Positions 1 through 64,000 of a stretch of DNA of 64,000 nucleotides are shown piece after piece. Numbering within the stretch: position 1 is the first letter of the stretch; each line of letters opens with the position of its first letter. This stretch comes from Nemertoderma westbladi (Eukaryota > Animalia > Xenacoelomorpha). Where the stretch lies: NCBI GenBank assembly GCA_032718475.1, contig JAUCBJ010009104.1, positions 1 through 64,000 on the forward strand. The letters run 5' to 3'. The notes below the pieces were generated by a model. It was not told the origin of the DNA. It did not search any database and worked only from the letters and a program-made list of their open reading frames with translations. The position numbers were made by a program, and so were the translations under genes.

Positions 1-3
1 TTC

Positions 4-3000
4 TTTATTTATTTATTTATTTATTTATTTATTTCTCCTGGTACCTCGAATTGCACATACTACACAATTTTTTTTTTATTCCTATTTAATACAATTATAA
101 TTAATAACGGTAGCAGAGTGCGCTACTACAGCCGAGCAATAGCAAAAGCTAGTATAGACATTCAACAAATTTTGAGTTAATTCTATTGCAATATTGAATT
201 ACCGTACCTGACTTTGATAACAAGATTAGCATATAGGAGGCACAATCTGCTATAATGGAATAGGTATATTCTTTATTTACGTTTAGTATTTTTTTATTGG
301 TGAAAAGGGTGGGTGACGCATACAGATGAAGAAAAAAATAATATAATTTATTTATTTATTTACTAATTTATTTAATATTTATATAATATATTATTTATTA
401 AAATTAGATTTATTCAAGCAACAATTTCCTATATTTATGCGAAAACGTAATTTTGTTTTTGAGTTCGCGAATAGCGGACGGAATGTCATTCCAAATCAAT
501 GGGCCTTGATATCTCACAGATCGCTTCGAGGAGTCTAGACGGACAGTAGGTACGTAGTAGTTACCGTGTGTTACAGAACGAGTGAGGTATCTATGGGTAG
601 AAGCAGTTTTTTTTTAAAAGTTCGCCTATGGCACTAGAATTATGTATAATATTACTGTTGATGTCGTGCATAAGTAGGGCTGTTTGGTGCTTTATAACAT
701 TTCTAGTGGTAGAATAGATAGTGATTTGTATAGTGGAAGTGAGGAGGATTGTGTGTGTGAAAAGGTAACGCAACGGACCATTTATTTATTTTTGTTCTTA
801 GGGGTTTTAGTACAGTAGGAAAGGTACTCCCCCATATGATTATACCATAATTGAGATATGGATGTATAAGAGAAAAATATAATTGTCTGAGTATAATCAA
901 TGGAAAAGTGTGCATAAGTTTATAAAAAATGCCGATAGTTCTAGAAATTTTTTTCGTAATAAATTGAATATGGGGCTTCCAAGATAGTCTGTTGTCTACA
1001 TATATTCCTAAGAATTTTGTACATATGGATTTATTTACATTTTGTGAATTAATTTGTAGTGGCGGTGAACGAGAAAGATCTTGAATAGTATTTGAGAAGA
1101 TTGTGTATTCGGTTTTAGATAAGTTTAGTGAGAGGCGATTATCTATAAGCCAGTCAGTCAGTTTATTTAATTCATTATTAGTATCATGTATCAGAGTATT
1201 AATCTGTTTAGCTGACTGTAGGAGAGTAGTATCGTCCGCAAACAGTGTAGTTAGTAGATTAGTGACGTTAGGTAAGTCATTGATGTAAAGGAGGAAGAGT
1301 AGTGGGGATAGGACTCCTCCTTGGGGTACTCCACAAGTTAAGGGCAGTAGCGTAGATGAGTGTCCAGCTAATGAGACGTATTGGAATCTGGAAGTTAGAA
1401 AGCTAGAGATAAGATGCAAAGGAGTTCCTCTGATACCGTAACATTCTAGTTTATTTAATAAAATTTTGTGATTAATCGTATCGAACGCTTTTTTTAGGTC
1501 TATGTATATGGTACAGGTTGATAATTTTTCCTCCAGGGCCTGGTTAATTTTTTCTATAACTGACAATAAAGCGTGAGATGTCGAGGTTTTTCGCCGAAAT
1601 CCATATTGACAGGCAGAGAGAATATTATATTTTGTAAGTTATGATTGCAATTGTGAATTTATTATTTGCTCAAAAAGTTTGCTTAGGACTGGCAAAAGGG
1701 ATATGGGACGATAATTGTTTGGGTCTGTGGGACTGTCAGATTTGAAAATTTGAATAATTTTTGCGATTTTAAGTGAGCTGGGGAAAAAACCACTAGTAAT
1801 TGATAAATTAAATATGTAATTTAAATGGATAGATAGTGGCTTAGCTGCAAGTTGTAATAGCTTGATAGGGAGAGAATCGTTGGATGCCGACTTTGGGTTT
1901 AATTGGAGTATCAAGTATTCTATTTATACAGGAGAAGTTTCAGTAAGAACAAACGAGTTAGATCGATGGTTAGATTGCGAAATATTACGAATGGGAGAGC
2001 GAGGCGAAGACGGAATTTTGTTATCTAATTTTGGTCCTATTGTGTCAAAGTGATCGTTAAATATTGTGGCAATTTTAGAGGCATCCGTAATAATTTCTAA
2101 AGAATTAACCGTTTTTATTGTTAATTGTTTTGGGATGCTTGACTTCCGATTTCTATGCAGGGCAGAGTTTATAATCACCCACGTTTTCCTAATATTATTT
2201 CCACTTTCCTGAAATTTTGTTTGATAGTATAATTTTTCAGCGGCACGCAATGTGGAAGTTAATTTATTACGGTATTTTTTATAAATGTTGTGGCTAGCCT
2301 CAGATGGAGATTTTAGATAATTACGATATAATTTATTTTTCTGTAGGGTGCAAGCTAGAAGAGAATCCGACATCCACGGTTTATCCGGAATTTTATGTTT
2401 TGCCGTTATGTGTTTTGTTGGGACGTGTTTATTGCAAATTTTCTTCAGATTGTCATAAAAAACATTTAATTTTTCAATATTTTCGACCTTTTTATCAGTA
2501 TAAGACCAGTTAGAAGTTAGTTGAATATCGTGAAGAAAGTTTGTGCTATTGAAATTTGAAAAGTCAAATGCCGTATGATGATCAACCTTTTTAAAATAAC
2601 AGGAATAGTTTTGGAGCCAAGTAAAGGTGGGTTGATGGTCTGATGTACCTATTTTTACTTTAAAAGTTCCTGATTTTGATAAACAAGAAGTAACATTTGT
2701 AATTATATGATCTATGATAGATTCAGTTTGAATAGTTGAACCGGTATTATTAGTCCAGGAGCTAATACGAGTAGGTGAATTAATTAATTGTACAAATCCG
2801 TAGCTATTAAGTAAGTTGATATATTCCTTCGGTTTGTCCTTAGGTTTAAGTAAGTCAATATTAGTGTCACCGGCTATTATTACATCATATTTAGTATTAG
2901 CTAAATTTGAGAGAGTTGTATCTAGTAGTTTAGTAAAGTCATCACGATGTATAGCATCAGTTCTATATATAGCCCCTACAATTAGTTGTTTGGTCCGTGG

Positions 3001-3250
3001 TCGAGTAATCTCGACCCATGAGGTATCAAGGCCATCAATTTGTAAGTCATTCCGTTCTAGAACATTAATGGTATCATTAACGTAAATTGCAGTGCCACCC
3101 CTATCTAGTTTACCAGTTTTGCGGTTATTTAGAAATGGGTCATGGTAGCCTATTAATTTTAGTAAATCAGTTGATGTATTATCCGTTAAAAATGTTTCGC
3201 TGAAGGTAATTATGTCAAATTTATGGTTAATGGATAATAAAAAATCAACT
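4..3250 (-). mobile_element. 5'-truncated LINE (CR1/L2 group) with degenerate ORF2 and (TAAA)n tail
   Basis: Minus-strand fragments give APE endonuclease motifs (FDIITFSETF, GGTAIYV, IVGAIYR, IAGDTNID, PTR..IDHI, SDHQP; ~2620-3230) then RT (NYRPISLLPVLSKLFE, DLKKAFDT, GVPQGGVLSP, LFADDT, KFLGI). (TTTA)n at 4-34 is the minus-strand tail. Confidence 0.88.
400..3230 (-). pseudogene. LINE ORF2 (endonuclease-reverse transcriptase), broken by stops/frameshifts
   Basis: ORFs 1924-2373, 1639-1914 and 703-1566 are consecutive pieces of one EN-RT protein. Confidence 0.85.
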
Positions 3251-3790
3251 GTAGTAATATTAATAATATTTTTTTTATGAAATTGTCAACTTCAAAACCC
3301 TACTACCTCTACAATTTTTGAGCAATTAGTCTGAAACTTTCTGTGGGTGTCTACATAGCCACCCTGCATAAAACTATCAGAGAACTTTTCGAAATTATTT
3401 GTTAATAAAATTTAATACTATTTATAACAAACCTAAAAATTAGGCATAAATTTGCAGCGCCATCTAGCGGTGCAGAATTATTGTTAAAAAATTTCGCCTG
3501 ATAGTTATGTTGCCCCATCTTTGATCTATCATATAAAAAACTTTCATGTGATTAGATTCAAAACTGTAAAAGCCTTTGGGTTTTAAGCGCATTCAAGTTT
3601 TTTTTGTTGTTAACTTGTATTAACTAATATTAAATAGCGAAAAATAAAAATTTTCTAACCTGTCATGTAGAAGAATAGCATCTTAGGCACCTATATTCCA
3701 AATTATAGCCAAAACCAAACAATTTTGAAACGCTGAGAGTGATAAATCGAAGAGTTGTCCGAAAATGGTGTACCCCCCCCCCCCCCCCCC
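3251..3790. mobile_element. Right part of a non-autonomous DNA transposon inserted at TTAA (Kolobok-like, ...GTACC(C)n|TTAA end)
   Basis: Non-coding segment ending in a C-run directly at TTAA (3791-3794). That TTAA corresponds to nt 19-22 of the BEL-A LTR, whose first 18 nt are missing here. Left end not in window. Confidence 0.55.
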
Positions 3791-3997
3791 TTAAGTAGCA
3801 TTTGTAGTGTAACGTAAAATCTTTCTAAAATCCGACGTATTTTGATTAAATTACAGTAACGTAATATGCCTATTCATATTGGTACACATTAATCCATAGG
3901 TGACTCTATTGGCGCAGTGGTCAGATGGTTAAGGCATTGGTTACATTACAGGTAGGTTACGAGTTCGAATCCCAGTCGGGAAATTTGCATTTTGGGC
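3791..3997 (+). repeat. BEL-A 5' LTR, first fragment
   Basis: Near-identical to 28494-28700. Confidence 0.92.
3902..3980 (+). other. tRNA-like / Pol III A-box-B-box cassette in BEL-A 5' LTR (not a functional tRNA)
   Basis: TGGCGCAGTGG (3910-3920), GATGGTTAAGGC, B box GAGTTCGAATCC (3961-3972), followed by TTTT. No proper anticodon or acceptor stems. Confidence 0.6.
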
Positions 3998-4819
3998 GTT
4001 GGAAGATTGTTGGAAGGTTTTTTGATAAATGTAAAGAACACATAAAGCACGATTTAAAGATAGGCTCCCCTCCATCCACCATAATAAAAACAAACACTCC
4101 CGCCACCAGATTCACAAAGGGACTAAAATTCCCAGTCATTGCAGTCCAGTGAACCTTAGACCCTCCCTAGGTACCTACACCAGGAATGTGGGCCTCCACC
4201 ACCACACATCGGATGCCAGTCTCCCCCAGGGACTGGTAGGTCCATCTGGACACGAGCACCCCTGAGGCACATCAGAGCGGAACGCTGCAGGGCAAAACCT
4301 AACCGGGTTCTGATGAGCTAGAACGAAGGAACAGAAACCGGAGTGTTCAATTTCATTTATCCGCTCTTCGTATTTACAGCGCTTTTCCCCCTCGTGCTTC
4401 TGGTAGGCCGAATTCTGGTGTTGTTCTCGCTAAGTAGTTTAGCTTAGGCTGCAGCCCGTATATTAGGCAACTTTAGGTGGGATGAGGTGCTGTGTTAGCG
4501 AAGTCGTTAAGCCGGGTTAACTGTTTGCAGAGTTGATCAACCCGCTTGGCTATGTATTCTTTACAAGCGCGCTGAGAACCGATGACGGAACCCAAAACTC
4601 TGTGGCCATCTGTTATTTGGATACCTGTTCCTTCAAATATCTGCTCTGCAGTGGATCAGTGTTCATCTTTTACTATAAGAAAGGACTTTGAGGCATTCGG
4701 GAAATATCTGTATCCAGGTCCGATTTTACAAACCGTTTCCCAATAAATCCTTAGTTCTTTGAGACGACCAGCAACGTTGCCATCATCGGCATACCATTTT
4801 TGAAGCAGATGATTGTCTT

Positions 4820-5780
4820 GTGAGTTCAGGTTCGTTACCCCCGGGTTTATTGTGAATTCCAAGTTGGGTGAATGTCCCCTTACTGTGCCTGCTGGGTTCT
4901 CCGGGTGGAGGGATTGTCCCCTCTCTGGGTCAAGTGGGTTCCCTGGATCTACCAAGTTCCCTGGGTTAGATGGGTGCCCCCTCCATGGTTCTATTAGGAT
5001 CCCTATGTTGGGTGGTCGTTCCCTCCCTAGTTCCAGCGAGTTTCCGGAGTTGGGTGGTTGTCCCAGCCCTATTCCTAGCGGGTTCCCTGGATTCAGTGGG
5101 AATCCCTTCCCTGTTTCCAGTAGGTTCCAATGTGTTGAGTGCATATCCCCTCCCTGGATCCGTCAAGTTCCCTGGGTTAAGTGGATGTCCTTTCCTTGGA
5201 TCCATCTGGTTCCCTGGATTGGGTTGGTGTCCCCTCCCTAGTGTGATCAGGTTGGGTGGGTGTCCCCTCTCTGGATCTGTCGAGTTCCCTGGGTTGGGTG
5301 GATGTCCCCTCACTCATTCTACAAGGTCCCCTGTGATGGGTGGGTGTCCCCTCCCTGGATCCGTCGAGTACCCTGGGTTGAGTGGATGTCCTCTCCCTGG
5401 TTCTAGACGGTCCCCTGTGATGGGTGGGTGTCCCATCCCTGGTTCTAGGTCCCCTGTGATGGGTGGGTGTCCCCTCCCTGTAACCGTCGAGTTCTCTGTA
5501 ACCGTCGAGTTCTCTGTGTTGAGTGGATGTCCCCTCCCTGTTTCTAGATTGTCCCTTGAGATGGGTGGATGTCCCCTCCCTGGTTCTAGGCGGTCCCCGG
5601 TGGTGGGTGGGTGTTCCCTCAGTGTGTCCAGCGGGTTCCCTGAGTTGGGTGGGTGTGGGTGTCCTGTCCCCCTCCCTGGATCTATCGGGTACCCTGAGTT
5701 GGGTGGGTGTCCCCTCCCTGAGTTAACTGGATGCATCCACATGGCTGTGGGATCCCCAGAGTTTGGTGGGATTTCTCCCT
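4820..5780. repeat. 42-bp minisatellite (encodes ~GRGHPPNPGNSTDP on the minus strand)
   Basis: Recurrent GGGTGGGTGTCCCCTCCCTGGATC... units, ~20 degenerate copies. Confidence 0.9.
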
Positions 5781-7149
5781 CTAGCTCTGAAGATTGTCCG
5801 ACCAGTCCAAGCGCCCGAACCATTGGCGTAATACCAGAGGCATACATAGCTAAGGCGAGTGGGTCGCCCTGAGTTGTTCCCTCCTCTGACAACATAACAT
5901 CCCCGTCAATGAACAAATGCACTGGCTCCCGGTATGTGTTGGTGAGGATAATTGATAGAGCAGGACATATCGCATGGGTATTCAATAGAGTGAGTTGGCG
6001 ATTTAGTGCATTGAACGCATTTGTTGCGTCCAAAAGGAGGATACCTTCACACTCAGGTTTCCCAAAGTAATCCCGCAATGAGTGTATGGTGTGTTCAATC
6101 CCGCCAAGCTGACTGACACACAGCTGCGTGTTGCCTGCAATTTTCTCGAGGTCTAGCCATACACAATTCATGACCGCCTTTCCCACTATTCTCCTTAACA
6201 CCTCCCCTACATGGATGTGACGAACACCCAGTTGCTTATCTATTGCCACTAACCTACAGGCATTAAAGGCCAGGAGGCTTTGGGGATCAATATATTCCTT
6301 CACAAGGTGCTTGGCAATGGCCACTATCGCATTCCTAATGTCCGTAGAAGTGGTACCAAAAGCAGTGAGCATACGCCTCCAACTGTCCGCATCCATACCA
6401 GACGGCCCTTCCGAACCATGGGTATGGAGTGCTGCAGACAAAACGGATTCGCCATAAATTCCATCAAAAACAGCTGGATGGAAACAAAGGCTATCGCACC
6501 ACATACTATCGATAAGAGCTGGGTCGATTGTTCCAGGACTCGGGTGCTTCTCCTTCAGAATTTCCTTCACAGTCGTATCTCCTTTATCAGTGTTAACGAT
6601 ATCAGAGAGACCCATAGACGAACCGCCATAAAGGTTCTCGAGGATATCGATTGCGGCAGCAATGCGACCTGTCGACATTCTCGCAATGAAATCCTTCCTA
6701 TGTTTATCTGCGTCCCTTCTAGATCCAGGGCCATTTGTCCGTCTAGCCTGAAGAGCCCTTCCTTCCAGAAGGAGCTGTTCGAGCTCCCCAGCTTCCCATA
6801 GGTCCAGTCTTCTACGCAAAGTAACACTTATACTGCCAGAGCAGTTGGACTTCCGGCCTGCCGCTTGTAACAGTAGTTTTGGAGCAACCATGATACCCAT
6901 CATTGCTATTCCTGCCAAACTAGTACTTTCTGCAAATGCTTTAAGGACTTTTGTTATCATGCAGATAAACTGACGCTCGATCTTAGTTCTAGGAATTTCG
7001 AAAAGGTTTGGACTCCAATGAACCACCTCATCATAGGCTTTTCGGAGCCCAGTTTCAAAAACCTCGCCTGGGATGCCTTCCCAACTAAAACTCAGGCAGC
7101 GAGGTTGATAAGGTGGAAGTGTTGGCACTGGGGTGCCAGAGCCGGATGC

Positions 7150-7780
7150 CGTAGACAGCGAGGCGCCATTTCCGCCCCTGTAGACGACGTGGCGCCATTC
7201 CCGGACCCCGTAGACAACGAGGCGTTAATGCCGAACCCCATAGAAAGTGAGACACCATTGCTGGACCCCGTAGACATCGAGGCGCCATTGCCGGACCCCG
7301 TAAACAATGAGGCGCCATTGCCGGACCCCTTAGACAACGAGGCACCATTGTCGGACCACATAGACAACGAGGCACCGTTGATGGACCCCGCAGAAAGCGA
7401 GGCGCCATTGCTGGACCCCGGGGACAACGAGGCGCCATTGCCGGACCCCGTAGACAATGAGGCATAAATTGGCGGACCCCGTAGAAAGCGATACGTCATT
7501 GCCGGACCCCGTAGACAACGGGACGCCATTGCCGGACCCCATAGACAACGAGGCGCCATTGCCGGGCCCCGTGGACAGCGAGGCACCTTTGCAGGACCCC
7601 GTAGTCAACAAGGAACCTTTGCCGGACCCCGTAGCCAACGAGGCGCCATTGTCGGGCTCCATAGACAACGAGGCGCCATTGCCAGACCCTGTAGACACCG
7701 AGGCGCCAATGCTGAATGCCGTAGACAATGAGACGCCATTACCGGACGCCGTAGACAACGAGAAGCCAATGCCGGATGCT
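7150..7780. repeat. 30-bp minisatellite GAGGCGCCATTGCCGGACCCCGTAGACAAC (GASLSTGSGN on the minus strand)
   Basis: ~20 tandem copies visible. Confidence 0.93.
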
Positions 7781-8251
7781 GTCAGGGTATCATCTAACTC
7801 ATCAGCCACCAGCGTGTCATCCTCATGATCTGCCTCGTCCGAAAGTTGATCCACTCGCTGAGACAGGAAAATCGGAGGTGGATAAACAACATCGACACGA
7901 ATGGGCAGTGGCTGCGAGGCTGATAATGACTGCGGTTGCTGGTTCCCCCCCGAGTTCTCACACCGACCACTCCTGCCGGGGGCGCAGCTGGTGCAAAGGA
8001 TGCTTGACTTAGCATAATTGCACGTTTTGCTTCTTGCATCCGCAGCACGGCGCCATCACCCGATTCTCCAAACGTGACGTTGCCCAATCAATCAATGTCG
8101 ATCAAACGCACGATATTGGCTATAATGGCCTGGCACAGCAATGGACAGGTTATAGTAGTCAGCAGTCAGCAGTAGGACAGTATACCAAACACTCACCGAC
8201 ATCACTAGATTAATGGACTCGGAAAGGTACAGTAGGTTCACATAGTAGGTT

Positions 8252-9741
8252 CCTTATCTTCACATTACCTAGATTTAGATTTGTTAGTTTCTTGTTAAAT
8301 CTTACGTAAATTTGTTTGATAAATCTTTTGTAAATTACTCAAATATACTGTAAACTTTGAACATGTATATTTCATCTTGTCCACCTTTGGGACAGCCAAA
8401 CATTTGGGAGATGGCTGCCTAAACCATTAGGCCGTCAGCAACGCAGAGAAAGATGTCCACAACATGCTAAGCGCCCACATTAGATTTGCCCGCGCGCCCG
8501 TTCGAAGCATGCCTCCTTGCCATACAGCGCCCACTTCAGAGGAAGGTAAGACTTTGTTTGACGCCCTTGCCCGCAGTAAGACCTATAGATCAGGGTAAGC
8601 GTGACGCCATCCTGGGATGCCGTAAAATTTAGGATCGAATATTTTAGACTTAGACAGGAGCAAACAAGCAAAATCCTCGGATTAACCTGTATCTCCTACA
8701 AATGTGAACTATTGCTGTTCGTCAGTACGCGCAAGTACACTTTAGGTGCAGACAGCACAAGTTCCATAATTTGGTGATTTGCAGTACTGACAGCTCTGTA
8801 CCGGTTCACTTTATAGTTTATACATTTGCCTGCCCCTGTAATATTTGATCAGGCAAGGAGCAGCTTTCTGCTACCGGCACATGCTTGGCCTAGGGAGGTT
8901 ACTAATATCCTACCGCGCCTTGCCACGTACTGATAGGTATTGCTGCTAACCACCGCAACAACAAAATTCTAGAATCAAATTTGTATACCAGAGCTAACGT
9001 ACGGTAGCAATTAACAACTATTTCTTATCTTACAACCAGAATCTTGTATTTGTGCTGATCACGGGTGTAGTTACTAATACCGTAATTGCCCGGTTGAGTT
9101 GTGGATAGGAAGGAGAGAGCTTTGATGTCATTTTCTAAGTATCACGCCCTACAGAGCGCGACTAGCTTATTTTAGTAGCTAGTTCCTGGTATTGTTTTTG
9201 GTCAGAAATCACCGAAACCTAGTACGACGGCGATACACCAAAATTGTTTTATTCGTAACACACACACGTCCTAAAACATACATACTCCCCTTCGAGACCT
9301 GCTAGCTACTAGCTTACTTTAGGTTACCTTTCAATAGGATTTATTCTGCAGTTCTACCATTCATATTTGTAATTTTAGGAGATATTTAGTATTTAGTTTT
9401 ACGGCAAGTATTTTAGATGGCATGCACCCTTTTGACTGCTTTGCCCCTGTCAGCAGTATCGTTACTTTAGGTACTACCCCCCTTTGACTGCTACCGCTTG
9501 TTAGTAGTATTGTTACGCAAGTCTGTTAATCCACTAGCTCATATATATACCATATAAATCACCAGGCTCCATTCCTCGCCAGTAGTAGTTTGCATATTTA
9601 GTATCTGTTTATTTAGACACCCTGGACTGGGATTTATTGTCAGATACTGTACAAGCCCGTATACCAGTATACACTACTAGATCTTACAGTAAGATACATC
9701 ATTACTAGGATCCGGTAAGCGGTATACTACTGGACTTTTCA
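8252..9741 (+). repeat. BEL-A 5' LTR, second fragment (ends ...CTTTTCA)
   Basis: Matches 28895-30590 except for a ~200-bp deletion at ~9540-9559 (3' LTR ~30210-30408). Homology stops at TTTTCA in both copies. Confidence 0.92.
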
Positions 9742-10612
9742 GTAGGAGATATATATATATAAATATATATTATTAGCTATTGTAAAGGTAGGAAGATATT
9801 TTACAATTTAAAATTAGTAAAGTTAGTAATTTGTAGAACGTCCCCTGCCAGTAGGCCTTAAGGGTAGTTTTATTCGTATTTGGCTTGCTATAAATAGTTA
9901 GTTAGTTTGTAATTATTTGTTTTACGCCATGTGTATGCGGTGTTACTTTCGGTACTTGAAAAGGTACATAGGGTTTAAAGACCAAGTTGTATCGGTACCT
10001 AGGAAGAATTTTCGTAGAGTAGAAGTAAAACTCTCACCTTCCACCTTTCAGGACTCAAGGACTCATTTCTGGACCGCTTCGAGGGATTAGACTGCTTTTC
10101 GCAAAGTTTGGGAGACACAAAATTCGTCCGCGACGCCGAAAATGGAATAACCCACGTCCGGTTTGTATTTGGAAATTTGTACGACTGGAACATCAAAGGA
10201 GTGTAAGTTTTACGACTCGTGTCGTTCAAACTTAAGAGCACAGTAGTACTCAAAATTTGTGGGTTCCACTGTCTAATTAGTAGTGTTGTTGGTACTTATT
10301 TTCCCATTAGACGTTGCTGTTTTGCCTATTATTTGTACTTGTTGATCTACATTTTGGTACCGTATACCGTTATCTCACTAATTCGTACAAATTTAGCCGG
10401 TAGGCTAGATTATTATATTTTATTATGTACCTTTGATTTTATTTGTACCGGTTAGGGTATATATATAGTATATATATACCAAGGTAAGTCTGACATTTTT
10501 GACATTTTGACATTTCGGCATTCTGATACTTTGACATTTTATTATCCGTACTTGACATATATAATAGACTTGAGTGATACACCACATTCGACTCGATACC
10601 GACCTACCGACT

Positions 10613-12110
10613 ATGACTCGTGTGACCCGGACAGATCGACAGTAGATGAACCGAGAAGGAGAACCCGAGATTCTACCAATGTCACACCGCGTGCATCGCC
10701 GGCACTGCGAATGGAAATACCGGAAGCCGCAACGTGTGGCGACGGCAGAATCGAAGATTTCCTTACCGTCCTGCAGACCAGATCACGGGAACTGGACATG
10801 GTAAGTTCAACTGGAAGCTAGGAGAACATTATTAGGAGTATAGGAGGACACATGGCCCAGATTACTCAAAACTTGGGAGAAGGTTTTCGCGTTTTACGCG
10901 AGTTAACCACCCTGATGTCGAGATATGAGTTCTACACCTCACAGGTAAGGATAGAAAGTAGGGTACATGCCTCCGTAGATAAACTTAAAGGTTTATATGA
11001 ACTTGCAGAGTTGCGTGGTGACAACTTTACTCAGGTAAAGATAATAGATAAGTTGGTAAGTGCGAGGGAAAGCCTCATTCAGTTTAAGTCGGTTATAGGA
11101 TCGACTCAGCAAGAACAACTCGACCAACTGATGTGTGAGTCAGTTTTGGACGCGTTGTTACAACCCGAAGAGGAAGAAGAACTATACTGCCTGGATGGGA
11201 GGTTAGGGATGCTCACCAATTTTCTTCATAGATGCGGCGTACCGATCGAAGAACTGGAAGTCGAAAAGTTCTAACTATGGAATGCTCGCGAGCCTACCAA
11301 ATTCCACAACTGGATAGATCGTTCGTTAGTGTACGGAGCGACGTTGGCGACGTTATTAGGACAGCGTCTGTAATTACTCAACAACAACAGGAGGTCGCAC
11401 GCCGGCAACAAGTCGCTGAGGAAGAAACGCAACAGCAGTTGGCAGAGATAGCGGCTGAAGGAGAAAGACAGCGCAGAGAAGATGTAGAAAAATTTGCGAA
11501 ACTCCAGGCTCAAGACAAATTTGAAGCATCGGAGATTAGAGGAAGATTTAGCGCGAGAAGCGGCCGTGGCGGCAGCAGCCGATGAGTTAGTACGACAGGC
11601 GGCAGCTGACGAGTTAGCACGACAGGCGGCGGTAAACGCAGACGAGTTAGCACAACAGGCAGCAGCTGACGAGTTAGCACGAGTTGCGGTGGTAAATGCA
11701 GCCGAGTTAGCACGGAAGAAAGCAGCATCCCACGCTCATGCCAAGTTGGAGGCGCGACAAATAAACGCTCGTTTAGCTATACAGGAAGCGGAGTTAGCGG
11801 CACAACAACAGGTGGCCGATCGACACGAAAGGGAGGTGCAGCTCTAGTTCGAACTAAATCGCAGATCGCGCGAGGCGGCGAACGCGCAAGAGGACCTCGA
11901 ACTCGACGCGAGAGATAGATCTATAAGGTCTCGAGCTGGACATGGCCTGCTGCCCTGGATCGCATGGAGACTCGATATCGCGGAATTCAGAAGCGCATCG
12001 AGGAAGGAAGTGTGGGAGCGATAGATCGAGGAGAGGAGTTTGTCGAGGATTACTGTCAATGTTTTCCCCAAGTTATTCCTATGCTCACACCCACGACTCC
12101 AGTAAATGGA
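10613..12110 (+). pseudogene. BEL-A gag N-terminal part (coiled coil with AAADELARQ repeats), copy 1
   Basis: Fragmented ORFs downstream of the LTR in the gag position; Ala/Glu coiled coil like BEL-B Gag. Confidence 0.7.
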
Positions 12111-12159
12111 TATCAGGATATGAAGGCTTCTGTTGGTCGTACAGAGTTAATTTTAGGCT

Positions 12160-12830
12160 TATTAATAATCAAATATGCTCAAAATCAATGGAGCTTTGTT
12201 CATATTAATTATATATAATTAAACAATGGTGATTCCAAAACTGCTTTCAGATTTGCCATGCTGCCATAGCATATCAAGTTTTTTTCACAATTGCCAATTT
12301 GAGTTCAAATTACTTATCGCGAACAACTGTGATGAGTGAAGTAGATTCAATAATAATCAAATATGCTCCAAATCAATATAAAACATGAAAAAGAGCTTTG
12401 TTAATTTGAGTTATATATTAAACAATACAATCTATATGGTAAATCGGCTATCAGATTTACCATAGCATATGTTGTAGATTGATTTGGGGGTGAATTTTAT
12501 TCTTATTGAATCTACTTTCACTCATAATAATTGTTTGCGATAAGTAATTTGAACTTAAATTGGCAATTGTAAAAAAAACATGATATCCTATGGCAGTATG
12601 GCAAATATGAAAGCAGATTTGGAATCAGCATTGTTTAAAAATATATAATTCATATAAACAAAACTCCATTCAATGTTTTGGATTGATTTTGAGCATATTT
12701 GATTCTCATTTGAATCGATGCCACTCATCACAGTCATTTGCAATAAGTTTTTGAACTCAAAGTGGTAATTGTGTAAAAACTTGATGTGGTAGGGCAAATC
12801 TGAAATCAGATTTGGAATCAGCATTGCCTA
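12160..12830. repeat. Fold-back segment: ~190-bp AT-rich subrepeats in inverted orientation (also ~16212-16882 and ~20261-20932)
   Basis: CAAATATGCTCAAAATCAAT..ACAATTGCCAATTTGAGTTCAAATTACTTATCGC on the left is mirrored by GCGATAAGTAATTTGAAC..ATTGATTTTGAGCATATTTG on the right. Confidence 0.8.
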
Positions 12831-14664
12831 ATTATGTATAATACATATGTGCAAAGCTTCTTCCTATATATTAGTTCTCTTTTGGTCGCTGGATGCACAT
12901 ATCTCTGCATCTATCAATCCTTATCTTAAATGCTTTGAAGTACAGTATAGTATTGTTGTATATCATGCACCATATCATTTTATAATACAAATCAGATGCG
13001 ATTTTTGGGATCTGCACCTTAAAATCAGTCAAAATCAAATTAAACTAACAGTTCCTAGATATAATTAACCAAAAGATATGTTTTGTGGCCGATTATTGAT
13101 ATCCAAATGGCGCTTAGGCACAAATTAGTGATGCTTGTGCAATAATTTCCCATGGGGTTGTGATGATTTTTTTTACTAAATAAACATAGGTTTGAATGGT
13201 TATACAATGCTAAAATCGAGATTAACTGAAATAAGATGCATGGAGGTAGACCTACAAAATGTTAATGCCAATATTTCAATATGTCCTTGGCACAATCAAT
13301 TGATTGATCGATTCATGAGTTGTGCCGGGCTTAAGTTATTGCCGGCTCATCGATTTAGTGGGTGTAGCTACACCCACTAAATCGATGATTGCGGTTCAAA
13401 TAAGTACGACCAACAGAAGCCTTCTTATCAGCAATTTCTATTATATTCTTACGGCAAGTATTTTAGATGGCATGCACCCTTTTGACTGCTTTGCCCCTGT
13501 CAGCAGTATCGTTACTTTAGGTACTACCCCCCTTTGACTGCTACCGCTTGTTAGTAGTATTGTTACGCAAGTCTGTTAATCCACTAGCTCATATATATAC
13601 CATATAAATCACCAGGCTCCATTCCTCGCCAGTAGTAGTTTGCATATTTAGTATCTGTTTATTTAGACACCCTGGACTGGGATTTATTGTCAGATACTGT
13701 ACAAGCCCGTATACCAGTATACACTACTAGATCTTACAGTAAGATACATCATTACTAGGATCCGGTAAGCGGTATACTACTGGACTTTTCAGTAGGAGAT
13801 ATATATATATATAAATATATATTATTAGCTATTGTAAAGGTAGGAAGATATTTTACAATTTAAAATTAGTAAAATTAGTAATTTGTAGAACGTCCCCTGC
13901 CAGCAGGCCTTAAGGGTAGTTTTATTCGTATTTGGCTAGCTATAAATAGTTAGTTAGTTTGTAATTATTTGTTTTACGCCGTGTGTATGCGGTGTTACTT
14001 TCGGTACTTGAAAAGGTACATAGGGTTTAAAGACCAAGTTGTATCGGTACCTAGGAAGAATTTTCGTAGAGTAGAAGTAAAACTCTCACCTTCCACCTTT
14101 CAGGACTCAAGGACTCATTTCTGGACCGCTTCGAGGGATTAGACTGCTTTTCGCAAAGTTTGGGAGACACAAAATTCGTCCGCGACGCCGAAAATGGAAT
14201 AACCCACGTCCGGTTTGTATTTGGGAATTTGTACGACTGGAACATCAAAGGAGTGTAAGTTTTACGACTCGTGTCGTTCAAACTTAAGAGCACAGTAGTA
14301 CTCAAAATTTGTGGGTTCCACTGTCTAATTAGTAGTGTTGTTGGTACTTATTTTCCCATTAGACGTTGCTGTTTTGCCTATTATTTGTACTTGTTGATCT
14401 ACATTTTGGTACCGTATACCGTTATCTCACTAATTCGTACAAATTTAGCCGGTAGGCTAGATTATTATATTTTATTATGTACCTTTGATTTTATTTGTAC
14501 CGGTTAGGGTATATATATAGTATATATATACCAAGGTAAGTCTGACATTTTTGACATTTTGACATTTCGGCATTCTGATACTTTGACATTTTATTATCCG
14601 TACTTGACATATATAATAGACTTGAGTGATACACCACATTCGACTCGATACCGACCTACCGACT

Positions 14665-16162
14665 ATGACTCGTGTGACCCGGACAGATCGACAGTAGATG
14701 AACCGAGAAGGAGAACCCGAGATTCTACCAATGTCACACCGCGTGCATCGCCGGCACCGCGAATGGAAATACCGGAAGCCGCAACGTGTGGCGACGGCAG
14801 AATCGAAGATTTCCTTACCGTCCTGCAGACCAGATCACGGGAACTGGACATGGTAAGTTCAACTGGAAGCCAGGAGAACATTATTAGGAGTATAGGAGGA
14901 CACATGGCCCAGATTACTCAAAACTTGGGAGAAGGTTTTCGCGTTTTACGCGAGTTAACCACCCTGATGTCGAGATATGAGTTCTACACCTCACAGGTAA
15001 GGATAGAAAGTAGGGTACATGCCTCCGTAGATAAACTTAAAGGTTTATATGAACTTGCAGAGTTGCGTGGTGACAACTTTACTCAGGTAAAGATAATAGA
15101 TAAGTTGGTAAGTGCGAGGGAAAGCCTCATTCAGTTTAAGTCGGTTATAGGATCGACTCAGCAAGAACAACTCGACCAACTGATGTGTGAGTCAGTTTTG
15201 GACGCGTTGTTACAACCCGAAGAGGAAGAAGAACTATACTGCCTGGACGGGAGGTTAGGGATGCTCACCAATTTTCTTCGTAGATGCGGCGTACCGATCG
15301 AAGAACTGGAAGTCGAAAAGTTCTAACTATGGAATGCTCGCGAGCCTACCAAATTCCACAACTGGATAGATCGTTCGTTAGTGTACGGAGCGACGTTGGC
15401 GACGTTATTAGGACAGCGTCTGTAATTACTCAACAACAACAGGAGGTCGCACGCCGGCAACAAGTCGCTGAGGAAGAAACGCAACAGCAGTTGGCAGAGA
15501 TAGCGGCTGAAGGAGAAAGACAGCGCAGAGAAGATGTAGAAAAATTTGCGAAACTCCAGGCTCAAGACAAATTTGAAGCATCGGAGATTAGAGGAAGATT
15601 TAGCGCGAGAAGCGGCCGTGGCGGCAGCAGCCGATGAGTTAGTACGACAGGCGGCAGCTGACGAGTTAGCACGACAGGCGGCGGTAAACGCAGACGAGTT
15701 AGCACAACAGGCAGCAGCTGACGAGTTAGCACGAGTTGCGGTGGTAAATGCAGCCGAGTTAGCACGGAAGAAAGCAGCATCCCACGCTCATGCCAAGTTG
15801 GAGGCGCGACAAATAAACGCTCGTTTAGCTATACAGGAAGCGGAGTTAGCGGCACAACAACAGGTGGCCGATCGACACGAAAGGGAGGTGCAGCTCTAGT
15901 TCGAACTAAATCGCAGATCGCGCGAGGCGGCGAACGCGCAAGAGGACCTCGAACTCGACGCGAGAGATAGATCTATAAGGTCTCGAGCTGGACATGGCCT
16001 GCTGCCCTGGATCGCATGGAGACTCGATATCGCGGAATTCAGAAGCGCATCGAGGAAGGAAGTGTGGGAGCGATAGATCGAGGAGAGGAGTTTGTCGAGG
16101 ATTACTGTCAATGTTTTCCCCAAGTTATTCCTATGCTCACACCCACGACTCCAGTAAATGGA
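14665..16162 (+). pseudogene. BEL-A gag N-terminal part, copy 2
   Basis: Tandem duplicate; CAG instead of the TAG at 10819. Confidence 0.7.
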
Positions 16163-18714
16163 TATCAGGATATGAAGGCTTCTGTTGGTCGTACAGAGTT
16201 AATTTTAGGCTTATTAATAATCAAATATGCTCAAAATCAATGGAGCTTTGTTCATATTAATTATATATAATTAAACAATGGTGATTCCAAAACTGCTTTC
16301 AGATTTGCCATGCTGCCATAGCATATCAAGTTTTTTTCACAATTGCCAATTTGAGTTCAAATTACTTATCGCGAACAACTGTGATGAGTGAAGTAGATTC
16401 AATAATAATCAAATATGCTCCAAATCAATATAAAACATGAAAAAGAGCTTTGTTAATTTGAGTTATATATTAAACAATACAATCTATATGGTAAATCGGC
16501 TATCAGATTTACCATAGCATATGTTGTAGATTGATTTGGGGGTGAATTTTATTCTTATTGAATCTACTTTCACTCATAATAATTGTTTGCGATAAGTAAT
16601 TTGAACTTAAATTGGCAATTGTAAAAAAAACATGATATCCTATGGCAGTATGGCAAATATGAAAGCAGATTTGGAATCAGCATTGTTTAAAAATATATAA
16701 TTCATATAAACAAAACTCCATTCAATGTTTTGGATTGATTTTGAGCATATTTGATTCTCATTTGAATCGATGCCACTCATCACAGTCATTTGCAATAAGT
16801 TTTTGAACTCAAAGTGGCAATTGTGTAAAAACTTGATGTGGTAGGGCAAATCTGAAATCAGATTTGGAATCAGCATTGCCTAATTATGTATAATACATAT
16901 GTGCAAAGCTTCTTCCTATATATTAGTTCTCTTTTGGTCGCTGGATGCACATATCTCTGCATCTATCAATCCTTATCTTAAATGCTTTGAAGTACAGTAT
17001 AGTATTGTTGTATATCATGCACCATATCATTTTATAATACAAATCAGATGCGATTTTTGGGATCTGCACCTTAAAATCAGTCAAAATCAAATTAAACTAA
17101 CAGTTCCTAGATATAATTAACCAAAAGATATGTTTTGTGGCCGATTATTGATATCCAAATGGCGCTTAGGCACAAATTAGTGATGCTTGTGCAATAATTT
17201 CCCATGGGGTTGTGATGATTTTTTTTACTAAATAAACATAGGTTTGAATGGTTATACAATGCTAAAATCGAGATTAACTGAAATAAGATGCAGGGAGGTA
17301 GACCTACAAAATGTTAATGCCAATATTTCAATATGTCCTTGGCACAATCAATTGATTGATCGATTCATGAGTTGTGCCGGGCTTAAGTTATTGCCGGCTC
17401 ATCGATTTAGTGGGTGTAGCTACACCCACTAAATCGATGATTGCGGTTCAAATAAGTACGACCAACAGAAGCCTTCTTATCAGCAATTTCTATTATATTC
17501 TTACGGCAAGTATTTTAGATGGCATGCACCCTTTTGACTGCTTTGCCCCTGTCAGCAGTATCGTTACTTTAGGTACTACCCCCCTTTGACTGCTACCGCT
17601 TGTTAGTAGTATTGTTACGCAAGTCTGTTAATCCACTAGCTCATATATATACCATATAAATCACCAGGCTCCATTCCTCGCCAGTAGTAGTTTGCATATT
17701 TAGTATCTGTTTATTTAGACACCCTGGACTGGGATTTATTGTCAGATACTGTACAAGCCCGTATACCAGTATACACTACTAGATCTTACAGTAAGATACA
17801 TCATTACTAGGATCCGGTAAGCGGTATACTACTGGACTTTTCAGTAGGAGATATATATATATAAATATATATTATTAGCTATTGTAAAGGTAGGAAGATA
17901 TTTTACAATTTAAAATTAGTAAAATTAGTAATTTGTAGAACGTCCCCTGCCAGTAGGCCTTAAGGGTAGTTTTATTCGTATTTGGCTAGCTATAAATAGT
18001 TAGTTAGTTTGTAATTATTTGTTTTACGCCGTGTGTATGCGGTGTTACTTTCGGTACTTGAAAAGGTACATAGGGTTTAAAGATCAAGTTGTATCGGTAC
18101 CTAGGAAGAATTTTCATAGAGTGGAAGTAAAACTCTCACCTTCCACCTTTCAGGACTCCAGGACTCATTTCTGGACCGCTTCGAGGGATTAGACTGCTTT
18201 TCGCAAAGTTTGGGAGACACAAAATTCGTCCGCGACGCCGAAAATGGAATAACCCACGTCCGGTTTGTATTTGGGAATTTGTACGACTGGAACATCAAAG
18301 GAGTGTAAGTTTTACGACTCGTGTCGTTCAAACTTAAGAGCACAGTAGTACTCAAAATTTGTGGGTTCCACTGTCTAATTAGTAGTGTTGTTGGTACTTA
18401 TTTTCCCATTAGACGTTGCTGTTTTGCCTATTATTTGTACTTGTTGATCTACATTTTGGTACCGTATACCGTTATCTCACTAATTCGTACAAATTTAGCC
18501 GGTAGGCTAGATTATTATATTTTATTATGTACCTTTGATTTTATTTGTACCGGTTAGGGTATATATATAGTATATATATACCAAGGTAAGTCTGACATTT
18601 TTGACATTTTGACATTTCGGCATTCTGATACTTTGACATTTTATTATCCGTACTTGACATATATAATAGACTTGAGTGATACACCACATTCGACTCGATA
18701 CCAACCTACCGACT

Positions 18715-20211
18715 ATGACTCGTGTGACCCGGACAGATCGACAGTAGATGAACCAAGAAGGAGAACCCGAGATTCTACCAATGTCACACCGCGTGCATCG
18801 CCGGCACCGCGATTGGAAATACCGGAAGCCGCAACATGTGGCGACGGCAGAATCGAAGATTTCCTTACCGTCCTGCAGACCAGATCACGGGAACTGGACA
18901 TGGTAAGTTCAACTGGAAGCCAGGACAACATTATTAGGAGTATAGGAGGACACATGGCCCAGATTACTCAAAACTTGGGAGAAGGTTTTCGCGTTTTACG
19001 CGAGTTAACCACCCTGATGTCGAGATATGAGTTCTACACCTCACAGGTAAGGATAGAAAGTAGGGTACATGCCTCCGTAGATAAACTTAAAGGTTTATAT
19101 GAACTTGCAGAGTTGCGTGGTGACAACTTTACTCAGGTAAAGATAATAGATAAGTTGGTAAGTGCGAGGGAAAGCCTCATTCAGTTTAAGTCGGTTATAG
19201 GATCGACTCAGCAAGAACAACTCGACCAACTGATGTGTTAGTCAGTTTTGGACGCGTTGTTACAACCCGAAGAGGAAGAAGAACTATACTGCCTGGACGG
19301 GAGGTTAGGGATGCTCACCAATTTTCTTCGTAGATGCGGCGTACCGATCGAAGAACCGGAAGTCGAAAAGTTCTAACTATGGAATGCTCGCGAGCCTACC
19401 AAATTCCACAACTGGATAGATCGTTCATTAGTGTACGGAGCGACGTTGGCGACGTTATTAGGACAGCGTCTGTAATTACTCAACAACAACAGGAGGTAGC
19501 ACGCCGGCAACAAGTCGCTGAGGAAGAAACGCAACAGCAGTTGGCAGAGATAGCGGCTGAAGGAGAAAGACAGCGCAGAGAAGATGTAGAAAAATTTGCG
19601 AATTCCAGGCTCAAGACAAATTTGAAGCATCGGAGATTAGAGGAAGATTTAGCGCGAGAAGCGGCCGTGGCGGCAGCAGCCGATGAGTTAGTACGACAGG
19701 CGGCAGCTGACGAGTTAGCACGACAGGCGGCGGTAAACGCAGACGAGTTAGCACAACAGGCAGCAGCTGACGAGTTAGCACGAGTTGCGGTGGTAAATGC
19801 AGCCGAGTTAGCACGGAAGAAAGCAGCATCCCACGCTCATGCCAAGTTGGAGGCGCGACAAATAAACGCTCGTTTAGCTATACAGGAAGCGGAGTTAGCG
19901 GCACAACAACAGGTGGCCGATCGACACGAAAGGGAGGTGCAGCTCTAGTTCGAACTAAATCGCAGATCGCGCGAGGCGGCGAACGCGCAAGAGGACCTCG
20001 AACTCGACGCGAGAGATAGATCTATAAGGTCTCGAGCTGGACATGGCCTGCTGCCCTGGATCGCATGGAGACTCGATATCGCGGAATTCAGAAGCGCATC
20101 GAGGAAGGAAGTGTGGGAGCGATAGATCGAGGAGAGGAGTTTGTCGAGGATTACTGTCAATGTTTTCCCCAAGTTATTCCTATGCTCACACCCACGACTC
20201 CAGTAAATGGA
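18715..20211 (+). pseudogene. BEL-A gag N-terminal part, copy 3
   Basis: Tandem duplicate; private stop at 19239 and a 1-bp deletion near 19601. Confidence 0.7.
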
Positions 20212-21215
20212 TATCAGGATATGAAGGCTTCTGTTGGTCGTACAGAGTTAATTTTAGGCTTATTAATAATCAAATATGCTCAAAATCAATGGAGCTTTGT
20301 TCATATTAATTATATATAATTAAACAATGGTGATTCCAAAACTGCTTTCAGATTTGCCATGCTGCCATAGCATATCAAGTTTTTTTTCACAATTGCCAAT
20401 TTGAGTTCAAATTACTTATCGCGAACAACTGTGATGAGTGAAGTAGATTCAATAATAATCAAATATGCTCCAAATCAATATAAAACATGAAAAAGAGCTT
20501 TGTTAATTTGAGTTATATATTAAACAATACAATCTATATGGTAAATCGGCTATCAGATTTACCATAGCATATGTTGTAGATTGATTTGGGGGTGAATTTT
20601 ATTCTTATTGAATCTACTTTCACTCATAATAATTGTTTGCGATAAGTAATTTGAACTTAAATTGGCAATTGTAAAAAAAACATGATATCCTATGGCAGTA
20701 TGGCAAATATGAAAGCAGATTTGGAATCAGCATTGCTTAAAAATATATAATTCATATAAACAAAACTCCATTCAATGTTTTGGATTGATTTTGAGCATAT
20801 TTGATTCTCATTTGAATCGATGCCACTCATCACAGTCATTTGCAATAAGTTTTTGAACTCAAAGTGGCAATTGTGTAAAAACTTGATGTGGTAGGGCAAA
20901 TCTGAAATCAGATTTGGAATCAGCATTGCCTAATTATGTATAATACATATGTGCAAAGCTTCTTCCTATATATTAGTTCTCTTTTGGTCGCTGGATGCAC
21001 ATATCTCTGCATATCTATCAATCCTTATCTTAAATGCTTTGAAGTACAGTATAGTATTGTTGTATATCATGCACCATATCATTTTATAATACAAATCAGA
21101 TGCGATTTTTGGGATCTGCACCTTAAAATCAGTCAAAATCAAATTAAACTAACAGTTCCTAGATATAATTAACCAAAAGATATGTTTTGTGGCCGATTAT
21201 TGATATCCAAATGGC

Positions 21216-21315
21216 NNNNNNNNNNNNNNNNNNNNNNNNNNNNNNNNNNNNNNNNNNNNNNNNNNNNNNNNNNNNNNNNNNNNNNNNNNNNNNNNNNNNN
21301 NNNNNNNNNNNNNNN
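21216..21315. other. Assembly gap (100 N)
   Basis: Run of N. Confidence 1.
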
Positions 21316-24039
21316 TTCGCACGCGATCAATCGGTGACCAGTCACTCAACTTCAGTGTGTTTGAGCTATCTCTAATATTTGATGTACATGCTTAAAATTT
21401 CGCATGTCGTATTTTTTGACGAAATGGAAACATTTGAGGGGGTCAGAGATGATAAATTCCAACCTTTCAAAATAAGGACCACCCTAATGTGGGTAGTACC
21501 CACAGGATTGAACCGAGTTTAACGCGACCTACGACTTCGTGGAAGGCTTGCGAGCCTACCGACCAACGGAGAGCTGTAGATCCCAGACCACAATGAACTC
21601 GACCAAGAGTAATACGCCGTACGCGAACCCGCCAACCGCCATATCCTGATGATAGCGATTCATCCAGTGATACGGAGTCGACGGAACGGGAAATATTCCA
21701 TACTGGAGCGGCGGCTGATTAGAAACGAGAGGAGAGATCGACGAATCCTTACATTGACAATCCTCCACGAGAAACACCCCTGCAGAAACCCACGTTGCAA
21801 CCAGCGGAAGCGATTAGCGCCAAACAGTTCACTGAGATGGCGGACTGACTAGCTCAACTCGAAGAGCAACTCGAAGCGCAACCATCGGATCGATCACGAA
21901 CCAGCGTGGAGTTGGAACGATCTAGACAACATCGACCACCACGGAGAGAACAGGAGACTAGACAGACTCCGAACCATCGAGAAGAAGATCCCGTTAATAT
22001 TTCCTACCAACGGACGATGCGCGGAAGGGAACGACTGGATGACGTAACCGAACAGGGACACGGACAGTTATACTTAGTTAGCGAGATTGCTAAGTTTGCG
22101 GCCAGACACAGATTACTGGCACAACAACCACCGAAGTTATCTGGCAACGTGAAGCACTGGTAGACTCCATAGAGTCCCAGATCGCTAAGTGTGCTTTCAC
22201 CTCGACGGAGAAGTTTAATTACTTGCTCCAAGTACTGTCTGGTGAGCCGAAACGATTAGTGGAGACCTTTATTGGTGTTCCGAATGCCTTCGAGTTGGCG
22301 TACGACCGCTTGTTTTCGATTTACGGCGGCAACGTAGCCATGGCTAAATCTATTATCGAAGACCTCTGCAGAGGAGGAAGTATTTCGAAACTGATCGATC
22401 TTCTATGACTCGCGGACGAAATCAAGAACGCTATAGGTACTTTATGGTCCATCGGACAACTCGAATACGCCAATGCACATAATCGGTAGACTCCATCATC
22501 GATTACGACGAGAGTGGCGACATATTGAGTATCAGCGTGAAGAGGCCGGTGGGCTATTAAAACTTACCGATGTCTACCAATTGATTTCGCGAGAGGCCAT
22601 GGTTGAGACTTAATCAAACTACACTGACCACCATATAGCAGCAGAAGGAATAGCGATTGCTGCGCTGAATCGGACCAAACAATTTCCGACGAATGCGAAA
22701 GCCGTGAGTTATGCCACCCTAACGGAAACTTCTAAAGTTCTGACGCCTATCGGAACCAAGCAGCCACAACAACTGTTGCCGGCGAATTTTGTGGGATGCC
22801 CATATTGCAAACGGAACGGCAGAAACCACAGCGGACATAAACTACGTGGATGTCGCGCCTTTAGAGAATTAGGGGTTGAAGAGAGAAGACTCCAAATTCG
22901 ACCGTTAGATTCTTGATGGAGATATACCATGCCTGGACACGTCAGGAAGGATTGCCCGAGCGATGATACATGCCCTCTATGTGGACATAACCACAATGCG
23001 TTACTCCACACGAATAGTCATACTCCGACCAAACACTTTCGACGAGAGCATCCAGATAAAGTGGCTAGATGCGACGCACTTTATAAGGAGCACGCATCAT
23101 GCGAAATCCGTACGTTCTATACTGACTGTATGGATCAATCAGGATCATCGGACGAGGATGAGGAGGACGACGACACCTTTTACGTGCATGCAGGGGAGGA
23201 ACAACCATCAATAACACTCCTCACACAGAACCAATTGAAAGGGTTTAGCGTGATTCCTATAAAGATTACCGGAACCCGAGGGAGCAAGCTTATATACGCT
23301 ATCCTAGGCTCTGCATCATCGCCTAGTTACGTCGACGAACAAGTAGCCGACGTAGTTACTGACATGAGTAAAGGTAAGACTGCTCAGTATACTATAAGCA
23401 GCATGCATGGTAAGAGAGCGATCCCAGTGATGAGAGTAAAATTAAGTTTAGATACTCTTCTTTCCAAAGCGGAACACAGCAAGGAGGAGTGCTCATTACT
23501 TCCAGTAAGAAATTTGACCTTTGCAGCTACGAAGGACTTTAGTAACTTGCTCGCCCTGTGCAAGAGCAATCACCAGAAGATTGTAAGCATTTCCGACACC
23601 TTGGAATACCGGAATGTACTGTTAATTATCACTCAATCGCGATGTTGATTGGGACAGACCAGTTTAACTTACATCAGGTATACTAGACACGCCCATCTGT
23701 CATTACAGCGGGCAACCCCTACGCATGTAGAACTCCCATAGGTTGGTATACTAGAGCACCAGTGCGTTCACTAGAGGTAAGTGACCAGGAGGACGACGTT
23801 TTGAGTATGTGTACTTTACTGACTACTACGATAGATAATTCTCCTTCACACTCCTGTGGTCCAATTATACAGACTGCACTATGACAGACTTGCGTCGCTA
23901 CCACTGACGTAACTGATACTGACGTAACTGATCTGGACACGACCACATGGACCTTTGACTTACAGCTACTTGCAGCAAAACAGGTTGTATTGACTACTGA
24001 AGACCAAAGGGTTATTGCTATAGATGACTCGATGAACGA

Positions 24040-24225
24040 GGGTTTTGGAAGGCTTGCGAGCCTACCGAAAAATCCGAAGGTCATTGACCCCACCCACCAG
24101 GCTTCGACACCGGTCGTTGATCTTGGAAGGCTTGCGAACCTACCGACAGATCAGAAGGTTGTCAAACCGCCTCATGACGTTTCGACGCCGACTAGTGACA
24201 CCGGAAGGCTTGTGAGCCTACCAGA
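24040..24225 (+). repeat. 78-bp in-frame tandem repeat, ~2.5-3 copies, in the protease-RT linker
   Basis: GGAAGGCTTG at 24047, 24125 and 24203 (78-bp spacing); GRLASLP/GRLANLP/GRLVSLP. Confidence 0.85.
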
Positions 24226-26204
24226 CACATTAACATTAGGCACCACAGCGGACAAAGACGTAGACGAGGACTATGGTGCAGTGCCAGCAGCGCTTGATCG
24301 ACTGCTGACTGAACAGACCATTAAATGGTTAGAACAGGACTCAGCAGAACCCGGTAGTTACGAGACCACTATGTCAGAACAGGAAAAACGGTCATAAAAT
24401 ATTATGAGAGATACCATTCGCCAGACCGCGAATGGCCACTACGAAGTTGGCATGTTGTGGCGCCATGGACAACCTAAGCTCGTTAACAACTACCCGCTTG
24501 CCTTGAGGTGATTTAAATCAATAAGGGAGCGATTGTTGCGTGATGAGATGGCCCATATGCAATACAATGTGCAACTTCAGACGTATCTCCAAAAGGGATA
24601 CGCCATTAGGATGTTAAATCCGAGGTAACCACAGATCAAACATATTACCTGCCACATCATTTTGTTCGACACCCGGACAAACCTGGCAAGGTGCGTGTAG
24701 TCAACGACTGCGCCGCGCTTTACCAAGGGATGTCTATGAACAGCGAACTGATGGACGGGCCGATATGAATAATTACCTCATGGGAGTCCTAATGCATTTT
24801 AGACAACGCAAAGTGGCTTTCACCTGTGACGTAGAGGCCATGTTTCACGAGGTTAATGCTTTGGAGCTGGACAGGGACAGTTTAAGGTTTCTTTGGTACC
24901 CGGACAGAAACTTAGAACTTCCGCCAGAAACTTACCAAATGCAGATAAGAGTTTTCGGAGCCAGGGATAGCCCTAACTGCACCATGTACGCCTTAAAGCA
25001 GACAGCATTGGACAGACGAGACCAATTCGACCCAGAAGTAGCTTGGACAGTAGAACGAGACTTCTACGTGGATGATGGCCTCAAGAGTTGTGACACTCTG
25101 GAGCGTGCTACAACAGTAGCGCACCAACTCCAAGATTGTCTCGCCGAGGGTGGATTTCGCCTCACGAAGTTCGCTTCCAACGAACCCGAACTAGTAAACT
25201 CATTTGACCCAACGGATCGCAGTGGAGGAGACTTGGACTTAGACCTAGAACCTCTACCTACGACCAAGGTATTAGGACTTAGTTGGGACCCGAATACCGA
25301 TAACTTTAGGGTACGTGTAAGGTCCAACAACCAGATTAGACCTCTCACTAAGAGGACTTGCTTTTCAACCATGATCCGATTGTATGACCCATTGTGTTTC
25401 ATTAGTCCAGTGATCCTACACGCTAGGATCATACTCCGCAGCATTTGGCAAGCCGGACTGGAATGGGACGACCCCATCCCAGAAAAGTTAGCTGAGCAAT
25501 GGAGGGACTGGGAAGCCCAACTGACGTTCTTACAAGACTATACCATACCGGGGGTATGCTTTCCTTTGCAGACCACCTTTTCTGCCAATTTGGAGCTTCA
25601 CAGCTTCAGCGACGCTAGTAAGGATGGACTGGGGGTTACTTTATACCTTAGACGACAAGTGACATCGGACAGCTACGATGTGTCTCTCGTTACTTCTAGA
25701 GCTAGAACAATGCCGTTGAAGTATATGACTGTACCTCGTGGAGAGCTGCAAGCTGGGACGATATCCACTGATATTGTCAGTTTAGTTCAACGCGAGCTGG
25801 AGGCTAACTTAAAGGTCACGTATTGGACGGATGCGATGTTGGTACTTTGGTACATAAACAACGAAACATTTAAGTTCAAGACTTTCATAGCCAACAGACG
25901 GGCTGAAATATTGGACCGGTTGCTCAAACAAGATTGGCATCACTGTCCAGGGAAGCTGAACTCAGCTGGCATCATGTCACGGTGGATGCTACCAATTGAC
26001 TTTTGTAAACCGGACAATAAATCCTTTTGGTTTAGAGGACCTGACTTCCTACAAGGACCATCGGACAAATGGCCACCGTTATTCGACGTGACAACTAACA
26101 CCATACCGGAGGGTGCCGAGATAAAAATCGACACTGTTGTCAAGTCCAAAGCGAAAGCCAACGCCAAGGTCAAGAGGAAACAAGGACGGATGAAATCTGA
26201 TGAC

Positions 26205-26655
26205 CTGGACATTAGACCTGACATTACGCCAGATGTCTCACCAGACACTCGACCTCACGTTCCATTGAATCTTTCACCGGATGTTCCGCGGGATATTTCA
26301 CCAGACATTTCACCGGATTGTTCACCAGATATCTCGCCAGATATTTCACCAGAAGCGACACCAGATTGTTTTCCAGATTATTCGCCAGATTGTTTTATGG
26401 AACTCTCGACAGATTGTCCACCGGACGTCTCGTCAGACTTCCCAACAGACATCTCGACAGACTGTCCACTATACTTTGGATGAGACATTCTGACAGAAGC
26501 TACGCCAGACTTTCTTTGGGACCGACGACAGGACATTTCGCTGGAATTTCCACGCTATTTCTCACCAGACATCTCACCAGACTGTTCACCGGACGTCTCA
26601 CCAGACTGTTCACCGGACGTCTCACCAGACTGTCTACTAGACTTTCCACTAGACG
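26205..26655 (+). repeat. 12-bp minisatellite (PD[I/V/C]S)n in the RNase H-integrase linker
   Basis: CCAGACATTTCA/CCAGATTGTTCA-type units; ORF reads PDISPDCSPDIS. Confidence 0.9.
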
Positions 26656-26785
26656 ACTCATTGGAAAGAAACGACGTGTGCTATAAAGATGCAATACCCC
26701 CATTGAAGCGGACTAGTACACACCCACTAGAGTTTAACAACTTACCAAATTTGACTTCCTTGGACAACAAAGGTGTGGCCACAGC

Positions 26786-26930
26786 TACTACTACTACTAT
26801 TAGGATCAGCATGCTGCATTGCAGCTGCATTTTTAAGAATGCTGTGCCGGCTTGTCAACAAAATTGCACCGCCACAACTCCGTATCACCCATGACATTTG
26901 CTAGATCATCCGCATCTTGTGGCCATCATC
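26786..26930 (-). mobile_element. Severely 5'-truncated RTE-type LINE with (TAG)n tail and 11-bp TSD
   Basis: TSD GTGGCCACAGC at 26775-26785 and 26931-26941; insert matches the LINE 3' end at 61405-61530. Confidence 0.9.
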
Positions 26931-28468
26931 GTGGCCACAGCAATCACAGCTCAAGGAAAATACTTGATTTACCATCTACAGGTAAACGTGGGACTAAGGT
27001 TAGGAAGCTTACGAGTTCACAGGAACACACTAGTACTGTAGAGTTGAAACCGTTACAGCCAGTCAATTCACTGGGTGCGGACAGTAAAGGTAAGACCGTG
27101 GAGATTAAAATACTTGAGGACTCAGACAAACCTATTGCACAAAGGGAGACACTCACCGGAAGGCCCGAGGGCCTACCAAGTCCGAACAAGTATTCACACT
27201 TTGACTATACCTTACCTGATGACATCACTAACACTTACATTGACAGGATAGTAAACCTAACTAGATCATGAACTGATGTGTGCCGCAAGTTAGCATGGCT
27301 CAAACGTTTGAGACAATATGCCAGAGGCAAACGTGACTTTCCTAGAAGACTTACCTTGGAGGAAGTTGGTCTTTGTGAAGTTGGAAGTTGGTCTTTGATT
27401 AGACATTATCAATTGCGATATTTCGCACGAGAGTTCACAGCGATCAATCAGGGTAAACAGATCAAGTCTTCACCGATCTTGAGTTGGAGTCCGATAATCT
27501 ATACGGGCTTACTTTGTCACAAGTCCAGACTCCAAAACATTGACTTTGCACTTGACTTTAGGTATTTGACTATCATCATACCGCAAAACCATGAGTTGAC
27601 ACAGGAGAAACGGAAAGCCTTAAGCCTGTATAGGGCGTACAAGGCATACGAGAAAGGTGAGATCGAGGAGTTTGGCGGAAGGCTTGCGAGACTACCATTC
27701 TATTGGATATCCTATGATCAATCCGAACCCAAGGAGTGGGTTTCCTCCCATCAGTAACGTTTGACGATGTGTTAGAGTTTGTGGAGTTGCGTTCAGAAAA
27801 TCGTACGCAACTTGCCTCCACATATTACCGACTTCAAAGAAGTTGATCACGCCCGACGGACGTGCGAGACGGTGGTCGTTTCATTTCCCAGTATTCTAGA
27901 ACCGCAGGCAACTCGAAGTAGGAGCCCAAGCCCAGTTAGAAGTCACTGATTAATCGTATAAAAGGGTGAAGGCATTGAGGAGCGAACGTTAGAGAGCGAG
28001 ATTATGGAGAAAGGAAGGCTTGCGAGCCTACCGTTAGCAATCAGTGCTCAGGAGAAGATAACCAGACCAGTAGGATGAACTATTGAGCTCATCAGGAGGA
28101 CACTTTAAGACTTATTTGGAAATTATTAGCGCATTATGTTGTTTATATTTAGACTGATTTAATTTGGAGAATTTATTATGTATATTTGTAATATATGAGA
28201 GATTATTGAGATGTTTGAAATTATTTGTTCTGATTTGTTTAATTTGATAACCGAAAGCCCTCTTTTGTATTTTATGCACTAAAGTTGACTAGTAAATTTG
28301 TATTTTGTATGTATGATGGATTGTATTTACGCCGTACCTGCAATATTAAGTATGCAATAGATAGACAGTGATTATTTTGTATTTTAGGCCCCACTATTAG
28401 ACCCAAGAGATATTTAGTCAATAGTTTGTATTTCGATTGGTGAAAACAGTCTTACTTACTGTTTTCAT

Positions 28469-28475
28469 GGAGCGG
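28469..28475 (+). promoter_or_regulatory. Polypurine tract of BEL-A (GGAGCGG)
   Basis: Abuts TG of the 3' LTR; same as the BEL-B PPT. Confidence 0.7.
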
Positions 28476-30590
28476 TGATGGATTATTTCACTATTAAGTA
28501 GCATTTGTAGTGTAATGTAAAAACTTTCTAAAATCCGACGTTTTTTGATTAAATTACAGTAACGTAATATGCCTATTCATATTGGTACACATTAATACAT
28601 AGGTGACTCTATTGGCGTAGTGGTCAGATGGTTAAGGCATTGGTTACATTACAGGTAGGTTACGAGTTCGAATCCCAGTCGGGAAATTTGCATTTTGGGC
28701 TATTTATTTTTCGATCTGATTTGATTAGATAAGCCAATGAGGTGTGTATAACATGTGGAACGATGAGCTGGGCCAATAATTGGGCATAGAACATCTTATT
28801 GCTCCAATGTGAGGCCATGGAATGCTCTGGAAGGTTCTAGTGAATTCTATGTCCCAGATTTGCTATATAAGGGCCGGTTTGCCTTCGGTTATCACCTTAT
28901 CTTCACATTACCTAGATTTAGATTTGTTACTTTCTTGTTAAATCTTACATAAATTTGTTTGATAAATCTTTTGTAAATTACGCAAATATACTGTAAACTT
29001 TGAACATATATATTTCATCTTGTCCACCTTTGGGACAGCCAAACATTTGGGAGATGGCGCCTAAACCATTAGGCCATCAGCAACGCAGGGAAAGATGTCC
29101 ACAACACGCTAAGCGCCCACATTAGATTTGTCCACGCGCCCGTTCGAAGCATGCCCCCTTGCCATACAGCGCACACTTCGGAGGAAGGTAAGACTTTGTT
29201 TGACGCCCTTGCCCGCAGTAAGACCTATAGATCAGGGTAAGCGTGACGTGATGCTGTCCTGGGACGCCGTAAAATTTAGGATCGAATATTTTAGACTTAG
29301 ACAGGAGCAAACAAGCAAAATCCCCGGATTAACCTGTATCTCCTACAGGTGTGAACTATTGCTCTTCGTCAGTACGCGCAAGTACACTTTAGGTGCAGAC
29401 AGCACAAGTTCCATAATTTGGTGATTTGCAGTACTGACAGCTCTGTACCGGTTCACTTTGTAGTTTATACATTTGCCCGCCCCTGTCTGAGCCCGAAATA
29501 TTTGATCAGGCAAGGAGCAGCTTTCTGCTACCGGCACATGCTTGACCTAGGGAGGTTACTAATATACTACCGCGCCTTGCCACGTACTGATAGGTATTGC
29601 TGCTCACCACCGCAGCAACAAAATTCTAGAATCAAATTTGTATACCAGATCAGCTAACGTACGGTAGCAATTAACAAGTATTTCTTATCTTACAACCATC
29701 ATCTGGTATTTGTGCCGATCACGGGTGTAGTTACTAACACCGTAATTGCCCGGTTGAGTTGTGGATAGGAAGGAGAGAGCTTTGATGTAATTTTGTAAGT
29801 ATTACGCCCTACAGAGCGCGACTAGCTTATTTTAGTACTGTAGCTAGCACCCGGTATTGTTTTTGGTCAGAAATCACCAAAACCTAGTACGACGGTGATA
29901 CACCAAAATTGTTTTATTCGTAACACACACACACTCCCTAAAACATATATACTCCCCTTCGAGACCTGCTAGCTTCTAGCTTACTTTAGGTTACCTTTCA
30001 ATAGGAAATTTTTCTGCAGTTCTACCATTCGTATTTGTAATTTTAGGAGATATTTAGTATTTAGTTTTACGGCAAGTATTTTAGATGGCATGCACCCTTT
30101 TGACTGCTTTGCCCCTGTCAGCAGTATCGTTACTTTAGGTACTAACCCCCTTTGACTGCTACCGCTTGTTAGTAGTATTGTTACGCTAGTCTGTTAATCC
30201 ACTAGCTCGTATATAAGTAAGTCGCAGCGCGGCAAGTTTACGGTATTTAGGTCCGTTAACGATAGTTAGGATTCGCTGCGCGGGGATTGTTTTCCCATGA
30301 GTTTGGTCTGTCACCATAGACTGTACATCTGCCTCACCGGTTAGAGGCCGGGTATCCTGTTTTGTCTAGTTCGCCCGGGCATTTGACTCGCCCACGTATT
30401 AGAATAGACACCAGGCTCCGTTCCTCGCCAGTAGTAGTTTGCGTATTTAGTATCTGTTTATTTAGACACCCTGGACTGGGATTTATTGTCAGATACTGTA
30501 CGAGCCCGTATACCAGTATACACTATTAGATCTTACAGTAAGATACATCGTTACTAGGATCCGGTAAGCGGTATACTACTGAACTTTTCA
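28476..30590 (+). repeat. BEL-A 3' LTR (2115 bp, TGA...TCA)
   Basis: Starts after the PPT, ends where homology to the 5' LTR ends; TATATAA at 28864-28870; tRNA-like cassette at 28605-28683. Confidence 0.88.
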
Positions 30591-30789
30591 AATGAGCTAT
30601 CTGGAAAAATATGGTGTTTACACTTTACAGTAAGAACTGTAATGGTCAAGATATATGTACTGGTTATTTGTACATGATATAGATTCCACTTCCAATAAAA
30701 AATATAAAAGTTTTCTTCCGCCATTAGGCCAGGGATTACACACAAAGTCTGACGACTTATTTCCGCAGCTGCCCCCCCCCCCCCCCCCC

Positions 30790-30935
30790 AGAACTATTCT
30801 CCCCAGTACTCATTTAGCTACCATTTAAGGGTGCAAGGCAGAGAGATGCGTAGTAGCCTGGGTAGTCTCTTTAAATCATTCGTATCGAAACGAAAACTGC
30901 CCTCGGACTCATGCGGGGATCGATCCCAAGACCTC
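30790..30935 (-). mobile_element. Probable tRNA-derived SINE remnant
   Basis: Minus strand reads AGAGGTCTTGGGATCGATCCCC (B-box-like) followed by TAAATGAGTACTGGGG, typical of SINE central domains; A box absent. Confidence 0.4.
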
Positions 30936-32559
30936 TGGAGAGAGGAATTTGGATTTTATTTATATATGCTGAAGGCATATATGAACTTAAAGCAATAAAT
31001 CTTCATCCCTCTCCAGGGGCAATTCGACGCAAATAACAGCTGATTACTCTCAAAAATAAAACTGTAACCTGATTTATTGTGTTTAGTTTATTGTTTTGGT
31101 TAAAATATCTTGCCAGTGTAACCGGCTCCTTTCCCTAAATTGAGACTTTAACATTGAGGCGGGATATTAATTCGCCAAGATGGGCTTTGCGTCCAGCCCC
31201 CCCCCCCCCCCCCCCCCTGTCTCACCGAATTACGTCTATTCCATCACATAGCGTACTAGTATGTTAAGCCTGTTTGTAACTAAGATAGGTTTGAGAGTTG
31301 CCCAGTATCCTGGATTCCATTTACTTTTTATTATTGAGCAGATGGTTTGGATTTACAGTCACCATAAATTTAAGATACACCAATGTTTTAATCAAAATCG
31401 CTAGATTTTTATGTGCATTACTACTTTAATCTGAAACTGTGGAAATAATGTGTGGTAATAACAAGGCTTTATGGTTTTGCTTTTGGTGTTTGTAGATGGC
31501 CTTCGAATGTCATCGAAAGTAATAGATGTGCAAATATCAGGATTATTTAGGATTCAAACTTGAAGTGATTCATACTTGAATCTAAATAATGTGAATATAC
31601 TGAAAGAAAAGCAGTTCATGTGGATTATAATAAATTGGCAGACTGACGGTATGCGATAAGCTGTTTGTATTTTTCATGTCTTGTTAATCTTTCGATGTTG
31701 ACAAAAAATTTAATTACGGTACCGGTATAGTAGGTGTTTCTTCAAGGTTGTATATCATTTGCTTTCAAACATTGCTTACAATGATCACTATAGTCTATAG
31801 TTCATTGTTTAATTCTATTTACATAATGTTTACAGCCCATAATTTTGCATGTAAAATAAACTAAATTTGCTTCAACGTTTCCTCTTTCAATTCTGTAGCA
31901 GTTTTGATGTGACAATTGTATTGTGACATTTTCATTGTATAATGTACTGCATTTTATGAAGTCATTACTCCTGCATCAAAAGAATCAACAGATTCGATAT
32001 CTCCTCTTTTCCGACTAATAATGCATCTTATATGTAATTCAATCTCAGCTGTCGCCACAGGCTAGTGGATTAGTCTTGTGCTACTTCCACAGGTACTTGA
32101 AGCTATCTCATGACTAACAAACAAGCCGTGCAATCAAACCATGTGGTTAATATGATCACTAATCACATAAGTTAGGATAATGTTTCCTACATAAATAGAA
32201 TTTAGAGCAGCAAATTGTATTTGAGAGGAGATCAGAGAGATTTGCAAATCATATCACTGCATATCAAACTTTCCTATCTAAATGGAATTTAGATTAACCT
32301 TTATGTGAATTGGAGATCAGGGATTGATGTTGTGGATATTTCCTTCGCATACCAATGAGTTTAATGGGATAGAAATTACTCCCAAAGGGTTAAAACCATG
32401 GAATACTAAGTACATATACCGTTCTAGTTTAACATTATTATATTACTAGTAGTTTCCCAAGGTGTTTGAGTTCGTCTGAAGTTTAGGGAATTTTGAGGCA
32501 CCCGTCCCGAACGGATGTTACTGGAGGCCACGGCATGTCAGTTTTTTCGGGACATGGTG

Positions 32560-32733
32560 TTATGTATGCATGTATGGTGCTGCAATCGCAGTTGGACATG
32601 GCCATATCACACATAAAGGCTGAATGCAGTAGGATAATGGAGATGTTGGTTGGATGACCTTTGACAGACTGAGTGAACAGAACAAATCTGTTATTTTCTG
32701 GACATTGCAGGAGAGAGTTGCCTAGGATGTCAG
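32560..32733 (+). mobile_element. Old LINE RT relic, left part (split by hAT MITE)
   Basis: Joined across the TSD it reads GCQ|IGQAWLGAIIYTD, a degenerate GC.IG....GA..YADD RT motif. Confidence 0.5.
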
Positions 32734-33098
32734 CAGGGATCGTACGGTAGTAAATTTTTGCGGTAGCGGTAACGGTATGGCTTTGTGGTAGCGGTATTTA
32801 CCGTGGTAGCGGTAGTTGCGGTATCAAACAATTTAGCTGGATTAATGAAGTTAGATGCTCACTTTTTGACGACTTTTTTTTAAATTGTGGCGTTTATTTT
32901 TGTTAAATTGTTTTCTTGAATTAATAAATTTTAATTTCTTTTTGTTTTTGTTGACAGAAAATACGCTACAATTCGAATCAATTTTTCATATATAATGTAT
33001 AACTGCTGTAATGATGGGTGAAGGTTATTTTGCATATTTTTCCATATTTGCATAAGGTTATTCTTGATTTTTGAAGGTATAAAAAAAGGAAACAATAT

Positions 33099-34240
33099 TG
33101 TAAAAGCTTTTGCGGATATAACAAGTAATTTTTCTCCGCAATGTACTGTGTAGGTGTTTTAGCGGACATAACAAGCCATTTTCTCCACAGTGTACCGTGT
33201 AAGTGCTTTAGCGGACATAATAAGCCATTTTCTGCCGCAATGCGCCTAATACTCTAAAAGACTGGAACTCAGATGACGAAATCTGTCAGCTGATTTACTG
33301 TCAATGTGGAACCTCTCTTTGTTCAGCTCGCTCAGCCAATCAGAGCGATTTTCATTTTATCTTGTACAGAGGCCTACGGAAAACCGCGCAATGCATTATG
33401 GTTTTTGTTTACCTTTCTGAGCCTCAGAACATCGGCTTAGAAATTCTTCTGTGCTTCTGTAGAAGTTTCAGACTTTGGCAAACATTAGATGGCTTTGATT
33501 ATAAGAACGTAAATCTATTATCAAACCTGGCAAATCACACCAAACCATACCAAACTGCATTATTTTACTTCTGTTTACTGTCTGTTATTAATTGTTATAT
33601 GTTGATGGATATGTTGTTATATTTGAAGAATACCGATAAATAATCATAAAACCCCAATCTTCTTGATTACTGAAGGTAAGATGGACCGGTTACCTGTAGC
33701 AATTGCGACTTACATTATAGTGGTTTTAGTGTGAATTAAATGCTATTTCATAATCCCTACATGTGTCAGTTACTATCCTCCTTATATATGGTCAAATTCA
33801 GTGACGGTCGGCAGATCAGTGTGCAGCAGTGTGAAGTCGTATGCAGTAGTGTGACAGATAATAAAGCATCTCCTAAAGAATGCGCTATTTACGAAAATCA
33901 GTAGCCATCTCGTTGTGTTTAGTATAAGTCATAACTCTGTTTTTATACTTAAAGCGCCACGTCCTAAAGGAACTGTTAATATTTCCCTGAAAGTGAATAA
34001 TATTGTCAGAGATTATATAGTAACGATCGATCGAATAATACCGTAGGTCTGCACCGCAATCCCTTCAAAGCATCCGAATCCAGTCTCCCTTAACTGTTGG
34101 TGAATGATCGCGCATAGACTGGCTTCGGCTAATGTTATTTCATGTGCACTAAATACTTGTCATAGGCTAAAGTCGATTTATAAACAAGAGGACACCTAAA
34201 ATTGGCAGGTTAAACTGCTAAAGGTCTGAAAGCGCGAACA
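33099..34240 (+). repeat. BEL-B 5' LTR
   Basis: Matches 49723-50864; U3 starts with ~2.5 copies of a ~48-bp repeat (33113-33243). Confidence 0.97.
33783..33865 (+). promoter_or_regulatory. Putative LTR core promoter and poly(A) signal
   Basis: TATATA at 33783, TCAGT initiator at 33816-33820, AATAAA at 33860-33865; CCAAT box near 33336. Confidence 0.55.
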
Positions 34241-35726
34241 GTAATAGATTTTAGTTTCTGATTGCACGTAGGCAATAAATTCGAATGTACCGGTCGGACG
34301 GTAACCTGTAGGCCTAACTACCTAATCACCCGAACCGGTACTTACCGGTACCAGTATTATTTCGATTGTGATATTGTATATTGGTAGGCTGTTTAAGAGA
34401 TTAGGGACTGTACACCCCTTGTTTCTTTTAGAGCTTATTTATTTCTGTCAGTTTTATTTATCTGTAAGTGTAATATTGAGCAGAAGGCGTGTAAGCCCGC
34501 TCAAATTGTACAAATAATTTGTAGGCTGGATTGTTGTCTGACTGTTGTTAAGTCTGAAGCGATTGCAGTGTGTGTAGAGTGTATGTCCGATAAAGTACTA
34601 GTTAGGAAGGTGGGGGCATCCAGTGCTGTAAGGTAAATCCCCCCCCGAAAGAATAAGTCGTACTACTCGGTTGGAACGCCTACTAACTAACCATTTCGGA
34701 GTCTGCATATACTGTAGTTTATTTAGGCTTGATAGTAGTTTGCCAGCGTTTGGTCTGTATTTTGTTTGTGTAGTCTGCACGGGTAGCGTATTTATTTATT
34801 ATTCAGAGTCTATGCGAGTATTCGCAACTTACATACCCCTAAGTTTATTCCTACAGTAATTGTGCTTGTTATACATACCGTTATAGTTAAATTAACCCCG
34901 GTACTACATCAGGGCTGCTTGGCGTAGGTAAAGACTGGTGATTTTATGCTCTAGTCACTCCAGCAGATACCATGGTTCTTTTAGCTGTACAAGTATATTT
35001 AACTGCTGGTTATTTGTTGTATAAGTACTTGTACCTAATTTAGGGTTTAGTGTACAGTACTTTCCGAGTGTGTAGGCAGTATATTTGTGTTGTAAAGTGG
35101 TTAATAAGCACGTTAGCTCTGGTTGGCTGCGGTAATTAACTTCTAGGTAACGTACATAACGTAGTACTAGCTGTAGAGCTAAAGACTTTAAGTCGTCAGA
35201 TGGTGGTATTTTCTTATCTGGACAATGCAATATATTTACTACTGCTTAATTATTTCAAATACCGTAGTATCCTGTCCGTTTGTAATAACCAGAAATTCTA
35301 ACCCCTTGTTAGGCTGGTTTGTAGATTTCCTGTAAAATTACCCTAAAATTTGTACGTGTAACTTTTGGTGTTTATTTAGAAATTGTAATCCTACACAGTA
35401 ATTGTATGTAATTTGTAGTAATAAGTAACTTAGTAAAGTAGAATTATTCGTTTTAGTATCCAACAAGTAGCACTTCACTGAGAGCGTTCAGCTTCTGTGC
35501 AGTGGCTCCTTACCCAGAAATAATAACATTTATTTCAAATATTGTCAAAACCCTTGTACGGGTACATAATATATTATAAATCAACTCAAACCGATTTATA
35601 AACTAGTAGGCCTGTTATACATCAATTAGGTGTTAATATCAGTTGGACTACTGCTTAATAACAGTAATAAAGTAAAGGAAAGTAACCCTAAAATTCAGAA
35701 ATTTAGGCATCATAAAATAATTGACA

Positions 35727-35990
35727 TTACCGGTATTTACGATAGGCTTATTATATTTATTTCTATAAATTTAAGCTGAAATTATATACCGGTATTCTGT
35801 AATTAATCCTAGTCTATAATCATACTTATATATACTATAAGTGTATGCTGTATACCGGTATTTATAGCAGGCTCATTATATATATTTATATAAATTTATG
35901 CTGAAATTATATACCGGTATTCTGTGACTAATCAATCCTAGTCTGTAATAATACTTATATATATACTATAAGTGTATACCGGTATTCTAA
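35727..35990 (+). repeat. ~125-bp tandem duplication with recurrent TACCGGTA in the BEL-B leader
   Basis: TACCGGTATT five times; two aligned units. Confidence 0.75.
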
Positions 35991-36123
35991 TATATTATAT
36001 ATATATCACGTTACACTGAGTAACAGTATCGGTAATTAATTACTAGGCTTATAGTTGTTACTGAATTACTAGACTTACTTTAACTGTCGTTATAGTAGTG
36101 GGCATTTAACTGTACAATCAAAC

Positions 36124-38780
36124 ATGGCTGATACAAAACAAACACTGTCAGATAGTCTCCTAGAAAGAACAGTCTGCGACTCAGATAGGAGTGCAGAACA
36201 TCTGAGACCGAAGTCCAAGTCCCCTCCTACTGTAAGAAAGGTCATCCCTCCAGTAGTAGTATCAAACCCTAGGCTAGTAAAGCACCGTAGGTCTATCATA
36301 GGCACTCAGGCTCAAGTCAAGCGGGACCAAGAGGCAGCTGTTAAACAGCAGCAATACCCGAACCGAGAACTTATTTCTCAGCGGCCCGATAGCTCCAGTA
36401 GTTCAGATACTGTAGAGTTGACACCCGAGATCGGAGCAAAGATGGCAGAAGCGGTTTATTCAGACCCACTTCTAATTCTTCCTGAAGCCGTACTCACTAG
36501 AGTATTGATTGCGGTGGAGGAACATCAAATCGATTGGGCGAGAAGTAAGCGATCGACCAAGGACAGTTATGCGGGATACACGAAGGTGGAACTGAAGTCT
36601 ATTGTCGAGATGCAATGGAACTTCCCCGGACCCGGACTCCCGTTTAACTTATCGGAAGCTGCCTGGGAGGACTTATACAGGATGGGAGTGGTAAAGGACA
36701 CTAGAGATCCAGCTGTGTGGAAGAGGTCGGCAGCAGGATATGTACAGGGATTCTTCAGCTCTTTGGAGCAATTAGAGGAACAACTGTTTCAACAACCCCA
36801 AGGACCTCAAGAGCAGGGAGAGCTGCTTTATCAAGTTCGAGAACGAATCCTAAGAATCAGACTAATCCTTTCAGCCTTTGAGGAAGCCTCGAAGAGAAGC
36901 CAAGACACGTCATTGCAAGTCGCCCTAAAGACTTGGTTCCAACGGGTGAGTCTTAAAGTCCAAGGAACAACCCAATGGAAAATTCAGCTAACTGAGCGCG
37001 CGATCCACGGAGAATCAACAGACGCTACCTTTTCTCAGGTGGAAAGCAATGTTACATCAGAGAAACCTCAGAAGAAGGACGCTATTGACATCTATCTGTC
37101 GGACTATCAACGATTTATAGGTAACAAAGAGTTGAGGAGACGGCTAGCTGGACTTCACCCTAATAGTGAGGGAGCCAAATTTGTGTTAGACTCATTAGAT
37201 GCGGAAATGTTAGCCGCGGATCAGGCTAAATTTGATGAAAGAATCCTCATCGCTAGGGAACAGGAAGAACAATTAAAGAAAAAACAGATAGAAGACAGAA
37301 AGACAGCAGCAGCGGCGGCGGCAGAAGTTGAAAGAAAGGCAGCAATGGCAGCGGCAGCGGCAGCGGCAGAAGCGGAAAGAAAAGCAGCAGAGGCAGCGTT
37401 AGAAGCTGAAAGAAAAGTGGCAGAGGCAGCGTTAGAAGCTGAAAGAAAAGTGGCAGAGGCAGCGGTAGAAGCGGAAAGAAAAGCGGCAGAGGCAGTGGCA
37501 GCAGCAGAACGGAGGGCATCTGAAGAGACCGTCGTCCCTCGTCTGCCCGCTACTATGTTGGCGGCTCCCGCTTCGGCGTTCGAGTGGGTGGATGAGAGAT
37601 GGCGGGGGATGGATCTCCTGCTCGGGCAGATGGAGGAACATCGGGAACGTTCCTCCCAACAGGTCCAGGAGTTGGAGAGGACTGTTCAACAGTTAAAAGG
37701 AACAGTAAGAGAAGGTAGGTTAGAGTTGCAAGAAGTGCAGCAGAGTATCGCGTTAGAACGCGATAAATTTGTAAATTTACAAAGGGGTATACCACCACCC
37801 CCTGTAACAATGTGTCAACCTGTCAGGTCAGAAGTATTTCATGCGCAAGGTGTGGAGCCTATACGCATCTATACTGCTAGTGAAGTAGAAACTCCTATAG
37901 TAAACCCTATTAAGGATAATTATAAACTTGTTGATAATGATATTCCATATAGACCTGATCATAATCCGAGAAATTCATATACCGATAACTCGATATTAAA
38001 TAATACGATGGCCCAAGAAAGTTTTACGCGTCAAATGTCTAGAACCTAAGCCCGTCAAGCGGTAAAGGTGGGAGAGATCGTCAAGTTCAATGGAGATGAG
38101 ATGAAATGGTTACCTTTTAATGAATATTACAAAGATAACATACATAACTCTGTACTATCTAACGGAGAGAAACTTAGATTCCTCATCGAGTGCTTGGAAG
38201 GACCTCCCAAGTTAATGGCGTTAAAGTTTATTGGACATCCAGATGGATTGCGACAAGTTTGGGATACACTAAACATCAGGTATGGTAATAGGACAAACAT
38301 AGCTAGGTATTTGTATGCGAAATTAGTAGCGCCCCGAAAGTTCCTTAGCAGCGGGATTATAGGAGTAGGTACTCGTTGGGACAAAAGAGTTCTCTATATG
38401 ATGGACCAGCAACAAAGAGACCCTACCATGGCTGATATCATGTCATTCTTAAATGGAGAGGGAAGATCACAGCTCCTAAAACAGTCCCGAGAGAAGACAC
38501 CGGAAAATAAAGTAAGTGAAAAGGAAAGGCTTCTAGGAGAAAGGTAACACCAGTGTGTTATACAGACGACGGCGAAAGCCAAACCTCTCAGGAGGAGAAC
38601 AGCGGGAAAGACACCGAAAGATCTTACTATGTCAACAAAGCACCTAAAGACGTAAATTTAAAAATAAAAGACGTAAAGAAGTAAATTTAAGTCTCGAACC
38701 AGTGACAGGAGAGAACAGGTAACAAAAACTCCTCCTACGTCTCCTAAGAGAATTCATGGAAGAAAGCCCGAGGAAAAAAC
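36124..38780 (+). pseudogene. BEL-B gag (641-aa open N-terminal part with AEAERK coiled-coil repeats; core frameshifted and partly deleted)
   Basis: ORF 36124-38049, then 38068-38547 (KFNGDEMKWLPF..KLRFLIECLEG..LNIRYG, BEL gag core). Confidence 0.85.
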
Positions 38781-38784
38781 GAGT

Positions 38785-41700
38785 GTGCACAACACTACCC
38801 AAGGTAAAGTAAGTAACATCAAACCAAAATGTGCATTGTGCGACGGGCCCCATCATTTAAGTGTGTGTGATGAATTCTTAAAGAAATCCTTAAAGGATAG
38901 ATGCGATGTCATGTGGGATAAGCGGTTGTGTTATAATTGTCTCAGACAAGGACACCAACGGCGAACCTGTTACTCCGACGCGAGGTGTGCTAACTGCGGC
39001 GCGAAACATCATATCTTGCCGCACACCGAATTTGAAAGAACCAGCCCGAGTCAGGTAAGTGAGTCCGAACTACATGTCCAATTCAGTGATGTGAATGACA
39101 CTGACCACAGTTCTGAGATGGAAGGATTTTACATGGATGAATTCTCCGATGAAAACGAATCCTGTTATATGATAAACACCGCGGTGTATCGAGCGCTTAC
39201 GTATGAGACTGAAACCGATAACGAAGCGCACCCGACTATTCCTGACCGACAACCATCTTGGAAAGCGCCAACTTCCAACGTCGGAATCCGGGAATTCCCC
39301 GTAGTTCAGCTGAGAGTCCATGGATCAGGTAAGAGTTTTATAGTCAACGCCCTCCTGGACTCCGGCAGCACAGGGACATTCATCGACAAAGAACTAGCCG
39401 AAGACATCTTTGCTGGACAACCCAAGTTCCGAACTAAGTTGAACCTTTCCGGAATTATGCAGGTTTGGAAATCTACAGCAGCTACAGACTACTATGTAGG
39501 CGCGTTGTCCACTCCCCAGGACGAACTAGGAGAACACAGCATAAGGTCAGTAAAAATGGTGGCGATAAAGAACTTTGCTACCAGCCAAGTAGAACCTTAC
39601 AACTGGGATGAAGACGATTTTACCCAGCAACATAATATCCCTAGATTCAACACCGACTACCCAGGGGTGCAAATATTGATCTTCCAAAATGCGCATGAGG
39701 CGCTTGAGACATTAGAGAAACGGCCTGCTCGACCGCAACCATTGCAAACATATGCGGGAAGAACTAGAGTAGGTTGGTACTTCACTGGACCTTCCCGTAG
39801 AACACTCATGGAAAGATTACCTACCGAACAAATACATCAGGTGAGTGAATGGGAAGAAGAAATCAGTGAGGGAGAGATCCCACCTGAGGGAACACCATAC
39901 TCCTCAGATAACGACAATATTACTCAATTATTTGACGAGGAAAATACAATCGACCTCCTCACCGAAAGTGAAGCTTGGAGAAACCAAGTGCACCTTTGCC
40001 ATCTCATCAATCATGGCGGACAACTTGACTACAACGACGAGCTAAATGAGGTGATAGATCGACACAACGCTAAGATTCGCAATGAACATGCCGTACGATT
40101 CTTTACTCAAGAAGCTGTAGAGCCTAATTCCTACGACAAAGCACTATCGGTTGAGGAGGAAAGAGCCAAGCAGATCCAGGAAACGACTACACGTTTTCTT
40201 AAAGATCAAGGTAGGTATGAGATTGGTCTGCCATTCCGACGGCGAGAACCCAACTTTATAAATAACCGACCCTTAGTGGAGAAGAGAATCGCGCAACTAC
40301 ATCGGCGTCTTACGGTCAATGCTTCAGCTAAAGAGATGTATAAGACCCAGCTGAAGAAATTCATCGATAAGGGATACGCGGAGCGAGTACCGGAAGAAAC
40401 ACCTATAACTGAGAGAATGTATTATCTAACACATCATTACGTTCCCAAACCCGGTAAACCCAACGAAGTCCGGGTAGTATTTGACGGCTCCGCCCTTTAC
40501 ATGGGCCAATCCCTTAACTCTGAGTTGTTGCCGGGACCCAACTTACTCCAATCCTTGTTGGGAATACTCTTAAGATTACGGCAATATTCGATCGCCTTCG
40601 CCTCGGATATAGAAGGCATGTTCTTACAAGTTAAGGCGCTGGATAGGGATCGAGACAGCCTACGATTTCTGTGGTGGCCTGAAGGAGACCTCAACCAAAA
40701 ACCGGTGGAGTACTGGATGACCATCCAGGCTTTCGGGATCATCTCGAGCCCCTCGAACGCTTGTTCAGTAGTGCGTACCACTGCTGATGACAACCGAGAC
40801 GCCTTCTCTAAAGCGGTTATCGACAACATCAAACGGGATATATACATGGACGACAATTTAAAGTCCCTCCCATCGGTGGAAGAAGCCATTGATGTTGCCA
40901 AGGGAACGGTAGAGTGCTTGAAACGCGGTGGATTTCGACTAACTAAATTCACAAGTAACTCCCGTGAGTTTCTGGAATCGATCCCGGTAGAAGACCGAGG
41001 AGTTAAAGATCTGGACCTAATCAAGGACGATCTTCCGGAAACCAAGACGCTTGGTTTGAAATGGGACACGGAGAGAGATATCCTGTTTTTCCAGCTAAAA
41101 CAGCGAGATAATCCAGTTCGAACTAAACGGATTTGTCTAAGTATCCTGAGCACTTATTTCGATCCATTGGGATTTATTAGCCCAGTTATATTGGTTGCTC
41201 GGAGCTTAGTGCAACAAATGTGGCTTGAAAACCACTCGTGGGACGATCCACTTAAGGGAGAACTACTAAAGAAGTGGATGAAATGGGAAGATTCTCTACC
41301 ATCCATCGAGAACTTTACGATTTCCCGTTCCTATTTTGGTCACGTTCTCCCCACGTATTCCTATCAACTCCATGTGTTTGGAGACGCCAGCGATATGGGA
41401 ATAGGTATAGTAGCCTACCTGAGGGTTGAAACTCCGGATGGAATTAAAGTTGCCTTGGTTACCTCTAAGGCCTTGATAAACAACAAGCTACGAGTTCCTC
41501 GAGCGGAGTTAAAGGCGGCTCTATACGCTACAGCCATCGGCCGGAATGTAACAGAACAGATCGACTATCCACTGGAGAAAACTGTCTATTGGACTGATGC
41601 TTTACTCGTTTTGGAGTATATAACCAATGAAGTCTGTCAGTTCAGCGTCTTCGTTACCAACAGAGTGGCCATTATACTTAGTCGCACTAATGTAGATCAA

Positions 41701-42012
41701 TGGAGACATTGCCCTGGGACGATTAATCCAGCCGACATCGCCTCCAGAGGAGCAACTCCTCAAGAACTGATAGATACTCCAGACTGGTTAGGTGGACCCG
41801 ACTTCCTAAGTAAAGAAGAAGATGAATGGCCTCCTCATCTCACCACGGCTGAGATTAGACAAGCCAAGGGAGCGGAGAAAGTCAAACCCAAAACCCGGAC
41901 GAGTAAATCGAAGTTATTTAAACCCGTGATAGATCTGTCTGTACTACACATTTCCGGAGACGACGCTGTGGATCTAAACTCCCCCGCCACAAAAATCTGT
42001 CGTGGAAATTAG
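38785..42012 (+). CDS. BEL-B polyprotein segment: Zn knuckles, aspartic protease, RT, RNase H
   Basis: CALCDGPHHLSVC, CYNCLRQGHQRRTC, CANCGAKHH; ALLDSGS; IYMDDNL; LHVFGDAS..VPRAEL..YWTD..NPADIASRG. Confidence 0.93.
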   Translation: MHNTTQGKVSNIKPKCALCDGPHHLSVCDEFLKKSLKDRCDVMWDKRLCYNCLRQGHQRRTCYSDARCANCGAKHHILPHTEFERTSPSQVSESELHVQFSDVNDTDHSSEMEGFYMDEFSDENESCYMINTAVYRALTYETETDNEAHPTIPDRQPSWKAPTSNVGIREFPVVQLRVHGSGKSFIVNALLDSGSTGTFIDKELAEDIFAGQPKFRTKLNLSGIMQVWKSTAATDYYVGALSTPQDELGEHSIRSVKMVAIKNFATSQVEPYNWDEDDFTQQHNIPRFNTDYPGVQILIFQNAHEALETLEKRPARPQPLQTYAGRTRVGWYFTGPSRRTLMERLPTEQIHQVSEWEEEISEGEIPPEGTPYSSDNDNITQLFDEENTIDLLTESEAWRNQVHLCHLINHGGQLDYNDELNEVIDRHNAKIRNEHAVRFFTQEAVEPNSYDKALSVEEERAKQIQETTTRFLKDQGRYEIGLPFRRREPNFINNRPLVEKRIAQLHRRLTVNASAKEMYKTQLKKFIDKGYAERVPEETPITERMYYLTHHYVPKPGKPNEVRVVFDGSALYMGQSLNSELLPGPNLLQSLLGILLRLRQYSIAFASDIEGMFLQVKALDRDRDSLRFLWWPEGDLNQKPVEYWMTIQAFGIISSPSNACSVVRTTADDNRDAFSKAVIDNIKRDIYMDDNLKSLPSVEEAIDVAKGTVECLKRGGFRLTKFTSNSREFLESIPVEDRGVKDLDLIKDDLPETKTLGLKWDTERDILFFQLKQRDNPVRTKRICLSILSTYFDPLGFISPVILVARSLVQQMWLENHSWDDPLKGELLKKWMKWEDSLPSIENFTISRSYFGHVLPTYSYQLHVFGDASDMGIGIVAYLRVETPDGIKVALVTSKALINNKLRVPRAELKAALYATAIGRNVTEQIDYPLEKTVYWTDALLVLEYITNEVCQFSVFVTNRVAIILSRTNVDQWRHCPGTINPADIASRGATPQELIDTPDWLGGPDFLSKEEDEWPPHLTTAEIRQAKGAEKVKPKTRTSKSKLFKPVIDLSVLHISGDDAVDLNSPATKICRGN

Positions 42013-43726
42013 AGAAAGAGACTGGAAATCTGGAACACCAGACGTCTCGCAGGGACTCTCACCTCTCCTGCAGAGAGCGATACATCACTATAGCTCCTGG
42101 AATCGGCTTTGTAAGGCCGTCGTGTATTTGAAGCGATGCTTCCATTATCACTACTCCAGGACGAAGATCGCTAGTGATACCGCTCCACTGACATCTGCGC
42201 AGGTCCATGCTATTAAAGATCTTCCCAAATACAAGATATCAGATAGGTTTCTGACGGAGAAGATCAGTTACCAGGAGCATGAAGAAACCAATAAGCAGAT
42301 ACTGAGACTCCTGCAATGCTATGAAGATTCCGATAAGTATTTCCTGTTGTTGAGAAATCCACAGATGCGCTTAAGGGATCGTTTCTCTAGCACAATGATA
42401 GATGGGTTAATACGTGTTGGAGGGAGACTAACTAATGCTCCATTATCCTTTGACACTAAGTTTCCCATACTCATTAGAAATCTTGAAATACAAATCAAGA
42501 TGATTGTAGATGTTCACAGTAAGCTGTACCATGCTGGTAGAGAACGAGTTCTTAGCGAAATTCGAACTCGCTATTATTTCCATAAACCCCGTAGAGCTCT
42601 GAACCAAGTTCTTAGGAACTGTATACCCTGTAGGAAAGCATTCAGTAGGCCTTTAACACAGCGAGAGGCAGAATTACCTAGGGAACGAGTAAGCTTCTAT
42701 GAACCACCCTTTACTAATACCGGTGTGGATTTATTTGGCCCTATTGAAGTATATCGTGCTAGGACTATAGTCAAGCGATGGTGTGTCATCTTTGTCTGTA
42801 TGACTTGTAGAGCGATCCATCTAGATATGGTGAACGATCTATCTACCAACAGCTTCATACTGAGTTTACGCCGACAGATCGCTCGCTTTGGAACTAGCAA
42901 CACGATGAGATCTGATAAGGGAACGAACGTCATTGGCGCCAATAATGAGATCAAGGCTTACGTTAGAGATTGGAACCAAAGACAGGTGGACGATCAGCTA
43001 AGGGTAACAGCATCTAGCTGGACCTTCAACGCCGCCGACGCCCCTTGGTGGGGAGGAAGTTGGGAGAGATTAATAAGAAGCGTGAAGACCGCATTTCACT
43101 TTATAGTGCCGTGCCAAGCGTATCTCACCGACGAACTTTTGCGGACGTTAATGGAAGAAATCGCCGCCTATCTTAACGAGAGACTGCTTATGCCAGTCTC
43201 ATCGATTCCCGACTCCCTGGAAGCGCTATCACCCGCGCACTTCCTACTGAAGAAACCTGTAGCCATGCTCCCACACTCGGAAATCACGGACGGAGACGAA
43301 TACTGCCGACAAACTTGGCAACATATGCAGTTATTATCCCGTCGTTTCGCTGACCATTTCGAAAAACATTATCTGCCTACGCTACAACTTCGAACCAAGT
43401 GGTTTGCGCAACAAGAAAACGTCAGTGCCGGAGACATGGTCCTTATTGTGGAATCCGATCTTCCACGTAAGCGGTGGCAAACAGGTCGTATCATCGAGAC
43501 TCATATCTCCGATGATGGTTTAGTGCGATCAGTAGAACTCGTCGTCATGCGACGTAACTTTAAGAAACCTGGAATTGTATTCGAAACGCAGCAGCTCAAT
43601 CGCCCAGTTGGTCGTTTATGTTTACTGGAAAGAGACAGAGAACTATCCGGAAACTATGGAAGGCAAGATACTCTTCCCACGACCACCTCCCTAATCCAAC
43701 AAACATCTAGGGACTCCCCAATGTAA
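42002..43726 (+). CDS. BEL-B integrase (frameshifted from upstream pol)
   Basis: HSKLYH..CIPC, GVDLFGP, SDKGTN, WGGSWERLIRSVK, and BEL C-terminal WQTGRIIE..DGLVRSV..RPVGRLCLL. Confidence 0.93.
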   Translation: MEIRERDWKSGTPDVSQGLSPLLQRAIHHYSSWNRLCKAVVYLKRCFHYHYSRTKIASDTAPLTSAQVHAIKDLPKYKISDRFLTEKISYQEHEETNKQILRLLQCYEDSDKYFLLLRNPQMRLRDRFSSTMIDGLIRVGGRLTNAPLSFDTKFPILIRNLEIQIKMIVDVHSKLYHAGRERVLSEIRTRYYFHKPRRALNQVLRNCIPCRKAFSRPLTQREAELPRERVSFYEPPFTNTGVDLFGPIEVYRARTIVKRWCVIFVCMTCRAIHLDMVNDLSTNSFILSLRRQIARFGTSNTMRSDKGTNVIGANNEIKAYVRDWNQRQVDDQLRVTASSWTFNAADAPWWGGSWERLIRSVKTAFHFIVPCQAYLTDELLRTLMEEIAAYLNERLLMPVSSIPDSLEALSPAHFLLKKPVAMLPHSEITDGDEYCRQTWQHMQLLSRRFADHFEKHYLPTLQLRTKWFAQQENVSAGDMVLIVESDLPRKRWQTGRIIETHISDDGLVRSVELVVMRRNFKKPGIVFETQQLNRPVGRLCLLERDRELSGNYGRQDTLPTTTSLIQQTSRDSPM

Positions 43727-45411
43727 CAGCGTCTGGAGTGGGTGTGTGACTATATTATTTTATATTTGTTTTTATTATTTTTATATTTATGTATGTATTA
43801 TTATGTAATTTTATTATAATCGTTTTCTTTAATTTTATTTAGTAGAATGTTATTTTAGCGATTATTTAGTAGAATTAGTGCAATATATATTCGCGTTTAT
43901 TACTTAATTACTTATATTATATATATTTAGCGTAACGGCGAGAAATAATTTTTTTTTCTCTTTCCTTACTGTCCGTATCATATTATAAATGCGTGACTAC
44001 AGTAAGATGAAATATCCATACTTATTAAAGTACAATAAAGCTCCTACTATACTCAAGTATTATTGGTAAGTAGAGTATTAGGAATGCAAAGTTCAGATCC
44101 TCGTGTCTCGGCTAAACTAAGCTCTGGGTAGACCTTGGAAACGACTTGCCTCTTCTCACTGACATTGCTTCTTGCAATATTGCTCTCATACCGTATATTA
44201 AATAATACATATAGTAGCGTGATGTCCCTTTAACAGTAGCGTATAACGCAAAATAAATCTGTTAAACCCTTTGATCATCTGTAATTCTAGTCGATTAAGA
44301 TATCATGGCACCCACCGATATACTTGAAAGACAAAACTCTAGAATCAGTGGTTAACGTCCCCAGACAAGTTCTGGAATAAATCGGTGCCCATCTTAAATA
44401 TTACATAGTTAATATTTATAAAAATCGATTAAAACAAATGTTATAATAGAGTAAATGCATACATATAAACTCTAAGGAGTTTGTAAACCAAGAAAATCTA
44501 TAAATCAAAATCTGTTAAAATTTAGATCCTTTAAAAAGACAAATTTCCTAGAATCAAGGATCCCAGTCCCCAGACATGCCCTGGAATAAAATTGTGCCTA
44601 TTTAATATTAAATAATAAAATTTACGGGAATAATTTTAAATTCATATCCTCTCATGAATTTGATAAATTGTCATTTTATGCAATTTATAACATTCCCAAA
44701 ATTCCATTAATTAATAGATCGTGGGAGCGGAGATTCACCCTATTAAGTATATTAGCGTGAGAGAATCTCCAATATATAGTCAATAGCCGATAAAATTCAT
44801 AAAATCATGTATAAAGGGGAATATTGACAATTAAAGAATTACTATTAAATAGCATCCCAGATCTGTATGCATGAGAATTACCCTAATTATACTGCTAGCT
44901 TTCCATAATGTCACCATAGCAACAACCACACTAGAATTAGAAGCGAGTTGAAAGAACAATAGAAAGCTTGCCCCATTGAATAGCATACGGAATAAATAGC
45001 GCACTGCTAGTATCCAAGGATACATAATAATAACGTGGCATTCTGGAAGGCACTTGACTAACGGACAAATGGCCTGAATGTGTACAATTTGTGACAGTTG
45101 TGTGGAATTTGTGCGTTTATAGGTGAACGATGCTACTAAAGTGTGTTTACAGTAGCTAGTCACAGTTGTGAAAGTAGCCCTACCTCTGCAGTAAGAACCT
45201 GAAGTAAATCTAAGCCCTTGGGACGGACAGTGGAGTGACTCGCGCTGGTTATTGTTGTCGTTGTATAGCTACTACGTTGGCGATAGGCACCGCGACAACA
45301 GTACATCGGTGCTGAGGATCTTGCGCTGTCCGGGGGCATTGAGGGGTAGGCAGCGACGCCCGCTAGCCTAATTACAATTAATTATAATATTTATAAACTC
45401 ATATAGCAGCT

Positions 45412-48400
45412 ATGACTGAGTTGATAGAAGATGATCTTGGTATCAGGGAGCGATATACCCTACCGTTGCAAGCGTTTGTTGATAGCCTAATACGCGGCGA
45501 CACTAGTCCAACTACTACGGAGGACGATGGCCGTTATATCGAACCGCCAATGTCCAAGGAACAACTCACGCATGAATTGGACTATAGAAAATTCATCGCT
45601 CGCTATACGCATCGTAATGGTACGTATATGGACTTCTTAACTACTGGCCATCCTATCGATTTACACGATACGGACGATGTAGACACCGAAAGGGAAATGG
45701 TTCTATTTAAATATCGTACCCAGCGGAGTCGGAACGATAAACCGAGAATCGAACACGAGAATTCTATTCGAAACCGACTCGAAAGAGAAGACGTTGAAGA
45801 CCCGGATAAACGCAGCAACTTCAACGAATATCTGGAATTCTTGAGAGAAACATATCTCAATATTGCCAGCCAACAAAATCTAGAAACTCGATATCGTCAA
45901 GGTATACATCATGACCCTATGATAGAACTCAAACGGCTCTATTTCACTATGATGTATCTTACCGCCGATCGAACGCTACCTGTCGTCCCGGATAGCTTCG
46001 AACAGATGGAGGAATATTGTAAAACTGGAGAACGATCACCCGCGTTTCCCCTACAAGACGTGCGTCATTGGTATTATTGCGATGAATGCCCTAGACCCAA
46101 CCAGCAAACGGAAAGACATAAACATCCGCGGAGACGTTGCGCTAAACACAGTTTTACTCGCTATACTTACGGGAGTTTCGAGCGAAACTTGTTCGACATA
46201 TCACCTACGTTTGCTCGACTCAAACGATCCTTAAATAAACCCATAATCAGAGTTCCGGAATACTCGGTCAGACCTCCTCATTCCCTAGTGAGACCTCAAA
46301 CTCTTGATCCTAATAGTATAACGGATCCTCCTGAACTGTACTCACTGTTCAAAGATCTTGTGTTACCCGAACAATTAATCGGTGGCACTCCGGTAGTAGG
46401 CTCGCTAGATATTCGCCCCTCCTACCTAGCCGGATTGGGATGCGGACATCTAATATCGCCGTTCAACCCGTACAATCGTTCCGGTTTAACCCCGATACAA
46501 CCCGTCACCGAAGTCGAGGAGAGCGTTGTACGAAACGCGTTAGACGCTATTCGGTAGAAGATCGGAAAAGGAACTTATGATTGTTTAGAGAAACGCAAAT
46601 TGCAGCAACAAGTCCAAGCGGTGAAGGAGTTGGCCTTACCCTAGTTTGATCAAGAAATCCAGAACCTCGAGGAAGACATCGAACTTGGACGAACCTATTC
46701 TCTACAAGAGTTCTTAGACAAATGCTTACAATGACAAGCGGAGGAAAATCAGCTCGAGGAGAAACACATCGAAATGGATGAGAGAGAAGAAGCAGCTTTA
46801 GCCCAACCAGAAGCTGAAATCCTTATGACTGATCTCTACTCCAAAACCATCATTCATCCCTCGATGGTTCCCCATTTCGGAGACAAACTCTTCGCAACAG
46901 TACAACCCCACCGGTTGATATCAACCTAAGATCTCGACATCTTATCGCTGACGCTCCTATGTTACAGCATCCGCCAATCGAGGCCGCTCGTGTCGACGGT
47001 ATACTCGTTGAACCTCCGGACAATCGAGCGGATCTTGTCCGTCGTATGGTACATGAGGTCAACATACGCGCTAGACCTTTACCGAACTCGTTTTATGGGA
47101 TCAAAGACCACCCTTATTATGTTAATCTAACTCAATATTATATGGTAAAACCGGAAGATCCTACACATAGTCTAAGGTTTCTACCACTAATAAATCCTCT
47201 CGATCTTGTCAAACTTGAACAACTGCAGAAACATCTGGATCAGTTAGTGAAAGTAAACTCATTCAGAAAACCCTACAATGTTTCCAGAATAGAGAAAGAT
47301 ATACTGCCTCCGTATAATCTCGATGGATTTATCAAAACTCGATTAGTCCACTGGAATCTCGACATATTATTCGAGGAAGAGAGAATACAACGATATGGAG
47401 ATGTAGAGACGTATACTACACAATATCTGTGTATAGGGATCTACCCAACGCTAGCGAATGCGCCACCTTATGGCATCCGGTGGGGATGACCCTAGAAAAC
47501 GCCACTAAAGAGTGGAACGAAACTCTTAACGTTATCGAAATGTATGGAGTTGTCACTTACGTTAAAGAAGGTAGCGTTCCGGTTGGAGAACTGGGAACTA
47601 CGCGCATGATACATATATGAGGATTAGCTGGTTCTAGCCACGTGTGTACTCGAGCGTGTTCCGACGTGATTGATTATTCTTTTGAGACCCTCACCGAGAT
47701 ACAAAAGAAACTCCGACATGGACAATTCGAACTCGCGCAGCGTTACGTCACCGACACCGAGCGCAAACCGGCCATGGGTATCGATGGATCGATGTTACCC
47801 CAGCCCGTGCTCGAGATGTTGTTTAACGAAAGAATCCTTAAAATCGGCTCAGCTGTTTATGGAGATCTCCAAAACGACTTTAGGAACATGGAGAATATCC
47901 CATATCCTTTCGTAGATACCCAGCTGATTGCTCCCTGGGCAGAAGGCCGAGGTTTCTTCCGAACTATGTATGCCAATACACCCAGCGGCATCAATAAAGT
48001 ACAACGAACCTCCATCGGACATCTTGCCTTCCAAGAGTACGGATGGAATTTCAAAGTCGGAAACCCTATCAACTATCAACAAGTATATGGAGATCATTAT
48101 TCTCGATTATACTTCGACGGACCATTGACCGCACCTGGCGTTGTGTATAGCTTCATGAGTGTTCCACTTCGTCCCTCATTAGCTATATACACTATATTCG
48201 AGAACGCCGCACTTGCCGGTTGGCTAGCCGATGTGTGCAGTCATACTATACGCGCCCATCCCTTAATACTTGGAACCAAACTCGCCAAGCTAGATGAACA
48301 CAATAAATTCATCCGCTTCGAATGCTTTAGGCGCTTTCTGACTCCATTCCGTAACATTGATAGTCAGTTCAAGGACCGCGCCCTGACCAAGCTCAGCCTA

Positions 48401-49696
48401 AGAGACTCAGCTGCTGAGAAGTTAGACAGTGCTGGATTCGCCATTTTCAAGGACATTTGTATACAGAACTTACATTCCTCTGTTATACAAAGACCTCGAA
48501 TCCCCATGGGTTATTCTATCGTGGAAGTTCAGACACTGGGTTCGCTTGAGGAGACAGCCACACCTACCTCAGCTATACAATTGGAAGACGAACCAATATG
48601 CTTAGAATCCGAGGAGATTCAGCCCATAGCGCCCCGGAGCAGTGACAACGATTACGTCCTGGAATGGTATCAAGGTCCACAATGTCTCACCGCGTACGAT
48701 TATCGGCATGCCAATTATGTCTCTAGGAAACGTTGCCGATTATGCGCATCTCGAGACCATTTCACCCCTGTGGACTCCAACGTACCCTGCTCCTACTTCC
48801 ATGAACAGCCTACGATGGAGATCTATTGTGTGTATTGTAGATTCAATAACTTGCACATTTTCGCAGTCTGCCCCCAATTTATGACTCAATGTCATCATTG
48901 TCAGTTTAAAGGACATGCAAGTTTTGATTGCCCTTTCAACCGCGATCTGGAAAGTGTAGATGAAACGATTACCCTACGCTACATCCGAGCCTGGGAAGCG
49001 AACGCGGATTTACATTGTGAGTCACGTCATCGCTATTACCCTGGACATGCCTACGAAGGAGTTTATGCATTCCACCCGTATCTATTCGCGTCCATTGAAC
49101 AAAAATCTCGCACACCGAGTTACGAACTAATGAAGCGTGTTGGCGAGAATATTTCGACCAAATTTGTTCGTAAATATCTCAGGAACATTAATCCCAACGA
49201 TCTTAATTCCTCTAACTTGATCAACTTCATCCGTCAAGATCCGGAATATGGTGACTTGTTCATCAACTCGCATCCAGAACTACAGGAAGTTCATAGACGA
49301 CCCTATGAATATAGAGCCCAAGAACGCGAGTTAGAAAGAACCATCGAACCGAGGAAATTTCTCACTACTCACGGTCCACCTACCGCTCTCGTGCAGACGA
49401 CTCGTCAGAGACCAGTAAGAGCTGCTGTCCTGAAACGTGCTCTGAAGGTTGTTCGACCTCGCTCCACTGAGGTTGATATCGATCAACCGGGTACCTCGAC
49501 CGGCGGATACACCGACCGTAATCCTAAACCTTCCGATGCAATTGTATTGAACCCTTCACCCAGGAGTTATAGCCCTCCTAGTAAAGTGGCTCGCCCCAAA
49601 GAGAAAAAAAACTGCGTAAACGCCGTTCGCGTAAGAAAGACTAACTGTTTAGAGTATTTTTATATTTTAGAAACTGTGATTTTTTATATTTTATAG
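45412..49696 (+). pseudogene. BEL-B accessory ORF3 (~1,400 codons, a few stops/frameshifts): Cys/His motif, DEDDy-like 3'-5' exonuclease domain, Zn-knuckle cluster
   Basis: ORF 45412-46557 continues through in-frame stops to ~46860; then 46959-47489, 47429-47620 and same-frame 47642-49696. Motifs VVTYVKE, LPQPVLEMLFNERILKIGSAVYGDL, FVDTQLIA, SIGHLA, YTIFE; CRLC...H, CVYC....H....C, CHHC...GH....C. Confidence 0.75.
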
Positions 49697-49714
49697 AATT
49701 AAATCCCATTTTCT

Positions 49715-49722
49715 GGGAGCGG
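49715..49722 (+). promoter_or_regulatory. Polypurine tract of BEL-B (GGGAGCGG)
   Basis: Abuts TG of the 3' LTR. Confidence 0.8.
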
Positions 49723-50864
49723 TGTAAAAGCTTTTGCGGATATAACAAGTAATTTTTCTCCGCAATGTACTGTGTAGGTGTTTTAGCGTACATAACAAGC
49801 CATTTTCTCCGCAGTGTACCGTGTAAGTGCTTTAGCGGACATAATAAGCCATTTTCTGCCGCAATGCACCTAATACTCTAAAAGACTGGAACTCAGATGA
49901 CGAAATCTGTCAGCTGATTTACTGTCAACGTGGAACCTCTCTTTGTTCAGCTCGCTCAGCCAATCACAGCGATTTTCATTTTATCTTGTACAGAGGCCTA
50001 TGGAAAACCGCGCAATGCATTATGGTTTTTGTTTACCTTTCTGAGCCTCAGAACATCGGCTTAGAAATTCTTCTGTGCTTCTGTAGAAGTTTCAGACTTT
50101 GGCAAACATTAGACGGCTTTGATTATAAGAACGTAAATCTATTATCAAACCTGGCAAATCACACCAAACCATACCAAACTGCATTATTTTACTTCTGTTT
50201 ACTGTCTGTTATTAATTGTTATATGTTGATGGATATGTTGTTATATTTGGAGAATACCGATAAATAATCATAAAACCCCAATCTTCTTGATTACTGAAGG
50301 TAAGAGGGACCGGTTACCTGTAGCAATTGCGACTTACATTATAGTGGTTTTAGTGTGAATTAAATGCTATTTCATAATCCCTACATGTGTCAGTTGCTAT
50401 CCTCCTTATATATGGTCAAATTCAGTGATGGTCGGCAGATCAGTGTGCAGCAGTGTGAAGTCGTATGCAGTAGTGTGACAGATAATAAAGCATCTCCTAA
50501 AGAATGCGCTATTTACGAAAATCAGTAGCCATCTCGTTGTGTTTAGTATAAGTCATAACTCTGTTTTTATACTTAAAGCGCCACGTCCTAAAGGAACTGT
50601 TAATATTTCCCCGAAAGTGAATAATATTGTCAGAGATTATATAGTAACGATCAATCGAATAATACCGTAGGTCTGCACCGCAATCCCTTCAAAGCATCCG
50701 AATCCAGTCTCCCTTAACTGTGGGTGAATGATCGCGCATAGACTGGCTTTGGCTAATGTTATTTCATGTGCACTAAATACTTGTCATAGGCTAAAGTCGA
50801 TTTATAAACAAGAGGACACCTAAAATTGGCAGGTTAAACTGCTTAATTTCTGAAAGCGCGAACA
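49723..50864 (+). repeat. BEL-B 3' LTR
   Basis: Matches the 5' LTR; followed by TSD AATAT. Confidence 0.97.
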
Positions 50865-51347
50865 AATATGATATGAATGTGATTTTAAAAAAATGCGATA
50901 TGATACGAAAATGTTTTGTAATTTTTTCGTATCATAAAAAATTTATATATTATTAATTTCATAGTTATACGAAATCAGGATTATTATTTTAGAAAATTAT
51001 TTGACGATTTCAAATGATTTGACTATAAGTATTGCTGCTGTTTCAGTCTGTTATGACATATGAATGATTGATATGAACTTCAACTTAATTTAGGAACACA
51101 GTTTACAGTAAGAGTTTTAATTCTTAGGTACTTATTTTTCAATTATCAAATTAACATAAATTCAATGGGCTGGCAGAAACAGCACCCCAATTGGAAATTT
51201 GCCTATGGTAAATAGAAAAAACTAAAAACCAACTACCGCAAATACCGCAGTAGTTGGCATTTGCGCAAGCGGTAGAGGTAGCGGTAGTAAAAAGCTCGGT
51301 ATTTGCAGTAGCGGTATCGGTAGCACCGTACGATCCCTGGATGTCAG

Positions 51348-52110
51348 ATCGGTCAGGCCTGGCTAGGAGCAATCATATACACCGACCACTTTCTACTGTT
51401 AGGTACCTCTGCAACTGATATCGAGAGCATGGTCACTGGTCAGCTGTTTGTCCCTTGGTGCCAAAAGGGTAGGTCTGGAATTCTCAGCAGTAAAAACCTC
51501 ATGGATTGTTGTGCATAATGGACACCACAAAATGGAACATACTACCTGCTTTATAACGATCAATGGCGTTTTAGTCGCCAGGAGCTCTTCCATTATATTC
51601 CTGGGCTTCAGAATCACCAGCCATCCAAAACCCAGGGATATACTCAATGATGCAATCCAGTCTATTTCCCGTTTCTCTCAGATCTTATAGGAAGGGTTGG
51701 ACTTCTAGATGGTTACCTAAGAACGTCGTTTACTACCTTTGGAATTCACTCGCTGTGCCTACCATCATGTACCAATTGAAATTTAATATAGGAGGTGCAT
51801 TGCACCTCCTATAGGAGGACAAGCAGCCATTTGGATTCCCTTGACAGAATGTACTGCAAATCGCTTCGTGGTCTGATTCACCTCTGCTCCTCTATCACCT
51901 CTCAGGATGTTGTTACCCTATATCGATGGTGGTACTCCGTTTGTGTACTGCTCCGTACTTTATGGAATGTCCAAGTTATTCCATCGAGCTGGGAGCACAT
52001 TGGAGCTCCCACATTAATAGACCGCGTCAGTGCCAATTTCATTGAGACTAGTCTCAATCTTCCATCACTGAGTTTGGAAAGCAATACGATCTCGGATACG
52101 CGAGTACTAT
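51348..52110 (+). mobile_element. Old LINE RT relic, right part
   Basis: IGQAWLGAIIYTD, GLEFSAVKT, IIFLGF, LDRMYCKSLRGL: degenerate RT C-terminal motifs. Confidence 0.55.
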
Positions 52111-52689
52111 AATGTGGATGTATAACATATTGCTATGCTAAGTTGAGCGAATAGTCAGCTTTTCACATCTACAACACCCCCCCCCCCCCCAAACCTCTCC
52201 TTCCACAAACTATTATGTTTGACAATATAATTAGCTTTTATTTGTTATTTGCTGCTATTGGTTATCGGTATTATTGGTTGCTGTTATCGATTGTTACCTG
52301 CTGCTAATGTTATTTCCCTATTTTCCCTATTTGACATTTCCGATGTTATGCGCATCTTAATATAGTATGTTACGAATATGATTTCGGCTAGATACATTTT
52401 TACTTCTGTTTTTTTCTCACATTTTAATTGACCAATATAATACTGGTTCATCCGGGGGATTTTATGAAATAAAAAAACTTTAAGTATGTTAAAGAGTCCA
52501 CCATACTGGCATTACAGGCTACAGGGGAATCTTATGAGTGTCATGGTGGACCTTCACATTGTCTGACCCGCCTTCTGCAAGTCAGTCGCGATGCGATGTA
52601 TGAAATGACGCAAAGTAATTTTAGGTTAAAACAAAAACATGAGTTTATATAAAAATTCGAAGATTCTGAATTGGCTTAATTTTGAGATA

Positions 52690-53140
52690 GGACTTCCTAT
52701 CGACTACATTAGGTCCTTCCAGACTTCCTGATTCTCCATGGTTGTTGTAATTTCATTGAACCGTGATCTACTTTCACGTAATGTAGTTCATACATGTGGA
52801 TTGTACCATAAAGCTCGGCAATTGTCATGTGTTGCCTCCAGCTAATGTTTTGGGCAACCCTTCGTAGTCTTGTGTAGCAGCCATCAATTCGTTGTTCAAG
52901 TTATTTTTTCAGTGTCCAGGTCTCACCCCCGTATATAAGTACACTGTGACTGGAAAGAATTTGGCCTTCAGTTGATGGAAGAGGTATGATTTCCAAATGG
53001 TAACCATTTTTGATAGAGCTACCCAAGCCTTTGCTTTTCAAATTTACATATTTACATTTTCGTATTTTCTGGAGCTCTCAATCTATGACCCAAGTTGATG
53101 GAAGTCATAAATGTTTTTAACCAGATGTTTTGATTGTGGC
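52690..53140 (-). mobile_element. RTE-clade LINE fragment
   Basis: Minus strand SVLIYGGETWTLKK*LEQRIDGCYTRLRRVAQNISWRQHMTIAELYG. Confidence 0.75.
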
Positions 53141-53508
53141 CAGTCTTACACGAATGGAGCCAATGTGTCACCTTCCAGTACACCAACACCAGCCAGGATT
53201 AATAAGGAACTCAGTTTCACCATAATTTATATACCTTTTATAAAATCTAATATTGAACATTCTAACAGTTATAATACGGAGTGCTTGTGACATTATTTTA
53301 TTCCAAATGAACCCTCGATTTAATATTTCCAATATTGTAATAATGAGCCCTTACTTTTAATTCGTTGTATTTTAGAATGTGGAATCGTTAAGGTCCTTTC
53401 AATTGACTATATGCGCTTAGTTAGTGCGGTTACTTACTGGTATACCTACCAATACCAAGTGATATTCAAACTTGGTATAATATATCAATGGTATCAATTG
53501 GCTATATC

Positions 53509-56500
53509 CAGTGCCGGATTATGCCTCTGGTGGCCCTAATGCATATTTTAGTAATCTCCAAAAATGGCCCGAAAATTGATCTTTTTCCGCAAACCCTTTC
53601 AAAAGAAAAAGTTGCTAAAAAACTGTGAAAATGTTGCGAAGGAAAAATAGTATTTTCATTGGATGACTGCGTGCAAATAAGTACTAAGTACTTTAATGAT
53701 AAGTACTTTGCAAAAATAGTTTTCATCAGGAATTGTAACATTACTAAACGGCATTATATTTTGCCTATAAACCCTTTGCTATAAAAAGTGTAATGGTTTT
53801 GGTAGAATTTCTCACGCTTTAATTTTTAATATATTAATGGGACCATTGCCCCAAATATCTATTTGTTTTATTTATAAAGCTACTATTCTGAAATGTTAAC
53901 ACAATGATCTGTGTTCTTTTATATACGAGAAAGGCATTTCCTAAAGGAAATGCAACCACGAAGCTAAGGAAAATTAAACAAACGGCCACACTTTGGTTCG
54001 TTGCTTAGCCTCGTTTAGTAGCAATTGTCAATAATTAACTTCTATTCCCATGGAAACTAGAGTTCTCTGGAACTGTTGCTTTAACCTTTGAAAAAAAATT
54101 CAGTACAGATTGTGGTTCAGATAACACATATACTGAGTTTCAGAAAATATTGTAGTTTATGTCCAGATTACCGATTTTCTATCAAATTGCATCTGTTTGC
54201 AGTGGTTGTCATGGAAACTGAAAAATAGAACAATGTAATTCGGATGCAGAATAAGTCATATTGTGGGGGTAGGGGTTAGTCCCAAGTCATAATACTATTA
54301 ACTTGTGCTTCAAATTATCATTTTATAAATTTTAACATCTGTTTAGACTTGTTGCTATGGTAACTGTATTTTCTAATTAACCTCAAACGGCTTGGATATG
54401 GATCTTATAGATGAGTTGCAAAACCCCAAGTTTATATATATTACAGTTTTGCTACAAATAGAGTTATCAATATAGATTTGAATGATATAGAGTTTAATAA
54501 ACTACAGTTACCATGGTAAGTAAATTTCTGGAATAATTTAAGTTTCACTAAAAGTTCCAACTCGTGGTCCAGATAACACATACCCAGTTTTGTAAAATTT
54601 TATCGTGAAGTCTATGTCCAAATGAATAAGTTTTGAATAAAAACATCTGTTTTCAGCGGTTGTCATGGTAACTGAAAAATAGAACAATGTAATTCGGATG
54701 CAGAATAAGTTATATAGTGAGGGTGGGGTTGGTCCCAAGTCATAACACCTTGCCCTTAGGCCTCAAATTAACATTTTATAAATTTTAACATCTGTTTAGC
54801 CTGGTTGCCAAGGTAACTGGATTTTCTATTTAACCTAAATCGGCTCTGCTATGGACCTTATAGTTGAGTTGAGAAACCCCAAGTTTATATGTATTATAGT
54901 TTTCCTACAAATAGAGTTACAAATCTTGACTTGAAATACATAGACTTTTTTCTAAGTCCGTTGTCATGGAAACCAGATTTTTCCTGGATATAAGACCCAT
55001 TCCACACGACGCGCCTTGATGAGTACAGTAGTATATACATGCAAACTGATGAGTACAGTAGTATATACATGCAAAATTTCAGGGTACTTTTAAAGGCTAT
55101 TTTTTTCTGGAATTAAAAAACACTAAATCTGCTCCATACAAGTAAAATAGCCCACTATGAATAGACCATCTCAGCTAAGGAAAATCTTTCTTAGCGAAAG
55201 TAGTTGATTTTCCTTAGCTTCGTGGATATACTGAGTTTCAGAAAAAATTGTAGTTTATGTCCAAATTACCGATTTTCTATCAAAATGCATCTGTTTTCAG
55301 CGGTTGTCATGGTAACTGAAAAATAGAACAATGTAATTCGGATGCAGAATAAGTTATATAGTGGGGGTAGGGGTTGGTCCCAAGTCATAACACCTTGCCC
55401 TTAGGCTTCAAATTAACATTTTATAAATTTTAACATCTGTTTATCCCGGTTGCCAAGGTAACTGGATTTTCTATTTAGCCTCAATCGGATCTGCTATGGA
55501 CCTTATAGTTGTGTTGCGAAACCCCAAGTTTATATCTATTATAGTTTTCCTACAAATAGAGTTATAAATATTGACTTGAAATACATAGACTTTTTTTGAA
55601 GTCCGTTGCCATGGAAACCAGATTTTTCCTGGATATGAGACCCGGCCCAAAAGATGCGCATCGACGAGTAGTACATACATGCAAAAATTCAGGGTACTTT
55701 TAAAGGCTAGTTTTTTCGCCTATCAAAAAACCCCAAATCTGCTCCATACAAGTAAAATAGCCCACTATGAATAGACCATCTCAGCTAAGGAAAATCTTTC
55801 ATAGCGAAAGTAGTTGATTTTCCTTAGCTTCGTGGATATATTACAGTTTTGCTAGAAATAGAGTTACTAGAAAGGCATTTCCTAAAGGAAATGCAACCAC
55901 GAAGCTAAGGAAAATTAAACAAACGGCCACAATTTGGTTCGTTGCTTAGCCTAGTTTAGTAGCATTTGCCAATAAATAACTTCTATTCCCATGGAAACTA
56001 GAGTTCTCTGGAACTGTTGGTTTTACCTTTGAAAAAAGATTCAGTCCAGATTGTTTTTCAGATAACACATCGAGTTTCAGAAAATATTGTAGTTTATGTC
56101 CAAATTACAGATTTTCTATCAAAATGCATCTGTTTGCAGTGGTTGTCATGGAAACTGAAAAATAGAACAATGTAATTCGGATGCAGAATAAGTCATATAG
56201 TGGGGGTAGGTGTTGGTCCCAAGTCATAATACTATTAAATTGTGCTTCAAATTATCATTTTATTAATTTTAACATCTGTTTACTCTTGTTGCTATGGTAA
56301 ATGGATTTTCTAATTAACTTCGAACGGCTTGTATATGGACCTTATAGATGAGTTGCAAAACCCCAAGTTTATATATATTACAGTTTTTCTCCAAATAGAG
56401 TTATGATTATAGACTTGAATGATATATAACTTTAAAAAAACTACAGTTACCATGGTAACTAGATATTTCTGGAATGTTTTGAGTTTCACTAAAAGTTCCA

Positions 56501-58272
56501 ACTAGTGGTCCAGATAACACATACCTAGTTTCGTAAAATTTTATAGCGAAGTCTATGTACAAATGAATAATTTTCGTATAAAAACATCTGTTTTCAGCGG
56601 TTGTCAAGGTAACTGCAAAATAGAACAATCAAATTCGGACGCAGAATAATTTATATAGTGGGGGTAGGGATTGGTCCCAAGTCATCACACCTTAACCTTA
56701 GGCTTCAAATTAACATTTTAAAAATTTTAACATCTGTTTAGCCTGGTTGCGAAGGTAACTGGATTTTCTATTTAACCTCAATCGGCTCTGCTATGGACCT
56801 TATAGTTGTGTTGAGAAACCCCAAGTTTATATGTATTATAGTTTTCCTACAAATAGAGTTACAAATATTGACTTGAAATACATAGACTTTTTTCTAAGTC
56901 CGTTGCCATGGAAACCAGATTTTTCCTGGAGATGAGACCCATCCCACACGACGCGCCTTGATGAGTTGTATATACATGCAAAATTTCAGGGTACTTTTAA
57001 AGGCTAGTTTTTTCCCCGACCAAAAAAAACCAAATCTGCCTCACACAAGTAAAATAGCCCACTATGAATACACCATCTCAGCTAAGGAAAATCTTTCTTA
57101 GCGAAAGTAGTTGATTTTCCTTAGCTTCGTGGATCAAAATGCATCTGTTTGCAGTGGTTGTCATGGAAACTGAAAAATAGAACAATGTAATTCGGATGCA
57201 GAATAAGTCATATAGTGGGGGTAGGTGTTGGTCCCAAGTCATAATACTATTAAATTGTGCTTCAAATTATCATTTTATTAATTTTAACATTTGTTTACTC
57301 TTGTTGCTATGGTAAATGGATTTTCTAATTAACTTCGAACGGCTTGTATATGGACCTTATAGATGAGTTACAAAACCCCAAGTTTATATATATTACAGTT
57401 TTGCTAGAAATAGAGTTATCAATATAGACTTGAATGATATAGAGTTTAATAAACTACAGTTACCATGGTAACTAAATTTCTGGAATGATTTAAGTTTCAC
57501 TAAAAGTTCCAACTAGTGGTGCAGATAACACATACCCAGTTTTGTAAAATTTTATCGCGAAGTCTATGTCCAAATGAATAATTTTTGTCTTTTATATACT
57601 ATGAAAACTGAGTATAGATAGCTTCATAAACCGTTTGTTCGAAAAATATGGCACTTTTTGAGCAAGTCGGTTTTTTTCAAAAATTCTATAAATTTTGAGG
57701 CATTTATATGTAAATTAGCTCATGTTTGAGGATCTGTAATACCACCTGCAATCTGCATTGAATTACAGGACTTTCTGAGAAATATAACACACCAAAAGTG
57801 TGGGCTTAGTGCAAAGATATAATATTTCTGATCTAGATTTTGACTTGCTGAGAAAGTAATGTTCTTCGATAAGATAACAGTCTCGGAAATAAGCACTTTT
57901 TGTCACTAATTTTAATTTACCCAAATTAAATTATGCTGTCCGAGAGTTTTAGGTTATTGCAGGAATTGCGCCTAAAATGACATCGAATGCAAAATTCAAT
58001 TCACGAGGGCAGAACATCTCAATTTCGGTTAAATTAAATTACAGTAGTGACAAGAAGTTATTTCTGACACGTTTTTTTTTATCAACAACTATTTTATCTA
58101 CACCTAATTTATTCTTTTTGTTTATAATTTTTAATTTTTAACAATTTTTTAGAATTTTGCACTTTCTATCACATATTTAGTGATAGAAAGTAGGTGAAAG
58201 CTAAGAAAAAATGGCCCGAATTTTCGGCTGGCCCTAAGGCGCCTTATATGCCTTAAGGTTAATCCGGCACCG
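53509..58272. mobile_element. hAT-type MITE hosting a Helitron array
   Basis: TIR CAGTGCCGGATTA / TAATCCGGCACCG; 8-bp TSD GCTATATC (53501-53508, 58273-58280). Confidence 0.88.
53926..57587 (-). mobile_element. Concatemer of a ~1.3-kb non-autonomous Helitron (full copies 53926-55226 and 55867-57133; partials 55227-55836 and 57134-57587)
   Basis: Minus strand: A|TCCACG 5' end; GCATTTCC-TTTA-GGAAATGC hairpin then CTAG|T 3' end; internal ~420-bp duplication; subterminal inverted CCACGAAGCTAAGGAAAA. Confidence 0.8.
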
Positions 58273-58319
58273 GCTATATCAATGATATACTTGTTTGCTT
58301 ACCTCAATGGATGGGTTCT

Positions 58320-58420
58320 AAGTTTAACTAATTCTTTCTAAGTCCACGAAGGTCAGAACTTCAGGAAGGAACTGCTTAATTCCTTCTCCTAATCTCCCAG
58401 GCACTAATAGCCTATCCTAT
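58320..58420 (-). mobile_element. Small RTE RT relic
   Basis: RLGEGIKQFLPEVLTFVDL resembles GGIKSTNLPVVLTFVDF at ~63930-63981. Confidence 0.45.
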
Positions 58421-58973
58421 CTATATATAGGGAGCTATTGTTGATCTATTTATATATTCATGCATATCCTATCTCTGACATCTTAAGTCTGCTGTTAGAG
58501 AAGGATATGATGCAACTTAAGTTTGCATTTTCGATAGCTGGAAAGGTCTTCGAATTAGGGCCTCCTGATTCTGGTTGAGAAGCCCAAAGATATCACTATA
58601 CTAGACCTCTAGACTGCTGAATTTATGCATTACCATTTTCAATAGGAATCACCTTGAAGCTGATTGTTTCTGATTAATCATCTTGAGTAGCTGCAATAAC
58701 ACTACAATTATAATAATTACAAACACTTAAAGCACTAAAAATTTAATTAGATAAGAGTAAGCCATGGATCCATGACAACAAGCCACTTAGATGTTATGTT
58801 ATTTGCATGGAATTAAACACCTTGCAGAACGTACTGTGAGTTTTTGTTGGGATAAAGTTAATTATATTTTAATGTATATTTGAAAGTTTGGAATATCATT
58901 GTCCCTAGCAGCATTATACTATCCCTAATAATTAAATCACAAACAGCCAATGATGAGAGTCGAGTATTTTTAA

Positions 58974-59414
58974 GGCCCGTTTCCGCGCTGCTTTTTTTGA
59001 GCTGTATTTCAAGGTTTTTTTAGTTAAAACAATTTCTAGAAATTAATTGCTTCAAGATGAATCTGAGAATTTTGGAATGTTAAAACCTAAAATATAAAAA
59101 AAGTTCCAAAAAAAGCTTATAATAAAGCTTGGAAAAAAGCACAAAAAAAACTTTAAAAACTGCTCAAAAAAAACTGGGTGGAATATCATAATTATCTAAT
59201 TCTAGAACATTCCTATTATATCTTCATTTTAACTGAACGTTAGAAAAGGCATAACAAGCTTGAAAAAAAGCTCAAAAAGGCTTGAAAAAAAATCTCAATA
59301 AAATGCTTGGAAAAAAAGCTCAAAAAAGCTAGAAAATCAGCTCAAAAAAAGCTAGAAAAACAGCTCAAAAATTATCAGAATACGGCACATAAAAAAGCAG
59401 CGCGTAAACGGGCC
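58974..59414. mobile_element. MITE with ~24-bp TIRs, TTAA (or TA) TSD
   Basis: GGCCCGTTTCCGCGCTGCTTTTTT / AAAAAAGCAGCGCGTAAACGGGCC flanked by TTAA; internal AAAAGCT repeats. Confidence 0.88.
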
Positions 59415-60637
59415 TTAACTCTGATTAAAAAATCTTTTAATTTTTGTTTATAACATTACAAAATAATGAGAAACAATAGAGGTCACTAGCACTACAAATA
59501 TTTATTTTTTATAATTCAGTGCTACTCAAAAGTATATCTTTCAGTGTCAAAATATTTATTTATTTGGTAAATAATTAAGAAACTATTTGGTTGTTTATAT
59601 ATTGAATATTTTATGCTTTGCACCATATGTTGGTATGCCTTTTTTTTAAACAAAACTATACTACTACAGACTAAAGAGCAAATTGTCCATTGTAAATGTT
59701 AAAACTGAAATGAATTCAGAAGAAAGTGAAGTTATTTAGCATTCCCGCATTTGTATAACTCCAACTTCAGGGAAGGCTTGCTTCAGTGAGTTTGGATCGC
59801 GAATCTAACAGAAGCCTGATTGGTTGGCAATAATGGACATAATATATTCCTTCATAAAGGCAGCAGGAAGGGAAAGAAAATGTACCAAGAAAGAATTACA
59901 AGTTATATTAGAAAGTAAATTATAAAAATAAATAGAATAGTAATTGAAGTAAAGAAATGGACCTTTGATGATTGCGGAAAAGAAATTGAATGCGTCCTGG
60001 TGAATATGTAATGACCTCAGTTCTTACCCTACGAAAGTCAAACATATCTCACATTCAGTGTTTAATGAATCATTACAAACTCCTGGTTTCACCTAATTGA
60101 TTTACATTTACTGAAGGCTTGACTACCTGCACCTGATAACATGTAATGCAATTATTTCTTTAAAGTTCTTGATTTTTTTTACAGCACGTGCCTCCTATAA
60201 ATGCAACAAACATCTGATGACATAATAGTATTGCTTCTATATACCGTAATATTCGAAAACTAATCAAAATTCTAAGCTTCTATAGGTTTACATAAATATT
60301 TTAGTTAGAAAAAATTCGGCTCCTGTTTTCAATAACGACATAATGATGTTAGCAACGTCAGTTTCATTAAATTTTAATTAATTAAATATTATAAATATTA
60401 AATTAAATTAAATATTAAATTAATTATAATCTACTCTAATTATATTATATTTCTTTAAATCTTAATTGAAATAAATCATGAGTGTATCTTTTGAATTGCA
60501 GACAGTCAACTGCTCAAGCACTATAAAGTAGTGTGGTACCAAGGTAACAGAGAATGACATGGAATAACCCATTGTTGTAATGCATGCTTATAAATTTTGC
60601 ACATAACTGCTGATGCTATTGACGTGCATATTGATTA

Positions 60638-60990
60638 CAGGGATGCCGAGTCGGAGTCTCAGTCATCCGGAGTCCATGATTTTAGGCCGAGTTGAAGTCC
60701 TTAAATAGTTCAAATAAGTATACACATGACTCCGTCCCGAAAATTCATCATTAATTATACCAAAATGATGATTTCTTCTTTCAAAAATGATCGTATTTAT
60801 TTGCTGACAATTTACATGAAGTTTAAATTACGCCCTCATTAAGTGAGTCAATAGATTAAGTAATAAATTAAGCCCTCATTTTGTATAATTTTGATTTGAG
60901 AAAGATTTTGGTCTTAGTCGTATGCCTGACGGAGTCTTGTTGTAGTCGAATTAATTTTTTTTACAAAGGAGTCGGAATCGTTTGATTTTG
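60638..60990 (+). mobile_element. Degraded hAT-like MITE (CAGGG start, GGAGTC repeats)
   Basis: CAGGGATGCCGAGTCGGAGTC.. and further GGAGTC motifs; right TIR not found. Confidence 0.35.
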
Positions 60991-61404
60991 TCAGGAACCG
61001 TGATTATTTATAAATATAATTATCATATATTATTCTAGGCAAATTTTCTCCAATTATTTCTGCTGTCCAATATAGATTTCTGCTGTCCTAGATATTATGC
61101 AGAAATTCTCTACAATAACTAGAAAGCCAGCAATCTGGCCGGAAGGAGCCCGGGGGAAGAATCCTGGCCAAGACTATTACAAAGAACTCTGCCAGTTAGC
61201 AGTAAGTAAACTAAACAATTGTAAAAACTGTAAGGCGTGAGGCTGGCTGACTTAGTGGCTCGCCCCACATAATAAAAAATGAAACTTAGCTACCACTAAC
61301 AAAAATATAATATGAAGCAAATAATTTCATTATCAAGCATGTTTATAAGATATAAGATACGATTACCGAATATTTATAAGAAATGCCCATGATGCACAAC
61401 CAGA

Positions 61405-61690
61405 TACTACTACTAGAATCGTCATGCTGCATTGCAGCTGCATTTTTATGAATGCTGTGCCGCTTATCGACAAAAATTGCACCGCCACAACTCCCTATCG
61501 CCCATGACATTTGCTAGATCATCCGCATCTTCAAGGCCAGTGTCCTTTAAGATGCGTCTCAAGAAAGTCATGGGCCGTCCACCATGCTTATTCACTCCAT
61601 GAGGCTGCCAAAGTACAAGATTATGCACTGGCTGGTCTTCACGGCGAAAGCAATGTCCTGCAAAGCGGAGGCGATTTTGTTCTAGTGTCA
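61405..61690 (-). mobile_element. RTE-clade LINE 3' end with (TAG)n tail
   Basis: RLRFAGHCFR..VLWQP..GGRP..DTGL..MGDRELWR then short UTR and TAG repeats; same family as 26786-26930. Confidence 0.85.
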
Positions 61691-63629
61691 AGCTTGGGGG
61701 AACCAATGAGACACCTCCAATGTTATATAGATATAGCTGGTTGGAGATGTGTGCATTGTACCTGACACAATGAACCCGGCGTAGCATTCTTGTACGATGC
61801 ACAACAAGATAAATAACAACGAATAGAGCCAAATAATAAATTTAGTTTCCTTCTATAGGTATTACCCCGTCGTTAAGCGGAATATCTCTTCCCAGTGAGT
61901 CGTATGTGAATATATATTATAGATAACCCTACTCCTGCTAAGTTTAGTGGTAGGCCAGCGGGCTCCTTAAATACATACAACTATTATAGGTCAACTATAA
62001 AACATTTTGCAATCCGCAGTGAATAACAACTGCAATAGGACACAACACACTGCTTTGTGTAACTAAAATTCATTCTCCTGATACACCCCCTAACATAGCA
62101 GAGTGAGTAACCTTATTGTAGATATACCCTTAGGAAGCACTGGGAGAGCAATCAGCTTATGGGGTAATACATTAGAAACCCACAGCTTATGTGTGAGTAA
62201 ACATTGCCTTTCCTTATAGCATACTAGTACAACTTGGCAACCAACACGTTTTACTATGACTGTGTATAATTCGGACATATTAAACCATATTTCATGGTGC
62301 ACACCAGCTGTTATTTTACCATTGCTTTTAATTTCGCAACAAAATAATGTCAAATACGAGAATATCGAATACCACACAGAATCAATCTGAAATTGTAACT
62401 GAAAATTGTAACGCGATTATGAACCACGAAAGCAATGTACTTGCAAAATTTCATCAAAATCGCCATGCAGGAAGTGCCTGAACCTGGATAATTATCAGTC
62501 AGTCAGTGTGATTATTATCAGTCTGATTATTAGTATCATTAATAATTATCAGCCTGAGATTTTTACAGTAAGTATCCCGCTGTCGAGCGGGCTCCTAACT
62601 ATATATATTATATATATAAATCAAAATAAGTGATATATTAGCGTGAAGCAAATTATTTTAATGTAGATTATTTTTTAGACCATTAAAATAATTATATTTG
62701 GAATTGGAACCACCAAATCTGTATGGTGTTCTGTTAACACAGAATGAATGATATCTTATCAAAGAAATAAAAAAATGATCGTTTCTAAGGAAATTACAGC
62801 GAAAACAATGTTTACCTTGTGATTGGTGGTATAAAGTACTTGAAAGGCTTATAATATTAAAATACTTTATATTTGTATCCACACGCTGGTATATTGTTTA
62901 CCTTATGGTAAGAAATTAAGGAGACAATGACATGGTGATATGTAGTACAATAGCATATATTATAGGTGCCTACTTAGACGTTTAGGGGTTAAAAGAGTAT
63001 GGAATAAGAATTTTATTAATAGATACTAAGAATATTATTCATAGGCCGAAAGACAGCAGATTCTAAATCTATCTGACAACAGATTTGCTTGCCTAGAAAA
63101 TGTGCGAATGCAAAGTGCATGCTTTTTAACGTTAGGCACCTTTTCCGTATAACCAATGACGTATCTAGGATTTGGGAATGGAGAGGGGTCTCTTTACATA
63201 TTGGAAAAGCCACCTCGGGGTCTTTGGGGTAGAACCTCTGGTGGGAGGGAAAGTATATCTTTTTGGAAAGTATAGCAGATGGAAGTAAGCAATGTGTACC
63301 TGTTGAATATATGAAGCTATATTTAGCCTTTCTCCTAAATATGCCATGGTACCCCATTCATAACATATAGATTTGTATTATTTATACCAAACCTCCATCC
63401 CCTTGGTAATCGCTGATAACACCTTGAATTTTTCTTGGTCAGTATTTTTGGCCAATGAGTGATTATCATCAGCCCACAATTCATCGTTTACATGGTAGGT
63501 AATCCTAGACTTTTACTTATTTGGTTGTTTGGGAAACTTTTATAGGCCTAGTTTACAAAAAATTCTGGCAATCTCTTTGCTATATTTAATTTAAGTTATC
63601 GGTGAAAGCGGACATTCTATTAAATCAAG

Positions 63630-64000
63630 TCTGCTAATTGGTTCATAGGATGATGCTTGGATGTTTGCAACCGGATGCTGATAGGGGAAAAGCCACCGCA
63701 CAATTTGCACTAAAGGTCAACTAAAGCCTCTCCCTAAGAAAGGAGACCTCGGCGTACCAACAAACTATCGTGGGATCTGTTTGCATGTGGTAGCTGCCAA
63801 AATATACCATAAAATGAGTTTATATAGAATTAGACCTCACATAGAGAAACTGATGCGTAAGAGCCAAAACGGATTACGACCAAATAGATCAACAATAGCT
63901 CAGATACTTGCGCTATGGAGACTGAATTATGGGGGAATTAAGTCAACGAATCTCCCCGTTGTCCTGACTTTTGTGGACTTCAACCATTCGACTCAATCCA
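63630..64000 (+). mobile_element. RTE-clade LINE RT fragment running off the window
   Basis: GDLGVPTNYRGICL..AAKIY..IRPHIEKLMRKSQNGLRPNRST..QILAL..VLTFVDF. Confidence 0.8.

Follow-up and report, generated by a model that had tools for sequence, protein, structure and literature searches.

Primer slots complementary to their own LTRs suggest tRNA-independent priming in two BEL/Pao retrotransposons of Nemertoderma westbladi and in their relatives

Introduction

The window analyzed here, a 64-kb stretch of the Nemertoderma westbladi genome (positions 1 to 64,000 of contig JAUCBJ010009104.1), contains two BEL/Pao LTR retrotransposons, BEL-A and BEL-B, both on the forward strand. Membership of the BEL/Pao family rests on RT phylogeny. 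In both elements, a TGG-type tRNA primer site is absent directly after the 5′ LTR, and the first TGG past the LTR lies at +140 in BEL-A and +142 in BEL-B. The question raised by this locus is what primes reverse transcription in such elements. The ICTV profile of Belpaoviridae describes an 18-nt site for a host tRNA-Arg or tRNA-Gly, a length of 4.2–10 kb, and replication that is tRNA-primed and poorly understood (PMC8742986). BEL-A and BEL-B resemble this family in their Gag-pol domains, LTRs, and polypurine tract, as well as in the 5-bp target duplication of BEL-B. However, both lack the 18-nt tRNA site and both exceed the length range given.

Structure of the two elements

BEL-B (33099–50864) is delimited by an LTR pair and a target-site duplication (AATAT, 33094–33098 and 50865–50869). 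Its 5′ LTR (33099–34240; 1142 bp, TG..CA) and 3′ LTR (49723–50864) align with 98.4% identity. The gag-pol region consists of four open frames (36073–43726) and has all four Pao-type domains, namely DUF1759, Peptidase_A17, integrase (its zinc finger), and DUF5641. Two accessory ORFs of 386 and 691 aa (45397–49696) are located downstream of gag-pol, and the polypurine-tract position (49709–49722) ends with GGGAGCGG ahead of the 3′ LTR. The first bases of the LTR (33099–33143) recur 99 bp further in (33198–33242; 78% alike).

BEL-A, with LTRs that are ~94% identical and a broken gag-pol, is older than BEL-B. Its pol fragment (24618–26483) covers RT and Peptidase_A17, the latter being the sole Pao-type domain in this element. 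The 5′ LTR consists of a main remnant (8252–9741) and a further upstream piece (3791–3997). Before 8252, ~4.25 kb of unrelated sequence stands in for ~190 bp of the LTR, which resumes within one base of the start site predicted from the 3′ LTR (28894–28895). The 3′ LTR spans about 28477–30590, with a start inferred from a tract resembling the polypurine tract of BEL-B. A search for an exact target-site duplication at the element ends found none, and the left end is likewise inferred. The LTR end and leader are triplicated in 4.05-kb tandem units that are 99% alike (9375–21215) and continue up to a 100-N gap; this triplication may have arisen as an artefact of assembly. An inverted-repeat-rich block (12167–12858) is part of each unit. 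Moreover, a tRNA- or SINE-like stretch with A-box- and B-box-like motifs is present in the inferred U3 (28600–28695), with a copy within 3791–3997; ARAGORN and Rfam gave no match for this stretch. Elsewhere, the window has ORFs of a non-LTR retrotransposon (703–3285, reverse strand) that encode endonuclease and RT domains. Repeat arrays are located at 4900–7800 and 53900–57700, comprising 42-nt and 30-nt repeats within long open frames as well as a further array with units of ~460 nt.

Complementarity between slot and LTR

The bases at the position of a primer site (hereafter the slot) pair with a partner in the LTR of the same element. In BEL-B, the slot (34241–34251; GTAATAGATTT) adjoins the LTR end and forms 11 contiguous pairs (10 Watson-Crick and one G-U) with a partner in the 5′ LTR (33511–33521; 3′ LTR copy at 50135–50145), and four more pairs follow beyond a 2-nt mismatch. 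In BEL-A, the slot (9742–9753) forms 12 contiguous pairs (11 Watson-Crick and one G-U) with a partner at 8688–8699 in the 5′ LTR and 29335–29346 in the 3′ LTR. Two further copies of the BEL-A slot, starting at 13792 and 17844, result from the tandem triplication. In addition, TAGGAGATAT is present at 9376 and also at 30044; the former site provides a second sense copy of the slot, which could act as a competitor.

Such runs are rare in controls. With dinucleotide shuffling, an equally long run anchored at the slot was obtained in 1/300 shuffles for BEL-B, 1/300 for the BEL-A 5′ remnant, and 0/300 for the BEL-A 3′ LTR (taken from 28850). Among pseudo-slots drawn from the leaders (n = 500, with the real slot included in the sets), the fraction that matched the real run was 0.006 in BEL-B and 0.002 in BEL-A. 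When duplex energy was scored instead, BEL-A was significant (0 or 1 of 300 shuffles) and BEL-B was not (18–39 of 300). The BEL-B duplex has −8.6 kcal/mol, a value reached by 34/300 shuffles, and its terminal pair is the G-U; the non-significant result is explained by the A+T-rich composition of this duplex. Together, these results uphold, at every coordinate, the report of a first-pass annotation that both elements have no TGG site and have post-LTR bases complementary to their own LTR.

The same annotation described the two slots as covarying, and this part has to be reworded. The slot/partner pairs of BEL-A and BEL-B differ by three two-sided and two one-sided changes. However, alignment of the two LTRs gave nothing beyond matches of 13–23 bases, and the RT regions have 42% identity. 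Given LTRs with no longer alignment and this level of RT divergence, the comparison amounts to two complementarities in the same slot, rather than to covariation along an alignment. The partner is also unusually distant from the LTR end, by 719 nt in BEL-B and 1042–1244 nt in BEL-A, which is several-fold farther than in the relatives listed below.

Slots in related elements

For the pol region, the best matches are 43% identical, indicating that no close relative was found, and the named matches come mainly from cnidarians, molluscs, echinoderms, amphioxus, and fish. Relatives were collected by an alignment-based scan as the best 80 of 557 metagenome loci and 16 loci in prokaryote bins, and twelve additional stretches were drawn from two of those bins; two scans of viral contigs gave no relatives. 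Many of these contigs have no LTR or slot. In those with readable LTR ends, most slots have no TGG and the contiguous LTR partner is usually short. Reading these LTRs revealed a second arrangement, in which the slot is complementary to the joint that forms once a GT..AG intron is taken out of the LTR. Among 97 loci scanned, 27 have such a joint complement just past an LTR end in CA or TA, and L086 adds another. The 23 non-redundant elements of this junction type have predicted introns of 66–451 nt and 10–15 perfect pairs, with splice sites that are predicted from sequence. A contiguous partner, as in BEL-A and BEL-B, was found in five more relatives (L032, L036, L042, L045, and L063).

The anatomy of the slot is similar across these relatives. 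The paired stretch is 10–15 nt long and starts 0–5 nt past the LTR end, and the candidate primer 3′ end is AC in 23/28 non-redundant relatives, as it is in BEL-A (AT in BEL-B). When alternative deletions were compared, GT..AG was the sole deletion giving the pairing in 8/23 elements and 29/78 such deletions had GT..AG ends, a comparison that is biased by the way in which the junctions were found. One proposed LTR end (L093) lies in pol and was not included among the slots analyzed. A match in L077 is a local hairpin and was left out of the counts and the second tree, as was L004, in which the LTR end is not fixed independently.

For BEL-A and BEL-B themselves, no consensus GT..AG junction in either LTR pairs better with the slot than the contiguous site, and one junction with weak splice sites in BEL-B ties with it at 11 pairs. 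These two elements are of the intron-free type. Contigs of one sequencing run of uncertain kind (word fraction 0.12) spanned neither the BEL-A nor the BEL-B partner and had no GT..AG joint among the matches listed, a result that carries no weight in either direction. In the BEL-A 3′ LTR, a 112-nt intron is possible at 29237–29348, with the partner itself as its pyrimidine tract. The partner is followed there by AG and resembles a 3′ splice site, whereas the 5′ LTR has AA at that spot. If the partner served as a 3′ splice site, the spliced RNA would lose it.

Own versus swapped pairings and phylogeny

The specificity of the pairing was assessed with 20 elements in which the LTR end is fixed by an LTR pair or duplication, with three sister pairs excluded from the swaps. 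At least 10 Watson-Crick pairs between the slot and the RNA of its own LTR were found in 15/20 elements, compared with 5/374 swapped slot/LTR pairings and 1/38 swaps onto the window LTRs. Ten of the 15 need removal of a GT..AG intron, and the other five, which include BEL-A and BEL-B, are contiguous. The comparison with related families that the first-pass annotation had proposed as a test thus gave a positive outcome. Among the five elements that fell short, L052 and L074 begin with a TGG-type site, L043 and L027 reach 10–11 pairs under a relaxed splice-site filter, and L084 has a single mismatch; the last three were judged by eye and post hoc. Sister pairs of relatives point in the same direction. 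In 6/6 of these, the pairing is kept through 1–4 two-sided changes. Between L082 and L083, the two-sided differences are in the exon-1 part, and swapping the slots loses the junction match.

In a quick tree of RT-RNase H segments (54 rows, with unassessable loci and named BEL/Pao references left out), BEL-A and BEL-B form a long-branched pair (SH-aLRT 88). This pair is placed outside a group (SH-aLRT 98) that holds all junction-type and contiguous relatives, together with the two TGG-type elements. The contiguous relatives occupy three places among the junction types, similar to their placement in another tree. Because the tree is a quick one, is weakly rooted, and has long branches, the intron-free state of BEL-A and BEL-B cannot be polarized as ancestral or as a loss. 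Likewise, with this pair outside the self-pairing group and the TGG types inside it, we extend the mechanism to BEL-A and BEL-B by inference. The TGG-type sites are located a few bases past the LTR in L052 (843–868) and L074 (56–82), and tRNA priming was apparently kept or regained in these two elements.

A putative priming mechanism

A slot that tracks its own LTR, a fixed position and length, and a conserved end are what a self-made primer predicts. The signature of tRNA-independent priming by LTR RNA is well supported across the lineage. For BEL-A and BEL-B, we consider it roughly 75% probable that priming is Tf1-like, with an LTR-derived RNA and not a host tRNA as the primer. The partner would be transcribed and would anneal to the slot just past U5. 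Cleavage immediately 3′ of the paired bases (after 33521 in BEL-B and 8699 in BEL-A), analogous to the RNase H cut of Tf1, would provide a free 3′-OH. The reverse transcriptase would then copy U5 and jump to the 3′ repeat, and plus-strand synthesis would recopy the slot from the primer. Such recopying, which reportedly occurs in each round in Tf1, would cause slot and LTR to change together. Most relatives would require an earlier step, in which splicing removes the intron from the LTR transcript and thereby assembles the partner.

Where the partner lies within the transcript bears on the route. The best promoter signals of BEL-B, namely its only consensus TATA box (predicted; 33783) and an initiator-like TCAGT (33816–33820), together with an AATAAA (33860; the three spanning 33783–33865), are all ~260–340 nt downstream of the partner, such that the partner would fall in U3. 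A caveat to this effect in the earlier annotation still applies. The downstream TATA box argues against a simple 5′-end primer in BEL-B, although a CCAAT box at 33336 may leave an upstream promoter possible. For BEL-B, priming in cis is no more likely than a route in trans or one that uses an upstream promoter. In BEL-A, the partner lies ~440 nt downstream of a predicted consensus TATA box, which is followed after 30 nt by an initiator-like TCAC (28864–28896); a partner within R would be compatible with this layout. These predicted motifs would place the partner away from the transcript 5′ end in both elements. Of the earlier proposal of tRNA-independent priming in cis, the lineage-wide signature of LTR-RNA priming stands, whereas a cis route or a Tf1-like partner at the 5′ end is not established, given the downstream promoter motifs of BEL-B.

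RNA folding gives a similar picture. The probability of the BEL-B duplex is 0.71–0.97 for RNAs that begin no more than 10 nt from the partner and at most 0.02 with at least 20 nt upstream, and that of BEL-A fell from 0.91 to 0.54 to 0.0 in the same type of test. The BEL-B fold was not improved when two candidate introns lying between its partner and slot were taken out. Among the relatives, modelled spliced RNAs had duplex probabilities of 0.70–0.99 in 8/9 elements folded.

Long-range pairing between the 5′ and 3′ regions of the RNA occurs in Ty1. The pairing in BEL-A and BEL-B may similarly be structural, acting as a 5′–3′ bridge or switch for strand transfer, dimerization, or packaging, with the primer being another molecule or using another site. 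This explanation accords with the predicted location of the BEL-B partner in U3, where it would be present only at the RNA 3′ end, and with the finding that local structure beats the duplex in longer 5′ RNAs. It accounts less well for paired bases that sit exactly in the primer slot with TGG nowhere within 140 nt, and for the conserved length and terminal AC, as would be expected of a primer end. A structural role is unlikely on balance, and priming by LTR-derived RNA is preferred.

The matches in BEL-A and BEL-B could also be the product of chance or relics of decayed copies, irrespective of what is found in their relatives. The age of BEL-A, reflected in its divergent LTRs and broken gag-pol, the lack of energy significance for the BEL-B duplex, and the unusually distant partners are all compatible with this explanation. 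However, each match alone is expected in about 1 in 300 shuffles, both begin at the first base past the LTR, and both fit the pattern of the relatives, in which the partner starts with GT, such that coincidence or decay is quite improbable. Least probable of all is priming by half of a host tRNA or by another small RNA of the host, with an incidental LTR complement. Priming by half-tRNAs has precedent in Copia lineages (PMC6317226), but a fixed host primer would not give slots that differ freely among families and track their own LTR.

Comparison with known systems

The closest parallels are Tf1/Tf2 and Tj1 of the Tf1/sushi group (Ty3/gypsy), with Tcn1 as a predicted case. These elements have no tRNA site, and ~11 post-LTR bases pair with LTR-derived RNA (PMC7175516, PMC4600332, PMC6317226), the pairing in Tf1 involving 11 bases and an RNase H cut (PMC7175516). 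A stretch of ~11 nt past the LTR that is complementary to RNA of the element's own LTR, as in Tf1-type elements, is found in both BEL-A and BEL-B. However, the superfamily is different, as the domains in the window are of the Pao type and not those of a Ty3/gypsy chromovirus polyprotein. Outside Tf1/sushi, self-priming has likewise been predicted from sequence for TAR-lineage Copia elements (Houba and Osr-1), although these are plant Copia elements and the accessible sections of the source mention no splice-built primer (PMC6317226). Fungal GalEa Copia elements and bivalve TRIMs also have no recognizable tRNA primer site, but a hairpin in the internal region is proposed for these, rather than pairing with the LTR (PMC6934838).

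For BEL/Pao, neither self-priming nor splice-built primers were found in the literature covered (mostly open-access journals, supplements excluded). In the accessible text of PMC554778, PMC6238403, and PMC3118150, the term PBS is absent and the term primer is either used for PCR only or absent. The lineage-wide signature in BEL/Pao thus suggests a mechanism that is known in another family and was not found in print for this one. The window contributes a pair of divergent elements to it, both intron-free and with long LTRs. If true, a self-made primer in BEL/Pao would extend self-priming past the Gypsy and Copia lineages in which it is known or predicted. A splice-built primer in the relatives, if true, would tie retrotransposition to host splicing and account for the lack of a findable primer site in such elements. 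Self-priming also predicts exact primer ends, which are checkable in RNA and cDNA data.

A broader scenario is tentative, with odds slightly below even. It proposes a large animal branch of BEL/Pao that has lost tRNA priming. The host spliceosome would build the primer out of an LTR transcript split by an intron, and a second repeat copy, left unspliced, would pass the intron on. BEL-A and BEL-B would represent a deep intron-free arm with very long LTRs, taking the primer from inside the LTR and, in the case of BEL-B, from a second RNA.

Accessory ORFs and other observations

The first-pass annotation tentatively linked self-priming to an accessory nuclease, and this link was not borne out. 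The 691-aa ORF (47621–49696) shows CCHC-like zinc-knuckle motifs, and its N-terminal region weakly resembles an exonuclease. The accessory ORFs match only themselves in the window, with none in BEL-A and none in the fetched loci. Furthermore, in 14/14 relatives checked, only 99–355 nt separate the coding region from the 3′ LTR, leaving no room for such an ORF. A word-indexed search with the accessory ORF gave no match. Comparison with representatives gave three weak matches, of which one is apparently spurious and two (P0124 and P0126) are plausible remote relatives. An atlas search pointed to a cluster with DNA_pol_A_exo1 and CCHC (0.81, under the trust level), Pfam gave sub-threshold zinc knuckles only, and the structure model was unusable (pLDDT 33). 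Nuclease activity of this ORF is a lead only, and self-pairing is independent of it.

Several of the relatives have an unexpected provenance. The loci L081–L096 and L117–L128 (G001–G005) come from bins filed as bacteria, yet their BEL/Pao elements, of which several are complete, are of animal type, and G001 has 13 Peptidase_A17 matches. These loci are evidently animal host DNA, which points to contamination. In one of them (L086:2591–7310), the leader of a junction-type BEL element carries another, nested LTR element.

Follow-up and report, generated by a model that had tools for sequence, protein, structure and literature searches.

The window, a 64-kb stretch of the Nemertoderma westbladi genome, holds a retrovirus-like element of 17,766 bp (≈ 17.8 kb, positions 33099–50864), whose two LTRs, with TGT...ACA ends, differ by 18 mismatches in 1,142 bp without gaps (98.4% identity). 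Its gag-pol region comprises a coiled-coil-like Ala/Glu repeat, DUF1759, three knuckles, a protease, a reverse transcriptase with YMDD, RNase H/Peptidase_A17, an integrase and DUF5641, and is damaged by a stop at 38047, a break at ≈ 38400–38680 and a frameshift near 42000. The BEL/Pao context proposed for this locus by an earlier, sequence-only reading is confirmed by the LTR pair with TG...CA ends, the target-site duplication, the gag-PR-RT-RH-IN order and Pfam matches in gag-pol (DUF1759, E 7e-9; Peptidase_A17, 8e-37; Integrase_H2C2, 6e-8; DUF5641, 1e-20). The genome sizes described for Belpaoviridae are 4.2–10 kb, well short of the present one, and the typical primer site is 18 nt long and matches the 3′ end of tRNA-Arg or tRNA-Gly (PMC8742986), whereas the copy in the window has no TGG-type tRNA primer site after the 5′ LTR, the first TGG standing only at +142 in a copy that has possibly decayed. 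No tRNA gene was found in the window. Judged by its proteins the element is thus BEL/Pao-type, atypical in size and primer site, a filing that rests on its domain families.

Table 1. Features of the element and of its third gene, in window coordinates
Feature	Position	Strand	Basis
Left target-site duplication AATAT	33094..33098	+	direct reading of flank
5′ LTR, 1,142 bp, TGT...ACA	33099..34240	+	LTR-pair alignment
10-nt LTR segment complementary to bases just 3′ of the 5′ LTR, candidate self-primer	33511..33520	+	shuffle test
Primer-site position, without TGG-type tRNA site	34241..34251	+	direct reading
BEL/Pao-type gag-pol	36124..43726	+	Pfam matches and direct reading
Spacer, 1.7 kb, non-coding	43727..45411	+	stop counts, direct reading
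ORF3, ≈ 1,430 codons	45412..49696	+	ATG 45412, stop 49694–49696, frame stop counts
N-terminal half of ORF3, ≈ 690 aa, one CX2CX11HX4C-type motif at 46078–46140	45412..47485	+	motif reading
DEDDy-like (EXD2/RNase D class) 3′–5′ exonuclease domain, putative	47540..48230	+	motifs, homologues, profile/fold searches
Exo I	47561–47569	+	motif alignment
Exo II Asp	47864	+	motif alignment
Exo III Tyr, Glu	48188, 48200	+	motif alignment
Three Cys/His zinc knuckles: CX2CX4HX9C, CX2CX5HX4C, CX2CX4HX4C	48734..48931	+	common to P0002, P0004
Purine-rich tract GGGAGCGG adjoining 3′ LTR	49715..49722	+	direct reading
3′ LTR, 1,142 bp	49723..50864	+	LTR-pair alignment
Right target-site duplication AATAT	50865..50869	+	direct reading of flank

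A third gene, ORF3 (4.3 kb), occupies the env position. The spacer before it holds a GC-rich hairpin (≈ 45215–45350) and, just upstream of the ORF3 ATG, an acceptor-like CTAAT...CAG, and has no match in Rfam; at its other end ORF3 stops 26 nt short of the 3′ LTR, with the purine tract in between, and it has no introns. In the window copy the gene is spread over three frames, with stops at 46555, 46642, 46732, and 47618 and two single-base frameshifts. It is not a chance reading frame, because the stop counts of the frames differ widely in its three pieces (3/29/29, 0/10/9, and 1/34/46) in comparison with the spacer (40/39/52). Contigs of other copies came from four runs, X1 to X4, which represent at most three samples from three studies; the long contigs of X4 each contain one base more than the window in 46293–47021 and another in 47115–47482, so that in other copies ORF3 fits one continuous frame of about 1,430 codons, in agreement with the unbroken ORF of ≈ 1,400 codons envisaged earlier between integrase and 3′ LTR. 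A reading as two ORFs joined by stop-start overlap (ATG 47486 overlapping the stop of the upstream frame) was rejected, as contigs from elsewhere in the family have the additional base within 47115–47482. The gene was also rightly judged not to be env-like: a simple hydropathy test of the three pieces gave no signal peptide or transmembrane helix (19-residue maximum 1.19; acidic N-terminus). Its N-terminal half has no notable Pfam, NCBIfam, or PDB match, and the CxxC..H..C motif noted there earlier at ≈ 46075–46150 was located. The second BEL/Pao element of the window contains no ORF3-like sequence.

The remainder of ORF3 combines a DEDDy-like exonuclease segment with three zinc knuckles, as had been noticed by eye, and this layout recurs in natural homologues. 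A phmmer search of 1.84 billion proteins returned three matches, one of which (P0003) was discarded as a low-complexity repeat match; the other two, the metagenomic proteins P0002 (648 aa) and P0004 (575 aa, cluster of five), from ENA metagenome contigs of 3–11.5 kb, are matched in both the nuclease and the knuckle regions (E 2.5e-7 and 7.6e-4). Both share with ORF3 the nuclease motifs and their spacing, the three knuckles and then a conserved segment, but lack the long N-terminal half. An HMM built from these two proteins alone gives the window domain 53.7 bits, against at most 8.8 among 2,000 shuffles. The spacing of the three Exo motifs is identical in all three proteins, the window protein having 29 residues inserted after Exo I that are absent from P0002 and P0004, and the residues common to the three, which are only 25–30% identical, coincide with the Exo motifs. 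Word-seeded searches of proteins did not turn up any relative of the window ORF, an alignment search of one length class returned only P0002 itself, and scans of viral contigs, metagenome contigs, and prokaryotic genomes gave pattern matches and no confirmed locus. Among the knuckles only the third is a canonical CX2CX4HX4C; a pair of them resembles retroviral nucleocapsid (E 0.003–0.005), and they are not detectably nearer to the knuckles of the element's own Gag (E 0.07).

Exo I opens with valine in the window copy, suspected earlier of being a single change away from aspartate; the residue is acidic in essentially all depth in 4/4 runs, making the valine private to this copy, and P0002 and P0004 both have D-x-E. 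Exo II reads K-[ILV]-G-S-x4-D in the three proteins, with the aspartate aligned to that of EXD2. Exo III is Y-x3-E (YTIFE) in the window family and P0002 and Y-x3-D in P0004, so the site had been correctly placed but is not a decayed Y-x3-D, since Y-x3-E is kept family-wide; of the D-x-E/D/Y-x3-D pattern proposed as a check on intact copies, the acidic start of Exo I was found, but Exo III ends in Glu, not Asp. The set is best described as a D-E-D-E variant, expected to work like DEDDy, rather than a canonical Y-x3-D enzyme. The option of a pseudo-nuclease loses ground because acidic residues are retained at all four positions in the family, and intact copies are probably catalytically active.

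Profile, embedding, and fold searches all placed EXD2/RNase D-type DEDDy exonucleases first, each weakly, and EXD2 is the nearest solved relative in three of them; no single search passed formal significance for the class. NCBIfam RNase D matches the window protein itself at E 0.012. The PDB profile search ranks EXD2 (E 0.11) and RNase D (E 1.3) as its top two, with Exo II and Exo III falling in order on EXD2, while single-sequence PDB searches gave nothing meaningful. In Pfam, PF01612 was not found in the window protein and matched P0002 only at E 0.037–0.2, the best score (14.3 bits, P0002 domain) lying below the gathering score of 23.6. In the ESM Atlas the top three matches are PF01612 proteins (0.81), a score range also reached by a third of shuffled proteins; an Atlas cluster, mostly from Euglenozoa, also joins PF01612 to zf-CCHC (0.86 to P0002). 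The window domain alone gave a single-sequence AlphaFold model of pLDDT 30. In the better half of the P0002 model (pLDDT 47), three strands stand between two helices; with this model, Foldseek returned EXD2 chains in the top nine rows (E 4e-3 to 2e-2, probability 0.91–0.99), followed by EXD1, RNase D, Nibbler, and Egalitarian interspersed with integrases, with no match at E ≤ 0.001, and VIA ranked EXD2 first (Z 5.4, 80 residues, rmsd 4.0). The top four rows from a viral library are giant-virus exonuclease or RNase H-like proteins. We consider it very probable that the nuclease segment belongs to the DEDD-type fold class.

ORF3 belongs to the family as a whole. Contigs at 80–100% identity on 42500–50000 number 51,062, 31,925, 15,687, and 590 in X1 to X4, and those of each run cover 30/30 bins of the interval and ORF3 from end to end, which disposes of the worry that the gene might be a one-off nested insertion. 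Within 47480–48330, the best-supported 40 of 173 variants, which are not a random draw, include 30 third-position differences (binomial p 8e-8) and divide into 29 synonymous, 9 non-synonymous, and 2 at a stop codon, with pN/pS ≈ 0.10–0.14; in the same set, Exo III codons 236–239 have synonymous differences only, four in a row. Because of this excess of third-position and synonymous differences, the nuclease part is, on the codon evidence, under purifying selection. Some contigs have joints that skip the nuclease, from 45780 to 48583 in 1/4 runs and from 46772 to 49313 in 2/4; these show deleted derivatives, which would fit an ORF3 product acting in trans.

Juno and Vesta, LTR retrotransposons of bdelloid rotifers, are Gypsy-type elements. 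Together with the Athena/Terminon elements of these animals they carry a separate ORF downstream of pol that encodes a predicted RNase D-like 3′–5′ exonuclease (PMC5408684, PMC6431247, PMC5718144), comparable to the present ORF3 in its env position, its own reading frame, and its lack of a transmembrane domain. The rotifer elements are not BEL/Pao, are low-copy and have the motif DEED, whereas the window family is D-E-D-E, very high-copy and under purifying selection; likewise, the available part of PMC5408684 describes neither a triple knuckle nor a 690-aa N-terminal region, both of which are present here. EXD2 (exonuclease domain, PDB 6k17), RNase D (1yt3), and trypanosome RNase D (7c42) head the profile and fold matches below formal significance, but are cellular genes with ≈ 16% identity and Asp in place of the Exo III Glu. 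Belpaoviridae share the Gag/Pol domain families and their order, the TG...CA LTRs, the 5-bp duplication, and a third ORF before the 3′ LTR, yet their described third genes are env-like fusogens, unlike the nuclease-like gene of the window (PMC8742986, PMC3118150, PMC13524379). The word “exonuclease” has 0 occurrences in the main text of the latter two, and no BEL/Pao exonuclease was found in the open-access literature searched. The arrangement known from rotifers would likely extend to BEL/Pao elements, and moves into a very high-copy family, in which the catalytic motifs show signs of purifying selection; a nuclease-plus-triple-knuckle module is also defined, whose natural unbroken homologues P0002 and P0004 are open to direct assay.

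The reading we favor, although we would put it at somewhat less than an even chance, is that ORF3 is a selected accessory gene of this high-copy BEL/Pao-type family, encoding a soluble, active 3′–5′ exoribonuclease of the EXD2/RNase D class. Expressed from its own mRNA, presumably spliced or internally promoted, the protein would grip single-stranded RNA with its three knuckles, trim 3′ ends, and so blunt, in trans, the host small-RNA silencing of the element. The piRNA pathway involves EXD1 (PMC4712191), and innate signaling is suppressed by an arenavirus exonuclease (PMC7968707). Among the possible roles, action on small RNAs or their precursors is the likeliest, and one that we propose with reserve. 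Element-encoded counters to small-RNA silencing in animals have, to our knowledge, seldom been described.

Against this stand readings that dispute the fold, the gene, or its task. That the segment is not DEDD-fold at all and its motif likeness coincidental would agree with the want of a significant Pfam, PDB, or Foldseek match and with two low-confidence models, but is scarcely believable when the same class comes first in several differently built searches and the conserved residues of three distant proteins sit on the Exo motifs. ORF3 could also be another mobile unit or a captured host gene riding passively: a purine tract and then TGTGTG, possibly a relic LTR start, follow the pol stop directly, the homologues P0002 and P0004 have no counterpart of the N-terminal half, and none of the contigs listed spans from pol to ORF3. 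We regard this as very improbable, because spacer plus ORF3 has no terminal repeats or second target-site duplication around it, ORF3 abuts the 3′ LTR across the purine tract without introns, and purifying selection among many diverged copies is unexpected of a passive passenger; an ancient capture from another element may be compatible with all of this. An RNA-binding adaptor in the manner of EXD1 or Egalitarian, forming part of a large protein for the export, transport, or protection of the element's genomic RNA, with catalysis incidental or lost, seems to us unlikely. EXD1, a DEDD protein without activity, binds RNA (PMC4712191), Egalitarian is among the profile and fold matches, half of ORF3 has no family match, a structured hairpin lies upstream, the last acidic residue is Glu instead of Asp, and the accessory protein CERV of Cer1 offers a precedent for export (PMC10309623). 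EXD1, however, has lost its acidic residues, whereas the window family and both homologues keep all four plus the tyrosine, at matching spacing.

Still rather unlikely, in our estimation, is a nuclease that serves replication, either shaping a reverse-transcription primer by trimming an RNA 3′ end as far as a duplex, with the element's own transcript or a tRNA fragment as the source, or polishing cDNA or RNA ends in the particle. It would account for the missing TGG-type site, despite the tRNA-Arg/Gly site of the ICTV profile (PMC8742986), and for the nucleocapsid-like knuckle pair, and bases +2 to +11 after the 5′ LTR are the exact complement of LTR 33511–33520, in an orientation that would put the primer 3′ end at the LTR edge. 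That complement was spotted after the fact, and such a match occurs in 32/3,000 shuffled LTRs, or in 123/3,000 when it may start anywhere in the first 30 nt; moreover, a TATA-like box just 12 nt upstream of the segment would place a conventional start past it. Tf1 makes its primer by RNase H with no additional nuclease required, and replication proceeds without a gene of this kind in most BEL/Pao elements, which also speaks against the replication reading. Tf1/Sushi elements are described as self-priming, and the same is predicted of some plant elements (PMC6317226). In its furthest form, tRNA priming would have been dropped and the RNA self-folded, the ORF3 exonuclease, held on its knuckles, trimming the cut 5′ fragment to the duplex as primer; we think this a long shot, and equally so the idea that the nuclease-knuckle module recurs widely among retroelements as a cassette, as yet undescribed, by which RNA cleavage leads to priming. 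If true, self-priming would give BEL/Pao elements a priming route new to them.

The copy in the window is dead and decaying. ORF3 makes up 36% of the coding length and contains 4 of the 5 in-frame stops (p 0.06), for which reason its decay may have begun earlier than the insertion of this copy.

The extra ORF lying between integrase and the 3′ LTR of the BEL/Pao-type element, here called ORF3, is a real, selected, non-env accessory gene that joins a DEDDy-like nuclease to three zinc knuckles. The element is unusually long, and the known range of BEL/Pao elements points to an animal as its host; it has LTRs of 1,142 bp each that start with TGT, end with ACA and differ at 18 positions in a gap-free pairwise comparison. 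With AATAT duplicated on both flanks and the gag-pol domain set, this LTR pair bears out the BEL/Pao context proposed in the sequence-only reading. Gag-pol is also damaged (about three breaks), and a 33-bp repeat at 37300–37520 encodes a helical repeat rich in Ala and Glu, within a long extension at the N-terminus of Gag. The first bases past the 5′ LTR, GTAAT, resemble a splice donor. Directly after the pol stop, at 43733–43746, the purine tract GGAGTGGG is followed by TGTGTG, possibly the relic of an older LTR start predating the gain of ORF3.

Coding features of the window and the element that carries ORF3
Feature	Position	Strand	Remarks
Complete LTR element	33099–50864	+	17,766 bp
gag-pol	36124–43726	+	DUF1759, Peptidase_A17, Integrase_H2C2, DUF5641 (Pfam): BEL/Pao set
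ORF3	ATG 45412 to 49696	+	1.7-kb spacer separates it from pol; ends 26 nt short of the 3′ LTR
LINE-type endonuclease ORF	1924–3285	−	Exo_endo_phos, E 1e-11
ORF next after the endonuclease ORF	703–1638	−	

In the window copy, ORF3 is interrupted by stops at 46555, 46642, 46732 and 47618 and by two frame changes; each piece has one frame nearly free of stops and two that are stop-rich. Its hydropathy never exceeds 1.19 over 19-residue windows, so it is not env-like, as had been read for a broken frame at this place. A repeat search around ORF3 found no bracketing terminal repeats. An acceptor-like CTAAT...CAG precedes its ATG, and the hairpin upstream is stable (z −2.96 for 45150–45420, a region picked by eye; 0/200 shuffles). 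This long GC-rich hairpin (45215–45350), just upstream of ORF3, has no Rfam match and could be a signal for translation, export or packaging.

Contigs of four of the six sequencing runs on record, from at most three samples and in one case possibly from the same source as the window, aligned to 42500–50000 at 80–100% identity (51,062, 31,925, 15,687 and 590 contigs). All 30 of 30 bins were covered in each run, so ORF3 is not a one-off nested insertion; joints bypassing the nuclease are present in some runs. Three long contigs of run X4 have one base more than the window, over 46293–47021, 47021–47547 and 47115–47674, respectively, the last being gap-free against it over 47483–47674. Because both frame changes require a +1 offset, other copies likely carry one continuous ORF of about 1,430 codons. 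Among the best 40 of 1,659 differences, the stops at 46642 and 47618 differ from nearly all depth; those at 46555 and 46732 are not in this set. Just inside the 3′ LTR, at 49733–49737, the aligned contigs carry on in several different sequences, which suggests that this end of ORF3 adjoins LTRs of more than one type.

Selection is seen in the nuclease region: the 40 best-supported of 173 differences, not a random draw, comprise 29 synonymous, nine non-synonymous and two in a stop codon, with 30 at third positions. Since the synonymous share expected under neutrality is only 0.23–0.30, pN/pS is about 0.10–0.14 for these 40. Elsewhere in ORF3, 29 further listed differences divide into 17 synonymous, 11 non-synonymous and one at a stop. 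The window copy itself is simply decaying, as its six near-fixed non-synonymous or stop differences fit the approximately seven private changes that half the LTR divergence predicts for 851 bp.

No relative of ORF3 came up in Pfam, in single-sequence PDB searches or in word-seeded protein searches, and looking up the protein by sequence brought no look-alike. A phmmer search of its C-terminal 736 residues against 1.84 billion proteins gave three matches, of which P0003 was rejected as a repeat artefact. The ENA metagenome proteins P0002 (E 2.5e-7) and P0004 (E 7.6e-4) align with the nuclease region and also with the three knuckles read after it. The window domain reaches 53.7 bits against an HMM built from the nuclease parts of these two, versus at most 8.8 among the listed 1,009 of 2,000 shuffles, and all three share, with identical spacing, [ILV][ST][IY]-x-x-E, K-[ILV]-G-S-x4-D-x3-D-F and P-L-x6-Y-x3-[DE]. 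At Exo I, both proteins have D-x-E and the window copy has Val, a private change, as suspected, since essentially all depth in 4/4 runs has an acidic residue there. Exo III is Y-x3-E in ORF3 and P0002 and Y-x3-D in P0004; the Glu is maintained, since codons 236–239 vary only synonymously. The pair of knuckles is similar to retroviral nucleocapsid (E 0.003–0.005), and comparison with the element's own Gag knuckles showed no detectable likeness. P0002 and P0004–P0008 are nuclease-plus-triple-knuckle proteins from ENA metagenome contigs of 3–11.5 kb, several of which (9.4–11.5 kb) would fit whole retroelements.

The window domain very probably belongs to the DEDDy-like EXD2/RNase D fold class, on the concordance of individually weak results: NCBIfam RNase D on the window protein (E 0.012), PF01612 on P0002 (E 0.037), EXD2 (E 0.11) and RNase D (E 1.3) leading the three PDB profile matches, and hhalign to RNase D (75%). 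In ESM Atlas, the window domain (0.81) and P0002 (0.86) both point to PF01612, as leads only. The P0002 model (pLDDT 47 overall, 57–76 across residues 1–80) ranks EXD2 first in Foldseek (E 4e-3) and VIA (Z 5.4; unrelated rows within 1), and giant-virus exonucleases first in a viral library; the searches are not fully independent, because sequence also enters Foldseek. Modelled alone, the window domain did not yield a confident fold. The N-terminal 690 aa gave no noteworthy match in Pfam, NCBIfam or PDB searches.

By analogy, we rank first a putative role in countering the host's small-RNA silencing, because the DEDD class includes piRNA-pathway proteins (EXD1; Nibbler is among the fold matches), an RNA-virus exonuclease suppresses host defence (PMC7968707), ORF3 is separate from pol and deletable in cis, and the family reaches a very high copy number. 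ORF3 would probably be translated from its own mRNA, and the knuckles would anchor the nuclease on single-stranded RNA. An active two-metal enzyme is favoured because the four acids and Tyr are kept in the ORF3 family, whereas EXD1 has lost its catalytic acids (PMC4712191).

The main rival, that the nuclease acts in reverse-transcription priming, draws on the lack of a TGG-type primer site after the 5′ LTR (34241–34251), where positions +2 to +11 are perfectly complementary to LTR 33511–33520 in primer orientation. Pairing of 34241–34251 with 33511–33521 is exact over 10 nt, or 11 counting a G-U pair, in self-priming orientation, and such a complement occurs in 32/3,000 shuffled LTRs (123/3,000 under a looser rule). 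However, this test was post hoc, and a TATA-like box just 12 nt upstream of 33511–33520 speaks against transcription of the segment. As a third option, ORF3 might be an RNA adaptor for export or transport, by analogy with CERV, the accessory export protein of Cer1 (PMC10309623).

The concept of an accessory DEDDy gene is already known from rotifers: PMC5408684, PMC6431247, PMC6338049 and PMC5718144 describe DEDDy ORF3s, functionally untested there, in the bdelloid LTR elements Juno and Vesta and in Athena/Terminons. These have a DEED motif, whereas the present family has D-E-D-E. The word “exonuclease” was not found in the available main text of PMC3118150, PMC12440569 and PMC13524379, and no BEL/Pao exonuclease case came up in the paper searches. 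As far as searched, the novelty lies in the BEL/Pao superfamily, the element's size, the D-E-D-E motif, a knuckle module that has natural homologues, and the evidence of selection.

The window also contains another BEL/Pao element (~8250–30600; Peptidase_A17 at 24618–26480), which is more decayed and has nothing resembling ORF3. Its repeats, 8252–9547 and 28895–30215, are 94% alike; three tandem 4,052-bp units (9390–21215, >99% alike) lie upstream of gag, and an N run ends near 21318. The GC-rich region 4650–8055 contains tandem repeats of 42 bp and 30 bp, and on its minus strand are long open frames (5314–7224) that have no Pfam match and may be ORF1 of the LINE-type element. At 53900–57700 lies a degenerate tandem array with units of ~450–650 bp, 75–95% alike.
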